Shown: positions 1-64,000, numbered from the stretch's first letter. The stretch is DNA of 64,000 nt from Pseudomonadota bacterium (GCA_043767805.1 JAYUGC010000058.1:9732-73731); one strand, 5' to 3'. Program-made: numbers and translations. The notes: generated from the sequence alone by a model not told the origin.

Positions 1-446
1 AAGCCGCTGACCAAGACCAAAATGGGGGTTAAGCAAACGATGGCGGCCGCGCGGCCTGCGAACTCGGAGGAGAAATAACTTTTCCCGAGGCGCACCATCA
101 GGACCGCGGGTCCCGCGTCGGCGAGAATCGCCGGAAACCGGATGAGAAACCGAAAGGCATGAGGGTCGCCGCCCGCCCACGGATAGATCGCCTTCAAATA
201 GACGCTCATCAAGGGCGGGTGGTTATACAAAGGAATGAGGTGGTATACGCGGACCCAATCCGCTTGATGAATGGTGTCCATGAAGAGCTGCCACGAAACG
301 ATGTCGTTCGTGCCGACCGTGGTGAGGGCGAGCGTCAGCCGGAGCGCGAGCCCCAAGAATATCCAGACCCAGACCACGCGCTCGGGACGGGCGATGATGG
401 CGGCGGAAACCGCCGGAATCCAAGCTCTTATCCCAGCCTGTTGCAT
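1..446 (-). CDS. GT-C-fold membrane glycosyltransferase (GT87/PIG-M-like), partial; runs off the window start
   Basis: Not in the ORF track. Manual translation from ATG 446 is stop-free to base 1: MQQAGIRAW...LRLTLALTTVGTNDIVSW...YNHPPLM...IRFPAILADAG...TPILVLVSG. Hydrophobic helices plus GTND and YNHPP motifs are typical of GT-C enzymes. Confidence 0.65.
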   Translation of the reverse strand, partial: MQQAGIRAWIPAVSAAIIARPERVVWVWIFLGLALRLTLALTTVGTNDIVSWQLFMDTIHQADWVRVYHLIPLYNHPPLMSVYLKAIYPWAGGDPHAFRFLIRFPAILADAGPAVLMVRLGKSYFSSEFAGRAAAIVCLTPILVLVSG

Positions 447-633
447 GGGTTGAGGTTTCCCATACTCCAGCGCCCGAGACAACGACAGGGAAGCCAAAAA
501 GCGACGTTTTTCGGCTGTCTGGAGCCGCTCGAGGGCCTTTCCGGGCCGTTCCGAAGGCCCTACCGCACCGTTTCAAGCCCAATCTCCACTGGCCTAGAAG
601 TTGTAGTAGCTCGCCGTCGGGAGGAGAAGACGA

Positions 634-1632
634 GTGAAATCTGTTACCCATTCTGATGATAGGTCTTTGATGGATAGGCTTTTGGGAACCAGCGCGCCAG
701 CGCCGGTCTCGACGGCGTCCTTGGGCTTTCCCGAAATCGTACGGAGGTCCATCATTCCGCGCCGAGCGGTGTGGCGGAGCCGGTTGCTTTCGAGCCAGCC
801 CTTGCACACGAAAGCGGATCCCGCCGCGCGTATCCTCCAAATTTTGACGGATCTTTCCGATCCGCACAGCGCTTTGGCCAAACAGCTTAATCGCTACCTG
901 ATAGAGCAAAGAGAGCTCGCGGGTGGAGGCGTCTGGGCCAGGTACTTTGAAAGTTACGATACTCTCGTGGCTTTCTCGGAGCCTTACCGGTCGATGCTGC
1001 GGTTCGCGGACGAGCATATGCCCAACGGCGATGCGACCATCCTCGATATCGGCGCGGCCACGCTGAACATTTCGCTGTTCTTGATTTTGAAAGACGGTAA
1101 ACGGCGTCTAGTCGCCGTGGATCCTTCTCGCAGCGGCATGATCATCGGCAGAAAGAAGATCGAGCTCGCGGCCGGCCCGGAGCGCATCACGCGCCACCGT
1201 GCTTTCGCCAGCAGCATTCTCGATCCGCTCTTTCCTGCGAGCCAAGTTGAAGGCGCCATCGTGACCAACTTACTCGGCAATATCCCCGAGCGTAAGGCGG
1301 TCTTTCACCGTCTCATGTCGCTCACGAAGCCCGGGGCTTCTTTAGTGACGTTCGAGCCCACGCACCGGTTCCGGGACGTGGAACGGATGAAACGCTTCTT
1401 ACTCGATCTCGCGCTCAGCGCGGCGGCGAACCATTCGCCGGTGAACGAGTTCGATCTCGCTCTTGTCGGCGCGGTCCATCTCGAAACGTTCACCACGCCG
1501 CTCTACTCCGGTCCCACTCTGCTTCCGTCTCGGGAGCTCGAAACGGGAGCGGTCAACGCGGGCTTCACGATTGAAGCGAGCAAGGCGTACTTCTCCGGCA
1601 TGGTCCGGGCGCTCGCGCTCAAACGGCCCTAA
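634..1632 (+). CDS. Class I SAM-dependent methyltransferase domain protein
   Basis: 332-aa ORF with degenerate motif I (ILDIGAAT), post-I motif LVAVDPS, and LTKPGASLV resembling the LKPGG motif. Confidence 0.6.
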   Translation: MKSVTHSDDRSLMDRLLGTSAPAPVSTASLGFPEIVRRSIIPRRAVWRSRLLSSQPLHTKADPAARILQILTDLSDPHSALAKQLNRYLIEQRELAGGGVWARYFESYDTLVAFSEPYRSMLRFADEHMPNGDATILDIGAATLNISLFLILKDGKRRLVAVDPSRSGMIIGRKKIELAAGPERITRHRAFASSILDPLFPASQVEGAIVTNLLGNIPERKAVFHRLMSLTKPGASLVTFEPTHRFRDVERMKRFLLDLALSAAANHSPVNEFDLALVGAVHLETFTTPLYSGPTLLPSRELETGAVNAGFTIEASKAYFSGMVRALALKRP

Positions 1633-1660
1633 GCGCACGCCTCTAAGAGTATTCAACATG

Positions 1661-1737
1661 AGAAAAAGCCCACTTCCTGGCATTCATCGTTCAAGCTTCG
1701 CTTGAACGATGATGGCGGAAGTGGGCTTTTCTTTTTC
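1661..1737. terminator. Long bidirectional intrinsic terminator between convergent genes
   Basis: AAAAGCCCACTTCC..CATCGTTCAAG-loop-CTTGAACGATG..GGAAGTGGGCTTTT, with an A-tract on the left and a T-tract on the right. Confidence 0.75.
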
Positions 1738-1739
1738 TA

Positions 1740-2426
1740 TTACTCGCCGATGTAGATCTTGAAGGTGCCGGCCGGAGTCATATTTTCCCGGAACTCCACT
1801 GCCACGGGGCCGACGCCGCGCGCGTAGTAGACTTTCATTTCCGAGTCCGAGCGATTCGCAGTCGCTTTCTTGAAGACCACTTCCATGGCCTCCTTGTAGC
1901 TCACCGTTTTAGAGGCGGTACCGCCCTGAAAATCGACGATGGCCGCTTCCGGCCGCCCGTAGACTTCGTTCGCGGTTTTAGAGACCTGGTTCGGATCCGA
2001 GAAGGCCACCCGATTCACTAGCTCCAAGTACTCGCCGATGTCCCAGAGAGAATGATCCGCATTAGAGTTCAGCGTCATTCCCGGAGGAAGGAGCAGCTGA
2101 CCGGTCGGATTTTCCTTCTGCTTGAACCAGAAGCGCCCTTCTTTCTTTACGATGGTGCCCGAAGCTTGCCCCGCTTCTCCGCCCACCCCGTAGGACGCCG
2201 AGTACAAGACTCGCATGCCTTCCTTGAGGTTGACCGAGTAGTAGTAGCTATTTTGGGCGGCGTAGGAACGCAGCTCGCTCGCCGTTTGGAGAACGACGGG
2301 CTTACGGTTCGTTACGTCGATTTTCACGGGCTGAGGCGCACCGGAGGCGTCGATGGGATTTACCACATCGCCGTAGCCGGTAGCCGTCGCCGCGAGTAAG
2401 GCCAAGCCAATCCATTTCATATTCAT
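1740..2426 (-). CDS. Secreted hypothetical protein
   Basis: AAGGAG RBS before ATG 2426 and signal peptide MNMKWIGLALLAATATG; lies immediately downstream of 2437-3585. Confidence 0.75.
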   Translation of the reverse strand: MNMKWIGLALLAATATGYGDVVNPIDASGAPQPVKIDVTNRKPVVLQTASELRSYAAQNSYYYSVNLKEGMRVLYSASYGVGGEAGQASGTIVKKEGRFWFKQKENPTGQLLLPPGMTLNSNADHSLWDIGEYLELVNRVAFSDPNQVSKTANEVYGRPEAAIVDFQGGTASKTVSYKEAMEVVFKKATANRSDSEMKVYYARGVGPVAVEFRENMTPAGTFKIYIGE

Positions 2427-2436
2427 GGTCGTCTCC

Positions 2437-3585
2437 TTAGCGAGTAGCGTTGAGGTTGCGGCGTTGCTTGAACCAGACGTCACCGACGAGATGCTCTCGC
2501 CCGTCGACACCCGTGTACTTACTCACCAGGCGGATTTCGTTGTCCTCGGTGAGGGCGACGTTTTTCACGGTCTGGTAAACGAGACTGAACTCCTTTACGT
2601 ATTGCGACGCGGGAGCGGTTTCGTTCGGCGTGCAGGCGCCGTCTTGGTTGAGATCGCGCCAGACTTTGAGTCCGTCGGTGGCTTTCACCACGAGCTTATT
2701 GCTTCCGGCTTTAGCGAACTGGCTCTCGAGGGCGTTGAAGCCGTTCTCGAAAGTGCGCTTGCCGTTGGTGGTGCCGGTGAACTCGCCGAAAAGCTGCGCG
2801 CCTGAAGTAACACAAGCCGATATTCTGCCGTCGAAGAGAAGTCCGTCCGCGGGTTTCACCCAGCCGGTCCGTACTTTCTCGCCGGTGCCGGAGAGATCGA
2901 ACGAAACGCCGGGTCCTTCGGCCCAGACGTTTACGAGATCGAGCTGACCGTTACCATTGAGATCGAGAACGAGCGGCGACTGATAGTCTTTGAACGCCTT
3001 GCCGGGGGCCGCGAAGCCGTAGGCCGGGTGAAAGACCGCGAGAGAGAGCTGCTGCGAAGAGCCGCCCTCGCCCGTGTCGCCCGAGTATTTGGTGATCTGA
3101 ACGTTGCCGTTCGCGACCTTGAACTCGATGGGCTTATCGATCCACTGAAACGGACGCTCGGGATGAATGTTGCCGGAGAGATTTTTGCATTCCGTGTTGT
3201 GGAGACTGGCGGTGGGATCCTTCGCCATGCAGATGGACAGTTTTCCTTTGTAGGTGCCCGACATGACGCCGGAGCTGATGCCCGGATAGGACTCTTCCAT
3301 GTCGAGAGTGAGGATCAGTTTTCCATAAGCGGAACCTTGACTCGCGTCATCGCTCCGGCCGCGAATCACCGCATCCATATTCATCTGACCGCCGGCGATG
3401 AAATCGCCGTCGACGCTGCGAATGATGGCCCGGAAGCCTGGGTTCGTCGCTTGATAGCCCGACGCCATATTACTGAACGGCGTAACGGGGATCTCGAGCG
3501 TGTTGTAACTAATGAGCGGGATCACAGCGGCCCGGGCTATGCCTGCGGTCAGCATTAGCAGGGCGGCAATACGTGAGGCACGCAT
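2437..3585 (-). CDS. Secreted protein with C-terminal calcium-binding-like 'PLVLDLNGNG' domain (as in RTX/hemolysin-associated proteins)
   Basis: Signal peptide and AAGGAG RBS; motifs SPLVLDLNGNG, FDLSGTG, GWVKPADGLL, LFGE, NGFNAL, LKVWRDLNQDG. Confidence 0.75.
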   Translation of the reverse strand: MRASRIAALLMLTAGIARAAVIPLISYNTLEIPVTPFSNMASGYQATNPGFRAIIRSVDGDFIAGGQMNMDAVIRGRSDDASQGSAYGKLILTLDMEESYPGISSGVMSGTYKGKLSICMAKDPTASLHNTECKNLSGNIHPERPFQWIDKPIEFKVANGNVQITKYSGDTGEGGSSQQLSLAVFHPAYGFAAPGKAFKDYQSPLVLDLNGNGQLDLVNVWAEGPGVSFDLSGTGEKVRTGWVKPADGLLFDGRISACVTSGAQLFGEFTGTTNGKRTFENGFNALESQFAKAGSNKLVVKATDGLKVWRDLNQDGACTPNETAPASQYVKEFSLVYQTVKNVALTEDNEIRLVSKYTGVDGREHLVGDVWFKQRRNLNATR

Positions 3586-3697
3586 GTCGTCTCTCTCCTT
3601 GTAAGTGGGAAAAGTAGGTACTCTTTAAGCTTCGGGGATCTCGCTCCATCGAATGATGACCAATCTCCGACTCCGTTATCGCCCGCTAACCGCCAAA

Positions 3698-3798
3698 ATC
3701 CCAAAAGGGGTCAGCCGCCATTTGGTACCAAAAGGTACGCGAGCGCGGTTTTGCTCTGGCACTTTTTGGTACCAAATGGCGGCTGACCCCTTTGGGAT
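3698..3798. repeat. 30-bp perfect inverted repeat with 30-bp spacer (REP/MITE-like)
   Basis: AAAGGGGTCAGCCGCCATTTGGTACCAAAA (3704-3733) is the exact reverse complement of 3764-3793; each arm contains the palindrome TTTGGTACCAAA. Confidence 0.85.
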
Positions 3799-3819
3799 GA
3801 CTCCGTTTTTTCGAATGAA

Positions 3820-4149
3820 ATGATTCCAAAGGGTTCACTTTTGCGGAACCTCGATCTTGGCTCTATTGGGACCATGAGAACGAATCTCGCGGCCTCGGCT
3901 CCTCATCCCATTTATGGCTTGGCGCTCCACTCGGTTTCCATCCGAGAGGGGACTCTCGGGGTCGTCCGGGATGACCTGCTTTTCGGAGGCACCAAGCAAA
4001 GAGTTTGGACTCGATCTCCGGAATCCTTTTACGAGCCAGCCAGTTTTTGTCCCCCGGTGTCGTCTAACGTTCATTACGATGCGAAGCTCTGGCGCTACCT
4101 CTGGTCTGAAGCGCAAGACGGAGACTTATGGTGGAACATCGCGAGATAG
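3820..4149 (+). pseudogene. Internally deleted remnant of a fold-type-II PLP enzyme (ACC deaminase/D-cysteine desulfhydrase-like)
   Basis: The N-terminal PLP-lysine motif VVRDDLLFGGTKQR is joined almost directly to C-terminal-type motifs PPVSSNVHYDAKLW and DLWWNIA; the middle of the domain is missing. Confidence 0.55.
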
Positions 4150-4154
4150 AATGG

Positions 4155-4183
4155 GGCGTGGGAGGGGCATCCCCTCCCACGCC
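4155..4183. terminator. GC-rich hairpin between convergent ORFs
   Basis: GGCGTGGGAGGGG-CAT-CCCCTCCCACGCC forms a 13-bp perfect stem; the U-tract is weak. Confidence 0.55.
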
Positions 4184-4189
4184 TATGGT

Positions 4190-4531
4190 TTAATGGCGTT
4201 GGGGCTCGCAAGCGTAGAGGGCTTCGTCGTCGTCCGTCGAAGTACGGACGTAGCCACCTTCATCTCCCTGGATCAGGGTCTCATCGATCGAGGCGCTCAC
4301 TTCGTCGGCGACTTCGCACGCGTCCCCCGAAAGCTCTCCCTCGTCGGCTTCGCATTGTCCGATGCTGTCCGAGCTGAGCACCACCGCTTCTTCTCCCGAA
4401 ACGAGGGAAAATCTTTCGCCGAGCAAGGCCGTTTCTTCGTCGGAGTTTTGCGTGCAGACGTAGCTAGACTCCGACGCAAACGCGGGACTCAACCAGAGGA
4501 CGCTGACTAAGAACAGAGTTTTGTAGTTCAT
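4190..4531 (-). CDS. Small secreted acidic, Cys-containing protein
   Basis: Signal peptide MNYKTLFLVSVLWLSPAFA; four Cys; D/E-rich. Confidence 0.7.
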   Translation of the reverse strand: MNYKTLFLVSVLWLSPAFASESSYVCTQNSDEETALLGERFSLVSGEEAVVLSSDSIGQCEADEGELSGDACEVADEVSASIDETLIQGDEGGYVRTSTDDDEALYACEPQRH

Positions 4532-4645
4532 TTGATGGGCCTTTTCTACGGCTCGTTCGGGAGAGATCCACCATGACCTCTTCGCGAAATCGAGCGTTGC
4601 TATCGTTATAAATTACGCTTTTTTCCCGAGGGGAAAGCACTGCAA

Positions 4646-4679
4646 TGCTGAATGGCGGAAATACCTTGCTGGATGGCGG
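4646..4679. promoter_or_regulatory. Putative LytTR-family operator (tandem direct repeat, 21-bp period)
   Basis: TGCTGAATGGCGG (4646-4658) and TGCTGGATGGCGG (4667-4679), in the divergent gap next to a LytS/LytTR pair. Confidence 0.6.
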
Positions 4680-4732
4680 GAAGCGGCGACTTGCGCATTG
4701 GGTTGGGGGAGGCCACGTGCTAGAAATACCCC

Positions 4733-5755
4733 ATGAAGCGAGCCGCCTTTTCTCTTCCTCCCATCTGGCACCGGGCTGCCGTGATCGGGTTTGGCATGGC
4801 GCTTCTCTGGTTCATCGGAGACTTCAGCGATTTCGAGACGGAAAGTTTTCCCCGCTGGACTCTCTTTTATTTATCCATGGGGCTATCCACCTCGATCATG
4901 GTGGGCATGGCGCTTTCCCTCCACCAACGGCGGTTTACGCCTTCGGCCGGTCGCAAGGAACTGACCGGCCAGTTCATCGTTACTCTCCTGGCTCTCATTC
5001 CGGGACTTGGAATTCCCGCGCTCGTCGATGGCTACGTCTTCGATGAACCTGTTCTCCTTGCCGACCTCTGGGGCGCCTTTCTTTATGGCGCCATCACCGC
5101 GGCCATGTTCCTCCTGAATTATTCGAACAAGAAAACTCTTCAGGATTTGATGGAGCTGAGAGCGAAAACGGCGGAAGCCAGATACGAAATGTTGAAGGCT
5201 CAGATGCAGCCACATTTTCTCTTCAATTCGTTGAATAGTCTGACCGAGCTCATTGCCCAGGACCCTCCGGCCGCGGAAGGCATGGCTCAGAAACTCTCGG
5301 ACCTCTACAAGCTGATTCTTCAGAACTCGGAGTCCAGAACGGCCACTTTGAGCAGCGAGGTGGCCATAGCCCGTCGTTACCTGGAGATCGAGAGGCTTCG
5401 TTACGAGGACCGTCTTCGGTTTGAGTTTAGCGTTCCACTCGAATCGGAAAAAATCCATTTACCCAGTCTGATGGTGCAGACTCTGGTCGAAAACGCCGTG
5501 AAGCACGGCATTGCGAACGCGGTGGACGGCGGCATGGTTAGTCTCGAAGTCGCCCGGGCGGGGGAGGGCTGGTACCGGCTGCGGCTCACCAATACGGGCG
5601 AGCCATTTCGGGATTGTTCGGGCGGAACGGGGCTGACCAATACGGTGGGGCGTCTGGACTTGTTGTACGGCGATCGCCACGACTTTCGCATTCAGTGCGA
5701 TGAAAGCCAGCGCACGGTAGTGAGCTTTTGTTTTTCAGGAGAAGCCTTTGCCTAA
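4733..5755 (+). CDS. LytS/YehU-family membrane sensor histidine kinase
   Basis: Four TM helices; LKAQMQPHFLFNSLN H-box; VQTLVENAVKHG; GTGLTN. Confidence 0.92.
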   Translation: MKRAAFSLPPIWHRAAVIGFGMALLWFIGDFSDFETESFPRWTLFYLSMGLSTSIMVGMALSLHQRRFTPSAGRKELTGQFIVTLLALIPGLGIPALVDGYVFDEPVLLADLWGAFLYGAITAAMFLLNYSNKKTLQDLMELRAKTAEARYEMLKAQMQPHFLFNSLNSLTELIAQDPPAAEGMAQKLSDLYKLILQNSESRTATLSSEVAIARRYLEIERLRYEDRLRFEFSVPLESEKIHLPSLMVQTLVENAVKHGIANAVDGGMVSLEVARAGEGWYRLRLTNTGEPFRDCSGGTGLTNTVGRLDLLYGDRHDFRIQCDESQRTVVSFCFSGEAFA

Positions 5756-6485
5756 GCGCATTCTCATCGTAGACGACGAGCGCCTGGCCAGGCAGCGAGT
5801 CGCCCGCTTCATCCGCGATCGGAACGAGAATCACGTGCTGGCGGAGGCGAGCCACGGCCTCGATGCTTTGGGGAAAATTCCGCTCTTTCTTCCCGATATC
5901 ATCTTTCTGGATATAGCGATGCCAGGCATGTCTGGTTTTGACCTGCTCTATCAGCTGGAGGAGCGCCCTTTCGTGCTGGTGTTTCAGACGGCCTTCGACA
6001 AGTTCGCCCTCCAGGCTTTTGAGGAGAACGCGTGTGATTATTTGCTGAAGCCTTTTCCGCGAGAGCGGTTCAATAAAGCCTTGGATAGAGCGCTCGCTCG
6101 CTCGCCAAACGGAACGGAACTGGGCGGGGTCGAAAGTCAGGTGTTGGAGAAGCAAACTTACTTGACGAAGATCGCCGTCCGTCACCGCAATCAGCTCAAG
6201 ATTGTGAACGACGCCGAAATTTTCGCTTTCGTCAGCCGGGATCATTACACTTTCGTGTGCACGGAATCGACGGAGTACCTCTGTGAGCTCTCTTTAGCTC
6301 ATTTGGCTAAACGGCTTTCGCCTGAGCGGTTCAAGCAGGTCCATCGCAACGCAATTGTCCGTCTCGACGCCATCCAGTCAGTCTCGCTCGGTGAGGCCAT
6401 GGCGGTGCATTTAGGCAATGGCCTCGCTCTGCCTGTGTCTCGCAGTAACCGCGCTTTGGTGAACAAGCTCCGGATGAGCGTTTAA
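5748..6485 (+). CDS. LytR/AlgR-family response regulator (REC + LytTR)
   Basis: IVDDE, FLDIAMPGMSG, DYLLKP; LytTR motifs FKQVHRNAIV and LPVSRS; overlaps the kinase stop. Confidence 0.93.
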   Translation: MPKRILIVDDERLARQRVARFIRDRNENHVLAEASHGLDALGKIPLFLPDIIFLDIAMPGMSGFDLLYQLEERPFVLVFQTAFDKFALQAFEENACDYLLKPFPRERFNKALDRALARSPNGTELGGVESQVLEKQTYLTKIAVRHRNQLKIVNDAEIFAFVSRDHYTFVCTESTEYLCELSLAHLAKRLSPERFKQVHRNAIVRLDAIQSVSLGEAMAVHLGNGLALPVSRSNRALVNKLRMSV

Positions 6486-6528
6486 CATGATCTTCGAAGC
6501 CTCAGCCATAGCCGCCTCCGAGGACGTT

Positions 6529-6798
6529 CTATGACTCGAAGCGATTCGCCTTTCTCCGCTTTCCGGAGTCAGAGCCTAGATCGCCACGGAGCAGACTCAA
6601 GTAAAGCTGCTCTACTTTCTCTCGGGCCCAAGGAGTGCGTCTTAAAAAGGTGAGGCTGGATTTGAGGCTCGGATCTTTCGTGAAGCAATTTATCTTGATC
6701 CTCCTCCCGAGCTCTTCCCACCCGTATTGGGCTTCGAGCTTCTTGAGAATCTGCTCCAGCGTGATTCCCTCTAAGGGATTTTTCGGATTGCTTGGCAT
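6529..6798 (-). CDS. VF530/DUF2132-family small DNA-binding protein
   Basis: [46 protein letters not shown] signature. Confidence 0.85.
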
Positions 6799-6996
6799 GC
6801 GGTTGAAGCAATCCTACCTCAGAAGCCGATACCGCAAAGTTTCTTGTTCGGTTCTAGTCTAGACTGCCAAGCGGGAATAATCACAGCACACGCGAAGCAG
6901 TTGCAGTAGGCCAACGGTATTTTATGCGGAACCGATGCGGCAAATAATACCACGAGCTTGGGTAAGAGGCCGCCCGCGTTATGGTATCTTGAGCGA

Positions 6997-7545
6997 ATGA
7001 CGGTCGAAGCGAAAAGCTGGTGGGAAGTGTTCACGCTTTTTGTCATTCCCATCGGAGGCGGCATACCCGCGGGCGTAGTGCTCGCCCGTACTCGCGGCAT
7101 CCCGTGGTTTGGGATGATGTTCCTCTACTTTTTATCCGACGTGCTGCTCGCCTTCGTTTTCGAGCCCATTATGTGGGCGGTCATTTACTGGGGAAAACGC
7201 TCGGTCAAGGTCACTCGCTTTCTGGACGTGCTAAAGGAATCGATGAAACGAACGACGCCTCAGCTGGGCCATGCCTTGGGACCGCTCGGCCTGATCGGAG
7301 TCTCCTTCGGCGTGGATCCCATGACGGGACGGGCGGTAGCCAAAGCCGCGGGACACGGCTTTGGCAGCGGGTGGGCCATCGCCATCACCGGGGATATGAT
7401 TTACTTCTCAATACTCATGGTCTCGACGCTGTGGCTGAACAACGTGTTGGGAGATGGAACGTGGACCACCATCATCATGTTGGGACTCATGCTCACCGTA
7501 CCGGGCCTCATTCGCCGATTTCGCAAGCCTTCCGGGCCGAACTGA
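6997..7545 (+). CDS. Integral membrane protein (small multidrug export-like)
   Basis: IPIGGGIPAGV motif and several TM helices; ATG 6997 chosen within ORF 6958-7545. Confidence 0.65.
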   Translation: MTVEAKSWWEVFTLFVIPIGGGIPAGVVLARTRGIPWFGMMFLYFLSDVLLAFVFEPIMWAVIYWGKRSVKVTRFLDVLKESMKRTTPQLGHALGPLGLIGVSFGVDPMTGRAVAKAAGHGFGSGWAIAITGDMIYFSILMVSTLWLNNVLGDGTWTTIIMLGLMLTVPGLIRRFRKPSGPN

Positions 7546-8251
7546 AGCCGTACGTTTCACGTAAGAGATTGCGCTCCAAATGCCCGAGGTGCATCCGGCC
7601 GACGATCATCACAATCTCGTTTTCCAAATCGCCACGCTCCAAAAGCTCCATCAACCGGGCGGCCATAGTCTCGTTGCGAGTGAAGACGATGCCGGGACCC
7701 ATGAGCCAAAGCGATCGAAGCAGGGAAGAGCGGGCGATGGCCGGCCAAAATAGGCCGAACGCCGCGAGCTGGAGCATGCAGAAAAAGCCCGTCAGATAAA
7801 GCGCCCAAAGCCAAAGGGGAAGTCTCGCGAGGTTGTAGCCCGTCCAGCCCAAGGCCGAGAAGCCGACCGCCATAACGAAAAACGAGAGCAGGATACCGAT
7901 CTCGATTTTTTCCCGCGCGCCAAGCCGGTGCCCTTCCTCCAAGCGATGCAGGCACACCGCCTTTTTCTTGAAGAGGGTCTCGGCTGTGAGGATCGCGCCA
8001 GGCCCGAGCATTCCGAGGCGCACGAGCCCTTTCAGGGGAACGTAAATGAGACCGAGTAGTTTTTCCGGATAGCCCGCCTTATCGACGCCCTCGACCGCGA
8101 TGCATTTGCCCTGACCGAGGAGCGCCCGCACTCGCTGTCTCAAACCAGGCGGCACGATATGGGACTCACCCACCAGGATGAGCGTCGTGCCTCCGCGCCG
8201 GAGCACGATTTGCCGAAAAAAGAGGGGGAAAATGGCACCGGCTAAGTTCAC
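7508..8251 (-). CDS. TraB/GumN-like protein with inserted TM helices
   Basis: LILVGESH, IAVEG, RNETMAARL and IVGRMHL motifs with a central hydrophobic block. Confidence 0.5.
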   Translation of the reverse strand: MNLAGAIFPLFFRQIVLRRGGTTLILVGESHIVPPGLRQRVRALLGQGKCIAVEGVDKAGYPEKLLGLIYVPLKGLVRLGMLGPGAILTAETLFKKKAVCLHRLEEGHRLGAREKIEIGILLSFFVMAVGFSALGWTGYNLARLPLWLWALYLTGFFCMLQLAAFGLFWPAIARSSLLRSLWLMGPGIVFTRNETMAARLMELLERGDLENEIVMIVGRMHLGHLERNLLRETYGFSSARKACEIGE

Positions 8252-8332
8252 TTAACCATTATAGCCACACTTTCCCTCCCACGGGGCCTGTGATACGAAG
8301 CGTTAATCTGTAACTTTTTTTAGGAGTACTTC

Positions 8333-8737
8333 ATGCGCGCTCTTTTCGTACTGCTCGCTTTCGTCGTTGGAATGAACGGCTTCGCCGCCACCAAAGCGGC
8401 TCCCGGCTACCGCATTCACATTTGGGCCTGTTCCAGCGTCGTTAAAGGTTCGGATCACGGTTACTCCGTCTCCGTCGATAACGTCTACGGCCAAGGCGTC
8501 GTGGTTAAGGTTTCCACGCAAAGCATCGTCGGACCTCAGGTCCTCGGCCAATGGGTCGTCAGTGAGTCCGGCTCCGTTCCGGCGCGTCCGTACTACGAGT
8601 ACCTGGACCAAACTACTGCGGGCAAGAGCTTGAAGCTCACGATTACCGACACCGGTAAGGGTAAGTTCATCGCAATTCCCAAAAAGGGCGGACGTCACGC
8701 CGGACAGCTTACTTGCTACCGCACCCGTTCCTTGTAA
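8333..8737 (+). CDS. Secreted hypothetical protein
   Basis: AGGAG RBS, signal peptide, a Cys pair, and a downstream terminator. Confidence 0.75.
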   Translation: MRALFVLLAFVVGMNGFAATKAAPGYRIHIWACSSVVKGSDHGYSVSVDNVYGQGVVVKVSTQSIVGPQVLGQWVVSESGSVPARPYYEYLDQTTAGKSLKLTITDTGKGKFIAIPKKGGRHAGQLTCYRTRSL

Positions 8738-8750
8738 AAGCCTTTCTAGG

Positions 8751-8790
8751 GGGCGCTTCTTCCTAACGGAAGAGGCGCCCTTTTATTTTT
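8751..8790 (+). terminator. Intrinsic terminator
   Basis: GGGCGCTTCTTCC-TAAC-GGAAGAGGCGCCC followed by TTTTATTTTT. Confidence 0.8.
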
Positions 8791-8821
8791 GTCGATGGTT
8801 TATTTGTAGTATTTCGCGCGC

Positions 8822-9094
8822 ATGTCCGCCAATTCCGGGAGAGCGATTTCAGGATTTCTTTTACGTTGGAAAGAAAAAGAGTCCCTGCCGCCTCCGGCTC
8901 CCAAATCGACGGAAGCGGGCTTCTCTCTCGTGTCCGCGCTCATTGCCCTGGCCATTACGGCAATGGGCATGGTGGCGGCCCAACGCGTGCACACGCTGAC
9001 TTTTAGAGGTAGCTCGCACGCGGATTTGAGAGGCGGGATTCGCAGTCTTTCCGACTCGCTCAAGCCGATGAACACCCAAGCCACGGTCCGCTGA
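8822..9094 (+). pseudogene. Degenerate or truncated type IV prepilin-like ORF
   Basis: AG^FSLVSALIALAITAMGMVAA resembles a prepilin cleavage/methylation site but has S in place of E at +5, and the ORF stops early. Confidence 0.4.
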
Positions 9095-9296
9095 TTAAGA
9101 ACCTTCTGCCGGTTACCGCCCACATCGCCGTTGCGAGTGCGTCCAAAACCTTTCGGCCCGAAGGCTCCAGAAGAAATCCCGATGACCCGATGTTTGCGGT
9201 TAACCACGTGTCCGCAAAACTTCGAGCCGATCTTAGCGTCGAACGCCTCCAAGCCTCACCTCGACCTGTACCTCGCCTACCACAACGGTTTAGCGC

Positions 9297-9524
9297 TTAA
9301 CTGATACGGCTCACCCTACCCAAGGAAGGCACAAAAACCACACTCAAGTGAGCCAGGTATTGAAGCACTTGCCCGCCTCCGCACTCGCCCGCCGATACGC
9401 GGCTGAACCGAAGGGAGGTGGGCGTCAGATCTTGTGTTGGCCCGGCTTGATCTTCGTCCGCGCCTGCATAACTCGCGAGTACTGCCCCCGTCAGGATAAG
9501 GGCCAATAGGAATGTCTTTTTCAT
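9297..9524 (-). CDS. Small secreted hypothetical protein (possibly a fragment)
   Basis: AAGGAGG RBS; signal peptide MKKTFLLALILTGAVLASYAGA. Confidence 0.5.
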   Translation of the reverse strand: MKKTFLLALILTGAVLASYAGADEDQAGPTQDLTPTSLRFSRVSAGECGGGQVLQYLAHLSVVFVPSLGRVSRIS

Positions 9525-9615
9525 GGGGCCTCCTTACTCGCTCACGCGAAAAGGGGCTGCGAAAAGGCTCAGTCCGGGCTTTTCTCTTTTCCCTTCTCGA
9601 CGTAGCTTCCTGCTC

Positions 9616-10410
9616 GTGCCGGAATTACCTGAAGTCGAAAGCGCCCGCCAAGTCCTCTTGAAAGCCGCGAAAGGCCGCACCATCGCCGAGGTGCGCGTGC
9701 ATCCGGACCCCTTGGTCTTCGATCGCAATAAGCCCGCGGCCATCGTCAAATCTCTTACAGGGAAAAAGATCGTCGGTGCCGGAAGGCGGGGCAAACATTT
9801 TTGGGCGGAGCTCGACGGCCGGCCGTGGCCTTGGTTTCATTTCGGAATGAGCGGCTCGCTTCACGTCTACGAAAAGCCCGAGGAGCGGCCCAGCCATTGG
9901 AAGCTCGAGCTGGTGCTGGACGACGGCAAGCGGCTCGCATGGCGCGACCCGCGCCGTTTCGGCCGGATTCGCTTGGTAGAAGATCCGCTATCCGACCCGA
10001 AAATGCGGCGCCTTGGTTTTGATCCGCTCCTCGACATGCCGAACCTGCCCGCGCTGCGGGGGCTCCTTCGCAAGCGAAAGAAGAATCTAAAGGCGCTGCT
10101 CCTCGATCAAACGTTCTCGGCCGGGGTGGGTAACTGGATTGCCGACGAGGTTCTCTACCACGCGAAGCTCGCGCCGCGCCGAATGAGCGCCGACCTCAGC
10201 GATGCGGACATTAAGGCGCTGCGACAAAGCCTGCTCAAAGTGATTCGCCTCGCCGTCAAACATGAGGCCGACGCCGAGAAGTTCCCTTGGGACTGGCTCT
10301 TTCACTACCGCTGGAGCGCGAAACATACCCACACGGCCCGAGACACGCAGATCGTGCGCGAGACCATCGCCGGCCGCACCACGGCCTGGGTCCCCGAAGA
10401 GCAAGTCTGA
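9616..10410 (+). CDS. mutM: Fpg/Nei-family DNA glycosylase, zincless-finger type
   Basis: GTG 9616 gives (M)PELPEVE; GRRGKH, HFGMSG, DPRRFG, LLDQ..AGVGNWIADEVL; C-terminal GRTTAWVPEEQ with no Cys4 finger. Confidence 0.88.
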   Translation: MPELPEVESARQVLLKAAKGRTIAEVRVHPDPLVFDRNKPAAIVKSLTGKKIVGAGRRGKHFWAELDGRPWPWFHFGMSGSLHVYEKPEERPSHWKLELVLDDGKRLAWRDPRRFGRIRLVEDPLSDPKMRRLGFDPLLDMPNLPALRGLLRKRKKNLKALLLDQTFSAGVGNWIADEVLYHAKLAPRRMSADLSDADIKALRQSLLKVIRLAVKHEADAEKFPWDWLFHYRWSAKHTHTARDTQIVRETIAGRTTAWVPEEQV

Positions 10411-10528
10411 AGGCGAGGCATGAGCCCGAGCCGCGGATCTTTCTGCCCGCCGCATTTGGATTACCCGCGCACTACGGAGCCGGACCATTCGATTGCGGTG
10501 CCGTTGGAAGGAAATCCCGGCCACTGAC

Positions 10529-11125
10529 TCAGGCGAGTTGAGCGCAGGCGTTGTCTCGGGCGATTTGGGTTAGGTGCTCCGCGATTTTTTCCGTGGGGAG
10601 CACCCAGTCGACACTTCCAGAAGCCTGGGCATTCAAGGGCATGCTGTCCACTTCCGCGGAAAGGTCCTGTGCGAAGGTGATGCCTCCCTTGGCTTTGATA
10701 CTTAGACTGCCTTCGGTCCCATCTCCGTCATACCCCGAGAGTATGACGCTAATTGCCCGGCTTCCCATCGCCTCGGCAAGGGAGGTCAGGAAGAAGTCAA
10801 TTTGCTTATGCCGGCCAGCCTTTAAGGTACGCGGGGAGGCGACCTGGAAAGCGAAATCATCGATCGTAAGATCGGTATTACGTTGAATGATGTAAATATG
10901 GTTCGGTTCGATTTTGCATCCGTCGCAGGCCTCCACGACGGGCATTTTAGTTAAAGGCGTGAGAATCTTGACCAGCAGACTATCGTGATCGGGGCTCAAA
11001 TGGGCGACGATGACGAACGCCATGCCGGTATCGGCGGGAATGCCCGCGAGGAGCTTCTTATAGCCGGCAAGGCCACCGGCTGAGCCTCCTATGCCAACGA
11101 TGTAACTAGGCCTTTGCGGATTCAT
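10529..11125 (-). CDS. Stand-alone CheB-type methylesterase domain protein
   Basis: GIGGSAGG, VAHL, ILSGYDGDG catalytic Ser-His-Asp motifs, SMPLNA; no REC domain. Confidence 0.88.
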   Translation of the reverse strand: MNPQRPSYIVGIGGSAGGLAGYKKLLAGIPADTGMAFVIVAHLSPDHDSLLVKILTPLTKMPVVEACDGCKIEPNHIYIIQRNTDLTIDDFAFQVASPRTLKAGRHKQIDFFLTSLAEAMGSRAISVILSGYDGDGTEGSLSIKAKGGITFAQDLSAEVDSMPLNAQASGSVDWVLPTEKIAEHLTQIARDNACAQLA

Positions 11126-11447
11126 GGGTTCTCCTGCTTGTTGACGAACCCTACCCCATGGCTCGGTTCGTCGGTAGTGAAGTTGTCCTTATTAAGGGGC
11201 GAAGGCAAGGGTCGGCTGCTGGGAACGCTTGGATTCACGGGCACAAACTATTTTATTTTTTAGATTTTCTTACCTTGCGGCGGGCTCTCGGCGGGCTTAG
11301 TGTTCTGGCGAACCTTTACGCCTATTCCCAGCGAGAGCTGATTTGTGAATTCGTCACGTCACTCTGTCTTTCCTGATCTTTGTTGCTGGAAATCTCTTCT
11401 GCGATCGCTCCCAGTTTATTTTTGTTTCTTTAACCTAAGGGAATGAG

Positions 11448-13031
11448 ATGGAGTTTCTCGGGGCCCCAAAATTAACGCGACCGAAACTCTTTGAGGGGGA
11501 ATCCCTTTTAAGGCCTCACCCGATCGGCGTATCTCCTCCCGCGGCGCCGCCCCCCGGCCTTTTCAGTCTACTTGAAAATTTTCTGGCCAGCTCTCCGATT
11601 GGGTTTTCCTACTTCGACGAGGACTTGCGCTATGTTTGTGTAAACCACCCTTTCGCGGCGATGGTCGGTTACGCCCCCGATCAACTCCTGGGGCAACTGC
11701 CTCGGGACGCCTCTCCGGAGAGCGCACTTTCGTGGGAGCCCGCCCTGCGCCGGGTTTTCGACACTGGGATTTCGGAAATGAACATTGAGTTCCCTCTTCC
11801 TCGGCACGATGCCACCAGTCAAAGCCAAGTCGCCTCGGCAAACCTCTACCCCGTGCTGGGCGACAAGGGCGAAGTCGTCGGAGTCGGGGTCATGCTGGTC
11901 GACGTAACGGAACGAAAAGCGCTCGAGGCCCGTCTTTTCGAAAATGAGGAGCGGCTGCGGCTTGCTCTCGAATCGGCCGCTTTGGGGACCTGGGATTGGA
12001 ACGTTGCCTCCGGAGTCATTCTCCTTTCCGCTCGGGCTCAGGCGATTTGCGGCACTGACTTAGGGCCATCGACCCCTTTGGAAGTGTTTTTTGATTCGGT
12101 TCACCCCGAGGATCGCGCAGGGCTGAAAGAGGCCATCCGCCGCGCCCTGGAGACTCCCGGGGAAGATTATCGCAGCGAGTACCGCTCGATCGGGAGCAAA
12201 GACGGGAAAGAGCGGTGGGTCGGGGTCAGAGGAAGAGTGAAATTCGACCAGGAAAAGAGACCGGTGCTTTTTACTGGCGTGGTCTCGGATGCGACGCTCC
12301 AAAAGCAAGCGGATCAGCTCCGCCAGAAGGTATCCGTCGAGTTGATGCGATCCAATTCCGAGCTGGAGCGTTTTGCCTCGGTGGCGTCTCACGATTTGCG
12401 CGAGCCCGTGCGGACGGTGAGCAACTATGTCTCTCTTTTAAGGCGCCGCAATAAAGAAACGTGGGATCCCGTCTCATTGGAGTTTCTGGCCTTCGCCGAG
12501 TCGGGAGCCCGCCGGATGGGGGAGCTAATCGACGATTTACTGTTCTATTCCAGAGTGAGTAACGAGCAGCGGGAAAAACAAGAGTGTGACCTGAATGTGA
12601 TTTTGCAAAAGACTCTGCTCAACTTAGGGGCAGCCATTGAGGAGAGCCGGGCGCAAATCACCAGCGACCGCCTCCCGGCAGTGATGGGAGAGTCCTCCTA
12701 TCTAATTCAGCTTTTTCAAAATCTTCTGGCGAACAGCATCAAGTATCGCCGGCAAGGCGAGGTTCCGCGCATCCATATCTCCGCGACGAGAGCGGAAGCG
12801 GAATGGCTGATCCTCTTCAAGGACGAAGGCATTGGCTTTGAGGAGAAGGAGGCTTCGAATATTTTCGAAGCCTTTGTGCGCTTGCACGGCCACGCGGACT
12901 ACTCGGGATCGGGGCTGGGGTTGGCCACCTGCCGCAAGATTGTCACCCAGCATGGGGGCCAAATTTGGGCTGAGTCGAAACTTGGCAAAGGGGCCTCGTT
13001 CTTTTTTACGATACCGGCTCTGAAAGAGTAG
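11448..13031 (+). CDS. Cytoplasmic PAS-PAS sensor histidine kinase
   Basis: Two PAS domains; FASVASHDLREP H-box; QNLLANSIKY, DEGIGF, GSGLGLA. Confidence 0.92.
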   Translation: MEFLGAPKLTRPKLFEGESLLRPHPIGVSPPAAPPPGLFSLLENFLASSPIGFSYFDEDLRYVCVNHPFAAMVGYAPDQLLGQLPRDASPESALSWEPALRRVFDTGISEMNIEFPLPRHDATSQSQVASANLYPVLGDKGEVVGVGVMLVDVTERKALEARLFENEERLRLALESAALGTWDWNVASGVILLSARAQAICGTDLGPSTPLEVFFDSVHPEDRAGLKEAIRRALETPGEDYRSEYRSIGSKDGKERWVGVRGRVKFDQEKRPVLFTGVVSDATLQKQADQLRQKVSVELMRSNSELERFASVASHDLREPVRTVSNYVSLLRRRNKETWDPVSLEFLAFAESGARRMGELIDDLLFYSRVSNEQREKQECDLNVILQKTLLNLGAAIEESRAQITSDRLPAVMGESSYLIQLFQNLLANSIKYRRQGEVPRIHISATRAEAEWLILFKDEGIGFEEKEASNIFEAFVRLHGHADYSGSGLGLATCRKIVTQHGGQIWAESKLGKGASFFFTIPALKE

Positions 13032-13038
13032 AGGAGCT

Positions 13039-15870
13039 ATGGAGCGGGAAGTCGGGGCCGAAAAAGAAGCATTTTTCCCGGTGGTGGGGATTGGAGCCTC
13101 GGCCGGAGGGCTGGAGGCGCTCCAGGAGCTCTTCGCTCATCTGCCAAAAGACGAAATGTCCTGCGTGGTCGTCCAGCATCTGGACCCGGTCCATGAGAGT
13201 TTGCTCGCGGGGATTTTGTCTCAAAAGACCAAGATGACCGTGCGAGAGGCGAAGGAGGGGGCGAAGCTCGCCGTCAATTGTGTCTACACCATCCCGCCCA
13301 ATACCGTGATCCGGGTCGTGGACGGGGTATTGCGCCTCTCTCCGCGCAATGAAATGCTTGGGCTCTTCTTGCCCATCGATCAGTTTTTTCGATCGCTGGC
13401 GCAGAATTACGGGGGAAGGGCGATTGGAATCGTGCTCTCCGGCGGAGGCTCCGACGGGTCTCTGGGAATTCAGGAGATCAAGGCGTGCGGCGGTATCGCA
13501 TTCGCTCAGGATGAAAGCACTGCTAGGGTATTCACCATGCCTCAGAACGCCATAGCCACGGGTGCCGTCGACTTCGTGCTTTCTCCCCGAAAAGTCGCGG
13601 AGCGGATTGGTGAATTGGTCAAGGATCGCTATTGGGCCGAGCCGGAAAAGACTAAAACTCGTGCCGTCGAAGGCGTGGGCGAGGCCATGACAGAGGTCCT
13701 CCGCCATGTTTTCAAGACGACGGGAATTGATTTTTCCAGTTACAAGGCCGCGACTCTAAAACGGCGTATTTCGCGGCGGATGCAGTTTAGAAACACCGAT
13801 ACGGTAGCCCAGTACCTAGCCTTGGTTAAAGAGGACGCTTCCGAAAGCCACACGCTCTGCCAAGACATTCTCATTCAAGTGACCAGGTTCTTTAGGGAGC
13901 CGGAGAGTTACGAGCTTCTAAAGACGACCGTGTTCCCGGACCTGTTCAAAGGAAGGGCGAGTCAGGATCCCATTCGAATTTGGGTGGTCGGGTGTTCTTC
14001 GGGAGAAGAGGCTTACTCGATTTTGATTGCGCTCAGCGAGTACATGTCGAGCACGAACCAGCATGCCCCCGTGCAACTATTCGGAACGGATATTAACGAT
14101 TCCGCCATCCAGAAGGCGAGGGCCGGGACCTACGGCCAAAATGCCGTCGTGGAATTATCTCCCGAAAGGCTGGCCAATTTTTTTAGCGTCAATGGGAGTT
14201 TCTACAGCATTAAAAAATCTCTTAGAGACCTTTGTATTTTTGCCAAGCATAACGTCCTAAGCGATCCCCCGTTTGCGAAAGTCGACCTGCTCAGCTGTCA
14301 AAACGTCATGATCTATTTCGACGCTTCCTTACAGAAACGGGTCCTTTCGATATTTCAGTACTCGTTGAAAGCGGAGGGAGTTCTTCTTTTGGGCCCGGCC
14401 GAGAGCATTGGGTCTAACTCGTCCCTCTTTACCGTGCTTAAACCCGGAAGCCAGGCGTTTAAGAAGGTCGCTGGACCCGGCCGATTATATTTCGACTTCG
14501 TCGGCGCCCAGCTGGCTGTTGAAAAGGTGGTGGCTCCCGAGAGCAGCCCCTCCTTGGGAGGACAGACGTCCACTTACGCCCAAGTGCAAAAGGAAGCCGA
14601 CCGCTGGTTAGTGGCGCAGTTTTCCCCGCCGGGGGTCATCTTCAACGACAGGCTCGAGGTCATTCAATTCAAGGGACAAACGGGGCCCTATTTCGAGCAC
14701 TCCCCCGGTTACGCGAGCTTGGATCTTTTGAAAATGCTTAGAGGCGAGCTCATTGCAGATGTGCGCCATCTCGTCGACGAAGCTAGCAAAAGCGGAAAAC
14801 CCGCTCGCAAAGAAGAGGTGACCCTGCGGGCGAACGGCCACTCCAAGCGAATTGCCCTGGAGGTATGCCCGATCCGGGTAGGGTCCCTTAAAGATATCTT
14901 TTTTCTTCTAACCTTTGAGGACCTGGAGCTCGCCTCGGTGGCGGAAATGACTAAGCGGCGGCTCGCGAAGCAGGAGTCCGCCGCGCGCGAAAATTCGGGC
15001 GATGAAACTGTAGCCTTGAGAGCCGAGCTCGCGGCGACGAAGGAATACCTTCAGGCCGTGAACGAGGAGAAAGAGGCGGCGAACGAAGAGTTGCGGGCGG
15101 CAAACGAGGAGGTCATGTCGACCAACGAGGAATTGCAAAGTACGAATGAAGAGATGCACACCGCAAAGGAAGAGCTTCAGTCGACGAACGAGGAGCTCTT
15201 GACGGTCAACGACGAGCTGCAAAACCGCAATCGGGAGTTTTTCCAGCTCAATAACGACCTAACCAATCTTTTTACGAGCCTGAACGTGGCCGTGGTGATG
15301 CTCGATAAAGATCTCCGCATCCGCAAGTTCACTCCCATGGCCGAAAAATTGTTCCGGCTCATCGAGACCGATGTCGCACGCAAGCTTACCGATATTCGTA
15401 GCAAACTCGAGATAAGAGATCTGGAGGCGCTCGTAGCGGAAGTCATCCGGACACTCGCCCCGGTGAAGATCGAGGCGAAGGACGGCGACGGTAACTGGTA
15501 CTCGGTGGAAATTCGGCCTTACCGCACCAACGACGACAAGATTGACGGCGCGATTCTTCTTTTCACGGACATCAATCAGATCAAGGCCGGACTCGGATAC
15601 GCTGCCGCGGTGGAGGAGACTCTAGGGCACCCGCTCCTCATTTTGACGGGCGATCTCAAGATCAAGAAGGCCAACGAAAAATTCCATGAATTTTTTCAGA
15701 CCACTCCGAGGGAGACCGACGGCCGGTTTCTTTATGAGCTTGGGGATGGCTCGTGGAACACACCCAAACTCAAGGAACTTCTCGAAGGCATTCTCACCAG
15801 GAACACGGTCATAAATAACTTCGAAATGACCCATGAGTTTCCGAAGATTGGCCGCAAGTCCTTGGGCTGA
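13039..15870 (+). CDS. CheB-CheR-PAS-coiled-coil fusion protein; last PAS strand continues in the -1 frame to 15938
   Basis: GASAGG/QHL/SDG (CheB); IWVVGCSSGEEAYS, GTDIN, DLLSCQNVMIYF (CheR); NEELQSTNEE repeats; PAS domains. Confidence 0.92.
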   Translation: MEREVGAEKEAFFPVVGIGASAGGLEALQELFAHLPKDEMSCVVVQHLDPVHESLLAGILSQKTKMTVREAKEGAKLAVNCVYTIPPNTVIRVVDGVLRLSPRNEMLGLFLPIDQFFRSLAQNYGGRAIGIVLSGGGSDGSLGIQEIKACGGIAFAQDESTARVFTMPQNAIATGAVDFVLSPRKVAERIGELVKDRYWAEPEKTKTRAVEGVGEAMTEVLRHVFKTTGIDFSSYKAATLKRRISRRMQFRNTDTVAQYLALVKEDASESHTLCQDILIQVTRFFREPESYELLKTTVFPDLFKGRASQDPIRIWVVGCSSGEEAYSILIALSEYMSSTNQHAPVQLFGTDINDSAIQKARAGTYGQNAVVELSPERLANFFSVNGSFYSIKKSLRDLCIFAKHNVLSDPPFAKVDLLSCQNVMIYFDASLQKRVLSIFQYSLKAEGVLLLGPAESIGSNSSLFTVLKPGSQAFKKVAGPGRLYFDFVGAQLAVEKVVAPESSPSLGGQTSTYAQVQKEADRWLVAQFSPPGVIFNDRLEVIQFKGQTGPYFEHSPGYASLDLLKMLRGELIADVRHLVDEASKSGKPARKEEVTLRANGHSKRIALEVCPIRVGSLKDIFFLLTFEDLELASVAEMTKRRLAKQESAARENSGDETVALRAELAATKEYLQAVNEEKEAANEELRAANEEVMSTNEELQSTNEEMHTAKEELQSTNEELLTVNDELQNRNREFFQLNNDLTNLFTSLNVAVVMLDKDLRIRKFTPMAEKLFRLIETDVARKLTDIRSKLEIRDLEALVAEVIRTLAPVKIEAKDGDGNWYSVEIRPYRTNDDKIDGAILLFTDINQIKAGLGYAAAVEETLGHPLLILTGDLKIKKANEKFHEFFQTTPRETDGRFLYELGDGSWNTPKLKELLEGILTRNTVINNFEMTHEFPKIGRKSLG

Positions 15871-15944
15871 AGGCTCGGCGCCTTTTGCACAACGACAAAA
15901 GCACGGAAACGATCGTTCTGGTTTTCGAGTCAGCTTAGGCGGGG

Positions 15945-15984
15945 AAAAAAAGGCGCCCACCCTCCCCACGGGAAGAGGGGCGCC
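15945..15984 (-). terminator. Intrinsic terminator of the carboxypeptidase gene
   Basis: GGCGCCC..TCCC/GGGA..GGGCGCC stem adjacent to A7 on the + strand (U-tract on the - strand). Confidence 0.65.
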
Positions 15985-15993
15985 CAGAGAGAG

Positions 15994-17172
15994 TTAAGGC
16001 CGGCTCGGCATTCCGGGCTGCTCCATGCGCTCCAGAATGTACTGCCAACCCGCGCGTTGTTTTTCGACCGTAGGGTTACGCCACGTGTACGGGGGCTGGA
16101 AGCCCAGGCTCGTGGAGTTCACTTCGACGACGAACGTCATCGTCTTAGCACTCGTGTACATCCAATCGGTGGATCCGCCATCGACGTTGTACAGAAGCTC
16201 GTAAGACGTGCCGAAACGATACGTGCCGCGCCCCGTGTCTTTCACGAGCTTGCTGGCAAGCTCCTGTCCGACTTTCAGATAAACCGCCGCATCACCGGCC
16301 GGAATCTTCTTGGGGCTGCAACCGAAGGGGTAGATCACAAGCTCTGAGTAGCTATGGTACGAGATGTTGAATTTCGGCTTCACTTTCGCCACGAGGTTCA
16401 TCATCGCCTGAGTCTCGGGCTCGGAACCGGCCGAGGCGCCGCGATAAATCTCGGAAGTTTTGCTGCCCGACGATCCGCCGCAAGCGTTCCAGTCGTAGGG
16501 ATAGTTGCGGTTGATATCGACGCCATGACCGCCCTGGGTGTTCTTTCTCCACATGGAGTCCGACTTCCAAACGCGATCGTTGCCGTCCGGGTTCACCATG
16601 GGGACGACCCAGATGTTGTACTTGCTGAGCCACTTCTTCACTCTTTGGTCGCGGCCCTGGGCTTGAGTGAGGTAGCCGACGATGTCGAGCCCCACTTCGG
16701 CGGTCATGACTTCGCGAGCGTGGTGCATAGCATCGAAAAGCACGGACTCTTTTTGGGTGGAGCGGTGCGCCTGATCGGTCAGATGAATGGCGAGGATTTC
16801 TTTGCCTTCCACCGATTTGCCGATGACGTACACCTTCGCGACTCCGGGAAAGCGCCGTTCGGTCTCCAGCAGATATTCTCTGACGTAGCTATATTGTTTG
16901 TACTTCGGATCCGGAGCGCGGGCGTCGCGCTTCGCGATGATGTTGATGCTGCGGGGGAAGTTCCTGAGGCCGCTCTCCTTCACGACGACGGAGAGAACCT
17001 TGCGATCCCAATCCACGCCGCCAATGTCCAGTCCATGCGCTTGGGCGACTTGAATGTCGCGAAGGCTATTGAGCGGTACGTCGACGTAATATTGCTTCTC
17101 CGGCGCGGGGGCCGCGCCAGACAGAAAAAGACTGCCCACTAGGGCGATAAAAGCTGTGAATAATTGAGCCAT
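15994..17172 (-). CDS. Secreted M14 zinc carboxypeptidase (carboxypeptidase T-like)
   Basis: Signal peptide; HAREV, NPDG, WRKN, GVDINRN, HSYS motifs and a C-terminal catalytic Glu region. Confidence 0.92.
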   Translation of the reverse strand: MAQLFTAFIALVGSLFLSGAAPAPEKQYYVDVPLNSLRDIQVAQAHGLDIGGVDWDRKVLSVVVKESGLRNFPRSINIIAKRDARAPDPKYKQYSYVREYLLETERRFPGVAKVYVIGKSVEGKEILAIHLTDQAHRSTQKESVLFDAMHHAREVMTAEVGLDIVGYLTQAQGRDQRVKKWLSKYNIWVVPMVNPDGNDRVWKSDSMWRKNTQGGHGVDINRNYPYDWNACGGSSGSKTSEIYRGASAGSEPETQAMMNLVAKVKPKFNISYHSYSELVIYPFGCSPKKIPAGDAAVYLKVGQELASKLVKDTGRGTYRFGTSYELLYNVDGGSTDWMYTSAKTMTFVVEVNSTSLGFQPPYTWRNPTVEKQRAGWQYILERMEQPGMPSRP

Positions 17173-17252
17173 AATACTCCTTTAGAGGAGCATCCTAGGT
17201 CTCACACGGCCTTCACGACACCGTAAAAGCAGGGACTTTTAACAAAAAGTTT

Positions 17253-17834
17253 CTAATGCCCCGCAGAAACTTCTCTGAGCCGCGATTCTTGCTCGGGGCG
17301 GCTGTCGGTTTTGCGCGGAAGAAGATTCGCGAGCTCGTCGGCGTGTTCTTCTTCCTCTTCGAGGATCTGCTCGAGCAGGCGCCGCGTGGTGGGGTCGTCG
17401 TTGCCGAAGAAGCGGATCATCTCGGCGTAAATATCGATGACGATTCTTTCCGCGATGATGTTTTCCTGGAGCATCTCGACCAGGGTTTCGCACTCGACGT
17501 AGTCGGTGGCCGAACGCTGGGCTAAGCCCTCAGGATTGAAATTCGGATCCCCGTTTAGCTGAGTGATGCGCTCGGCGAGCCTATCGACGTGCACTTGCTC
17601 TTCTTTCGCGTGTTCCAGGAACTCTTGGGCTATGCCTTCCGAGTTGAGACCGCTCGCCATTTGGTAGTGGAGTTGGTAGCGAAGGACGCAGACGATCTCG
17701 GTGGCGAGAGCGTCGTTCAATAGCTTGATGGCGGTCGTGCGGTCCGACGCGTAGGCCGAGGTGACCGCTCCTTGCTCGATGTGCTGCCGAGCGCGTTTTT
17801 TGATTTCCTGCACGTTGACTACAAAATCTCCCAT
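17253..17834 (-). CDS. Bacterioferritin-like ferritin-superfamily protein
   Basis: LNDALATEIVCVLRY, EHAKEEQVH, LAERI, EEEEHADEL di-iron motifs; ATG 17834 with AAGGA RBS. Confidence 0.85.
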   Translation of the reverse strand: MGDFVVNVQEIKKRARQHIEQGAVTSAYASDRTTAIKLLNDALATEIVCVLRYQLHYQMASGLNSEGIAQEFLEHAKEEQVHVDRLAERITQLNGDPNFNPEGLAQRSATDYVECETLVEMLQENIIAERIVIDIYAEMIRFFGNDDPTTRRLLEQILEEEEEHADELANLLPRKTDSRPEQESRLREVSAGH

Positions 17835-17873
17835 TTTCGAATCCTTTCGCGATGAGGTTTTGCGGGAGGAGAA

Positions 17874-17889
17874 TGCAGGACTCATGCCG
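17874..17889 (-). promoter_or_regulatory. Putative sigma54 (-24/-12) promoter
   Basis: CGGCATGAGTCCTGCA on the - strand (GG-N10-GC), upstream of the ferritin-like gene. Confidence 0.5.
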
Positions 17890-17931
17890 ATAGCGTTTGC
17901 CGGTACCGCTTGGGTTCGCTAGAAAAACGCC

Positions 17932-18309
17932 ATGCTCGACCATTTGTCTCTCGGCGTTGCCGACTTGAATCGATCGCTCGCTTTCTACGATGAAGTCATG
18001 GGAGCCCTCGGCTACTCACGGCTCTGGAAAAATGAGAGCGCGGCGGGGTACGGCGAGCACGGTTCCGAGGAGCCATTCGCTATCAAGGAAGAAAGACCGG
18101 GGGACGTCCCCGGCGGTTCAAAACGAACCCACGTCGCGTTCTCGGCGAACGGAACGTCGGCAGTGGATGCCTTTCATGAAGCCGCTCTAGCGAACGGAGG
18201 CAAAGACGAGGGCGCTCCGGGAAATAGGCCTCACTACGGCGATAAATATTACGCCGCTTTCGTGACCGACCCAGACGGGTATCGCTTGGAAGCGGTCTTT
18301 CATGGCTAG
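17932..18309 (+). CDS. VOC/glyoxalase family protein
   Basis: MLDHLSLGV, HVAF, YYAAFVTDPDGYRLEAV. Confidence 0.9.
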   Translation: MLDHLSLGVADLNRSLAFYDEVMGALGYSRLWKNESAAGYGEHGSEEPFAIKEERPGDVPGGSKRTHVAFSANGTSAVDAFHEAALANGGKDEGAPGNRPHYGDKYYAAFVTDPDGYRLEAVFHG

Positions 18310-18563
18310 CGATTGCGGAAGCCGCCGTTCGCGTTCTGTCCTTTGAAGTCCGAGTAGTCCCACGCCTGATCGTTTTCTTCCTCGCGGATGGCGTTGCGGC
18401 TGGAAGGCGCCGGTGCCCGCGGCTCCGAGTACTCATCGACTTTGAGCGGAGTGACCGTCGCTAGAGGGGAAGTGCGAATCGCGGAATCCCTCCAGCTCAT
18501 GTCTCTCAACGTGATAAAGACGGCGATGGGAAAAGAAACAATTTTGATGGCTGTGTCCAACAT
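18306..18563 (-). CDS. Small hypothetical protein
   Basis: AAGGAG RBS, an N-terminal hydrophobic stretch and an upstream sigma54-like motif. Confidence 0.55.
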   Translation of the reverse strand: MLDTAIKIVSFPIAVFITLRDMSWRDSAIRTSPLATVTPLKVDEYSEPRAPAPSSRNAIREEENDQAWDYSDFKGQNANGGFRNR

Positions 18564-18590
18564 GAAGACTCCTTGTTTGCCGAACTAGGG

Positions 18591-18606
18591 AGCAAGGTTC
18601 AGGCCA
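18591..18606 (-). promoter_or_regulatory. Putative sigma54 promoter
   Basis: TGGCCTGAACCTTGCT on the - strand, just upstream of ATG 18563. Confidence 0.6.
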
Positions 18607-18727
18607 GGCGCGGCACGCACCGACCAGGCTCAGGGGCGATGGGAATTCGGGTCCCCCCTGTCTCCGTTCCGTGACATTATTTTGATCCCGTTGAGGGACT
18701 TCCACACGGGGGACCGCGTTTTATGGC

Positions 18728-18743
18728 TGGCACCGCTAATGCA
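18728..18743 (+). promoter_or_regulatory. Putative sigma54 promoter
   Basis: TGGCACCGCTAATGCA upstream of the 18769 gene. Confidence 0.55.
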
Positions 18744-18768
18744 GAGTCAGGTTTAGATAGGGGAATAC

Positions 18769-20625
18769 TTGAAGTTCTATCGCCCAACTAAAAAGAACCT
18801 CTTGCGAGGCACTGTCATCGCTTTAGCACTTTGGGCGGCCTATTTCGTCGTCGCCAATTTGGTCCTGCGGGGGGATTGGCTAAAAGGACAGTTAGCCAGC
18901 TGGAAAGACGGCCGGTTAACGTTTCATTCCGCGTCCTCCCCGTTTCCGGGCTACCTCGTGGTTAAAGGTTTCAACATCCGGCACGAGGACGACAACGTTC
19001 GCTGGGGAGCCCAGATCGATACGGTCACTGCCTGGATAAATCCACTAGGGATTCTCATCAAGAGCGTCGACTTCCGGCGCATTCGAGGTGTACACGCGAA
19101 ATTCCAGCTCCGCCCCAAAGCCGCCGAGGCGAAGGCCTGCTTACCCAATATCGAGCCCATCCCCGGCCCCCGCCAAGTCGTCGAGACCGCGGAAGACAAA
19201 AAGCCGTCGGGAGTGACGTTTGCTTTTAACAGCATTGAGCTCACGGATTTTTCCGAGATTTGGGTGGATTGCTACCGCTTCCATGGAGAAGGGGAAGTCG
19301 ACGGTGGCTTTGTTCTCGCCTCCGGGCAATGGGCGCTTATTAAAGACTCGGACGTGAAGTTCAAGTCGGGCGCCATCGATCGGCCGAACGAAGGGCCTTT
19401 CATCCGCGCCGTGCACGGTAACGTCAACGCGGAAATCTCCCGTTTTCCCTCCGACGTCGAGAACAAGGCTTTTTTCTCTCACATAACGGCTCAAATCAAG
19501 CTGCACATGCAGGGGGCCTCCGTCGACATCCTGAAGCTCTACACCCATTCGCTGAAATGGCTCACCACCGAAAATAGCCCCGCCGACATGGAAATCGACG
19601 TCGGCATCAAGCAAGGCTATCTCACGGAAGGAAGCAGGGCCACGGCACGCGGCACTCAAATCGGCTTGGGCCTTTCGCGGTTTAAAATCGCCGGGGATTT
19701 GGAAGCCGATTTCTCGGTGCATGACAAACCGAAGCTGATGCTCTCGGCAGCGCCTTTCTCCATCATCGGTCAGGAAGAGGCGATTCGCGGAAAACGGTTG
19801 ATGGTCTCCTTGGTGAGCCAAACCCGCGAAGTCTACGAGGTGTCCCGCGAGCTCGCGTTCGACATCAACATGCCGGAAGCGCAGATCCTGAGCCTCAGGG
19901 ATCTCAACGCTTTTCTTCCCACCCCCGCCAATCTCAAAATTTTAGAGGGACGTGGCGTCCTCGATTTTCACCTGGCCTCCGGCGCCGAAGGGGAGTCGGG
20001 AAGGCTCGCCCTCGATCTCGACAAGCTCCGCGTTCAGCACGACAAAAAGCAGTATGAAGGAGATTTGGCTTTAGACATGCCACTCGAGCACTCGAGCTTT
20101 CAAGATGTCCGCTTTAGAACCCCCCGAACCTCCATCCGAATGCATTTGAAAGAGAGCGGCTCGGGCGCGAAAGTCTCGACGGGCACCGTCGACGTTCAAG
20201 GCGGGTTGTTTGATTTCGGCGACCGCCGCTACGGCGGTCATTTAGGCGTGGTCTTTTCCCAAAGCGCCCCGCTACTGGAGTTCATTGCAAAGGCGGCGAG
20301 CGTGCCCGGATTCGTCGGCAAAATGATGGGCGGCGATAACCTCGTCGCTCTCGCCGAAGTGGAAGCCGATCGCGATCGCATTCTCGTTCAGAATTTTCAG
20401 CTGAAAACCGGGTCGGTGGAAGTGAAGGGCGATGTTTGCGCGGCGCCGGCGCCACATCGTAAGGCCGCCATTCTCGTCTGGGCGGGACCTTTCGCCGTCG
20501 CGGCTTCCGTGAGGGGAGAGGAAAGCTCCGTCGTACTCCACGAAGCGGCGAAGTGGTTCAAGACCCACGGCTCTCAAAAACTGAGTTGCCTACCCGGGGA
20601 AGATTCCGAGTTTCACGGGGAGTAA
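18769..20625 (+). CDS. Membrane-anchored beta-rich envelope protein (AsmA-like, tentative)
   Basis: 618 aa with a single N-terminal TM helix followed by alternating beta-strand pattern. Confidence 0.55.
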   Translation: MKFYRPTKKNLLRGTVIALALWAAYFVVANLVLRGDWLKGQLASWKDGRLTFHSASSPFPGYLVVKGFNIRHEDDNVRWGAQIDTVTAWINPLGILIKSVDFRRIRGVHAKFQLRPKAAEAKACLPNIEPIPGPRQVVETAEDKKPSGVTFAFNSIELTDFSEIWVDCYRFHGEGEVDGGFVLASGQWALIKDSDVKFKSGAIDRPNEGPFIRAVHGNVNAEISRFPSDVENKAFFSHITAQIKLHMQGASVDILKLYTHSLKWLTTENSPADMEIDVGIKQGYLTEGSRATARGTQIGLGLSRFKIAGDLEADFSVHDKPKLMLSAAPFSIIGQEEAIRGKRLMVSLVSQTREVYEVSRELAFDINMPEAQILSLRDLNAFLPTPANLKILEGRGVLDFHLASGAEGESGRLALDLDKLRVQHDKKQYEGDLALDMPLEHSSFQDVRFRTPRTSIRMHLKESGSGAKVSTGTVDVQGGLFDFGDRRYGGHLGVVFSQSAPLLEFIAKAASVPGFVGKMMGGDNLVALAEVEADRDRILVQNFQLKTGSVEVKGDVCAAPAPHRKAAILVWAGPFAVAASVRGEESSVVLHEAAKWFKTHGSQKLSCLPGEDSEFHGE

Positions 20626-21692
20626 CCGGGAATCGGCGCCCAAGTGCACTCGGGCGAGCTGCCTCCGCTGTGTACTTCACTGCAGCATTTCAAGACGGTC
20701 TCCTTGGCGCGGCCGTATTTCTGATGCCAAGCGCTCCAGTCCATCGAGGAGCCGGAGAGTCCGGGCGCCATCCAGTAGGCGAGCTTCCAGTCGATGCCTT
20801 CCACCCGCACTTGTTTTCCGTCTTTAATGACGATGGAATCAAGAGCGCCCAAGACTGTGCTTTCGTGACCGAAGTCCTTGGCGACTCCCATGGCGTCGGC
20901 GGCCCAGCTGAGACAGGTGCGTCCGGAAGTGAGCCGATGGCAGGAAGTACAAGACGCCGCGCTCGTGGCGGTGAGCATCTGATATCCCACCGCTTGCGGG
21001 GGACCTTTCAGCATGACGCGGGCGAAGGGTCCTTTGGTGTAGCCGCCCGTTTTCCAGGGAGTCGATTTGAGAAAAGGCGTGTAGAGAAACGGATCGTTGT
21101 CGTGGCAGTAAATGCAGCCGCCGCCCTCGGTAATGTTGAAGTGGCGGCCAAACTCCGTGACTTCCGCTTCGGGCGCGCGCCCGATATCCAAGGAGGGAAG
21201 ATTTTTACCGGCGATGGCGCCGCTGTAATTTTCCCACCAGCACGTAGCGCCCGTCCTTTGGTTGCTCGCAATGACCGCAACTTTGTCGAAGGGCACCGTC
21301 GGATCGGCGTACTGCTTCGTGTAGGTATTGCGGCGGCAGATCCATTTGACGTTGATGTCGCCGTGCGTGAGCTGGCCGAGCCGGCTTCCGGGCGAGCAGG
21401 AACCGCCAAAGAGAGCCGGGTTGTGACAGGCCTCGACCGCGTCGGTAACGGGCTCCAGGCGCGTCGGCGTGCCGGGGCGCGAGCGATAGACTTGGATGGC
21501 TACTCCTTCGGCGCACTGGAGCTCGGCACGGGAAGGGAGCCAGTCGTCGAAGGCTGCGCGGCATTTGCAAGAGTAGCAGCGGGCTTCGGCGCCCGGAGTC
21601 GAAAGGTCGGCACATAGATCGGCGCAGCCTAGGGCGGCGCGTGCCGAGGGGATGTGTCCCGACAGAGCAAGAAGCAGCAGCACGCGGACCAT
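20613..21692 (-). CDS. Secreted Cys-rich protein with two CxxCH heme-binding motifs
   Basis: Signal peptide; CIYCH and CTSCH plus many additional Cys. Confidence 0.7.
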   Translation of the reverse strand: MVRVLLLLALSGHIPSARAALGCADLCADLSTPGAEARCYSCKCRAAFDDWLPSRAELQCAEGVAIQVYRSRPGTPTRLEPVTDAVEACHNPALFGGSCSPGSRLGQLTHGDINVKWICRRNTYTKQYADPTVPFDKVAVIASNQRTGATCWWENYSGAIAGKNLPSLDIGRAPEAEVTEFGRHFNITEGGGCIYCHDNDPFLYTPFLKSTPWKTGGYTKGPFARVMLKGPPQAVGYQMLTATSAASCTSCHRLTSGRTCLSWAADAMGVAKDFGHESTVLGALDSIVIKDGKQVRVEGIDWKLAYWMAPGLSGSSMDWSAWHQKYGRAKETVLKCCSEVHSGGSSPECTWAPIPGYSP

Positions 21693-21701
21693 GCTGCTAT
21701 T

Positions 21702-22165
21702 TTACCTTACTGTGAAGTGCTTTCCGATGTAGGCGTACCGAAACTCGAAGATCGACTTCAGATTGCGCGCCACGAAGGGACCCGCGAGCAAAGCCCCCAG
21801 CCAGCCGCCGGGTACCTGGTACTCCACTTCATCCGTAATGAGCGTTCCCTTTCCGAGAGTCTCGAAAAGGTGAGTGTGGTGCCACCAGCGGTACGGGCCC
21901 TTGATTTGGCGATCGACGAAACGTTTTCCCGGCTCCCACTTCTCGATGCTGGACTGCCAGCGCACGGGCAAGCCGTGCACGCGCAAGGCGTAGTCGATGA
22001 GGGTGCCTTCGCCGATGGCCTCGGTCGATTTGCCCACGACACGGAAATGCATCCAGGGCGGGGTCAAAGCCTCGAGATTTTTCTCATCGGCGTAAAAAGC
22101 GAAGACTTCCGCTAGGGGGAGAGGGATCCATTGCTCAACTCGGATTTCTTCGACGGGCTGCCGGC
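21702..22165 (-). CDS. SRPBCC-family domain (N-terminus reachable only by frameshift from the upstream gene; track start TTG 22067)
   Basis: The frame is open from the A9 run: SRQPVEEIRVEQWIPLPLAEVFAFYADEKNLEALTPPWMHF...FVDRQIKGPYRWWHHTHLF...IFEFR. Confidence 0.8.
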
Positions 22166-23083
22166 TTTTTTTTTAACCAGGTCCGCGAGAGCCGAGGTCA
22201 GCCTGGGAAACCGATAAACGAATCCGCTTTGCGCGGCTCGCTCGGGGAGAACTTTCTGGCTTCCGAGCAGGAGGCCCGACAATTCTCCCAAGACGAGCTT
22301 CAGGCCAAACGCGGGCGCCGGCAAAAAGGCCGGGCGATTCAAAGCGCGCCCCAGATCCTTGGTGAACTCGCCGTTGGTGAGTGGGCTCGGGCTCACGGCG
22401 TTGACGATGCCTTGGATATTCTCATGCTTCCAAGCGTGCAAGAAGAGACTAACCAGATCCTCCACGTGAATCCAGCTCATGGACTGCTGGCCGTTACCGA
22501 GCGGCCCCGCGAGACCCGTCTTGAAGATCGGAAGCACTTTTTTCAGCATGCCACCCTCGCGACCCAGCACGATGCCGATCCGAAGGGAGACGACTCGCAG
22601 GCCCGAGACCGAAGCGAGTTGCTCTTCCTTTTCCCAGTCGCGGCAGACCTCGGCGAGAAAGCCCGTGCCCACCGACGAGCTTTCGGTCAGGTTCTCGGAA
22701 CCGCGATCGCCGTAAAAGCCGATGGCCGAGGCGCTAATGAGCGCCGTGGGCTTTGGTCCAGTCATCGCGTGGACCGCTTCCACCAAATGGCGCGTGCCCA
22801 AGACGCGAGAGTCGTAAATCTTCTTTTTTTGTTTTTCGGTCCAACGCTTGTCGGCAACCCCTTCGCCAGCTAGATGGAAAATGGCTTGGACGCCGTCGAG
22901 GGCGGCCGCGGGCGGCCTTTCCTTTTCGGGATGCCAAGCGAAAGCAGTGACGGGTGCTGCGATCTTCTCGCCGACCGTGTCGGGATTTCGGGAAAGGACG
23001 TTGACGGTATGTCCCTCGCGGGTGAGCTCTCGCACCAGTTTTTTGCCAACGAACCCGGTAGCGCCAGTGACCAATACTTTCAT
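22112..23083 (-). CDS. TIGR01777-family NAD-dependent epimerase/dehydratase
   Basis: TGATGFVG, HLAGE, SRVLGT, SASAIGFYG, LRIGIVL, SWIHVEDL. Confidence 0.92.
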   Translation of the reverse strand: MKVLVTGATGFVGKKLVRELTREGHTVNVLSRNPDTVGEKIAAPVTAFAWHPEKERPPAAALDGVQAIFHLAGEGVADKRWTEKQKKKIYDSRVLGTRHLVEAVHAMTGPKPTALISASAIGFYGDRGSENLTESSSVGTGFLAEVCRDWEKEEQLASVSGLRVVSLRIGIVLGREGGMLKKVLPIFKTGLAGPLGNGQQSMSWIHVEDLVSLFLHAWKHENIQGIVNAVSPSPLTNGEFTKDLGRALNRPAFLPAPAFGLKLVLGELSGLLLGSQKVLPERAAQSGFVYRFPRLTSALADLVKKKAGSPSKKSELSNGSLSP

Positions 23084-23133
23084 AGGCCTAACCTACCTCT
23101 GATGGCTCACGAAAGTCACCGATCTCAAGCGGC

Positions 23134-23757
23134 TTACTTCGGCGTAATGCCGGCCGCGACCGTAATCACGCACATGGGGCTATGGACCGGGTGCGGACCG
23201 CAAGCGATGCCCGTAAGGCGGTAGTCGGGATCGAGAAGAATTTTGCGGTGGCCGCGGCTTGCGACTCCGTCATCGACGACGAGAGCGGCGAGCATGTCTT
23301 TGCCCTGGTTATCGCCGAAGGCGCCGTACCCGATGCACTCTCCGCTCTTTCCGAGGGGAGTGCCGTACTTGAGCAGCCGCGAATGAGGCGTGCTGCCATC
23401 CTTGCCGTCGTGACCGGTGCCGCCGGTTTTTGCTTGAGCATTGGCGTGGTCTTGCGCGGCGCGGGTCAGCGGAGCCGAGGGCTTTAATTGGCTTAAGGGT
23501 TTAGTGGATTTCAAAACGGCAATGGCCTCGTCGACGGCCGCTACACCCTCCTGAGTGGCCAGCAGCAGGGTGGGCGACAAACGGATCTTTTTCCCTTCGA
23601 ACCTTTTCTTCATGTCGGTGAGATAGGGAATGAGGGAGCTCGGGTTTTCGCGCATTTCATTGAGAGCGGCATGCAGCTGTTTCGCGAGCGAAGGGGGCTT
23701 GGCCGAGACTGGTATTGAAACGCAAAAAATGCCGAGCGCGAGCTGAAAAAGTTTCAT
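23134..23757 (-). CDS. Secreted CAP/SCP-domain protein
   Basis: Signal peptide from ATG 23757; LTRAAQDHA, GHDG, GECIGYG, VDDGVASRGHRKILL. Confidence 0.85.
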   Translation of the reverse strand: MKLFQLALGIFCVSIPVSAKPPSLAKQLHAALNEMRENPSSLIPYLTDMKKRFEGKKIRLSPTLLLATQEGVAAVDEAIAVLKSTKPLSQLKPSAPLTRAAQDHANAQAKTGGTGHDGKDGSTPHSRLLKYGTPLGKSGECIGYGAFGDNQGKDMLAALVVDDGVASRGHRKILLDPDYRLTGIACGPHPVHSPMCVITVAAGITPK

Positions 23758-23868
23758 GCTTCGGTACTTTAATCTCTCGCCGACAAAAGAGGGAACGGTT
23801 TTTGCTTTCACTTCGGACCAAGTAACCCTTGCGGCCCTCGAGGCCGCTTGAAATGAAGGAGACCGGAA

Positions 23869-24072
23869 ATGGCTAATAATCAAGGAGCGCAACGGAAACA
23901 AGAAGCGGGAACGGACGAAGATTCCGACAAAAATACTGGCCGCCAGAATCTTAATCAGCGCGATGGAAGCGTCGGACAGGGCGGCGGCAAAATGAATCAG
24001 AAACCGGGCCAAAACCAAGGAGCCGATAATAAATCGCAGGGAAAAAGCAAACAGGGTGGCGGAAATCGCTAA
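23869..24072 (+). CDS. Small hydrophilin-like (G/Q/N/K-rich) stress protein
   Basis: GAAGGAG RBS; 67 aa with almost no hydrophobic residues; followed by a hairpin. Confidence 0.6.
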   Translation: MANNQGAQRKQEAGTDEDSDKNTGRQNLNQRDGSVGQGGGKMNQKPGQNQGADNKSQGKSKQGGGNR

Positions 24073-24124
24073 AGGCATCCCGTAGCGAAGCTGTAACGAT
24101 TCTCTACGAGTCGTTTAGCATAGA

Positions 24125-24165
24125 GAGGGCGTCTAAAAGTGTCGACACACTTTTTAGACGCCCTC
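24125..24165. terminator. Hairpin between convergent genes
   Basis: GAGGGCGTCTAAAAGTGT-CGAC-ACACTTTTTAGACGCCCTC. Confidence 0.65.
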
Positions 24166-24196
24166 GTTTGTGGGTTGATGAAGTTGTTTTAAAGTC

Positions 24197-24733
24197 TTAC
24201 ATGCCGAAGAGGGCCAGAAAGCCCATGATGATCGGCAACATCGTAATGACCGCCTGAATGATCGGCGCGAACTGAGGCGCAATCGCCATCACGAAGGGAA
24301 GCGCCGCCGTAAGAATTGCCGCGATGGAGCTAAGATCGAACTTCGCTTGGGTCGCGCTGCCCGAAGCCGTCTGCACGACGGCGCGAGCGACCGCGAAGGG
24401 TTTCTTCCCTTGCGAGAGAAGCGTCACGACCTGATTCAGGACCGCGGTGTTCACCGAGCCATCGGCTTGAATCGCGCCGCGGCCTTTCGAGGGAACCTTC
24501 ACGGTGCCAGACTGAACGAGATCTTGAATGAGATCGCTCAGGCCAGTGACGGTAACCGCTTTGGCGGCTTCCGCGGCCGGGGCGGCGGCGACTTGCTCTT
24601 CGGTTTGGACTTGAGCGAGCACGCCGATCGCTTCGCTCTGGCTCATTTGATTGGCGAAACCCGTGGGGTTCTTACCGCACGCGGTCGCTAGCAAAAGGGA
24701 AAGGACCATCAAGGCATAGGTATATTTCTGCAT
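24197..24733 (-). CDS. Lipoprotein with hydrophobic C-terminal helices
   Basis: Lipobox LATA^C; C-terminal ~45 aa almost entirely apolar. Confidence 0.7.
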   Translation of the reverse strand: MQKYTYALMVLSLLLATACGKNPTGFANQMSQSEAIGVLAQVQTEEQVAAAPAAEAAKAVTVTGLSDLIQDLVQSGTVKVPSKGRGAIQADGSVNTAVLNQVVTLLSQGKKPFAVARAVVQTASGSATQAKFDLSSIAAILTAALPFVMAIAPQFAPIIQAVITMLPIIMGFLALFGM

Positions 24734-24968
24734 ACACGTTCTCCGAAAGCTTGGCTCTATAAGGCCAGCGGGTTGTTAATTGTAGTAGGGGAGGCGCTTA
24801 CAGACTGCGGTAAGCTGACGTGCTGCTTTATTGATTCTGCGATCAGATAGTCGGTGGGTTATGCCGGCATTGTGGAGAAGGGCCGCGATTTCCCGTCTAG
24901 AAAGTTGACACTCGCCTCCGTGGACCTAGGCTTAGGCCATGTTATATCTCAAAGAGAGGGGAGGCCGT

Positions 24969-26513
24969 ATGTGGGCGAGGATTAGCGCTTTGGCCGTATT
25001 GGGGCTAGCGGGAATTTCCGCGGCGGAGATACTTTCCTCTCGCCCTTTGTTTTTTGGGGTTCCGGTGATGGCGCCGAGCACGGCGGTGTGTTTCGCGCTT
25101 CTCTCGGCCGCTCTCCTCGGATTTTCCTGGCTTCCATCACGGCTCAGCTGGCTTTGCGCCATTCCCGTCGCGGGCGTTTTGGCCATCGTCGTGTTCTTCT
25201 CCGGAGTGGGCCGCGTGGCGATGAACCCGGTGACGGAGGTGGTCCTCGTTCCTTGCGCCGTCGCGTTCCTTTTTGGAATGTTCGCGACTCGGCGAGCGAT
25301 CCTCGGCCATTTGGCGGGTCTCATCACCTCGCTCTTGGTTTTTTTGAGCGCGACTTGGGTTTTAGGTTACGTCTACGGGACGCCCGTCGTGTTCGTCTCG
25401 ACCGGAGTCGCACTTAAGCTCATCACCGCCGCCGCGTTCTTACTGTTCAGCTTGGCTTTCATCGCGGCCTTGGGAGGCGGCTACCTTCCGCTAGTTTGGT
25501 TCAGGGGAAGCTCGCCCCGGGCGCGCCTTCTGCGCTCTCTCATTCCCACCGTTTCGATCTTGGTGATCGTGGAGGGCATCGCGTCTCATTTCATCTCGCT
25601 GTCTTTTCCGTTAAACGCCGCGTCTCTTTCCATGGGCCTGAATTTGGTTTTGGTGGTGCTTCTGGTGCTCGCCATCACTTCGACCGCCCGAAGCTTGGGC
25701 GTGCAGATCGATCAAGCCGTATCGGCCCGTCAGAACGCGGAGACCGCGCTTAGGCAAGCGATCGAAGGCTTGGAAGTCACCGTGCAAGAGCGTACCACCG
25801 AGCTCAAGCGTTCCAACGAGTCCCTCGAGCAGTTCGCGCGGGTCGCCTCTCACGATTTGCAGGAGCCGCTGCGTAAGATTCGAGCCTTCGGCGATTTGCT
25901 CATGAAAAAATTGGGCGACGCTCCCCATCCCGACGCGAAGGACTATCTGATCCGCATGCAGAATGCGTCTCGCCGGATGAGCGCCCTCATCGATGCGCTC
26001 CTTAACTATTCGCGGGTGACCACCAAGGCGCTACCGCCATCGCCCGTCAATCTCGACGGCATCTTCGAGGACGTGCTCTCCGATCTGGAGATTAAGATTC
26101 AGGACACGAAGGCCGTCATCGAAAAGGGTCACTTGCCCGTGGTGGAAGGCGACGCCATGCAGATGCGCCAGCTCTTCCAAAATCTCCTCGGGAACGCGCT
26201 GAAATTCCACAAGGCCGAAGTGCCTCCCGTGATCAAAGTGAGCACGGTAAAGCAGGGGGACCGGTGGGAGTTCAAGTTCGAGGACAATGGCATCGGCTTC
26301 GATCCGAAGTACGCCAATAAGATCTTCCAGGTGTTCGAGCGGCTACACGGCCGAAATGAGTACGAAGGCACCGGCATTGGGCTCGCCATCTGCAAAAAGA
26401 TAGTCGACCGCCATCACGGGAATCTCATCGCGGAAGGAAGGCCGGGCGACGGAGCCACCTTCACGTTCACGCTGCCCACGACTCAAGGCTCGCGCTGGGC
26501 TCAAGCCGCCTGA
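24969..26513 (+). CDS. Multi-TM sensor histidine kinase
   Basis: About 8 TM segments; FARVASHDLQEPLRKI, QNLLGNALKF, DNGIGF, GTGIGLA; GGAGG before ATG 24969. Confidence 0.92.
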   Translation: MWARISALAVLGLAGISAAEILSSRPLFFGVPVMAPSTAVCFALLSAALLGFSWLPSRLSWLCAIPVAGVLAIVVFFSGVGRVAMNPVTEVVLVPCAVAFLFGMFATRRAILGHLAGLITSLLVFLSATWVLGYVYGTPVVFVSTGVALKLITAAAFLLFSLAFIAALGGGYLPLVWFRGSSPRARLLRSLIPTVSILVIVEGIASHFISLSFPLNAASLSMGLNLVLVVLLVLAITSTARSLGVQIDQAVSARQNAETALRQAIEGLEVTVQERTTELKRSNESLEQFARVASHDLQEPLRKIRAFGDLLMKKLGDAPHPDAKDYLIRMQNASRRMSALIDALLNYSRVTTKALPPSPVNLDGIFEDVLSDLEIKIQDTKAVIEKGHLPVVEGDAMQMRQLFQNLLGNALKFHKAEVPPVIKVSTVKQGDRWEFKFEDNGIGFDPKYANKIFQVFERLHGRNEYEGTGIGLAICKKIVDRHHGNLIAEGRPGDGATFTFTLPTTQGSRWAQAA

Positions 26514-27193
26514 TGTTTCGCTTCTAACCGCGGCGGTGCCGAGGGCGAAACGCTCTGGCCGAGATTCGCATTCGCGTTCTCATTCCAGGAGGATTTTTTC
26601 ATCTGCTCCGTCAAGCGATTCAGAATATTCGCGGCGGAGAGAATCGCCTTCGCGTAATGCGATTGCTCCTCCGACAAAGTGGTGCGAGACAGCATCTCGC
26701 TCATCATCAAAATCGCATTGGAGACGGGCCGGAATTCTTCCCCCAGCTTTTCTAAAGTCTGCACGCGCTCGCGGTAAGCGCTTTGCTGGCTGAGCCGTTG
26801 CTGCATGCGCTGGCGCTCCATGCCGTAGCGCACGACGCGCTCCAAAATCGCCGGATAGAGAAAATCTTTGTTCAGATAGTCCGCTGCGCCGAGATTCATG
26901 CACTCGACGTCGGTCTCGTGCAGGCCAAGGCTCGTCAGCATGACGATCGGGGCGAGGGTGCCGAGGGCGCGGGCCTCGTGCAAAATCTCGGTACCTTCCC
27001 GGGGGCCGATTTGATAGTCGACCAGATAAACGTCGTGCTCGCCCCGCGCCAACGCGACCTTTCCCTCTTCGATGGAGCTGACCCAGTCCAGTTTGTATTT
27101 GGTTCCGCGAATTTCCGACAGACACCCGCGCAAGAGCACGTAGGCGTCTTCCTGATCATCCACCAGAAGCAGTTTGATAGGCGACTGAGCCAT
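26501..27193 (-). CDS. Receiver-domain protein with degenerate C-terminal HisKA-like helices
   Basis: LLVDD, YLVDY, GAADYLNK; the tail resembles a DHp domain but has no His and no ATPase domain. Confidence 0.8.
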   Translation of the reverse strand: MAQSPIKLLLVDDQEDAYVLLRGCLSEIRGTKYKLDWVSSIEEGKVALARGEHDVYLVDYQIGPREGTEILHEARALGTLAPIVMLTSLGLHETDVECMNLGAADYLNKDFLYPAILERVVRYGMERQRMQQRLSQQSAYRERVQTLEKLGEEFRPVSNAILMMSEMLSRTTLSEEQSHYAKAILSAANILNRLTEQMKKSSWNENANANLGQSVSPSAPPRLEAKHQAA

Positions 27194-27644
27194 TTTGGTT
27201 ATCTCCGGGTAATTCGACGATCTCGAGCCAATATTTCGAAAGCGTGGCGAGGGTTTCCACCAAAGCCTGAAAGGAAACGGGCTTCGTCACGAAGGAGTTC
27301 ACGCCGAGGTCATAGGATCGAAAAATATCCTGCTCGGCTTGCGAAGTGGTGAGCACCACGACGGGAATGCGGCGGAGCGTGGGGTCGGCCTTGATTTCCC
27401 GAAGCGCTTCGTACCCGTCTTTACGGGGCATGTTGAGGTCCAGGAGAATGATGCCCGGGTGCGGGTACTTCGTTCGGTCGGAGTACTTACCGGAGTGATG
27501 GAGGTACTCCATCAGTTCCTCGCCATCCTCGACGAAGCGGAGCTCGTTGACGAGTCTACCTTCTTCCAGGGCCATCTTCGTCATCATGCGATCCTCTTCG
27601 TCGTCGTCGGCGACAAGAATCGTGATGCCGTTAGTCGCCGGCAT
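27156..27644 (-). CDS. Single-domain response regulator (Rcp1-like)
   Basis: ILVADDD, ILLDLNMPRKDG, IPVVVLTTS, YDLGVNSFVTKP; AGGAGG RBS. Confidence 0.93.
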   Translation of the reverse strand: MPATNGITILVADDDEEDRMMTKMALEEGRLVNELRFVEDGEELMEYLHHSGKYSDRTKYPHPGIILLDLNMPRKDGYEALREIKADPTLRRIPVVVLTTSQAEQDIFRSYDLGVNSFVTKPVSFQALVETLATLSKYWLEIVELPGDNQNGSVAYQTASGG

Positions 27645-27729
27645 GCCGAGCCTCCTACTCCTTTAAAGTTAAGGCTGACGTCGGAAAAAAGCAAACTTCG
27701 GAATGTTTAGATGAGGTCGGTAGGGAGAG

Positions 27730-27786
27730 AAAAAAAAGGACCCACTCCCAACCCGACGGGCCGTGTGCCGAGTTGGGAGCGGGCCT
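27730..27786 (-). terminator. Strong intrinsic terminator
   Basis: On the - strand, AGGCCCGCTCCCAACTCGGC pairs with GTCGGGTTGGGAGTGGGTCCT (~20 bp, three G-U pairs), followed by U8. Confidence 0.8.
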
Positions 27787-27789
27787 TGC

Positions 27790-27887
27790 TTTAGCAAGAC
27801 TTCGAACGAGGTGCTCTCTATAAGAGCGGGGTATCCGCCTCGTTTCTCTATAGTCTTATTAAACCTGAGCGGCCTGAGGGGTGCCGC
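27790..27887 (-). ncRNA. Candidate structured RNA element (family unknown)
   Basis: Nested stems TTTAATAAGACT/AGTCTTGCTAAA and AACGAGG/CCTCGTT with inner hairpins, directly upstream of the terminator. Confidence 0.35.
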
Positions 27888-27905
27888 GTAACAAGTTTGG
27901 CGGGA

Positions 27906-29372
27906 TTAGCCTGCCTTGAAACGATAACGGGTGGCTCTGCCTTTGCCGGCTCGTTGCAGGCGCCCTTCGTGCATGGCGTCGGTAAGCGCGCGTCCGAGAG
28001 TGCGGTCGCTGACATCCAAGACTTTCGCCGCCTCTTTCAGGCCGAAATCGTCTTCGCCGAAAGTGGTGCTCGCGCGCTCGACCAATCCCACGGAGCGAGT
28101 CTCGGCGTTGGGCGCGAGATCCACGCGCAGCGGGCAGCGGGGACTGAGACGGTAACCGTCGTCCAAATGCTCGATACCGGCGCGAAACCTTTTTTTGGTG
28201 AGCGATCGTCTGAGCCGCATGACCAGCATGCGTACACGCGGCGGAGAGGTCAGCGGGTTGTAGAGCTCTTCCGGGTGAATGAGCTGAAAGAGAGTGGCGC
28301 CGCGAAACGGGCGAAAGAAATCAGACGCGAGCGCGCGCAGAAGCCGAAAGCGCGCATCCTCCGGAACGAGATCGGCGCCGAGGTCCATGGCGCCGGTGAG
28401 ATCGAGAGTCGTCGCTTTCTCCTTGCCGCCCGGAAGGAGGTAGCTCGTCGGTGGGGCGCCCCGGTAACCGAAGTCCACCAGAAGCTTTTCCCGAAAGGGA
28501 GCAAAGGGAGTGCCGAAGAAAACCCGCCAGAGCCGGGCTTCGTCTTGGGTCGCAACCGCGAGATAGCCCGCGCAGTCGCGAACGGTTTCCCAGTGGCTCG
28601 CTTTTTCAGCGAGCGTCTGTACCTGCTCCAATTCGAGAATGGCTTTCTTGGGCTCCTTTTTTAACGCGAGCACCGCGCGCCATTTCTTTAAAAGCAGTTC
28701 GTCCCATTTGGCCCATTCCGCCGATTGCTTTTCAGCGAGACTCAACGCGCGCTCGGCTGCACTCGAGTCGCCGATGCTAATGGCCCACTGCGCGCGGAGC
28801 TTCAGTGCATGGCCCAAAAGCAAATGAAAATTCGTTTCGCGCGCCTTGCTCTCGAGAGAGGTCAAAACCTTGTCGGCCTCGCCGAAGCGAGAGACGAAGA
28901 GAAAGGCCGCCGCCAGGTTGGCTTGGGCCACGAGGCGCTGATAAGGATCCGCATTCGGGACTTCGAGAAAGCGCTCCAGAAGCGGAATGGTGGCCCCGTA
29001 CTCCCAAAGGCTTACTAACGCGAAGGCTTGATAGAGTCCCGCCTCGGGCAATCCCACCACGGGCTTCGAGGTGAGTAGCTCCAGGGCCTCGCGAGGCGCG
29101 CCCAAGCGAGACAGATCAGCCGCGTACTCGGCGATTTCTTGCGGAGTGGCCTCGCTCTGCACTCGCTTGCCGAGCGGGCGGACCAGCGGGTGGAGCAAGG
29201 CGATTCCCAGATCGGGCATCTCCATCCGGCGGGCGAGGGCGGCGGCGGCAAGCCGATGCTCGCGTTTCACGCGGCCTTTGCAAAAACGGCGCAGGCCTTC
29301 CTTGGCTTTCGCCGTGCGTCCTCGTTTGATCAAATCGTCGATGACGAAGAGCGGGATGGGGAGAGATTTCAT
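27906..29372 (-). CDS. TPR-like repeat protein with C-terminal winged-helix/HTH domains (putative regulator)
   Basis: Helical Ala/Leu repeats; RVRMLVMRLRRSL...DDGYRL (OmpR-like wHTH); VSDRTLGRAL..GRLQRAGKGRATRY. Confidence 0.7.
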   Translation of the reverse strand: MKSLPIPLFVIDDLIKRGRTAKAKEGLRRFCKGRVKREHRLAAAALARRMEMPDLGIALLHPLVRPLGKRVQSEATPQEIAEYAADLSRLGAPREALELLTSKPVVGLPEAGLYQAFALVSLWEYGATIPLLERFLEVPNADPYQRLVAQANLAAAFLFVSRFGEADKVLTSLESKARETNFHLLLGHALKLRAQWAISIGDSSAAERALSLAEKQSAEWAKWDELLLKKWRAVLALKKEPKKAILELEQVQTLAEKASHWETVRDCAGYLAVATQDEARLWRVFFGTPFAPFREKLLVDFGYRGAPPTSYLLPGGKEKATTLDLTGAMDLGADLVPEDARFRLLRALASDFFRPFRGATLFQLIHPEELYNPLTSPPRVRMLVMRLRRSLTKKRFRAGIEHLDDGYRLSPRCPLRVDLAPNAETRSVGLVERASTTFGEDDFGLKEAAKVLDVSDRTLGRALTDAMHEGRLQRAGKGRATRYRFKAG

Positions 29373-29468
29373 GGGTCAGTAGGAGATTACCACGCCTTCC
29401 GTAGTCTGAGCCATTCTCCTCTGCGCTGAAAATAGCCGTATTCTTCCAGTGGCCGGAGCCTGAGGTTC

Positions 29469-29484
29469 GGGCCTTGTTGTTGCA
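29469..29484 (+). promoter_or_regulatory. Weak putative sigma54 promoter
   Basis: GGGCCTTGTTGTTGCA (GG-N10-GC) upstream of ATG 29509. Confidence 0.35.
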
Positions 29485-29508
29485 TTCTCCTAGTGCCGGG
29501 GGATTTCG

Positions 29509-30195
29509 ATGCACAACGAAAGTAGAGGCGGCCGCGCCGTTTTTGGGGCCGGCTTACTAATCTGGGTGGGATGGATGGCTTGGCCGTCCTCCGCTCCCTT
29601 GCGCGAAAGAGCGTCGCTTCCGAAGGCTTTCACTTCGGGTGCGGCTCGAGTGGCGGCGCCGCAATTGGCCGCTGTCGGTGGGCTTCCCGGCCCGCGCGTG
29701 CGCGAGTATATGGCGGCTTTTGAAGGACCTGAGCAAACCGCCGACCGAGAAGCTTCCAATCGGGCGTCCCATGCCGAGGAAGCCGCGACGTACTTGAAAG
29801 AGGGAAATTTCTTTCACGCGACCGAAGCCTATTTGAAGATCCTAGCGACCGATGCGAATAGCGTCGTCGCCCTTCGTGGCCTTCAAGCGGTGAGAAGCGG
29901 AGCTACCTCGCCCGATACGAGCTTGGAGGGAGATCCCACCGTGCTTCGGCGCAATTTGCTAGATGAGCTTAGCCGAGAGGCGGAGGAGATGCAGAGCGCG
30001 GGCCGGTTTCAGGAAGCGGTGAATGCCGCGAATCTTTTCTTTCGCCTTCCGAACGAGGATGCCGCCGAGTCGGAACGCGTTCGCTCCATTCTCGTTGGCT
30101 CTCAGATGTCCTTGCAGCAGGACCGTGTCAGCGCCGTCCAAGAGCTCACCGGGAACGTGCCCGGTAAGCGCGAGCCCGCCGAGGAAATCGATTAA
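29509..30195 (+). CDS. Membrane-anchored hypothetical protein with TPR-like helices
   Basis: N-terminal TM helix; AATYLKEGNFFHATEAYLKIL is TPR-like. Confidence 0.6.
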   Translation: MHNESRGGRAVFGAGLLIWVGWMAWPSSAPLRERASLPKAFTSGAARVAAPQLAAVGGLPGPRVREYMAAFEGPEQTADREASNRASHAEEAATYLKEGNFFHATEAYLKILATDANSVVALRGLQAVRSGATSPDTSLEGDPTVLRRNLLDELSREAEEMQSAGRFQEAVNAANLFFRLPNEDAAESERVRSILVGSQMSLQQDRVSAVQELTGNVPGKREPAEEID

Positions 30196-30497
30196 CGATC
30201 GTACTCGTTTCTTTCGATGAGCCGCTCGCTAATCCGGCGCGGATTGCCCACCACCTGAAATTGATTTTCATGATTGGCTCCTTCTTGCCCTAGTAAGCGA
30301 GAACCCAAGCGGCGGGTGGCTCACTTCTCTCTTTCAGGCTTGAGAAACTGTCTAATGTTTCGACAGTCGTGCGTAAGGCGGGGGGCGGGCGCCTTACGAG
30401 CTTAAAGCCTTGAAAGAACGAGCGGGAGATGGCCTCGCCGCGATTTGCCCGACTTAAGCGTAGCCGAGCACTGTTGGTAAGCGCGAGCCTGCGGTCA

Positions 30498-30513
30498 CGG
30501 CACGCCTGTTGCT
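30498..30513 (+). promoter_or_regulatory. Putative sigma54 promoter
   Basis: CGGCACGCCTGTTGCT. Confidence 0.55.
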
Positions 30514-30558
30514 CTAGTGACCCACGTAGTTTTCCGGGGGGTAACTTTGAATCGATGG

Positions 30559-31182
30559 ATGGCTTTAGGTATTTGGGTTGGAGTTTGTGTGGCGCCTGGT
30601 CTGGCGCGGGCAGGATCGAATCAGGTCCTGATCCACGTGGAAGGCTCGGATCGCTTGAAGTTGCAAGGTTGGGTGACCGGCAAGGTCTCCGTCCTCAATC
30701 GCAACACCCACGAATCGAAAATCGAAGAGCGGCGTGAGTTCGTCGAGGTAAGTGTGGCGAAGCTCGCGGGATTCGACCGTTTTTCCTGCACCCAAAGCTC
30801 CGGCACCAACGCCGTGAACGCCGATTTCATGAAGACCCTCCGCGAAACGGTGGCTCGCCATCTCGAAGTGACGGGAAAGATCATCCCCGAGCTCTTGAGA
30901 CAAGCTTTCATCAACCGCGTGACCGGCGACAACGACTGGGAGAGCGTGACTTGGGTGCACCCCGAGTTCGATTCCATTCTCGTGGAGTCTCCGAAGTGGG
31001 CTTACGAAGGTGAGCCTATCCGGGGTCTCGCGTCCGAAGGCGGTACGATCGATATGGAGTCTTTAGTGGATCTCACGCTCGTGCAGACGGGCCGCTGCGA
31101 CATGTCGGCGGCGGAGCTGGATCTTGCTGCGGTTCGCAACGAGACGACGAGCGCCGCGCGTCGCCTGGCGCGCATCCCCTAA
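30559..31182 (+). CDS. Secreted hypothetical protein
   Basis: Within ORF 30517-31182; signal-like N-terminus ending LARA; exact start uncertain. Confidence 0.55.
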   Translation: MALGIWVGVCVAPGLARAGSNQVLIHVEGSDRLKLQGWVTGKVSVLNRNTHESKIEERREFVEVSVAKLAGFDRFSCTQSSGTNAVNADFMKTLRETVARHLEVTGKIIPELLRQAFINRVTGDNDWESVTWVHPEFDSILVESPKWAYEGEPIRGLASEGGTIDMESLVDLTLVQTGRCDMSAAELDLAAVRNETTSAARRLARIP

Positions 31183-31211
31183 AGGACGCGGCTCGGTTAC
31201 AATAGGCGGAG

Positions 31212-31988
31212 ATGTCCCGCCGCGCCTTTCTCGTTCTTCTGCTGCTACTTCTCGTCGTTCCGGCGAAGGCCGCGGACTGCCCCTGGTACTACCGCATGAT
31301 GGGCTCGCTCGGCATCTGGCAACCGCAAGCGGTGACCCTTTCCACCGGCATTCGCGTTGAGCCCATATTCGATCGTGGCTTCCATCGTCTCGATTCCATC
31401 AAAATCACCGACGAGTTCGGACATGAGGTGATATACGAGCGAACCAATCGATCTTTAAAACAGCTTTGCGACGAACAGTTCTATCCCCCTGAGTTCTTCT
31501 ACACGGGTACTTTCGGAGGCAAGGTGCTCGACGTCGGGACCGGAAATGGCCAGCTCGTCTTCGATCTCAAGGCCAAGGACGCCGACGTTCAAGGACTCGA
31601 CGTCTTTTTGACCCCAAAGCAAATCAAGAGTGGTTTGTTCCGCCAAGCCGACGTCCGCGACACGGGGTACCCGACGGGCGAGTTCAAAGTGATCTTCGCG
31701 ACGGAGACGATCTTGTCCTATTCCGATGCGGCCGGAGTCTCGCGAAAGGCGGATTACCATCGCCGAGTGCTCGGCGAGCTTCGCCGGATCTTGGTGGATG
31801 ACGGGGTTCTTCGCGTCTCGACCGTGCCGTTACCGACGACGAACGATTCCCTCGGCAGGATCGTGGTAGATGAGGTGTCCCTTCAGCGGCAATACGCCGG
31901 CACCGGAATGCGAGTTAAGTCCTACCAGAAACGAATCGAGCAAAGGGCGAGCGTGCGCGGCTGGATCGAACTGGAGAAAGTGCCTTGA
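31212..31988 (+). CDS. Class I SAM methyltransferase carrying a signal peptide
   Basis: MSRRAFLVLLLLLLVVPAKA; VLDVGTGNG, VQGLDV, ADV, LRRILVDDGVL. Confidence 0.75.
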   Translation: MSRRAFLVLLLLLLVVPAKAADCPWYYRMMGSLGIWQPQAVTLSTGIRVEPIFDRGFHRLDSIKITDEFGHEVIYERTNRSLKQLCDEQFYPPEFFYTGTFGGKVLDVGTGNGQLVFDLKAKDADVQGLDVFLTPKQIKSGLFRQADVRDTGYPTGEFKVIFATETILSYSDAAGVSRKADYHRRVLGELRRILVDDGVLRVSTVPLPTTNDSLGRIVVDEVSLQRQYAGTGMRVKSYQKRIEQRASVRGWIELEKVP

Positions 31989-32221
31989 AAGCCTGTCAAG
32001 GCTACCTGCCCTTTTTGGACGCGCTCCGCGGCCTCGCCCTTTTACTGGTGCTCGCTCGCCACACGCTCGATCATTGTCTCGGAGCGTGGTTAGTCCAAAG
32101 TTATCCCATGGCGCTGGCGCTCGCCGGCCATTACGGCGTTCCGCTCTTCTTCATGGTAAGTCGTGGCGCTCCCAAAACTCGGCCACTTCTTTCAAGATAC
32201 TTTCCGATACGAGCTCGCTAG
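31985..32221 (+). pseudogene. N-terminal fragment of an acyltransferase-3 (OafA-like) gene
   Basis: YLPFLDALRGLALLLVLARH and GHYGVPLFFMVS are the first two family motifs; the ORF then runs into the helicase 3' end. Confidence 0.7.
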
Positions 32222-34565
32222 CGCTCGCGTCGAACCAATCTTTCGGCATGGACTTCGTGTAGCTCGCCTGCAGGAAGCGGCTATCCATGAGTACGATGAG
32301 CCCGCGATCGGTTTCCGAGCGGATGACCCGGCCCGCGGCCTGAACCGCTTTGGCCATCGCGGGAAACGTATAGGCGTACTCGAAGCCGCTTCCGTAGCGC
32401 TCCTGATAATACTCGCGCATGCCTTCCCGCTCGCGATCGAAACTCGGAAGGGGAGGGCCCACCACGAACGCCCCGATGATGGTATCGCCCGGGTAGTCGA
32501 CGCCTTCGGAAAAAACACCGCCCTGCACCGCGAATACTATGGTGGGGGCGCTTTGTCCTTTGAGGTGATTGATGATCTCTTCCACGTCGGGCGCTCTCAT
32601 CTCTCGCCGCTGGCGGATGACGGTGAATCCATCCGGCGCCTTGAACTGTTCGAGGGCCCGTTCCAAAAACTCGAAGCTCGGGAAAAAAGCGAAGTAGTTG
32701 CCGTGCCGGAGCGCAATCAGGCGCTCGATGACGTCGGCGACTTTCGGATAATTGCGTTGCCGGTCCGAATATTTCGTAGATATTTGCGGAATGATGAGGA
32801 GCTTTCGGCTCTCGCGCGAAAACGGCGACTGAAACTCGACGGTTTTCACGGTGGCCGGATCGAGCCCCGACAGCTTCGCGTAGTAGTCGAAGGGCTTTAA
32901 CGTTGCCGAGAAGCCGACCACTTGCTCGAACGAGTCGAAGCAAGGTTTCAACATCTCGGAGGCGTCACAGCAGGTGATGCGGACCGCGGCGCCGCCCGGC
33001 AGCTGCTGATAGGTGGTGAAAAACTCCGAGCGATCCCCGTCCGCGACGAACTCGAGCGCGGCCGTGAAATCGGTCCAGTAGGAATGCATCCGCAGCACGA
33101 CGTCTTTCGGATAAATTTCCGTGTCGGATTGCAGGTAGCGCGAAAGGAACTCGCGAAGATTCGCCTCTTGTTCGAGAAAGGGCTCGACCGGCGGGGTGAT
33201 GGGCGTGGACTTCGCCTCTCCCTCGGGGCTGCAGCTCAAAATCGTCTGGCAACAAAGGTCGAGCAGCGCGCTCGCTTCCGCCCGAAACCGCGAAGGCAGC
33301 TCCGCCGCCGCGGGCCGCAGGCGCTCCAGCACGATGGTCGAAAGCGTCGGGGAAAAATAATCCATGCCCCGGCCGGATAGGTTGTGCGCCTCGTCGATGA
33401 CGAGGTTCGGGCTCCCGGTCTGACTGAACCCGGACTCGCTCAACCTCGTGAACGACGAGCGCGGGGAGAAAACGTAATTGTAGTCGCAGATGACGACGTC
33501 CGCGTCTTTGGCGGCCTCGAGCTGCAATTCGAACGGGCACACTTGATACTCTTCGCCGAGCTTTCGGAACACGCGAGAGGTGAGCTTGCGTTTCTTCGCC
33601 AATTTCTCGGGCAAATTGTTTTGATAGACCTTCGTGTAGTGGTCCTTGGCGTACTCGCAAAAGTCGGGATTACAAAGCGGCTCGGCCTTGAAGCAAATCT
33701 TTCCCTTGGCGGTGATGGTGAGCGGGCGAATCTTCGCGCCCGTGTCTTGCAGCCGCTCCACCGCGTCTTCGGCGACCGAGTGCTGGCTATTTTTCGGCGT
33801 GACGTAAACGACGTTCTGCCCCCGATTCAAAGCCTCCCGCAAAGTGGGGTAGAGCACGCCCACGGTTTTCCCGAGACCGGTGGGCGCTTGAATGAGCATG
33901 CGCACCTTGGTCTCCATGCCTTTTTCGATGGAGTCGATGAGCTCCGTCTGGCCGGGGCGGGGCTTGGCGAAAGGAAACCGCATTTCCTTTGCGGCGCGAA
34001 CCCGGCGTTTGGCGCGTGCTTCGGCGAGTCGCGCTTCTTCGACCAGCTCCGCGAGCCGCCGTTCCAGCCACTCTTCGTAGGCCGCGACGTCGAGTTTGAT
34101 AAACAAGTCCTTCGAGTCCCAGGTGCGGCTCGAAACGAGATGAAACGATAATTTGGGAACGACCTGTTTCTCCAGCCAGTAGAAGTAGCCGTAGGTCAGA
34201 AGCTGGAGGCAGTAAGGGTGGCTCTCCGGCTGGTCGTTTAGCTTTTCCGCCAAGTCCTGGAGGTTGAAGGCGCTCTTAATCTCTTCGATGCGCGCAGGAT
34301 CTTCGTCGGTGGCGGTAAAGAGACCGTCCATTCTGCCGCCGATCTGAAATTTATATCCCTCACGCTCGAACTCTTGCTTCATCCAGACTTCGGACTGGTA
34401 GCCGGGGTGGCTTTTGGTGCGGGAGTCCTGGATGCGGGCGTGGATTTCCTGCCCATCTTCGAGCGTTCGGCCGAACCCGCTATGGGACTCGATGCTACCC
34501 ACCCGAGGCACGGGCAGGGCGAAGTCTCGGACGGCGATTTTGATCAGGGAGGGGGCTTTCGGCAC
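32151..34565 (-). CDS. DinG/Rad3-like Fe-S DNA helicase with N-terminal PD-(D/E)xK nuclease domain
   Basis: GRMDG..IEEIKS..LQL.TY nuclease motifs; APTGLGKT; four-Cys cluster; DEAH; FSEGVD; QAAGRVIR. Start is GTG 34565 or upstream (track 34682). Confidence 0.9.
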   Translation of the reverse strand: MPKAPSLIKIAVRDFALPVPRVGSIESHSGFGRTLEDGQEIHARIQDSRTKSHPGYQSEVWMKQEFEREGYKFQIGGRMDGLFTATDEDPARIEEIKSAFNLQDLAEKLNDQPESHPYCLQLLTYGYFYWLEKQVVPKLSFHLVSSRTWDSKDLFIKLDVAAYEEWLERRLAELVEEARLAEARAKRRVRAAKEMRFPFAKPRPGQTELIDSIEKGMETKVRMLIQAPTGLGKTVGVLYPTLREALNRGQNVVYVTPKNSQHSVAEDAVERLQDTGAKIRPLTITAKGKICFKAEPLCNPDFCEYAKDHYTKVYQNNLPEKLAKKRKLTSRVFRKLGEEYQVCPFELQLEAAKDADVVICDYNYVFSPRSSFTRLSESGFSQTGSPNLVIDEAHNLSGRGMDYFSPTLSTIVLERLRPAAAELPSRFRAEASALLDLCCQTILSCSPEGEAKSTPITPPVEPFLEQEANLREFLSRYLQSDTEIYPKDVVLRMHSYWTDFTAALEFVADGDRSEFFTTYQQLPGGAAVRITCCDASEMLKPCFDSFEQVVGFSATLKPFDYYAKLSGLDPATVKTVEFQSPFSRESRKLLIIPQISTKYSDRQRNYPKVADVIERLIALRHGNYFAFFPSFEFLERALEQFKAPDGFTVIRQRREMRAPDVEEIINHLKGQSAPTIVFAVQGGVFSEGVDYPGDTIIGAFVVGPPLPSFDREREGMREYYQERYGSGFEYAYTFPAMAKAVQAAGRVIRSETDRGLIVLMDSRFLQASYTKSMPKDWFDASASELVSESILKEVAEFWERHDLP

Positions 34566-34925
34566 AGCTCCGCATCCTACCTGGTCGCCTCCTAAGGTCC
34601 AAGGTCCGATAGGGAGCGGGCGGAGCCCCGGTGTCTTTCGAAATGAGGCACGGGATTTTAATGAAACTCCTCGCGCCGCCATCCAAAACCTGGTCGATTA
34701 TTTTCGGCGGACCACACGGAGAAGGAAAAAGAAACGGAATGGATTTCTAAAAATTTACGCTCGGCTCGTCGTGTCAAACGCTGGAGTGCAATAACTCTGT
34801 TCGTTAACCCAGCTAATGACAAGCTCAAGTTCAGAACGCGCTAACCAAAATTAAGGAAAATTATTTCTTTACGCTTTCCTGATGCACCCCTCTGCGTGGA
34901 TAGTTATCTCCTGTTGGAGGGTTCA

Positions 34926-36293
34926 ATGAAAAAATGGTTCTTTATCTTTCTCTGGAGCGGTCTCGCTCTCGGCGACAATCCGTATTTCATCGAAGATCAA
35001 CTCATCGTCCGGCTCGATCCGAACCAGGCGAAGTATGGCACGCGCAGCACGGTATTCACTCGGGCTGATTTGGCGGGCGCGGAACTGCTCGTTCCTGAGT
35101 TGAATCTGTATCTCGTGAAAACGAAGGGCCAGGGTTACTCCGCCCTTCTGAAGACGGGTAGAGACATGACCCAGCAGGGTGGCGTTTTGTACGTGCAACC
35201 CGACTATAAGGTGAAGCTCCGGGCCGCCGCTCCCGACGATCCGGGCTTTGCGAAACAATGGGCCTTGAACGGCACGTCCAGCGGCGGCATTCACGCGCTG
35301 GAAGCTTGGGGCGTGCTCGCCGGCATGCGCCGCATTCAGGCGCGCGGCTCCGACGTCGTGGTCGCGGTCGTGGACGACGGCGTGGACATCAACCACCCCG
35401 ATCTCAAGGAAAACATCTGGTACAACAAAGGCGAGATTCCTAATAACGGTAAAGACGATGACGGCAATGGTTACATCGACGACGTCGCTGGCTGGAATGC
35501 CTACGATGACAACGGTAAGATCAAGGTCGGCATGCACGGCACGCACGTGGCGGGCATCGTCGGCGCCAAAGGCAATAACCATCTGCACGTCGCTGGCGTG
35601 AACTGGGAAGCCAAGGTCATGGTCGTCAACGGGTCGAGCGGCACGACGTCCATCGTCGCCAAGGCCTACGGGTACGTGCTCAAGCAAAAGAAGCTTTGGC
35701 TCGAGACCGGCGGCAAGCAGGGAGCCAACGTGGTCGCCACGAACTCCAGCTTCGGCGTCGACGGCGCGGACTGTAAGAACGACGCTTATAAGGTGTGGAA
35801 CGATCTCTACAACGCCATGGGCGAGCAGGGGATTCTCTCCGCCGTCGCGACCGCGAACGCCGCGGTCGACGTCGACCGGGCGGGAGACGTCCCGAGCGGC
35901 TGCGAAAGCCCGTACCTCATCACGGTTACGAACACGACGAAGGACAGTCTCCGTCACCCGCAGTCGGGTTACGGCGCTCAATCCATCGACGTGGGCGCGC
36001 CGGGCACGGCGATCTACTCGACCACTCCCAACAACTCCTCGCAGGAGCTGACGGGAACGTCCATGGCGACGCCTCACGTGTCGGGTTCCATCGGATTCCT
36101 CTACACGCTGACCAGCGGAAGTCCCGCCATGCAGAGAGCCCAGCAAGGAGCGCCCGCCAAGACGGCGCTCTGGATGAAGCAGGCGCTCATGGCGACGGTC
36201 GACAAGATCCCCGCGCTCAAGGGCATCACGGTCTCCGGAGGCCGGATCAACCTCTTCGAGGCGGCCAAAGCGGTCGCCAAGAAGGCGCAGTAG
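34926..36293 (+). CDS. Secreted S8 subtilisin-like serine protease
   Basis: GGAGG RBS and signal peptide; VAVVDDG, HGTHVAG, GTSMATPHV catalytic triad. Confidence 0.95.
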   Translation: MKKWFFIFLWSGLALGDNPYFIEDQLIVRLDPNQAKYGTRSTVFTRADLAGAELLVPELNLYLVKTKGQGYSALLKTGRDMTQQGGVLYVQPDYKVKLRAAAPDDPGFAKQWALNGTSSGGIHALEAWGVLAGMRRIQARGSDVVVAVVDDGVDINHPDLKENIWYNKGEIPNNGKDDDGNGYIDDVAGWNAYDDNGKIKVGMHGTHVAGIVGAKGNNHLHVAGVNWEAKVMVVNGSSGTTSIVAKAYGYVLKQKKLWLETGGKQGANVVATNSSFGVDGADCKNDAYKVWNDLYNAMGEQGILSAVATANAAVDVDRAGDVPSGCESPYLITVTNTTKDSLRHPQSGYGAQSIDVGAPGTAIYSTTPNNSSQELTGTSMATPHVSGSIGFLYTLTSGSPAMQRAQQGAPAKTALWMKQALMATVDKIPALKGITVSGGRINLFEAAKAVAKKAQ

Positions 36294-36388
36294 GATCGGT
36301 TACGAACGACGCCCAAGTCTTTGAAATTATACGAGACTTGGGCGTCGTCGTGACTTGGGATTGGGGAAGGTGATATGGGTTCGCGTTC

Positions 36389-38272
36389 ATGCGCGTCCTT
36401 CTCCTCACGCCCCCAATGACTCAAGTTAATACGCCGTACCCGGCGACCGCTTATCTCACGGGATTTTTGCGCGGCCGGGGTTACGACGCTCGTCAGGAAG
36501 ATCCCGCGCTCGAATTGATTCTGCGTCTCCTTAGCCGCGACGGCCTCGCCGATATTTTCTCGGAGCTGAAAAAGCGCGCGAAGAAAAAGGGAACGCCCGC
36601 GAGTGTGCGCCATTGTCTCGCGCACGCGGACGCGTACCTCGCGACCATCGATCCGGTCATTCGCTTTTTGCAGGGTAAGGATGAGACGCTGTCTCATCGC
36701 CTGGCTCAAGACGGGTTCGTGCCGCGCGGGGCCCGCTTCGAGGCGCTCGCGCAAATGGAAGCCGACGGGGAGGGCGCTCAGTGGGCGTTCGGCTCGCTCG
36801 GCGTGAGAGATCGGGCGAGGCATGTGGCGAGTCTCTACGTCGACGACTTGGTGGACGCCATCCGCGAAGGACTCGATCCTCGCTTCGAGCTGTCTCGCTA
36901 CGGAGAAAAACTCGCCAGCAGCGCGCCGTCTTTCGATCCCATCGAAGACGCGCTTAAAGCCGAGCCGACTTTGGTTGATAGGAGTCTAGACGAGCTGACT
37001 CTTGGTCTAATGAAAAAGCACGAGCCTCAGGTGGTCGGGCTCACTGTTCCCTTTCCGGGAAACGTGTACGGCGCGTTTCGCATCGCTCAAGCGATTCGGC
37101 GCGCGTTTCCCAAAGTGAAAATCATTTTAGGCGGCGGCTACGTGAACACCGAGCTTCGCGAGCTAACCGACGCCCGTGTTTTTGATTACGTGGACTACGT
37201 CACCTTGGATGACGGGGAAGCGCCGTTCCTGAGACTTCTGGAAATTTTCGAAGGGAGGCGAGTGAAGGAAGGCTACTTGCGCACCTTCCAGCGCGAAGCG
37301 GGGAAGGTCGTTTTCAAAACGAACCCCCTCATTCCGAACATCGCGTTCCGCGACGCGGGCACGCCGACCTACGACGGCTTGCCGCTGGATAAATATCTTT
37401 CGCTGTGCGAGCTCTTAAATCCCATGCACCGGCTTTGGTCCGACGGCCGATGGAACAAGCTGACGCTCGCGCACGGCTGCTATTGGAAGCAGTGCACGTT
37501 TTGCGACGTGTCTCTCGACTATATCGGCCGCTACGAGCCCGAGACGGCGGATGGCATCGTCGATCGCATCGTGCAGCTCGTGGAAGAGACCGGTGAGACG
37601 GGCTTTCATTTCGTCGACGAGGCCGCGCCTCCGAAATTACTCGCGGCCATGGCGACGCGTCTGCTCGAGCGGCAAGTCACCATCACCTGGTGGGCGAACA
37701 TCCGTTTCGAGAAGACGTTTACCCCCGAGCTCGCGCGCCTTCTCGCCGCTTCGGGTTGCATCGCGATGAGCGGTGGTCTCGAAGTTGCGTCCGACCGGCT
37801 TTTAGGTTTGATGAAAAAGGGCGTTACGGTCGAGCAAGTCGCGCGCGTGACCCATGCTCTGACCGAAGCCGGCATCATGGTGCATTCGTATTTAATGTAC
37901 GGATTTCCCACGCAAACCTTGCAAGAGACCATCGATTCCTTGGAACGCGTGCGCCAGCTTTTCGCGGCGGGGTGCTTGCAGTCGGCGTTCTGGCATCGCT
38001 TCACGGCGACCGTGCATAGTCCCGTGGGCAAAGACCCGAAGGCTTACGGTATCGAGCTCAGGCCTGTTCCCTCGACGTTTGCGAAAAATGAAGTGCCCTT
38101 CCACGATCCCACCGGCGTCGACCACGACGCTCTGCGCCCAGGGCTAAAGAGAGCCCTCTACAATTACATGCATGGGATCGGTCTCGACGAGGATGTTCGC
38201 GCCTGGTTCGACGAGCCCGTGCCGAAAGCGAAAGTCCCCCGCCGCCTGGTCGAAAACGCCCTTCGGCAGTAA
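36389..38272 (+). CDS. B12-binding-domain radical SAM protein
   Basis: NTPYPATAYL, ILGGGY, CYWKQCTFC (CxxxCxxC), HFVDEA. Confidence 0.88.
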   Translation: MRVLLLTPPMTQVNTPYPATAYLTGFLRGRGYDARQEDPALELILRLLSRDGLADIFSELKKRAKKKGTPASVRHCLAHADAYLATIDPVIRFLQGKDETLSHRLAQDGFVPRGARFEALAQMEADGEGAQWAFGSLGVRDRARHVASLYVDDLVDAIREGLDPRFELSRYGEKLASSAPSFDPIEDALKAEPTLVDRSLDELTLGLMKKHEPQVVGLTVPFPGNVYGAFRIAQAIRRAFPKVKIILGGGYVNTELRELTDARVFDYVDYVTLDDGEAPFLRLLEIFEGRRVKEGYLRTFQREAGKVVFKTNPLIPNIAFRDAGTPTYDGLPLDKYLSLCELLNPMHRLWSDGRWNKLTLAHGCYWKQCTFCDVSLDYIGRYEPETADGIVDRIVQLVEETGETGFHFVDEAAPPKLLAAMATRLLERQVTITWWANIRFEKTFTPELARLLAASGCIAMSGGLEVASDRLLGLMKKGVTVEQVARVTHALTEAGIMVHSYLMYGFPTQTLQETIDSLERVRQLFAAGCLQSAFWHRFTATVHSPVGKDPKAYGIELRPVPSTFAKNEVPFHDPTGVDHDALRPGLKRALYNYMHGIGLDEDVRAWFDEPVPKAKVPRRLVENALRQ

Positions 38273-38335
38273 CGCGGGTGCGCATTACAAGCGCCGGGCT
38301 CTGGGTTACGGATCACCTCTATATAGAGGGGAACC

Positions 38336-39310
38336 ATGCGCATTCTTTCCATTCTCACGCTTTTCGTCCTGGGGTCGAACGTCTTTGCCGAAACGAAGAC
38401 GTATCAGTTCATGTTCAAAAACTACCCGAAAAGCTCCGCCGGTTGCCACGCGGCTGCCGCCGAAGCGGGAGTGAAGTTCACCCAAGGGTCGGGCCAGGCG
38501 GTAAAGACCGCTCGTTGTGTCGCGGATGATATCGACACCTACCGTATCCTCATCGAGTATGAGGCCGAAGCGCCTGTCGCCTGGATCGCGAACTCGAATA
38601 ACCTTTCCTTGTATCCCTCGGGCCAATTCAAAACCCTCGCGGCTTGTCAGGCGGAAGTACCGGCCCTTTCCCAAGTGTTTCAAAAGGAAACTGGTCTCGC
38701 ACCGACCTTCGCCTACTGCGAAGGCGATTTCTTTTCGCAGTCGTATCCCTGGTACGTACGCCTCGATGCGTTTGGCACCACCGCGCGTCCGCCGCGTCTG
38801 GACGGTTTCCTGATCTTCGCGCTGCCCCTCAACTACGCGCCCGGCGTGTACGGCACGGAGTTGACCTCCGCATTGAGTAGCCTTGGCGTGACGGCGACCA
38901 CGGTGCGCACGCATTCCAAAGGCGGCTATGCGGCGATATCGGTTCACTACTACGGCAAAGATCGCGTGCGCTTCGACGCGAAGGAAATTACCCGCTCCGG
39001 AAAAAAAGAAGAGTGCCTGGATCAGCTGGCCTCGGTGAAGGCGGCTTTGGGGACTTTCGATACGAAGCCGCTCCTCGCCTATTGTGGAACGGACATGCTC
39101 GGCACCACCGAGCTGACGGTGGTCTATCCGGGTCAATCGGACGTGCGCTTTTCTCTCGCGTCCGAGGTCTCGGCGACGTTTGCGGATTGTTTGGCGGGCC
39201 GGGACGCGCTTGTGACGAAGTACCAAACGGAATTGAAGCTTCCGGTTAAAGGCGGCGTCTGCACGAGAAGCAATCGCGGCTACCAAGTCCGGATGTTCGA
39301 GAAGATCTAA
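38336..39310 (+). CDS. Secreted Cys-rich hypothetical protein
   Basis: Signal peptide; regularly spaced Cys pairs. Confidence 0.7.
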   Translation: MRILSILTLFVLGSNVFAETKTYQFMFKNYPKSSAGCHAAAAEAGVKFTQGSGQAVKTARCVADDIDTYRILIEYEAEAPVAWIANSNNLSLYPSGQFKTLAACQAEVPALSQVFQKETGLAPTFAYCEGDFFSQSYPWYVRLDAFGTTARPPRLDGFLIFALPLNYAPGVYGTELTSALSSLGVTATTVRTHSKGGYAAISVHYYGKDRVRFDAKEITRSGKKEECLDQLASVKAALGTFDTKPLLAYCGTDMLGTTELTVVYPGQSDVRFSLASEVSATFADCLAGRDALVTKYQTELKLPVKGGVCTRSNRGYQVRMFEKI

Positions 39311-39492
39311 TGGCGGCAGTTCAAGTCAAAACGAAAGCGGTATCGGGAAGGGTGCGCTATTACCCGGTGGGTCCGAACGCGGCCCACGTGACTCAGCTGA
39401 CGAAGAAGAAAACTTTGTCCGAGCTGGATCTCGAAGCCTTGAAGGCCCTCGGTTGCACAATCGAGCGCCTCCCAGGCGAGCCTGAGATCTAA
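39310..39492 (+). CDS. Small hypothetical protein
   Basis: TAATG stop/start overlap with the upstream gene; 60 aa. Confidence 0.55.
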   Translation: MAAVQVKTKAVSGRVRYYPVGPNAAHVTQLTKKKTLSELDLEALKALGCTIERLPGEPEI

Positions 39493-39548
39493 AAGGTACC
39501 TTTCAGCTAGGCGTGGCCTGGTTTTTGATCGGTTTTTTGGGGGATGGA

Positions 39549-40883
39549 ATGATTCGTTGGTCGTTAGTGGCTTTGTTAGTTGCCGGTGCGCTTGCTTTCG
39601 CGGGGGAAGAGCCGCAGTTTTGGTACACGGCGAAGGGCTCCACGGAAGCCTCGCTGGATTTCAACGCGGCGGTTGAGTTCACGCCTCGCGGAGCGCCCGA
39701 CGCGTCGAAGGTTCAGCAAGCCATCGAAGCGCAAGTGCTTCACCTCTTCGGCCCCATGGCGGCCGCCTTGGCTCCCGCCGTTCCAAAAACCGACCACCGC
39801 ATTACCGACGTCAAAGTCGAAAAGGTGGAAGGGGAGGCGGGCGTTTACCGCGCGACTTATCATTACCAAGGCACCATCGTCGTTCACAACGGCCCGCGCA
39901 CCCGTTACGACATTCTGCTTCCGATCCGGCCCGGAAAAATTTACGAGCAGTCTCTCGTGAAAAAGGGCGCCTACCTCTTCAATGTTTGCACCGATCCGCA
40001 CTATCAGGCGAAGAGCGATTTTTGGTATTTCTGGAATCCGGAACAAGCCGGCTGTCCGCTTCAAGAGGGCGTCCACTTCGCGCGCGTACGGGGCGCCATC
40101 GAGCGCTCGCCGAACACGCGGCTCACCTACCCTGAGTACGATCGCCTGGTCGATGCAAAGGGCATAGTGCGCGTCGACGTTTTCTTCGGCATGGATGATT
40201 CCACCCATTCGCCGGATCCGATCCACTCGGGCGACTGGAATGCGGCGGCGTTTCGCAACTTCCGCAAGACGCTCGTCTCTCTCGGTTTCGACGAGAAAGT
40301 GCTCACGACGGAAGAGATCAGAAAAATCCTGGTCAGCCGGGTGAGCACCGTCCCGTATCTCTCCACCTTCAGCTGGACGGGAAAGAAAGCTTCGATTGTC
40401 GTACGCGCTTTCTTCGGGCCGACGAGTTTGGATGAGCACAGTCTAGCCTTTCACCTGCTGCTTGCCGATGCGTTTGCGAGAAGTTCCGTCGTCATTCACG
40501 ACGGCCATTCCGGTCTCGGCACCACCTTGGACTTGGAAGCCATCGAGCAGCTGCGCCGCTTTCAGCTAAAGCCCAACCCGAAGCGGTACCAGATCTATTA
40601 CTTCAATAGCTGCACGTCTTATCCTTATTATCAGAGAGATTTCTTCGCCCGCAAACGCACCACTGCCGATCCGTCGGGCACCCGGCAGCTGGACATCGTC
40701 ACCAACGGCTTGGCGGCGCCGTTTGATCCGGGCGCCACGGCGAACCTCGCCCTCATCCGCGCGGTTCAGCGCTGGTCGGCCGGTTACGCGCCTCCCAGCT
40801 ATCAACGCCTGGCTGAGCTCCTTACCGAAGACGTCTTACTTGGGGTCAACGGTGACGAAGACAATCCTTCGTCGCGTCCCTGA
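39549..40883 (+). CDS. Secreted hypothetical protein with possible His-Cys dyad (HDGHSG / FNSC)
   Basis: Signal peptide from ATG 39549; DFWYFWNP, HDGHSGLG, YQIYYFNSCTSY, GVNGDEDNP. Confidence 0.7.
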   Translation: MIRWSLVALLVAGALAFAGEEPQFWYTAKGSTEASLDFNAAVEFTPRGAPDASKVQQAIEAQVLHLFGPMAAALAPAVPKTDHRITDVKVEKVEGEAGVYRATYHYQGTIVVHNGPRTRYDILLPIRPGKIYEQSLVKKGAYLFNVCTDPHYQAKSDFWYFWNPEQAGCPLQEGVHFARVRGAIERSPNTRLTYPEYDRLVDAKGIVRVDVFFGMDDSTHSPDPIHSGDWNAAAFRNFRKTLVSLGFDEKVLTTEEIRKILVSRVSTVPYLSTFSWTGKKASIVVRAFFGPTSLDEHSLAFHLLLADAFARSSVVIHDGHSGLGTTLDLEAIEQLRRFQLKPNPKRYQIYYFNSCTSYPYYQRDFFARKRTTADPSGTRQLDIVTNGLAAPFDPGATANLALIRAVQRWSAGYAPPSYQRLAELLTEDVLLGVNGDEDNPSSRP

Positions 40884-40903
40884 AGAGCTCGTCTTCTCTG
40901 TCC

Positions 40904-40919
40904 CGGCACCAGAGTTGCA
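40904..40919 (+). promoter_or_regulatory. Putative sigma54 promoter
   Basis: CGGCACCAGAGTTGCA upstream of the BON gene. Confidence 0.6.
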
Positions 40920-40954
40920 TCGTTCTTCTTTCAGATACGAAAGGGAGGATGGGC

Positions 40955-41671
40955 ATGCAAATCATTTCGTTTTTGTTTGGTGTCGGTTTAGTCGCCCTTT
41001 GGATTGCTGGGCTCGTCAATAACGTCCCTCAGTGGTACGCGTGGCTCGACATGATCGGAGCGGTCTTCGCCTTTGCCATCGCGGCGGGAACACCTTCGAA
41101 GCTACGCGTTCGCCGGGTGCGAGGGGGAGGCGCCTGCGTAGGTCTCGCGGTGGGACTCTTCGCCATTTGGCTGCTCGCTCTACGGGACGGGGCTCCGGCT
41201 TGGATCGCGTGGGGCAACTTCACTTTAGCGTGCGCTTTCCTACTTACCGGAATCGGATCTCTCGCGACGCCTGACGAAGACATCCTTTCTCGTCGACAAG
41301 GGACCTACGGCAGCTTCTTCGGCGTCTTTCCCGGAGGCGCCGCGGGCGACATGGGATCTCCGTACGGATCGGGCTACGGCTTCGGCCCGTTTAATCCCGG
41401 TGTGCCCACCGTCGACGAGACGGTGCGAGCCGGAGGCTACCCGCGCATGGATGCTCTCATCGAAGAAGAGATCACCGAGCGCTTCTCGCGTCACTGGTCT
41501 CTCGATGCTTCCGACATCGACGTCTCCGTCGAAGATGGGGTGGTGACGCTCGAGGGAAGTGCCGGCGGCTGTGGCGATCGCAAGCTCGCCGAAGGTATTG
41601 TCGATGCGGTGATGGGAGTGAAGGGAATTCAGAATCGGTTGTCCGTAAGACACGACATTCAAGCGGCCTAA
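40955..41671 (+). CDS. Four-TM membrane protein with C-terminal BON domain
   Basis: Four TM helices, a Gly-rich linker, and LDASDIDVSVEDGVVTLEG..GVKGIQNRL. Confidence 0.82.
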   Translation: MQIISFLFGVGLVALWIAGLVNNVPQWYAWLDMIGAVFAFAIAAGTPSKLRVRRVRGGGACVGLAVGLFAIWLLALRDGAPAWIAWGNFTLACAFLLTGIGSLATPDEDILSRRQGTYGSFFGVFPGGAAGDMGSPYGSGYGFGPFNPGVPTVDETVRAGGYPRMDALIEEEITERFSRHWSLDASDIDVSVEDGVVTLEGSAGGCGDRKLAEGIVDAVMGVKGIQNRLSVRHDIQAA

Positions 41672-41692
41672 GTTAATAGAGGAGAGTAGAGC

Positions 41693-42208
41693 ATGTACCG
41701 TAACATCTGGTTGGTAATCTTGGCGGGATTGGGCGCAGTGGCCTTGGGCGTCGAGCCCACTATGGGATCCCATACGGAGAACCCGGATATCTACGCTTCG
41801 GCGTTGTTAAAACCGCTCCCGGGCTCGGGCCTAAACGGAAACGTCGAGTTTCAAGCGCATCCCGAGGGAACGCGGCTACTTTTCACGCTCGCTAACGGGC
41901 GGGCGGGTAAGCCCTACCAGATCGACTTGGTCGATACCAATCGGTGCCCGGGACAAGACGTTAACGCTAAAGCCGAGCCCTTCGCGGCCGCTCGTCTGGC
42001 CCATCTCGCCAAAGTGGAGGTGAGAAAAGACGGCATGGCCGCGGCCACCCGCCGGCTTCCGCTTGATGACGCTCCCGGTAAGAACTGGAAGAACGTCATT
42101 CAGCACGCGGTCCACGTGTCTCAATCCGGAGGCACCCTGTTGGCCTGCGGGGTCGTACAGAACACGGGGCCGAGTGACAGCGTCGCGGCCAAGAAAATTT
42201 CCGAGTGA
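41693..42208 (+). CDS. Secreted Cu/Zn-superoxide-dismutase-fold protein lacking the metal ligands
   Basis: GNVEF, C..., LAKVEVRKDG.A and LLACGVV align with the SodC scaffold; the HxH ligands are absent. Confidence 0.6.
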   Translation: MYRNIWLVILAGLGAVALGVEPTMGSHTENPDIYASALLKPLPGSGLNGNVEFQAHPEGTRLLFTLANGRAGKPYQIDLVDTNRCPGQDVNAKAEPFAAARLAHLAKVEVRKDGMAAATRRLPLDDAPGKNWKNVIQHAVHVSQSGGTLLACGVVQNTGPSDSVAAKKISE

Positions 42209-42271
42209 CCTGACCAGAGGCAACTCTTGCCTCTGGCAAACCCATGGGGCGTGAGGTAAGCCTTGGAATAG

Positions 42272-42634
42272 GTGAAAAAGCACATTCTCATCATCGAGGA
42301 CGATCCGCCGATTCGCGAGACTCTTACCGAGCTCTTGGAAGACGAAGGTTTTCTCGTGGATAGCGCCGCGAATGGCGAGATCGCCCTGACCTGGCTGCGC
42401 GCGCACTCGGCTCCCCATCTAATCCTCCTCGACTTGATGATGCCGGTGAAAGACGGTTTCGAGTTCCGCCGCGAGCAGATGTCCGACACGATTTTGTCCT
42501 CCATTCCGGTGGTGATCATGTCGGCCGACGCGCACGTCGAACAAAAAGCGGGACGGCTGGGCGGCGTGGGATTCATCCGCAAACCGCCCGATATTGACGA
42601 AGTTCTTGGCGCCATTGCCAAGTACATCTCCTGA
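42272..42634 (+). CDS. Single-domain response regulator
   Basis: ILIIEDD, LLDLMMPVKDG, MSA, KP. Confidence 0.9.
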   Translation: MKKHILIIEDDPPIRETLTELLEDEGFLVDSAANGEIALTWLRAHSAPHLILLDLMMPVKDGFEFRREQMSDTILSSIPVVIMSADAHVEQKAGRLGGVGFIRKPPDIDEVLGAIAKYIS

Positions 42635-42650
42635 CAGGAGCTTCTTCCCC

Positions 42651-43301
42651 ATGAACGAAAAAGAAGCGGCCGGCGCGCTAGTGGAAATGTGCCGGCGCTT
42701 GCACGCGCGCAATCTCATCGCCGCCGCCGACGGCAACGTGAGTCTTCGCTTGGAAGACGGCACGATTCTCATGACTCCCACGGGAGTGAACAAAGGTTTC
42801 TTGAAAGCCCATCAGATGGCGCGCCTCACGCTGAACGACGAGATTCTCTCCGGCTCTCCCTCGGGCGAACGAAGGATGCATCTCGAAGTGTACCGCCGCT
42901 GTCCTAAAGCCAAAGCGGTCGTGCACGCGCATCCGCCCACGGCGATTGCCTGGAGCGTCGCGCGTCCCGAGCTCACGGAATTACCGAGCGAGGGATTGTC
43001 GGAGATCGTGCTCGCGGTGGGAAGCATTCCCTTCGTCCCCTACGCGCGGCCCGGCGGCCAAGGCATGGGAGACGCGCTTCATCCGTTTCTTCCAGAGCGC
43101 CGTGTTTTGATTCTGTCCCGGCACGGGGCCTTGAGCTGGGGCGAGAGCTGGGAAGAAGCTTACAACGGAATGGAACGACTCGAGCACAGCGCGCAGATTT
43201 TAAAAAGCGCGGTGGAGCTGGGTGGCTTGAGCCCGCTCGCGCCCGAGGAGCTTGCCGCGCTCAAAGCGATGCGCGCGCAATCGGGAGAGCGTTCCCTGTG
43301 A
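42651..43301 (+). CDS. Class II aldolase/adducin family protein
   Basis: DGNVS, TPTG, PSGE..MH, VHAHP, HGA; AGGAG RBS. Confidence 0.88.
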   Translation: MNEKEAAGALVEMCRRLHARNLIAAADGNVSLRLEDGTILMTPTGVNKGFLKAHQMARLTLNDEILSGSPSGERRMHLEVYRRCPKAKAVVHAHPPTAIAWSVARPELTELPSEGLSEIVLAVGSIPFVPYARPGGQGMGDALHPFLPERRVLILSRHGALSWGESWEEAYNGMERLEHSAQILKSAVELGGLSPLAPEELAALKAMRAQSGERSL

Positions 43302-44302
43302 CGCTCACCTCCCTCGCTTTGAAGCTCGAAGGCGAGAGGCTTCTCGTCCTCGACCAAGCCGCGCTTCCCGCCGAGGAAATCTGGATCGAAGCGCGCACGC
43401 CGGAGATCATGGCCGAGCTAATCCGCGCTCTGAGAATTCGAGGAGCGCCTCTCATCGGAGTGGGTGCGGCGCTGTCTCTGGGACTCCTCGCTCGTCAGGG
43501 AAAGTCTCGCGCCGTCTTCGAGTCGGCTTGCCACCTTTTGAGAGAGGCCCGTCCGACCGCCGTCAATTTGATGAGTGCCGTCGACCGGGTGGCGAAAGCT
43601 TCCGATCCCTGGGCGGCGGCCGTAGCCATATTCGAGCAAGACGTCGCGCTTTGCGCGGAGCTTGCTCGTCACGGCAACGGCCTCGTTCAGGACGGCGACC
43701 AGATACTCACTCATTGCAATACAGGCGGCCTGGCCACCGCGGGAGTGGGAACGGCCTTGGGCGTGATTCGCCGGGCGTATGAGGCCGGCAAGAAAATTCA
43801 CGTTTATGTCGACGAGACCCGGCCTCTTTTGCAAGGCGGCAGGCTCACGGCTTGGGAGCTCGACCGCCTCGGGATTCCCTTCACGCTTCTCTGCGACAAT
43901 GCGGCGGCTTCGCTGATGGCCGCGGGAAAAATCTCGAAAGTTTTTTTGGGCGCCGATCGCATCGCCCGGAACGGCGACTTCGCCAACAAGATTGGGACCT
44001 ATAACGTCGCCGTGCTCGCCAAATTTCACGGCGTGCCGTTTTATCCGGTTGCTCCTTTGACGACGGTGGATGCTCATTGTCCCTCTGGTGTTTCGATTCC
44101 CATCGAGATGCGGGACGCGGAAGAGGTGAGGGGGGCAAAGGGCTCTTTTGGGGCGGTTCGCTGGAGCCCGGCGGACTGTGGCGTCTATAACCCGGCCTTC
44201 GATGTGACTCCGGCCCACCTCGTCACGGCGCTCGTGCTCGATATCGGCGTGCTTCATCCTCATGAGCTCGCGTCTCGCCTTCCGCCGTCTGACTCGGCGT
44301 AA
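43298..44302 (+). CDS. mtnA: S-methyl-5-thioribose-1-phosphate isomerase
   Basis: IRGAPLIG, ARPTAVNL, THCNTG.LAT, DETRPLLQG.RLTAWEL, GADRI..NGD.ANKIGTY, NPAFDVTP. Confidence 0.95.
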   Translation: MTLTSLALKLEGERLLVLDQAALPAEEIWIEARTPEIMAELIRALRIRGAPLIGVGAALSLGLLARQGKSRAVFESACHLLREARPTAVNLMSAVDRVAKASDPWAAAVAIFEQDVALCAELARHGNGLVQDGDQILTHCNTGGLATAGVGTALGVIRRAYEAGKKIHVYVDETRPLLQGGRLTAWELDRLGIPFTLLCDNAAASLMAAGKISKVFLGADRIARNGDFANKIGTYNVAVLAKFHGVPFYPVAPLTTVDAHCPSGVSIPIEMRDAEEVRGAKGSFGAVRWSPADCGVYNPAFDVTPAHLVTALVLDIGVLHPHELASRLPPSDSA

Positions 44303-44360
44303 GACCGAAACAGAGTGCGGCAAAACGCATCGACCCGAGCCATACCGGCGACTTGGGATC

Positions 44361-44376
44361 TGGCACTTCTCTTGCT
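44361..44376 (+). promoter_or_regulatory. Near-consensus sigma54 promoter
   Basis: TGGCACTTCTCTTGCT, followed by a GGAGG RBS and ATG 44402. Confidence 0.75.
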
Positions 44377-44401
44377 CTCTAAAAAGGATGGGAGGTGTTT
44401 T

Positions 44402-44725
44402 ATGAAACTCATTCTTGTCGCCTTACTCGCTGCATTACTTTCGACGCCGGCGATGAGCGCGACCGGTAACGTGGCGGACGATTTCACGGGGTTCGACGAT
44501 ACTCGAGAGCCCCCGGGCCCGGAGCCGCGCCTACCGTGGCGAGCCGTGCCGCGCTCTGAGTACCGTTATTTTGAATGCACGGCGAAAGACGCGGGTTGGG
44601 AAGAACACCGGGGCGGACACTCGGGCTACGGGCCGACTCGTTACCAAGCTCAGCGGCAAGCCTTAGCTTATTGTCAGCGTCTGCACGGGCGTTGCGAGCT
44701 CGACGCCTGCTTACGAATTCAATAG
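44402..44725 (+). CDS. Small secreted protein with four Cys
   Basis: Signal peptide MKLILVALLAALLSTPAMS; C-terminal AQRQALAYC..GRC...C. Confidence 0.7.
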   Translation: MKLILVALLAALLSTPAMSATGNVADDFTGFDDTREPPGPEPRLPWRAVPRSEYRYFECTAKDAGWEEHRGGHSGYGPTRYQAQRQALAYCQRLHGRCELDACLRIQ

Positions 44726-44745
44726 GGCGATCTTCTCCTCGGCCT

Positions 44746-44761
44746 TGGCCCGGCGATTGCA
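44746..44761 (+). promoter_or_regulatory. Putative sigma54 promoter
   Basis: TGGCCCGGCGATTGCA upstream of the glycosyltransferase. Confidence 0.55.
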
Positions 44762-44810
44762 CTGACTTCGTCGCAATGGATCGGGCTGCTAACGTGGCCG
44801 AGGAGAAAAA

Positions 44811-46049
44811 ATGGAAGAGATCACCCAACGACTAGACGAGCCCGCCGTGGATGCCGCGGTTTTGGGATTAGGTTTGCCGACGGGCGGTGTTTACAAACTG
44901 CCCGTGAGACGAATCGCCCGCCGAGGGGCCGTTCTCTCCGACCTGCTTTGTTTTTCGCACCTGAGATGGGATCTTGCCTCTCAGCGCCCCCAACAGCTCA
45001 TGCATCGGTTTGCCAAGGAGCGACGGGTGTTCTATTTCGAGTCTCCCGTTTATGACGGGGATGCCCCCCGCCTCGAGCTGCGCCGGCCGGGCAACGAGCC
45101 CCTCTGGATCGTCACGCCGCACCTGTCCTCGTCGGGAGAGTGCTTGTGGCAAGACGCGACCTTGCGGCGTCTGGTGGACGAGCTGATCAAGGCGCAGTCC
45201 GTACGGGATTTCGTCGGCTGGTATTACGATCCGACGGCGCTCGGCTTTACCCGGCACTTGCGCCCGTCCGCGGTGGTCTACGACTGCGTGGAAGAGTGGG
45301 GCGGGTTTTTGGGAGTGAATGAGCGGGAGACCGAGCTGTTTCAGAAGGCCGACCTGGTGTTCACCAGCGGCCAAAGTCTTTTGGAAGCTAAGCGTAGCCG
45401 CCATGCGCGCGTGCACTTCTTCCCCAGTTCTGTGGACACCGAGCATTTCAGGAAGGCGAGGCTTCACCGCCAGGATCCGAAGGATCAAGCACTGCTTCCG
45501 CACCCGCGTCTCGGTTTTTTCGGAGTTCTCGACGACAGGATTGATTTCACTTTGCTGAAATCCGTCGCGGCGGCCAGGCCCGAGTGGCAGATTATTTTGC
45601 TCGGGCCGGTTTGCAAGTCGGCGCCGGAGCCCTTGCCCCGGCTCCACAACATCCACTATCTCGGCGCCCGGCCGTACTCGGAGCTCCCGGCTTATCTCGG
45701 GGGCTGGGACGTCGCTTTGCTTCCCTTCGTGCGCACGCCTATGGCGAAATACATCAGCCCCACGAAGGCGCCCGAATATCTCGCGGCGGGACGGCCCGTG
45801 GTGTCCACTTCCGTTCGCGATGTCACCCGGCCGTACGGGGATCGAGGCTTCGTCTACGTGGCGGATGGCGCGCGCGATTTCATCCGGGCGGTGGATCGGG
45901 CCCTCGAGCTGCGCAGAAACGGAAAGGCCTGGCTCGAGGAAGTGGATGCGTTCCTGAGCTTGAGCTCCTGGGACCGGACCTGGAAGGAAATGAGAAGCCT
46001 CGTCGCTCAAGTCACGCCGGAACCGGCTCGCGCTATCGTGATGTCTTGA
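44811..46049 (+). CDS. GT-B glycosyltransferase (type often linked to UDP-galactopyranose mutase)
   Basis: DLLCFSHLRW..QRPQQLM, VVYDC, ISPTKAPEYLAAGRPVVST. Confidence 0.88.
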   Translation: MEEITQRLDEPAVDAAVLGLGLPTGGVYKLPVRRIARRGAVLSDLLCFSHLRWDLASQRPQQLMHRFAKERRVFYFESPVYDGDAPRLELRRPGNEPLWIVTPHLSSSGECLWQDATLRRLVDELIKAQSVRDFVGWYYDPTALGFTRHLRPSAVVYDCVEEWGGFLGVNERETELFQKADLVFTSGQSLLEAKRSRHARVHFFPSSVDTEHFRKARLHRQDPKDQALLPHPRLGFFGVLDDRIDFTLLKSVAAARPEWQIILLGPVCKSAPEPLPRLHNIHYLGARPYSELPAYLGGWDVALLPFVRTPMAKYISPTKAPEYLAAGRPVVSTSVRDVTRPYGDRGFVYVADGARDFIRAVDRALELRRNGKAWLEEVDAFLSLSSWDRTWKEMRSLVAQVTPEPARAIVMS

Positions 46050-46115
46050 CGCGTTATAATTGAGCGCCGAGGCGAGCGCCACTTAAGGTAGAATGGAGGG
46101 TAATCCATCCTCTCC

Positions 46116-47156
46116 ATGACTACCCTTTATCCGCTTTCCGAGCTACCCGCCGATCTCAAAGCGAAATGGGCCAAGCTCGCGCGCGCGAATCCCGGTTTGC
46201 CCGGGCCGTGCTTTCACCCGGACTTGTTTTGCGCCGTCGGCCGCGAGTTTAGGGACGCTTATGTCGCGGTACTGAGCCAAGGCGATAAGCTCGGCTTTCT
46301 GCCGTTCTACAAAGACGCTTCCTCGAAGCTCGCCGCTTCCATTCCGATGTGCGACTACCAGGCGGTTATCGGAGCGCCCGGCACGCGCTGGAATCTGGAC
46401 GAAGCTTTGCGCGACCTGGGTCTCGTGGCGTGGGACTTCGAGTATCTCGTGGGCCTATCGGACTTGGAATTTGGGAGCGCCTTTCTAAAAAATGGCGGCG
46501 CGCCCCGCATCGATCTCCGCCAAGGCACGGACGCTTACTTCAAGCAGATGCTTTCCCGTGACGTTTCTCTGAGAAACCTCATGCTCAAGCGCGATAAGCT
46601 ACAGAAGAAGCACGGCGAAATCCGCTTCGTGCAGGAAGAGGCCGGCTCCGCCCTCATCGATACCATCCTCGCCTGGAAGGCGAAGCGGTTTAACGACGGA
46701 AAACCCATCGACCCCAGAGTAAAGCGCGTGCTCGAGACTTTGAAAGTGGGCGATGAGGTGGCCGGGATTACGTCGGGGCTCTACGCGGGAGACGCGCTCG
46801 TCGCCGCGCATTTCGGCATTCGCTTGGACGGCATTCTCCATTACTGGTTTCCCGGCTTTAACCCCGAGTTCGGCCGCTTCACGCCCGGGCATCTGCTCGT
46901 CTATGAGCTCTTGATGAATCTCGAGGGCATGGGCTGTAAGATTCTCGACTTCGGTCCCGGCGGCGAAGCGTACAAACAATATTTCTGTAATGACTCGCTT
47001 CCGGTGACGAGCGGAGGCATCGAGCTTTTCTCCCGCTTCACGCTCGCGCGTAGGTGCCGCCGGAATCTGGAGAGCGCGGTGCGATCCACGGGCTGGCTCT
47101 ACAAGGGAGTGCAACCCATCGTCCGCAAGCTGCGCAACTTGAAAACGCGTCCTTGA
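46116..47156 (+). CDS. CelD/BcsL-like GNAT acyltransferase
   Basis: CDYQ, AAHFG, FTPGHLL, LDFGPGGEAYK. Confidence 0.8.
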   Translation: MTTLYPLSELPADLKAKWAKLARANPGLPGPCFHPDLFCAVGREFRDAYVAVLSQGDKLGFLPFYKDASSKLAASIPMCDYQAVIGAPGTRWNLDEALRDLGLVAWDFEYLVGLSDLEFGSAFLKNGGAPRIDLRQGTDAYFKQMLSRDVSLRNLMLKRDKLQKKHGEIRFVQEEAGSALIDTILAWKAKRFNDGKPIDPRVKRVLETLKVGDEVAGITSGLYAGDALVAAHFGIRLDGILHYWFPGFNPEFGRFTPGHLLVYELLMNLEGMGCKILDFGPGGEAYKQYFCNDSLPVTSGGIELFSRFTLARRCRRNLESAVRSTGWLYKGVQPIVRKLRNLKTRP

Positions 47157-47158
47157 AC

Positions 47159-48064
47159 ATGCTGGCTTGGCTTAAGAAAAAACTCCGCTTTCACCCGCGC
47201 GCTTTTCTCCATGCCTTTTTGACCTACCCTCGTTTCCTGGGCCGCATCAAGCCCGAGCTCATGACGGGCCGCGAGGAAGAGATCCGCGTCCGGCTCTTGT
47301 CACTCGGCTCGCGCTGGGAGCCGGCCAATTTGTCGGTTCCCGTCGGCCGTCGTTTGCTCGTGATAGCGCCTCATGCCGACGACGAGGCCATCGGCGTGGG
47401 CGGCCTGCTGCTCGCCCACCGCGGGCAGGCCGAAGTGCACATCGTCAACGTGTTCAACGGCGAGGGCGGAGGCCGACTTTCGGGGCGCGCGCGCGAAGAG
47501 ACGGACAGCTACAAAGGCGAGCTCGTCGAAGCGCGCAAAAAAGAGCTGGGACGGGTGGCGGCAAAGATCGGAGCGGCGTCGGTCACTCATCTCGGGCTTC
47601 GGGACGGCCAAGGGCTTCCCTCGGCGGAGGCGGTTCGCCGGTTGAAGGATATCATCGACAAAATTAAGCCCGACGTGGTGCTGCTACCGTGGTTCCTGGA
47701 CAATCAGCGGGACCATAAGGTGGCCAACCTTTTATACGCGTCGGCCTGCGCGGAGTATGATTGTCTGGTTTTGGGGTTCGAGATTTGGACACTGTGCCAT
47801 CCGAACGCACATTTCGATATTACTGATTGGCTGGATGAAAAAGTGAAACTGGTGAGCGAGTACCAAACGCAAACCGCCGACATCGATTACGCCGGCTACG
47901 CGCGCGGCCTCGGGGCGACTCGGGGCTTTCTCCAGAATGTCCGCAACGGGCGTGGCGCCGCCGAAGCTTTATTCGCGGTTCCGGGCCCCGACTATTGCGA
48001 GATCGTGCACTCCTTGTTCGGCACCCTCGCGAACTTGACTCCGACGGGGCGGGCCCTTTCTTGA
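47159..48064 (+). CDS. PIG-L/LmbE family deacetylase
   Basis: IAPHADDEAIGVGG, RKKE, RDH; start ATG 47159. Confidence 0.85.
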   Translation: MLAWLKKKLRFHPRAFLHAFLTYPRFLGRIKPELMTGREEEIRVRLLSLGSRWEPANLSVPVGRRLLVIAPHADDEAIGVGGLLLAHRGQAEVHIVNVFNGEGGGRLSGRAREETDSYKGELVEARKKELGRVAAKIGAASVTHLGLRDGQGLPSAEAVRRLKDIIDKIKPDVVLLPWFLDNQRDHKVANLLYASACAEYDCLVLGFEIWTLCHPNAHFDITDWLDEKVKLVSEYQTQTADIDYAGYARGLGATRGFLQNVRNGRGAAEALFAVPGPDYCEIVHSLFGTLANLTPTGRALS

Positions 48065-48663
48065 GCGACAGAAATGTCATCTACCGCGGGCTTCGGTTCT
48101 TCAGAAGCCGCTTTCGCAAAGCGATGAAGCTCAGAGCGGTGATTTTTTTCGAAAGCGCGCCGGCCGCCCACCGCCCGAAGTTCGAGGGTAAGTTCATCGA
48201 GGTCGATCACGAACAGTTCGATAAGTGGGTGTGGACTATCCACTATTTTCCCTGGCCCAACCCGAAAATTTCGCATCAGCGGTTAAACGAGAACACCAAG
48301 CTCTACGCGCTGATAGAAGGCGACATTCCCGTTTGTCTGGGCTGGGTAACCCGGTCGAGTACGTTTCCTCTGGGAGAGCTGGAGGGGAAGTGCGATTTCG
48401 ATCCGCCGACGGACATGATTTGGGATTGCGTGACGCTCGCCAACGAGCGCCGCAAGGGGCACTTCACCCGTTTCTTGACAGGGCTGCAGGCGCGTTTTCC
48501 GCAGACGACTTTCAGCATTTTTTGCCTGCCCGACAATCACGCCTCCGCGGGCTCGATCCGCAAGGCCGGCTTTCGCCCCTGGAGCTTCGTCCGCGTCTCG
48601 CGCTTCGGCACGAAGGTGAAGATGTTCTCGGCTAGCGGCGGCCGCATCTCGTTTCACTTTTGA
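48061..48663 (+). CDS. GNAT-family acetyltransferase-like protein
   Basis: WDCVTLANERRKG and NHASAGSIRKAGF; TTG start overlaps the upstream stop. Confidence 0.65.
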   Translation: MSDRNVIYRGLRFFRSRFRKAMKLRAVIFFESAPAAHRPKFEGKFIEVDHEQFDKWVWTIHYFPWPNPKISHQRLNENTKLYALIEGDIPVCLGWVTRSSTFPLGELEGKCDFDPPTDMIWDCVTLANERRKGHFTRFLTGLQARFPQTTFSIFCLPDNHASAGSIRKAGFRPWSFVRVSRFGTKVKMFSASGGRISFHF

Positions 48664-49733
48664 TTTAGCGAGTGGAGCGCGGCTTTCAACGGGCCTTCGA
48701 AGGCGCTCGTCGCGAATCGCTTTGCTTCGCGCGTTTGGGCTTGGGCGAGCGCTTCCCGCAACGGGATCTCGGTCAGAACGCGGTGGAGGGCGGCTGCCGC
48801 GGCAACCGGATCGCGGTTATCGATGAGTAATCCACCGTTGCCGAGAGTTTCCGGGACGGCCGCCGCGTTTAGGGCCACGATGGGCGTGCGCGCCTGCATG
48901 GCCTCCACCAAGGGGACGCAAAAGCCTTCATGCTCGGACAGAGAGAGGAGGGCGCCGGACGTGCGGTAATATTGAACGAGGGAGCTATCGGAAACCACGC
49001 CTTTGAGAACGACCGCGTTCTTTACCTCATTCTCGAGGATGGTGGCTTTCACGCTCTCCACGTACCTGTCATCGCCTCTCAAACTTCCCAAGACGGTGAG
49101 CGTCGCGCTCGGCATCGTCTTTCGAAGCTCGGCGAGAGTGAGCACGGCTTCGCGGATGCCTTTATGGGGAACGACCCGTCCCACTACTAAAAGAGTCGGT
49201 CCAGTCCTTACTCTTTCTCCGGGCGTAATGTCTCGGTGCCAGCTTAGGTAGGGAAGCCGGAGGACGTTTTTGGCGCCTAAAGCGCGCAGCTCGCGGCATG
49301 TGTACTCGGAGATCGAGACCTGGAGATCGGAGCCTTCGATGAGGCTCTTAAGTTGCTCTCGTCCCCAGTCCTGATCGCGTTTGGCCGAGCCGGATAGTCC
49401 CGGAAGGTCGGAGGGCGTAATGTTTTGGTAGAGGAGCACTTTGGTTTTGGCGGGCCAGGACAGAAAGCGATCGGCTACTACGGTGCCGATGGAGTGCTGA
49501 TACACGTTGACGTCGGGGGCGGGAGCGCCGGCCCACGGAGGTGTCGCGTTTTTAAGTCCTTTGCGCAAAGGGCCCGCGCGCCAAGGCCCGAAGTGAAAGC
49601 TCTGTTGGCGCTCGGTGAAGATTGCCGTCTCTTTTTCCCAACGCCTGAAGAGCGCCTCCATCGCCCAAGCCATGCGGCCCACGGCATCGTGCTGTCTGGC
49701 GTGTGGCACCATCTGGTAATAGCGTTCAGCCAA
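48654..49733 (-). CDS. GT4 glycosyltransferase
   Basis: YQNITP, VGRVVPHKG, SEHEGFCVPLVEAM. Confidence 0.88.
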   Translation of the reverse strand: MAERYYQMVPHARQHDAVGRMAWAMEALFRRWEKETAIFTERQQSFHFGPWRAGPLRKGLKNATPPWAGAPAPDVNVYQHSIGTVVADRFLSWPAKTKVLLYQNITPSDLPGLSGSAKRDQDWGREQLKSLIEGSDLQVSISEYTCRELRALGAKNVLRLPYLSWHRDITPGERVRTGPTLLVVGRVVPHKGIREAVLTLAELRKTMPSATLTVLGSLRGDDRYVESVKATILENEVKNAVVLKGVVSDSSLVQYYRTSGALLSLSEHEGFCVPLVEAMQARTPIVALNAAAVPETLGNGGLLIDNRDPVAAAAALHRVLTEIPLREALAQAQTREAKRFATSAFEGPLKAALHSLNQK

Positions 49734-50289
49734 GCCAGGGCTCCTCGTTGGAAAGTACCAAAGCGTTCAAGATAGAATCTCGCCAAGCGCCGTTAAGATA
49801 CAAATAGGAACGGGCGAAGCCTTCGCGCTCGAAGCCCAGTTTCTTCAGAAGCTTCTCGCTACGAATATTTTCCGGCATGTGATTGGCTTGAAGGCGGTGG
49901 AGGCGGAGCTCATGGCGCGAGTACGCAATGATCTCCCGCAAGGCTTCCGCCATGAGGCCTCGGCCCCAATGCTCGGCATCTAGAGAATAGCCGAGGTAGC
50001 AAGCTTGAAAATAGCGGCGAAAGATTTGCGAAAGGTTAACCATTCCCACGACGGTATCGTCGGGAAACTTCAAGACGAAGCGCATCGCCGTGAGGGGCTC
50101 GAGCTCTTTCAAGGCGCCCTTCGTGGCCTTTTCCCAATGCTCGACTGAGTAGTACTCGGATCCTTGAGTGGGCTCGGTGAAGGCAAAGGACTCGCGGTTA
50201 CGCGTGACATAGGCGGCAATCGATTTCGGCTCAACATTACTCAAATGCGAAATCCGGAGCCGCTCCGTATGCAGGGAAGGGACTTTCAA
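49726..50289 (-). CDS. RimJ-family N-acetyltransferase
   Basis: TTG 50289 overlaps the upstream stop; LHTERL, QACYLGY, GRGLMAEAL, LHRLQAN, GFEREG, WRD. Confidence 0.85.
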   Translation of the reverse strand: MKVPSLHTERLRISHLSNVEPKSIAAYVTRNRESFAFTEPTQGSEYYSVEHWEKATKGALKELEPLTAMRFVLKFPDDTVVGMVNLSQIFRRYFQACYLGYSLDAEHWGRGLMAEALREIIAYSRHELRLHRLQANHMPENIRSEKLLKKLGFEREGFARSYLYLNGAWRDSILNALVLSNEEPWLG

Positions 50290-50714
50290 GCGAGAACTGC
50301 TTTCTTGAAAGCGAGGGCGCGCGGAGCCCAGCCGTTCTTCTCGTAAAAGCGGATGCCTCGCTCGTTCGCGATCCCCGTGCAAAGGCGAAGTCCCGCGAGC
50401 CCGCGTGTGGCCGCTTCCGCTTCCGCCCACGCGAGGATCTCGGCGCCGAGTCCCGATGAGCGGTGGCTTTCCTCCACGACGAGATCGTCCAGATAGAGGT
50501 GCGAGCCGTGTACGAAATCCGTAATGACGCGAAATCCCAGAACGGCGACGCAAGTGTCTCCCTCGAACCAGCCTCTCAGCTCGTACGCGCTCTGGGCGCG
50601 GGCTAGCTCATACACGGCGAGGAAAGTTTTCCAATCGAGCTCGGTGCGGAGTTGCCGCAGGAGGGCAAAGGCGATTTCGAGATCAGCGGGAGAACTGAGG
50701 CTACGATTGAGCAT
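50286..50714 (-). CDS. GNAT acetyltransferase
   Basis: LYLDDLVV..HRSSGLG, FYEKNG. Confidence 0.88.
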   Translation of the reverse strand: MLNRSLSSPADLEIAFALLRQLRTELDWKTFLAVYELARAQSAYELRGWFEGDTCVAVLGFRVITDFVHGSHLYLDDLVVEESHRSSGLGAEILAWAEAEAATRGLAGLRLCTGIANERGIRFYEKNGWAPRALAFKKAVLA

Positions 50715-50751
50715 GTTTTAGGTTTACCGCCTTCGGCGGGGAGAGGCAAAC

Positions 50752-51465
50752 CTAGTGGGTACGGGCCAGCGCGCGATTAAGGAGATCGCACGGCTGCCAA
50801 GCGTGGGAGAGGCCTGACTTTTCGGCCGCTCTGTAAAAACCGGGCATGCTGCCTCTCGAAGGAAGAAAGGAGAGATCCACACCGGTACCCATAAAAACTT
50901 CCAGCACGGCGGAGGCGCAGTTGTAACTGTTCTCGTCGAAACTCTGGGATCGCATCGGGCTGAACTGATAGCGGGTGTGTCCCATCTGCAGCCGGCGCAT
51001 GTTATTTAGGAGAATTTCCAGCTGAGCGTCGGTGAGCTCGAGAGCAATGGAACGGGTCGGGAGAGAGGGGTGATTGATCCCATCCAAGGCCCACATTTCA
51101 TTATTCTGAAAAGCGCCCGGCAAAGTTTTCCACTTCTGAGCCGGAACGTCGTAGTTGGACATGTAGGCGAGTCGTTCGTCCGGCGTCATATTCGCGGCCG
51201 GCTCGTTAGAAGATAGCTCTCCTTCGAGTTGAGGTGTCCATCCGTACACCGTGGCGCCGAGACCAAATTTGTAGGGCGGAAGCCGAATGGCGACGTGACC
51301 AGCGGCGGCCAAAGGATCTTTTTTGAAGCTGGGAAGATCCGTGCTGTAGAGGACACTGCCGGGGACCGTGCTCAGGCTCTGACGATAGAGAATCTCGATA
51401 TGAGGCGCGAAGCTTTTCGGCGAAATCCAGAGAAGCGCCGAAATGAGCACTAGCCGAAAACCCAT
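50752..51465 (-). CDS. Secreted hypothetical protein, possible permuted papain-like thiol hydrolase
   Basis: GHVAI..YGW early and YQF..YNCAS late; signal-like N-terminus from ATG 51465 (track start 51513). Confidence 0.55.
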   Translation of the reverse strand: MGFRLVLISALLWISPKSFAPHIEILYRQSLSTVPGSVLYSTDLPSFKKDPLAAAGHVAIRLPPYKFGLGATVYGWTPQLEGELSSNEPAANMTPDERLAYMSNYDVPAQKWKTLPGAFQNNEMWALDGINHPSLPTRSIALELTDAQLEILLNNMRRLQMGHTRYQFSPMRSQSFDENSYNCASAVLEVFMGTGVDLSFLPSRGSMPGFYRAAEKSGLSHAWQPCDLLNRALARTH

Positions 51466-51526
51466 TAGGTTAAGGATAGCACCTAACGGGTGGGCTTCGA
51501 AGTAGGTCGTCACTAAGCGCTTGGAG

Positions 51527-52741
51527 TTACTGGGGCTTTAGCTCGGCGACTTCGCTCGCCAGCCCGCGGTTGGAGGCCGGCCTAATCCCCAATATCGACG
51601 TCATGAGAGCGTAGAGACTGACGTTGTGGATAGGTCCGACGTCGGTACCGGGCTCAAACGCCGGTCCGGAAGCGAAGAAGATCCCGTGCATATTGGGGAT
51701 GTCGGGCAGATAGCCGTGAGCGCCTTTGGTGGTCTCGCTCCCATGCTTGCCGCCGGGAGGGACGAGGTACCAGCCCTCGTCCGCGATGATGACCCGGTCG
51801 CCGATGCGCGGGCTCTTTTGATAGTGGAGCGAGGCGGGCAGGTCCTGCTTGCGAAAGACTCTCAAGCCGGGCTGGCGAAGTTTCTTTTCGACGGACGCCA
51901 GCTCTCTCTCTTTTCCGAAGAGATGGACGACCGCTCCGTAGCCCGAGATCTCTAATTTGGCTTTGCCGAGCGCGGGCTCGAGTTTCACGAAATGATCGGG
52001 GGCGACCGGCGTCATGCCGTGATCGGAAACGAAAAGGACGTTCAGCTGATTGTCCCAGCCGTGCGCTTTCAGCTCGGTTCTCAAAATGCCGATCGCGTCG
52101 TCGATTTGCAGGATGGCTTTGCCCACTTCCGGAGAATCGGGGCCAAAGCGGTGGCCCGCGCCGTCCACGTGCTCGAAATAGAGAGTCAGGAAGCGCGGGC
52201 GTTCCTTCGTGGGAAGCTCGAGCCAGCTGATGATTTGGCGGACGCGGGCTTCCGGCGAGACGGAGCCGTCGTACTCGCGGTAAAGGCTCGGGCGGCGGCC
52301 GCCGATGGCGGCGTTGGCGCCGACCCAAAAAACGGTGCCCGCGAGGACGCCTTGCTTTTCGGCCGTGCTCCAAATGGGCTCGCCTAGCCACCATTTGGGC
52401 TCGTCCGCGCTCTTCGGGTTTTTGTACTCGAAGCGTTTGCCGTCGGTGGGATCGAACATTTCGTTGCCGACGATGCCGTGATCCTCGGCGTAAAGCCCAG
52501 TCACGATGCTGTAGTGGTTAGGGAAGGTGGCCGTCGGGAAGACGGGGAGGAGCCTCTCGGCGCGTCGGCTGATTTTACGATAGGCCGCGAGGTTGGGACT
52601 CGGGTATTTCGTCCCATAATCCCAGCGATAGCCGTCTATGGAAATGAGCAGAACCGAGGGCGCTAGCCGGTCCGCCACTTTCGGGGGCAAGCTAGTGCAC
52701 GCCGTTAGAACGAGGGCCAACCAAATTGTGGGGTATTTCAC
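51527..52741 (-). CDS. Ectonucleotide pyrophosphatase/phosphodiesterase lipoprotein
   Basis: Lipobox LTA^C; ISIDG, PTATFPNHYSIVTG, D..GH..GP, SDHGM, GAHGY. Confidence 0.93.
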   Translation of the reverse strand: MKYPTIWLALVLTACTSLPPKVADRLAPSVLLISIDGYRWDYGTKYPSPNLAAYRKISRRAERLLPVFPTATFPNHYSIVTGLYAEDHGIVGNEMFDPTDGKRFEYKNPKSADEPKWWLGEPIWSTAEKQGVLAGTVFWVGANAAIGGRRPSLYREYDGSVSPEARVRQIISWLELPTKERPRFLTLYFEHVDGAGHRFGPDSPEVGKAILQIDDAIGILRTELKAHGWDNQLNVLFVSDHGMTPVAPDHFVKLEPALGKAKLEISGYGAVVHLFGKERELASVEKKLRQPGLRVFRKQDLPASLHYQKSPRIGDRVIIADEGWYLVPPGGKHGSETTKGAHGYLPDIPNMHGIFFASGPAFEPGTDVGPIHNVSLYALMTSILGIRPASNRGLASEVAELKPQ

Positions 52742-52808
52742 AGAGCCAATTGTCTGATGAGAACCTCAAAAGGTCGAGAGTGCGACCAGAACTTAAGTTA
52801 TACGACAT

Positions 52809-53016
52809 TCCCGCGCTCGGCGCGTTCGATCCGGGACGTCACGGGTTGCTGGATGCTGGTATGAGGTAGGTTATCTTGATCTTTTCCTGCCACACTCCTC
52901 GTTGTCGTAGCGCCCTCGTTAACGAGAAATCCGAGAGGGGGAGATCAAAATAGCCTACGTCGTACCAGCATCCAGCAACCCGTGACGTCCCGGATCGGAC
53001 GCGCGCCAGCGCGGGG
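52809..53016 (+). repeat. ~80-bp inverted repeat / long stem-loop (candidate ncRNA or partition site)
   Basis: Perfect 35-bp core at 52827-52861 / 52963-52997, extended on both sides mostly through T-G pairs; 47-nt loop. Confidence 0.9.
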
Positions 53017-53098
53017 GCCCTCGACTATTAAATTTCCTTAAAACAGCGCGGCGTGGGTTGCGCCGCCGCGGCCTTGTCCCTATTCTTGGCACGCCATC

Positions 53099-53938
53099 AT
53101 GACTGGAATCGTCGTACAAAATATCAAGGGTGGAGTCGGAAAAACCACGACCACGCTGCATCTCGCGGCCGATATCGTCCGGCGGCGGCCCAAAGCGAAG
53201 GTCCTCATCATCGACTGCGATCAGCAGGCCTCGATGCGGACTTATTTCCGCGATAAACTCGAGGACGCCCAAGGCGATCTCTTCGACTTTCTCATCGAAG
53301 GCAAAGATTTCCGGACTTGTCTCGGCCGCGTTTCGCTCCTTCCTGACGGCCAAGGCGTCGTCCATGTGATGCCGTCCTCTAAGCGCCTGGCCGATGTCGA
53401 AATCCGCCTCTCTACGCTCCCGCGCCGGGAGGAGACTCTTCGCCGGCGGCTCCGGGAAGACGGGGTGGGCCGTGAGTACGATTACTTGATTTTCGATTGC
53501 CCGCCGACGTTGAATCTCCTGACTTATAACGTCGCGGTGGTCTGCAGCTATCAGATCATCCCCTGCAATATGGATTATCTGTCTCTGGTGGGCGTACAAT
53601 CGATTCTGGAAAACCTCGCCATGGTGGAAAAATATTTCGGCCGTAAACCCCATGTCCTCGGCATCCTGCCGACCTTTTTCGACGGGCGCTCGACCGTGGC
53701 GAAAGCCGTTCGTCAGAGCCTCGAAGAGACGTTTCAAAAGATTCACCCCATTTTGGAGCCCATTCGCCTGGACTCTGGGCTGAAGAAAGCCCAAATCCGC
53801 AAAGAGACGCTCTATCAATTCGATCCCAGCTCCCGGGCCGTAGAAGATTACAGTCGGCTGGGCGAAGCGGTCCTCGACGCCATCGATGGACACCGCAGCT
53901 CGTACGAGACCCGAGTCGCCGAGGAAGTCAGATTATGA
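53099..53938 (+). CDS. parA: ParA/Soj-family ATPase (orphan)
   Basis: KGGVGKTTT deviant Walker A; IDCDQQ; FDCPP; PTFFD.R. Confidence 0.9.
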   Translation: MTGIVVQNIKGGVGKTTTTLHLAADIVRRRPKAKVLIIDCDQQASMRTYFRDKLEDAQGDLFDFLIEGKDFRTCLGRVSLLPDGQGVVHVMPSSKRLADVEIRLSTLPRREETLRRRLREDGVGREYDYLIFDCPPTLNLLTYNVAVVCSYQIIPCNMDYLSLVGVQSILENLAMVEKYFGRKPHVLGILPTFFDGRSTVAKAVRQSLEETFQKIHPILEPIRLDSGLKKAQIRKETLYQFDPSSRAVEDYSRLGEAVLDAIDGHRSSYETRVAEEVRL

Positions 53939-54279
53939 CGACGACGACGAAAAAGAAGAAGTCTTCCCGCAAGGCCACGAAAAAGCGGGAGGCCGATCAA
54001 CTGACCGCATTCTTAAACGAAGCCGCGGTCGCCGCTCCCACGCCCGAAGTGCTCGTTCCCGGAAAAGATCAGGATTGGGTCGGCGAAAAGGTCGAACAGC
54101 TTCGCTCGCTCGCCGCGCTCCCCAAGAAGGAGCTCATCGGGCGCGCGGAAAAAGCCGTCGTGCAGCAAGCCCGCAAGTTTCTCAAGGCCAACGCGGAGTG
54201 CGGTATCTCCGTCTCGGGCCTAGTCCGGACCAGCGCTCTCTTCTTGCTCTCGTTTCCCTTGAAACGTCACGAGCGCTGA
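53935..54279 (+). CDS. Small ParA-associated protein with basic N-tail and possible RHH-like C-terminal helix
   Basis: ATGA overlap with parA; KKKKSSRKATKKR; GISVSGLVR. Confidence 0.6.
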   Translation: MTTTTKKKKSSRKATKKREADQLTAFLNEAAVAAPTPEVLVPGKDQDWVGEKVEQLRSLAALPKKELIGRAEKAVVQQARKFLKANAECGISVSGLVRTSALFLLSFPLKRHER

Positions 54280-55280
54280 AGCGCGGGGGCGTAGTCCGAC
54301 GTTTTTTGGCGCGCTTCGGAAAAGGAAATCATCCGGTCGCGCTCTTTGTCCCACAATTTCAGGCGCAGGCAGCGGTACATGTCCGATGGCCAGAGAGACG
54401 TGCGCGCGGGAGTTTGAAGCTCCGGGATGGCCGCCATGGCTTCCGGCAAACGGTAGAACGGAATGCGCGAGTTCAAGTGATGCACGTGGTGGTAACCGAT
54501 GTTGCCCGTAAACCAATGCATGATGGGCGAGCCTTCCATGAAGCTCGACGAGCGCACGGCCGCGAACACGAAATCCCAGTCCGCGCGAGGCTTGAGCTTA
54601 ACTTCAGGAAAGTTGTGCTGAGCGTAGAAGAGATAGCCACCCACCGAGCAAGCAATGAAGAGCGGAACGAGATAAGAGAGCACGGCGATGGCCGGGTTCC
54701 ACATCCAAAGCCCGGCAAGCAAGACGCCGTGAGCGATGAGCGCGATGAGCGAATCGAAATGGCGCTTCGGATCGGTAAAAAAGGAAACTAGGCACATGCC
54801 GAAGAGGAAGATGGGCAGGTAGCCAAAAGCGATGGTGATGGGATGGCGGGCGATGCGGTACTCGATCCGCTTATACCAGGGGGCCGCGAAGTACTCAGTC
54901 GTCGTCATGACCGGGAACGAGCCGATGCTAGCCGTCGCGATTTGCGCGTTCTTGCTGTGATGGTAGTTATGCGAGCGGTTCCACACGCGCGGCGGATTCA
55001 AAATGAACACGCCAAAGACCGAAAAGAAAGCGGTCGCCACAGGCGAGTTTTGGAAAATCGCGCCGTGCTGGTAGTCGTGATAGAGGATGAAAATCCTTAC
55101 GTAAGTGAGGCCTTCCAAAACGGACGCTAGGATCCGGAGGGGCAGGGCCACCTCGGAAGCGGCCACTACGGCCAAGCCAACGGCCACCGCGATCGTCGAT
55201 AACAAATGCCACCAGCTCAAGGCGCGGTTTTCCACGGCGTAGGGTTTGGTTGCTTTTAAAAGCTCGGTAAGTTCTCTCAT
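54267..55280 (-). CDS. Membrane fatty acid desaturase
   Basis: Three His boxes HDYQH, HNYHH and HHVHH; TM helices; ATGA overlap with the ligase stop. Confidence 0.92.
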   Translation of the reverse strand: MRELTELLKATKPYAVENRALSWWHLLSTIAVAVGLAVVAASEVALPLRILASVLEGLTYVRIFILYHDYQHGAIFQNSPVATAFFSVFGVFILNPPRVWNRSHNYHHSKNAQIATASIGSFPVMTTTEYFAAPWYKRIEYRIARHPITIAFGYLPIFLFGMCLVSFFTDPKRHFDSLIALIAHGVLLAGLWMWNPAIAVLSYLVPLFIACSVGGYLFYAQHNFPEVKLKPRADWDFVFAAVRSSSFMEGSPIMHWFTGNIGYHHVHHLNSRIPFYRLPEAMAAIPELQTPARTSLWPSDMYRCLRLKLWDKERDRMISFSEARQKTSDYAPALQRS

Positions 55281-57052
55281 GTGGCTTCTGAAACTTGAGT
55301 AAAGCGCCGAATCTCTTCCAGAGCGCCCCCTAAAAAGAGCTGCCGAGAAAGCTGACGCTGAATCTTGCCGCTGCTAGTGAGCGGGATGCTATTGGCCTTA
55401 ATCAGACTGATGGCGTAGGCATTCACGCCGTGGTTCTCGAAGACATCGCGCCGGATAGCGTCGAGAACTTCGTCCATGTTGACATCACGGGCGCTCCGGC
55501 TCAACTCCTGAATGATGACTAGGCGTTCCTCGCCGGACTCATCCACGGAGACCACCGCGCAGGCGCCGAGATTCAAAGCAGGGTGAGATTGGCCCACGGT
55601 CTGCTCGATATCGTGCGGGTAATAATTGCGCCCGCGCAAAATGACCAGGTCCTTAATGCGGCCGGTCACGAAGACTTCGCCTTCCCACTTAAAGCCCAAA
55701 TCGCCGGTGCGAAGAAAGGTATCGGCGGAATCATCTCCGGCGATGGTAGCCTTGAAAGTCGTTTCGGTTTCCACGGGCTTTTTCCAATAGCCGACCGCGA
55801 CGCTCGGCCCCGCGACCCAAATCTCGCCCACTTTGCCGTCTTCGCAAGGGATGCGATTCGAAGGATCGACGATCTCGACGCGATTGCCTTCGGTCGCATA
55901 CCCGCAACCGACGATGGTGCGACTGCCGCGCGTGCCGGCTTCCGCCGTTTCCACGGTGGCTTTAATCTCAAGCTTTTCCGAGTTCAAAGTGAGGGTCGGC
56001 GCTCCGGTTCCCCGTTTTACGCCGGTAACCATGAGAGTCGCTTCGGCCAGGCCGTAGCACGGATAAAAAGCTTCTCTTTTGAAACCGCAGGGCTCGAACT
56101 TGCGCGCGAACGCTTCGAGCGTTTCATGGCGCACGGGCTCCGCGCCGCAAAAGGCGAGCTCCCAGCTCGAAAGATCGAGATCGGCCAGGGCTTTGTCGGG
56201 AATCCGCTTCACGCAGAGATCGAAAGCGAAGTTGGGACCGCCACTGAAGACGGCTTTGTACTTGCTGATGGCTTGCAGCCAGCGCGCGGGGCGCATCAAG
56301 AAAGAGTAGGGCGACATCAATACGCCGGTGAGCCCCGCATAGAGCGGCTCCAAGATTCCGCCGATGAGACCCATGTCGTGGTACGGGGGCAACCAGGAAA
56401 CGCTGTGGGTGCCCGCGACCGTATCGAAAGAGCGTTGAATGCCCGCGAGATTATGCAGAAGACTGCCGTGCGTCAGCATCACGCCCTTGGGGCTCGAGGT
56501 CGAGCCCGAGGTGTACTGCAGAAAAGCCAAAGTATCCGGATTTATCGACGAGACCGGGTCGATCTCGGTGCCGGCGGGAAGTTGGTCGGTCTCAATCCAG
56601 GTGAGCTTGTGAAGGTCGGCGTGCGACTGAATCGCGGGCCCAAGCGCTTCGCGGATGGATTTGGAAGTGAGCGCGATTTTAGGCTCCACGTCCGCGACGA
56701 TGCTGTCCAGGCGATCCATCTTCGTGTTGAAGCGGGGCGGATAAACGGGCACCGCCACCACGCCCGCGAAAAGGCAGCCGAAAAAGCTGATGATGTAATC
56801 GAGGCCGGGCTGGTGATTGATGAGCGCCCGATCGCCCGGGCGGGCGTGTTGGCTAATCACGCCAGCCAAACGGCGGGCCTGATGTTCCAGCTCGGAATAG
56901 GTCAGGGTGATGCCGTCATGGGCCCCATCTTTTAGGTAAATCCATGCAAAGGCATCCGGCGTGACTCTCGCTCGGAACCGAACCAGCTCCACCAAGCTGG
57001 GCAAATCTCCTGGCGCCCTTAAGGATTTGGGCGCGGGGTCAGGCATTTCCAA
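55277..57052 (-). CDS. Fatty acyl-AMP ligase (FAAL)
   Basis: AFLQYTSGSTSSPKGV, SWLPPYHDMGLIGG, PCYGLAEATL followed by a FAAL-type insertion, LRTGDLG, TSSGKIQR. Confidence 0.92.
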   Translation of the reverse strand: MEMPDPAPKSLRAPGDLPSLVELVRFRARVTPDAFAWIYLKDGAHDGITLTYSELEHQARRLAGVISQHARPGDRALINHQPGLDYIISFFGCLFAGVVAVPVYPPRFNTKMDRLDSIVADVEPKIALTSKSIREALGPAIQSHADLHKLTWIETDQLPAGTEIDPVSSINPDTLAFLQYTSGSTSSPKGVMLTHGSLLHNLAGIQRSFDTVAGTHSVSWLPPYHDMGLIGGILEPLYAGLTGVLMSPYSFLMRPARWLQAISKYKAVFSGGPNFAFDLCVKRIPDKALADLDLSSWELAFCGAEPVRHETLEAFARKFEPCGFKREAFYPCYGLAEATLMVTGVKRGTGAPTLTLNSEKLEIKATVETAEAGTRGSRTIVGCGYATEGNRVEIVDPSNRIPCEDGKVGEIWVAGPSVAVGYWKKPVETETTFKATIAGDDSADTFLRTGDLGFKWEGEVFVTGRIKDLVILRGRNYYPHDIEQTVGQSHPALNLGACAVVSVDESGEERLVIIQELSRSARDVNMDEVLDAIRRDVFENHGVNAYAISLIKANSIPLTSSGKIQRQLSRQLFLGGALEEIRRFTQVSEAT

Positions 57053-57287
57053 CTTGTTCTTTCACGACGCGCTCGATGTCTCCCACGCTTTGGAGCTGGG
57101 CGAGTTTTTCGTCAGGGATCACAATGTCGAGCTCATCTTCGATGCAGCCCACGATTTCCATCATGGCCACCGAGTCGATGCCGAGAGAGGCAATCTTGGT
57201 GTCCGTGGTGATCACGGGAAAGGTTTTATGGGACTCGACCTTCTTGGCGATATCCGTGAACATTTGCAGAACGTTGACGTCGGTCAT
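57039..57287 (-). CDS. Acyl carrier protein
   Basis: 82 aa, acidic, LGIDSVAMMEI phosphopantetheine site; GGAGGAG RBS. Confidence 0.9.
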   Translation of the reverse strand: MTDVNVLQMFTDIAKKVESHKTFPVITTDTKIASLGIDSVAMMEIVGCIEDELDIVIPDEKLAQLQSVGDIERVVKEQVGNA

Positions 57288-57302
57288 CGGGTCTCCTCCG
57301 CT

Positions 57303-58169
57303 TTAAGCGTCAAGCCGCTTCAAGGAAAATTGGTGTAAGGACTGCCAGTTGTTATCGAAAGCCTTGATACAACAAGACAGGTAACGATCGTAATCGTCGT
57401 AGAGCTTCTGGCCCCACTTTTCGACGATGAAATCTTTATGGGCTTCCATGCGGTTCAGCCACTCCGTGCAGGTCTGCTGATAGTGGCCGCGCATGGAGCG
57501 CATTTCCATCACTTCGTAATAAGGAATGCTCGCCACCACGAGATCTTCCACGCGAGGGGTCACCGCGCCGGGGAAAATCGTGTACGTGGAGTGCCGCAAG
57601 TTATCCAAGTCTTCCTTCTTGCGCGGAACCTGGCAGCGGGTAATGGCCTGGAGGCCGAAGTACGTGCCGGGCTTGCTCCACGAGTGAGCGCGCTTGAAGT
57701 AGTCGCGATAGAGATCGACGGCCTTGCCGGCGCGCGCCTGCTCGGGCGTGACCACGTGCTCGACCATGCAAATCGACATGATGGCGTCGAACTTAAAAGG
57801 CGGACTGTAATGAAGGTAGTTTTCGCAAGTGACCGTGGTGTTCGGCAAATCGCGATCGACGCAGTTCTTGTACTGCTCTTCACTCAAAGTGAAGCCGTGA
57901 ACGCGGGGCGCCTTATTGACGGTGGCTTGGTACTCGAGGTTCGCTCCCCAGCCGCAACCGATATCCAAAACGCTTTCCGTGTGGTGATCGATATTGGCGA
58001 ATTTGCTGAGCCGCGCCAGTTTGTTGTCCTGGGCCTTCTCGAAATCGTCCGAGTAGTTCACCGTGTCGGTGTACAGTGCGCAGGTATAGTTCATGCGCTT
58101 GTCTAGCCACAGTCTGAAGAAGTCATTGCTGACTCCATACGAGACTTCGACTTCGGATTGCGTGGACAT
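57303..58169 (-). CDS. Cyclopropane-fatty-acyl/mycolic-acid-type SAM methyltransferase
   Basis: YGVSNDFFRLWLD..MNYTCA, AQDNKL, LDIGCGWG, TLSEEQ, IFPG, HY..T...W; GGGGAG RBS before ATG 58169. Confidence 0.9.
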   Translation of the reverse strand: MSTQSEVEVSYGVSNDFFRLWLDKRMNYTCALYTDTVNYSDDFEKAQDNKLARLSKFANIDHHTESVLDIGCGWGANLEYQATVNKAPRVHGFTLSEEQYKNCVDRDLPNTTVTCENYLHYSPPFKFDAIMSICMVEHVVTPEQARAGKAVDLYRDYFKRAHSWSKPGTYFGLQAITRCQVPRKKEDLDNLRHSTYTIFPGAVTPRVEDLVVASIPYYEVMEMRSMRGHYQQTCTEWLNRMEAHKDFIVEKWGQKLYDDYDRYLSCCIKAFDNNWQSLHQFSLKRLDA

Positions 58170-58296
58170 CTCTCCCCCAATAATCGGAAAAACTAATGAA
58201 TTTGGCAGAGGGCAATATGCAGAAAAACTTAAGGGTTGGCAAGACGGTAAGCTTTGATTATTTCTGCAGGGTATCACTTCCCAAAGCTGGAGAATC

Positions 58297-59610
58297 ATGG
58301 AGAACCTGGACACTCAGACCCTAGACGGGCTATGCGCCCGCGCCGTTCGCATCTCGGACCGGGAAACGCTCAATCAGTTCTGTATCGAGCAGAACTACGA
58401 CCCCACCGACCTGTTCTCCAAAGCACGCATCTACGCCAAGGAAATCCATGACCTAAAGCGTTTTGGCGTCCTTCAATATGGGGTGCCCATCGAGTCCAAA
58501 CCGGGCCCGACCGTGAAGATGGAGTTCTTCGGCGAAAAGCGCGAAATGATCATGTTCGCGAGTAACGACTACCTCAATCTCTCCACCGACCCCCGCGTGC
58601 ACGAGAGCATCATCGATGCCCTAAAAAACTACGGCGTCGGAGCGGGAAGTTCCCGGGTCGGTACGGGATACTCCTATCTTCATAGAGAGTTAGAGGAACA
58701 ATTGGCCGCGAGCTTCGGCAAAGAAGCCGCCATTTTGTTCCCTACGGGCTACGACGCCATTGCCGCGCCCGCGATCAGCCTTTTAGGACCGAAAGACCGG
58801 GTTTTCATCGACGGATCGTCTCACGCCTGCATTTTGGACGGCGCTTACACGAGTGGAGCGACGGTTCGAGTTTTTGCCCACAACCAGCCTGATCGGTTGG
58901 AGGACGCCCTTCGCCGGGCTAAGGAAAAAGTCACGGACGGCGGATTTCTCGTCATGGTCGAAGGGGCTTACAGCATGGACGGCGACATCGCCGACCTGCC
59001 GAACCTGGTCGCAGTGTGCCGTAAGTACGGCGCGAAGCTCATGGTCGATGAAGCGCACTCCATCGGCGTGCATGGATCCAAAGGGCACGGGGCTTGTGAG
59101 CACCACGGCGTGCAGAAGCAGGTCGATTTCATCGGCGGCACGTTCTCCAAGTCGCTCGGCGCGACGGGCGGATTCGTCGCGGCGGACAAAGACGTCATCA
59201 CCTATTTGAATTACATGTCCCGCAAGATCATCTTCAGCGCGGCTCTGCCTCCCATTTTGGTGGCGGGAGTCAAAAAGGCGCTCGAAATCATGGAGACCGA
59301 TCACGGCTTGCGCGAGCAGCTCTGGGCCAACGTGCATTATCTCGCGGCCGGCATGAAGCAAATCGGCGCGAAAGTGCTCGGCACGGGAACGGCTTCGGTG
59401 CCGGTGCTCATCGGTAACGACGGCATCATGTTCCGGTTCACGCGGGAATTAATTCAGAACGGGATTTTTACTTTCCCGGCGGTCTACCCGACGGTGCCTC
59501 GCAATCGCTCGCTCTTCCGGCTGGCGTTGCAGACGAAACATTCGAAGGCGGATCTCGATAAAACCATCGACGTCTTCTCGAAGCTCCTCAAGAAGTACAA
59601 CGTCACCTGA
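58297..59610 (+). CDS. Alpha-oxoamine synthase family enzyme, serine palmitoyltransferase-like
   Basis: FASNDYLNL, GSSR, SHACI, SMDGD, VDEAH, GTFSKSLG (PLP Lys), IFSA; N-terminal extension. Confidence 0.85.
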   Translation: MENLDTQTLDGLCARAVRISDRETLNQFCIEQNYDPTDLFSKARIYAKEIHDLKRFGVLQYGVPIESKPGPTVKMEFFGEKREMIMFASNDYLNLSTDPRVHESIIDALKNYGVGAGSSRVGTGYSYLHRELEEQLAASFGKEAAILFPTGYDAIAAPAISLLGPKDRVFIDGSSHACILDGAYTSGATVRVFAHNQPDRLEDALRRAKEKVTDGGFLVMVEGAYSMDGDIADLPNLVAVCRKYGAKLMVDEAHSIGVHGSKGHGACEHHGVQKQVDFIGGTFSKSLGATGGFVAADKDVITYLNYMSRKIIFSAALPPILVAGVKKALEIMETDHGLREQLWANVHYLAAGMKQIGAKVLGTGTASVPVLIGNDGIMFRFTRELIQNGIFTFPAVYPTVPRNRSLFRLALQTKHSKADLDKTIDVFSKLLKKYNVT

Positions 59611-59653
59611 GGTTCCGTAGGCCCAAAGGAATCGTGCTAAGATAAGCCGATTC

Positions 59654-60892
59654 ATGCCGGTTATCTTCGACATCTCCACGCTGGGATACGGCGCACTCGG
59701 GCCGGCCTTTCGTACGGGTGTTTTTCGCAGCGTCGAGAACCTTTTGCATTCCCTCGATCGCTTTCACCCGGGCCTGGTTCGCCTTTGCGCACTGGATTCG
59801 CCTCAAGCCTGGGCGCTGTCGCGCCGGTATTGGAAGCGAAGTGCTGTCGCCGGCGCCGAGTTCCTGCCCGCGGAAGGGGGCAGGCTATTTTCCCTGATGG
59901 AAGGCGCACTCGTTCGGTGGAATCAAGTGAGTGACGCGGGCTTTCTCCGGCGCTTGAGCAGACGGGCGTTACGGGAAAGCTCTTCTCGCCTCGGCAAACG
60001 CGTGCCCCGTTTGAGTGCCTCGGACTTCGCGGGCTCCGTTTACCACTCTCCTTTTTATGCGTTTCCGCCCGAGACGAAAGGGCTCGCCCGAGTCTTGACT
60101 CTCCACGATCTCATTAATCTCCGTTCCCCCGAGCTTCCCCGGGGATCGGGCGAGTACTTGAGAGTTATCGTCAAGGGGATTGGCCCCGAGGATCGCGTGG
60201 CCTGCTGTTCGGAGTGGACGCGCCAAGAGCTTCTCGAGCAATGCCCCAGGCTTTCGCCCGAGCGGGTGTCAGTCATCGGCTGGGGCGTCGGAGACAACTT
60301 CGCGCCGCCCCCGCCGGACTTGAAAGCGAGTACGCTCAGATCCTTCGGCTTGGACCAAGTTCCCTATTTCATCTCGGTCGCCACCTTGGAGAAGCGGAAG
60401 AACGTGCCGCTTCTGATCGGGGCGTTTCAAGACTTGCGCGCGAGGAGACCCGACTGTGAGGCGCGCTTGGTGCTCGTCGGCGCGGATGGGTCGGACACCG
60501 CCGCCGTCACCGCGATGATCCAGGGCAAGAGCGACATCCTTCGCTTGGGCTTTGTTCCCGACGCGAGTCTTGCCGCGCTTTATGCCGGCTCTTCGGGCTT
60601 TGCGTTACCGTCCCTTTACGAAGGGTTCGGTTTGCCGGCCCTGGAGGCAATGCGCGCGGGCGCTCCGGTCTTGGCGAGCGAATCGAGCGCGCTGGGCGCG
60701 GTGGTGGGAGAAGGGGGCTGGCGGCTCGACCCCCGAGACCGCGAAGCGTGGAGTCATGCCCTCGAACTCCTGTACGATTCCTCTACCGAGCGAGACAAAT
60801 GGCGGGCTCGAGGCGCGGCTTGGGCCTCGCGCTTTTCCTGGAAGAGCACGGCCGCCGGATACGCCGGCGTCTACGAAAAGTTTCTTAAGTGA
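59654..60892 (+). CDS. GT4 glycosyltransferase
   Basis: TLHDL, TLEKRKN, PSLYEGFGLPALEAM, FSW. Confidence 0.9.
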   Translation: MPVIFDISTLGYGALGPAFRTGVFRSVENLLHSLDRFHPGLVRLCALDSPQAWALSRRYWKRSAVAGAEFLPAEGGRLFSLMEGALVRWNQVSDAGFLRRLSRRALRESSSRLGKRVPRLSASDFAGSVYHSPFYAFPPETKGLARVLTLHDLINLRSPELPRGSGEYLRVIVKGIGPEDRVACCSEWTRQELLEQCPRLSPERVSVIGWGVGDNFAPPPPDLKASTLRSFGLDQVPYFISVATLEKRKNVPLLIGAFQDLRARRPDCEARLVLVGADGSDTAAVTAMIQGKSDILRLGFVPDASLAALYAGSSGFALPSLYEGFGLPALEAMRAGAPVLASESSALGAVVGEGGWRLDPRDREAWSHALELLYDSSTERDKWRARGAAWASRFSWKSTAAGYAGVYEKFLK

Positions 60893-60943
60893 GATTTGAG
60901 TTTAACCAGAGTGCGCGCGGGAAAGACGACGTATAATTGGCTC

Positions 60944-61825
60944 ATGACGCAACTTAGGAACGCGCTTTTCTCCTTGATAAAGAAATTTTTTCGGCTGCTT
61001 CCCGGCGCGGATACCTTGCGAGCTTTTCCCCTTTTTAAGCAGTGGCACTCCGCGCTGAACTTTCATTTGAAGCAGGAGAGCGTCCTGGTCGAGGGGCTAT
61101 CGCTCTTCGTTAACCGGGAAGATCGAATGATTTCTCAGATGCTGATGCGCGAAAAAGTCTACGAGCCGGTGGAAACGGTTTTTTTTCGCTCGAATGTCCG
61201 TGAGGGGGACGTCTTTCTCGATATCGGGGCCAACATCGGTTATTTTACCCTGCTCGCCGCCGCCCGAGTCGGAGCAAAAGGAAAGGTATTCTCCTTCGAG
61301 CCGGACCCCACCAACTTTGCCTTTTTAGAGAAAAGCGTCCGCATGAACCATCTGTCTCAGGTGACGGCCCTGAAAGCGGCGGTCACCGACAAGACCGGGA
61401 AGTTGAAGCTATTTCGGAACGAGGACAACCTGGGCGATCACCGGATTTATGCTACCGATTCGTCCGCCCAGAGCATCGATATCGATAGCGTTTGTCTCGA
61501 CGACTATCTTCCACCGCTCGAAGGGGCCCGCATCGTCGTTAAAATCGACATTCAGGGAGCGGAGGTCTCCGCCATTAGAGGGCTCTCCCGCTTCTTTTCC
61601 GGCCACTCTGACGTCACTCTGCTCACGGAGTTCTGGCCCGAGGGACTTCGCAGGTTTGGCTCGAGCAGCGCCGAGTATGCTTCTCTTCTCGTGGAAAATC
61701 GTTTCAAGCTGTTTCTTATCGAGAGCTCCGGCGCTTTGAAGCCCGTGACTCGGGAAGAGCTTCTCGCTTCTTTCCCGCAAGGGGACCCCGACGCGTACAA
61801 AAATGTCGTCTGCAAAAAGGGCTAA
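60944..61825 (+). CDS. FkbM-family methyltransferase
   Basis: YEP, LDIGANIGYFT, FEPDP.N, KIDIQGAE. Confidence 0.9.
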   Translation: MTQLRNALFSLIKKFFRLLPGADTLRAFPLFKQWHSALNFHLKQESVLVEGLSLFVNREDRMISQMLMREKVYEPVETVFFRSNVREGDVFLDIGANIGYFTLLAAARVGAKGKVFSFEPDPTNFAFLEKSVRMNHLSQVTALKAAVTDKTGKLKLFRNEDNLGDHRIYATDSSAQSIDIDSVCLDDYLPPLEGARIVVKIDIQGAEVSAIRGLSRFFSGHSDVTLLTEFWPEGLRRFGSSSAEYASLLVENRFKLFLIESSGALKPVTREELLASFPQGDPDAYKNVVCKKG

Positions 61826-61832
61826 TACCCGC

Positions 61833-63071
61833 CTACCAGAGCTTTTCCAGGTAATAGACCCGGCTCTGGTTGATGGAAAGTAAGGCTTCGATGGGATCGG
61901 GCTTGTTCGCCTCGAGCGTCACCGGCGGCTGGATGGAGATGGTGCGGACTTCGCTGAAAATCTTAGGCGGCAGTGTCTCGTCGGCCACCGCGGGCGTTGC
62001 GGCGACAAACCAGCGGTAGTTGCCGGAGGTGGTGAACTTCAGATTGAAGCTCATGTCCGACGTGTCCCGGCGGTAGAGCTCTTTGCCGGCCGCGTCCGAG
62101 AGCACGAAAGTATAGATCTGATGGCCGACAGCGGCGTTGGGCCGCTCCCATTCGAACGCCACCGACACCGGCATCTCCTGGCTGTAGAACGCGAAGTTTC
62201 TCGGCGGCAGGAGCAAAGGCAGCGGCAAGTTCACGTGCGTGAGGGAAGGCGGCTCGCCTCGGCCACTCATGGGCAACACCATGCTGAACTGGCGTACTTC
62301 GGATTGCCACCGGCCGTCCTCGCTCACAATTTGGGCGAGATACTTGCCTTCGCGCTCGATCTTTACCGAGTAGAAGTCTTGCGTGGTGTAGGCCATCGGC
62401 TCGGGGCGAGGCTTTTCCGGCTGCCAGATGCGCACGCCGTAGTTCAAGTTCTTTTCGGCGACGGCTTTCCAGGTAATGCGCATGTCCTGGGGAAGGCTCG
62501 GCACGATGGACAGGGCGTTCGCGGCCGGAGTGTAGATGCGGATCTTTTTCGATCGCATGGAAACGGTAGCGTCTTGGTTGTCTTTATCTTCATCCCTGAG
62601 TGCGTTCAGGAAATCTTTTTTGATGTCTTCTTTGAGCAGGTTCGCGGCGAAACGTTCCCAAGCCTCTCCGAATGACTCATACATGAGCTCCATCATGTCT
62701 TTCGACGGCTTGGGCGCCGGAAGCTTCGGGATGAAATAGTCGTTTAACGTGAGGCGACGCGGGATGTTCTCTCTGAGACGCATCAGAATGGGGCTATTCA
62801 AAGTGATGATCATCGACTCGGCTTGGATGCCGGTGAAGCCGGCCGTCATGGAAAGCTCGAAGGTGATCGAAGCGTCCTTAGAGACCTGAATGAGAGTGCT
62901 CTCCCAGATCGAGTCTCCGCTCTTCAGCTCCGTCCAGGCGGGGGAGAGTGGCGGCCAGGCGAGGACCAGGCCCTTTACCTCTTTGACGAGGTAGCGCTTA
63001 CGGATTTCGGGTAAACGGCCCGCATAGGCGCTTAAAGAGAAGAAAGCCAGCATGAGAAACAGGCGTTTCAT
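61833..63071 (-). CDS. Secreted hypothetical protein (FecR-like N-terminus and Fn3/Ig-like repeats, tentative)
   Basis: Signal peptide; WTELKSGD; two beta-sandwich-like segments; ATGA coupling to the PP2C gene. Confidence 0.6.
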   Translation of the reverse strand: MKRLFLMLAFFSLSAYAGRLPEIRKRYLVKEVKGLVLAWPPLSPAWTELKSGDSIWESTLIQVSKDASITFELSMTAGFTGIQAESMIITLNSPILMRLRENIPRRLTLNDYFIPKLPAPKPSKDMMELMYESFGEAWERFAANLLKEDIKKDFLNALRDEDKDNQDATVSMRSKKIRIYTPAANALSIVPSLPQDMRITWKAVAEKNLNYGVRIWQPEKPRPEPMAYTTQDFYSVKIEREGKYLAQIVSEDGRWQSEVRQFSMVLPMSGRGEPPSLTHVNLPLPLLLPPRNFAFYSQEMPVSVAFEWERPNAAVGHQIYTFVLSDAAGKELYRRDTSDMSFNLKFTTSGNYRWFVAATPAVADETLPPKIFSEVRTISIQPPVTLEANKPDPIEALLSINQSRVYYLEKLW

Positions 63072-64000
63072 GCCGCCGCCTTGAGGGCCAGCAGACAGAG
63101 ATCGTCCAACGCGACTTGGCCCTTGAGATGTTCACGCCATTCCTCGCGCACGCGTTCCACCATGGCGAGAGGGGTGATGGGGCGGTTATCCCGGCCCATG
63201 CGAATCAAGCGCTTCTCGCTAAAGAGTCTGCGGTCGGGACTGCCTTCGATGAGGCCGTCCGTGTACATGAGGACCGATGCGCCAGGCAGAAACGGAACCG
63301 TTTTGCCGACGGGGAAGAAGTCCAGGGACAGACCGAGCAAATCCGAGCGCATCAAGACGGGCTCCGCCGCTTCGCCGCTATCCGCGGGAGGATAGAGGAT
63401 GGGGAAGGGATGGCCGGCGTTCAGGAACTCGACCTCGCCTTTGTCCCGGCGGTAGCGGCACATGAGCATCGTCGCGTGGATGGTGCCTTTGCCGAGCTTC
63501 ATGAAAAGCCGGTTCAAGCGCCGCATGAAATCATCCATGGGGAACGAATCGAGTCCCGCTGAGCGCGCGCGCGTCTCCTCGAAAGTCGCGGCGATGATCG
63601 CGGTGAACATCGCGGAGCCCGCGCCGTGGCCGGAGACGTCGGCGATGGCGATGACCGCTTCTCCGGTAGCGTCGTTGTAGAAATAGCCGTACCAGTCTCC
63701 GGCGACTTCCGTGGCGGGAACGTACTCGGCGGCGATCTCCAGACCCGCGTCCTCGGGGAAGATCGCTTTCAAAAGGAAATTGTCCTGGATGCTATGAGCG
63801 ATGGAGAGCTCGTTGGCGAGACGGAACTTTTCCTGTTGCTCCAGGAGAAGGCCGTTGATGCGCTCGTCGCGGCTGTGAAGGTTTTTCGCCATTTCAGAAA
63901 AGGATTGAGTCAGAACTTTCAGCTCGCCGAAGCCTTCCATGCGCGGCTGTATGTCGAAGTTGCCGTCTCCGATCTCGGCGGCAAGGCGCACGAGCTCTTT
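63068..64000 (-). CDS. HAMP + SpoIIE/PP2C phosphatase, partial (5' end outside the window)
   Basis: AHSIQ, VAGDWY, IADVSGHG, NAGH, YTDGL, DDLC. Confidence 0.92.
   Translation of the reverse strand, partial: KELVRLAAEIGDGNFDIQPRMEGFGELKVLTQSFSEMAKNLHSRDERINGLLLEQQEKFRLANELSIAHSIQDNFLLKAIFPEDAGLEIAAEYVPATEVAGDWYGYFYNDATGEAVIAIADVSGHGAGSAMFTAIIAATFEETRARSAGLDSFPMDDFMRRLNRLFMKLGKGTIHATMLMCRYRRDKGEVEFLNAGHPFPILYPPADSGEAAEPVLMRSDLLGLSLDFFPVGKTVPFLPGASVLMYTDGLIEGSPDRRLFSEKRLIRMGRDNRPITPLAMVERVREEWREHLKGQVALDDLCLLALKAAA

Follow-up and report, generated by a model that had tools for sequence, protein, structure and literature searches.

Current accounts of bacterial sphingolipid synthesis assign, to our knowledge, a single SPT type to each lineage. 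In the AasR-AcpR-Spt system, AasR acylates AcpR, and acyl-AcpR is the preferred SPT substrate, according to excerpts of the published account (PMC9386255). The canonical spt-bcerS-cerR genes correspond to the Spt/bCerS/CerR pathway described in parts of a second report (PMC11087976). For JamABC/TtuABC-type systems, excerpts of a preprint place the action of the desaturase on the ACP-bound chain (bioRxiv 10.1101/291195). Modified bases are reported in passages of a further paper, namely fungal 9-methyl-4,8-diene bases and a 13,14-cyclopropane base of Sphingomonas (PMC2444003).

The window, i.e. the whole stretch of 64,000 nucleotides that was analysed, derives from a Pseudomonadota bacterium (GCA_043767805.1, JAYUGC010000058.1:9732-73731). 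Its genome is of the predatory-bacterium type. The window contains a conserved unit of five genes encoding an alpha-oxoamine synthase (AOS), a CMAS-type methyltransferase, an ACP, a fatty acyl-AMP ligase (FAAL) and a membrane desaturase. Without the neighbouring GT4 and FkbM genes, these five core genes are proposed, with moderate confidence, to form an alternative ACP-dependent long-chain-base synthase module, which would start sphingolipid synthesis and has built-in chain tailoring.

Layout of the locus and its recurrence

The window ORFs were assigned to families by comparison with Pfam and NCBIfam profiles (Table 1). The gap between the divergent genes measures exactly 127 bp, as had been stated from the sequence alone, and the overlaps of the ACP, FAAL and desaturase genes noted at the same time were confirmed. 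Specifically, FAAL and desaturase overlap by 4 nt and ACP and FAAL by 14 nt, the latter given the TTG start of the FAAL, while 15 nt separate the methyltransferase gene from that of the ACP. As listed, the methyltransferase ORF runs to a GTG at 58313; its likely start is the ATG at 58169, with GGGGGAGAG just before it. The - strand operon ends with the desaturase; two ORFs on the + strand run convergently towards it, one ParA-like (53099-53938) and one small (53935-54279). A 312-aa ORF at 52955-53893 (-) was rejected as an antisense artefact. Between 53800 and 62000, two sigma-70-like matches occur, both in the divergent region and on the - strand, a count no higher than in shuffled sequences (mean 2.1). 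An Rfam search of the same 127 bp matched no family. The ORFs scanned at 47-64 kb of the window include no ketosynthase, thioesterase or bio gene, in line with the original prediction.

Table 1. Features of the locus, in window coordinates.
Feature	Coordinates	Strand	Description
Desaturase	54267-55280	-	337 aa; Pfam FA_desaturase PF00487, 3.6e-25; last gene of the - strand operon
FAAL	55277-57052	-	591 aa, TTG start; AMP-binding PF00501, 1.4e-69; AMP-dom_DIP2-like PF23024, 2.5e-10
ACP	57039-57287	-	82 aa; PP-binding PF00550, 4.1e-10
CMAS-type methyltransferase	57303-58169	-	288 aa; PF02353, 1.2e-49; first gene of the - strand operon
Divergent intergenic region	58170-58296		127 bp
AOS	58297-59610	+	437 aa; Aminotran_1_2, 6.3e-54; GTFSKS motif, PLP lysine K285
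GT4 glycosyltransferase	59654-60892	+	412 aa; PF00534, 8.5e-24
FkbM-family methyltransferase	60896-61825	+	309 aa; TIGR01444, 7.4e-29

The comparison sample consisted of 401 genomes from the same phylum, 14 of which, the window genome included, encode an AOS orthologue (at least 69% identity). In all ten loci with enough DNA, AOS adjoins ACP-FAAL-desaturase, and in eight of the ten the CMAS-type methyltransferase lies between AOS and ACP; it is missing from the G179 and G057 clusters. Agreement with the five-gene pattern is also seen in three contigs that are short or broken (G171, G199, G373) and in L072, a metagenome contig; in G084 all five core genes lie on one strand. A search for such synteny had been suggested with the original prediction; since the five genes do recur together in other genomes, their arrangement reflects more than chance. 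G163 retains the module in a broken or decayed state, and frame breaks are present in G373 and G139, which indicates that it is dispensable. Further genes adjoin it in some lineages: a CerR-like reductase gene lies downstream of AOS in G135 and G163, and an FA_hydroxylase (PF04116) gene comes after the desaturase in G057.

The GT4 and FkbM genes are lineage-specific neighbours outside the module. By tblastn, neither had a match in any of the 11 other genome loci (0/11) or in the one full metagenome locus (0/1). Both are absent from the same-genus genome G171, in which no GT4 gene lies between AOS and a 412-aa gene. Their earlier inclusion as pathway members possibly responsible for glycosylation and O-methylation was therefore abandoned.

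Family placement of the encoded enzymes

The best solved relative of AOS is the SPT of Sphingobacterium multivorum (281.9 bits), ahead of annotated Kbl chains (214-218 bits), E. coli BioF (184) and CqsA (121). AOS remains under every curated NCBIfam SPT cut-off, with 334.9 vs 640 for NF047600, 330.7 vs 500 for NF047599 and 239.1 vs 670 for NF047603. The bioF model TIGR00858 gives 332.9 bits (cut-off 426.45), about level with the SPT models, and the Kbl model NF005394 gives 312.7 (cut-off 460). CqsA-type models score lowest, the CqsA/LqsA model NF005526 reaching 213.2 bits against a cut-off of 428. The AOS phylogeny that had been suggested earlier shows a clade of its own (18 rows, SH-aLRT 100), which this quick tree places apart from the canonical SPT group (support 94), with E. 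coli BioF and Kbl branching outside the group that holds the AOS clade. Forcing the AOS clade and canonical SPT together, a grouping named after the tree had been seen, costs 1.01 lnL (p-AU 0.457). On these sequence comparisons, AOS is assigned to a distinct SPT-like clade that in the quick tree is not nested in canonical SPT, and a sister position is compatible with the tree test.

Of the residues named in the S. multivorum SPT structure paper, N52, S81, H138, S185, D210, A212, H213, T241, S243, K244 and F272 are kept, and on these conserved catalytic residues AOS looks active. The substrate loop differs from that of the S. multivorum enzyme (G80→S, F83→V, L84→G, N85→T, M271→I), so serine is not assured as the substrate.

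The FAAL is 35% identical to AasR of E. coli BL21 (E 2e-92) and is the best match of AasR in the window genome. It scores below the cut-offs of the FAAL subfamily models (461 vs 775 and 418 vs 600). After YGLAE, the window FAAL carries some 25 extra residues, as do E. coli AasR and three FAALs from cluster loci; two E. coli FadD-type paralogues lack them. This site is what we take to be the position of the N-terminal-domain insertion that is specific to FAALs relative to acyl-CoA ligases. By homology, the FAAL is classed as an AasR-like acyl-ACP synthetase (fatty acyl-AMP ligase). The ACP carries a GIDS serine motif and shows 58-70% identity among the cluster loci. On metagenome contig L074, a gap of 4 nt separates a 47%-identical ACP from a 54%-identical AOS downstream of it.

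Four hydrophobic segments can be recognised in the desaturase, along with the three His boxes HDYQH, HNYHH and HHVHH. Among NCBIfam families it scores highest on the Delta5 desaturase DesA, at 189.6 bits vs a cut-off of 500. It is 55-60% identical in all ten cluster loci, and orthologues of at least 55% identity occur, among the 401 genomes, only in those bearing the cluster. The CMAS-type methyltransferase reaches 169.5 bits on PF02353 (cut-off 27) and misses the NCBIfam equivalogs, e.g. 122.5 vs 400. Its best solved match is a CFA synthase, and in being short and soluble it resembles the mycobacterial CMAS enzymes. At E<=1e-40, it is found in 16 of the 401 genomes, which are all 14 with an AOS orthologue and two close relatives carrying cluster remnants. 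With 69-76% identity in nine cluster loci, it is conserved as well as AOS. CFAS/CMAS enzymes presumably bind bicarbonate through Cys, Glu, His and Tyr; of these putative ligands Cys, Glu and Tyr align, while His is replaced by Gln in 12/12 clade members. A stand-alone methyltransferase paralogue, 77% identical, is located on contig C184.

Canonical sphingolipid genes and the function of the module

The window genome also has a canonical spt-bcerS-cerR operon, divided between two contig ends. Ceramide synthase and reductase genes, for which a search had been suggested, were thus found together with a canonical spt that had been missed, and bCerS and CerR are unlinked to the five-gene module. 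With canonical spt already present, the module is not needed for ceramide in this genome. Within the family, bCerS occurs in 34/34 genomes, and coordinates place canonical spt directly upstream of it in 21. All seven genomes of genus g7 keep bCerS-CerR. In the five of these tested with an spt query (5/5), no canonical spt was detected, the best match being the window-type AOS at 39-41% identity. Genus g7 appears to have lost canonical spt and to keep only the module, as seen in the five of its seven genomes in which the query was run.

In the proposed pathway, the FAAL would activate a free fatty acid and load it onto the dedicated ACP, as its homology to AasR suggests. Next, the SPT-like AOS would join acyl-ACP to an amino acid, L-serine being the most likely one, and so form a 3-keto long-chain base. 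To judge from co-occurrence, conversion of this long-chain base to ceramide would fall to bCerS and CerR, encoded elsewhere in the genome. The desaturase would make a double bond, at which the CMAS-type methyltransferase would add a methyl, methylene or cyclopropane carbon, yielding a modified long-chain base. For both tailoring enzymes, the substrate may be either acyl-ACP or the completed base or ceramide. The original prediction survives in its central part, in which the FAAL loads a dedicated ACP and the SPT-like AOS releases a sphingoid-type aminoketone; synteny, AasR likeness, the separate bioF and the complementary distribution support this part, while the membership of GT4 and FkbM falls away.

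A more far-reaching version is put forward only tentatively. The desaturase and the His-to-Gln methyltransferase would act on the ACP-bound chain before condensation, so that sphingoid bases with a cyclopropane or a mid-chain methyl branch would be built by a carrier-templated assembly line. This would be the first genetically defined bacterial route to such bases, with canonical SPT displaced in one genus. Taken together, the similarity of the desaturase to DesA (acyl-lipid Delta5), the stand-alone methyltransferase paralogue and the two clusters lacking the methyltransferase are consistent with tailoring off the carrier protein.

The strongest competitor, although rather unlikely, is that the product is a non-sphingolipid aminoketone or amino-alcohol lipid that does not feed bCerS/CerR. 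Such a lipid would be a specialised metabolite or a signal, in the manner of CqsA/LqsA products or of tailored acyl chains of the JamABC type that an AOS sets free. The separate position of the AOS clade and its SPT-unlike substrate loop would suit such a product, as would the four genomes (G000, G171, G084, G057) that carry the window-type AOS and a second SPT-type match; the FAAL-ACP-membrane-desaturase trio is, moreover, the JamABC pattern. However, the low CqsA-type scores (213 vs the cut-off of 428; 121 bits for solved CqsA) argue against it, and no sensor kinase, PKS, NRPS or thioesterase is encoded near the module. In addition, g7 keeps bCerS-CerR with this AOS as the sole SPT-like enzyme found in its tested genomes, and it is CerR-like and FA_hydroxylase genes that adjoin the module in other lineages.

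It appears improbable that FAAL, ACP and AOS are an ordinary AasR/AcpR/Spt-type system, with the desaturase and methyltransferase merely co-operonic and modifying bulk phospholipids independently of ACP and sphingolipids. The closest curated family of the desaturase is indeed a phospholipid Delta5 desaturase, and CMAS/CFA-synthase relatives work on phospholipids, the best solved match being a CFA synthase. The stand-alone paralogue and the two methyltransferase-free clusters point the same way. Against this, the methyltransferase is confined, among the 401 genomes, to AOS-bearing genomes and the two relatives with remnants, and it matches AOS in conservation; the desaturase orthologues are likewise confined to cluster genomes, and the genes are overlapping or translationally coupled.

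Finally, a BioF or Kbl isozyme with unrelated neighbours is highly improbable: the bioF score about equals the SPT scores and clade members are annotated '8-amino-7-oxononanoate synthase' in their sources, probably a misnaming, but AOS lies under both cut-offs, E. coli BioF and Kbl fall outside its group, ACP and FAAL are syntenic throughout, and the bioF-like gene sought since the original prediction was found beside bioA elsewhere in the genome, so AOS is not the biotin enzyme.

If it functions as the proposed long-chain-base synthase, the module suggests a second, separately evolved SPT-like clade with its own ACP and ligase and its own tailoring enzymes, able to replace canonical SPT. The five-gene set offers a concrete test case for the origin of unsaturated, methyl-branched or cyclopropane long-chain bases. 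With it one can also ask whether, beyond the chemistry of mycolic acids and polyketides, membrane desaturases and CMAS-type enzymes accept chains attached to a carrier.

Comparison with known systems

The fungal sphingolipid C9-methyltransferase, a member of the CFA-synthase family, has ceramide as its substrate. Together with the fungal Delta8-desaturase it offers a parallel to the window pair, in which desaturase and CFA-synthase-family methyltransferase would likewise jointly modify a sphingoid chain; the window enzyme differs in being short, soluble and mycobacterial CMAS-like. The cyclopropane long-chain bases of Sphingomonas are likened to the proposed product by base structure, not by genes. 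Like JamABC/TtuABC, the locus encodes a membrane desaturase together with a FAAL and its dedicated ACP, a match at the level of the gene trio only. Unlike those systems, it lacks a downstream PKS/NRPS, and release would occur via the AOS. The canonical spt-bcerS-cerR genes, present in the same genome, would provide the downstream steps, and in g7 their spt appears to be replaced by the module. The canonical spt of the family differs in scoring 495 bits on the CFB-type SPT model, vs 335 for the window AOS, and in that neither an ACP nor a FAAL gene lies next to it in the loci inspected.

The combination had not been recognised as a characterised cluster; its FAAL, ACP and SPT core, however, corresponds to the AasR/AcpR/Spt system of Caulobacter and E. 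coli BL21, as parts of its description show (PMC9386255). In the E. coli BL21 locus (NC_012971.2 2990834-2994885), yghO, AasR (PGAP 'fatty acyl-AMP ligase'), an epimerase-family gene (CerR), the ACP and spt are adjacent. The window locus resembles the system of Caulobacter crescentus and E. coli BL21(DE3) in placing a FAAL-type acyl-ACP synthetase and a dedicated 82-aa ACP beside an SPT-family AOS, and its FAAL shares both 35% identity and the insertion with AasR. In contrast, the window AOS belongs to a separate clade and is 35% identical to E. coli Spt, and the ACP shows a weak local match of 27 aa to AcpR. The gene order is also unlike, CerR and bCerS are missing from the window locus, and its operon has a built-in desaturase and CMAS-type methyltransferase. 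Judged by sequence, the FAAL-ACP-AOS core is most likely already known as AasR-AcpR-Spt, and what would be new is an alternative module with a separate AOS clade and a built-in desaturase and CMAS-type methyltransferase.

Layout of the divergent module

The seven genes named in the original prediction were all recovered at the same positions in the ORF list and by Pfam and NCBIfam. The core consists of an alpha-oxoamine synthase (AOS), a CMAS-type methyltransferase, an acyl carrier protein (ACP), a fatty acyl-AMP ligase (FAAL) and a membrane desaturase; GT4 and FkbM genes adjoin it.

Features of the module and its flanks in the window
Feature	Position	Strand	Basis or remark
PIG-L deacetylase, second GT4, RimJ-like GNAT, 253-aa ORF, type I phosphodiesterase/nucleotide pyrophosphatase-family gene	47054-52741		253-aa ORF without family match
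ParA/MinD-type ATPase gene and 114-aa lysine-rich ORF	53099-54279	+	Facing the desaturase
Membrane fatty-acid desaturase	54267-55280	-	Pfam, NCBIfam
FAAL-type adenylating enzyme	55277-57052	-	Pfam, NCBIfam
Carrier protein, 82 aa	57039-57287	-	Pfam, NCBIfam
Short CMAS/CFA-synthase-type methyltransferase, 288 aa	from ATG at 58169	-	PF02353 matched end to end
AOS	58297-59610	+	Pfam, NCBIfam
GT4 glycosyltransferase	59654-60892	+	Pfam, NCBIfam
FkbM methyltransferase	60896-61825	+	Pfam, NCBIfam
412-aa ORF	61833-63071	-	Without match in Pfam and NCBIfam

For the methyltransferase, the ORF list reaches a GTG at 58313, and the ATG at 58169 has a GGGGGAGAG ribosome site upstream; with this ATG, the predicted divergent gap of 127 bp is exact. 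The FAAL and desaturase genes overlap by 4 nt, and the ACP and FAAL genes by 14 nt, provided that the TTG start of the FAAL is correct. The ParA-like gene and the small ORF run towards the desaturase, so the operon ends there. A 312-aa ORF (52955-53893, -) was considered as a possible sixth gene and rejected, being the antisense of the ParA-like gene. An Rfam search of 53000-63000 matched no family, and counts of promoter-like and terminator-like matches were not above those of shuffled sequence.

The ParA-like gene and its small ORF are also present as a pair in the same-genus genome G171. The block at the left of the window may encode a glycolipid or envelope pathway; of its genes, the phosphodiesterase-family gene alone recurred, beside the ParA-like gene in G171. 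The 412-aa ORF has a signal-peptide-like start and is kept in G171 with 72% identity, adjoining a SpoIIE-type phosphatase gene.

The oxoamine synthase and the tailoring enzymes

The AOS scores about equally on the NCBIfam models for serine palmitoyltransferase (SPT), BioF and Kbl, and misses every curated cut-off. Among solved structures, the match to Sphingobacterium multivorum SPT is clearly the strongest (281.9 bits), followed by cysteate acyltransferase (226 bits), Kbl-type chains (214-219 bits), E. coli BioF (184 bits) and CqsA (121 bits). The residues around PLP and serine named in the S. multivorum SPT structure paper are kept, whereas the loop Gly80-Asn85 and Met271 of that enzyme differ in the AOS. 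Serine is not assured as the substrate, because the substrate loop differs from that of SPT.

About 80 database proteins are at least 53% identical to the AOS, and the next level of identity is 46% or lower. In a tree of 61 rows, the AOS clade comprises 18 rows (SH-aLRT 100, stem 0.72); the canonical SPT group (support 94) excludes this clade, and E. coli Kbl and BioF fall outside the larger group to which it belongs. A tree joining the clade with the SPT group, a grouping named after the tree was seen, was not rejected, with an lnL difference of 1.01 and a p-AU of 0.457. The references of the tree were limited to Spt, Kbl and BioF of E. coli BL21 and best-NCBIfam-family labels, and a scan of 41 outgroup proteins brought none up to a curated cut-off. 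The AOS is best described as a distinct SPT-like family.

In the desaturase, three histidine boxes and four hydrophobic segments are recognisable; the closest curated NCBIfam family is DesA, an acyl-lipid Delta5 desaturase, with a score far under the cut-off. The methyltransferase has the length of the short mycobacterial CMAS type. Cys, Glu and Tyr are kept at the positions aligned with the presumed bicarbonate ligands, and His is replaced by Gln in 12 of 12 clade members. A stand-alone methyltransferase paralogue (C184:16195-17055, -; 77% identical) lies amid unrelated genes, including an EamA transporter gene and a DUF2071 gene; a second copy is also present in G171 and in the sampled genome G091.

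Conservation of the five-gene core

In a phylum scan of 401 genomes (400 sampled and the window genome), AOS orthologues with 69-88% identity were found in 14, every remaining genome staying at or below about 42%. For locus comparison, about 10 kb either side of the AOS were retrieved and searched by tblastn with the window proteins. Conserved synteny, a check attached to the original prediction, was observed: the AOS lies next to ACP-FAAL-desaturase in all ten loci with enough DNA, and in eight of these the methyltransferase is situated between AOS and ACP. Identities to the window proteins are 69-72% for the AOS, 69-76% for the methyltransferase (tblastn of cluster loci), 58-70% for the ACP, 51-56% for the FAAL and 55-60% for the desaturase. 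Genomes G179 and G057 carry the cluster without the methyltransferase, each with a 49%-identical homologue elsewhere. Short and broken contigs agree with this arrangement. In G084 all five core genes are on one strand, and the metagenome contig L072 contains all five as well. In G171 the AOS is at the end of one contig, and a second opens with methyltransferase-ACP-FAAL-desaturase, followed by the small ORF, the ParA-like gene and the phosphodiesterase-family gene, as in the window.

The phylogenetic profiles of methyltransferase and desaturase agree with this synteny. At E<=1e-40, the methyltransferase occurs in 16 of the 401 genomes, namely the 14 with the AOS and two relatives of G135 with a cluster remnant; desaturase orthologues at or above 55% identity in the phylum sample are confined to cluster genomes. 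Another family of the phylum has stand-alone desaturase homologues (42-46% identity), none of them near a cluster gene. A scan of genome contigs found a single relative, and in a metagenome scan with very general patterns three of 80 kept loci were clade members.

The GT4 and FkbM genes, originally listed in the cluster, have no match in any other cluster locus. The AOS and the 412-aa gene are 532 bp apart in G171 versus 2223 bp in the window; GT4 and FkbM are a lineage-specific insertion, or else were deleted in G171.

Several copies are broken. In G163 (L070, C3:133000-150000) the module has decayed, with AOS, methyltransferase and desaturase each spread over several frames and ACP and FAAL intact. 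The AOS of G373 (L045) and the FAAL of G139 (L069) were each matched in two frames, through either a frameshift or a faulty assembly. G139 yielded no AOS orthologue, though methyltransferase-ACP-FAAL-desaturase open a contig there.

In two other lineages the module is joined by genes of sphingolipid type. G135 and G163 have a CerR-like reductase gene on the downstream side of the AOS, adjoining the AOS remnant in the latter, and in G057 the desaturase is followed by an FA_hydroxylase-family gene. In one genome, G084, a ferredoxin-reductase-type FAD/NAD-binding oxidoreductase gene (L039, 4219-4998, +) adjoins the desaturase, a possible electron donor. A deep AOS-clade member (54% identity) is encoded on the short metagenome contig L074 (1664-3229, +); its ACP gene precedes it by 4 nt on that strand, and an OmpA-like gene comes before both.

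The long-chain-base reading and known systems

It appears moderately likely that the module serves as an alternative long-chain-base synthase that depends on its ACP and brings its own desaturation and methyl or cyclopropane tailoring; its product would feed the bacterial ceramide pathway. The tailoring may take place either on the ACP-bound chain or after the lipid is complete. The observations behind the original prediction hold, and its interpretation does so only in part.

The window genome has three AOS paralogues. A separate bioF-like paralogue, as looked for, is located beside bioA elsewhere in the genome. Another, at the end of contig C22 (16067-17257, +), has a score of 495 bits for the CFB-type SPT model and is the canonical spt. 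Candidate genes for the later steps to ceramide occupy the end of contig C193 (43645-45776, -): a homologue of YghO/bCerS, with 31% identity to E. coli YghO (E 4e-60), and a CerR-like gene. As spt, bcerS and cerR are contiguous in three relatives, a contig break or assembly gap very probably divides the operon in the window genome.

All 34 genomes of the window's family contain bCerS, and by coordinates canonical spt is directly upstream of it in 21. The canonical type alone is found in 24 genomes, both types in two (the window's genus) and the window-type AOS alone in eight, namely the seven of genus g7 and one 73% complete genome. At four g7 loci, bCerS-CerR lack an upstream spt, and in five of five g7 genomes a canonical spt query found nothing better than the window-type AOS (39-41% identity). 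In g7, no candidate for supplying the long-chain base is left but the module.

Against the long-chain-base reading, the AOS falls under every SPT cut-off, does not group within the SPT clade and has a substrate loop unlike that of SPT. In the window genome the module is dispensable for ceramide, since canonical spt is present, and bCerS and CerR are unlinked to it. The decay in G163 and the frame breaks in G373 and G139 also count against this reading.

Bacterial and fungal long-chain bases with both kinds of modification are on record: PMC2444003 describes a base with a 13,14-cyclopropane from Sphingomonas, and 9-methyl-4,8-dienes from fungi. A literature search returned no paper linking a bacterial sphingolipid long-chain base with a cyclopropane fatty acid synthase and desaturase, or Bacteriovorax sphingolipid with a desaturase. 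Nor did it return one joining an oxoamine synthase with FAAL and ACP, or SPT with FAAL.

The combination had been put forward as uncharacterised, which does not apply to its FAAL, ACP and SPT-like AOS core. According to PMC9386255, SPT genes of Rhodobacteria are accompanied by a dedicated ACP (AcpR) and ligase (AasR); AcpR is acylated by AasR, and SPT prefers acyl-AcpR as its substrate. In the record of E. coli BL21(DE3), yghO, a PGAP 'fatty acyl-AMP ligase', an epimerase-family gene, an ACP and spt stand in a row. The window FAAL is 35% identical to E. coli AasR (E 2e-92), being its best match in the window genome, and in both YGLAE is followed by an insertion of about 25 residues, absent from two E. 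coli FadD-type paralogues. Given this likeness and the AcpR/Spt precedent, FAAL, ACP and SPT-like AOS therefore represent a known kind of system.
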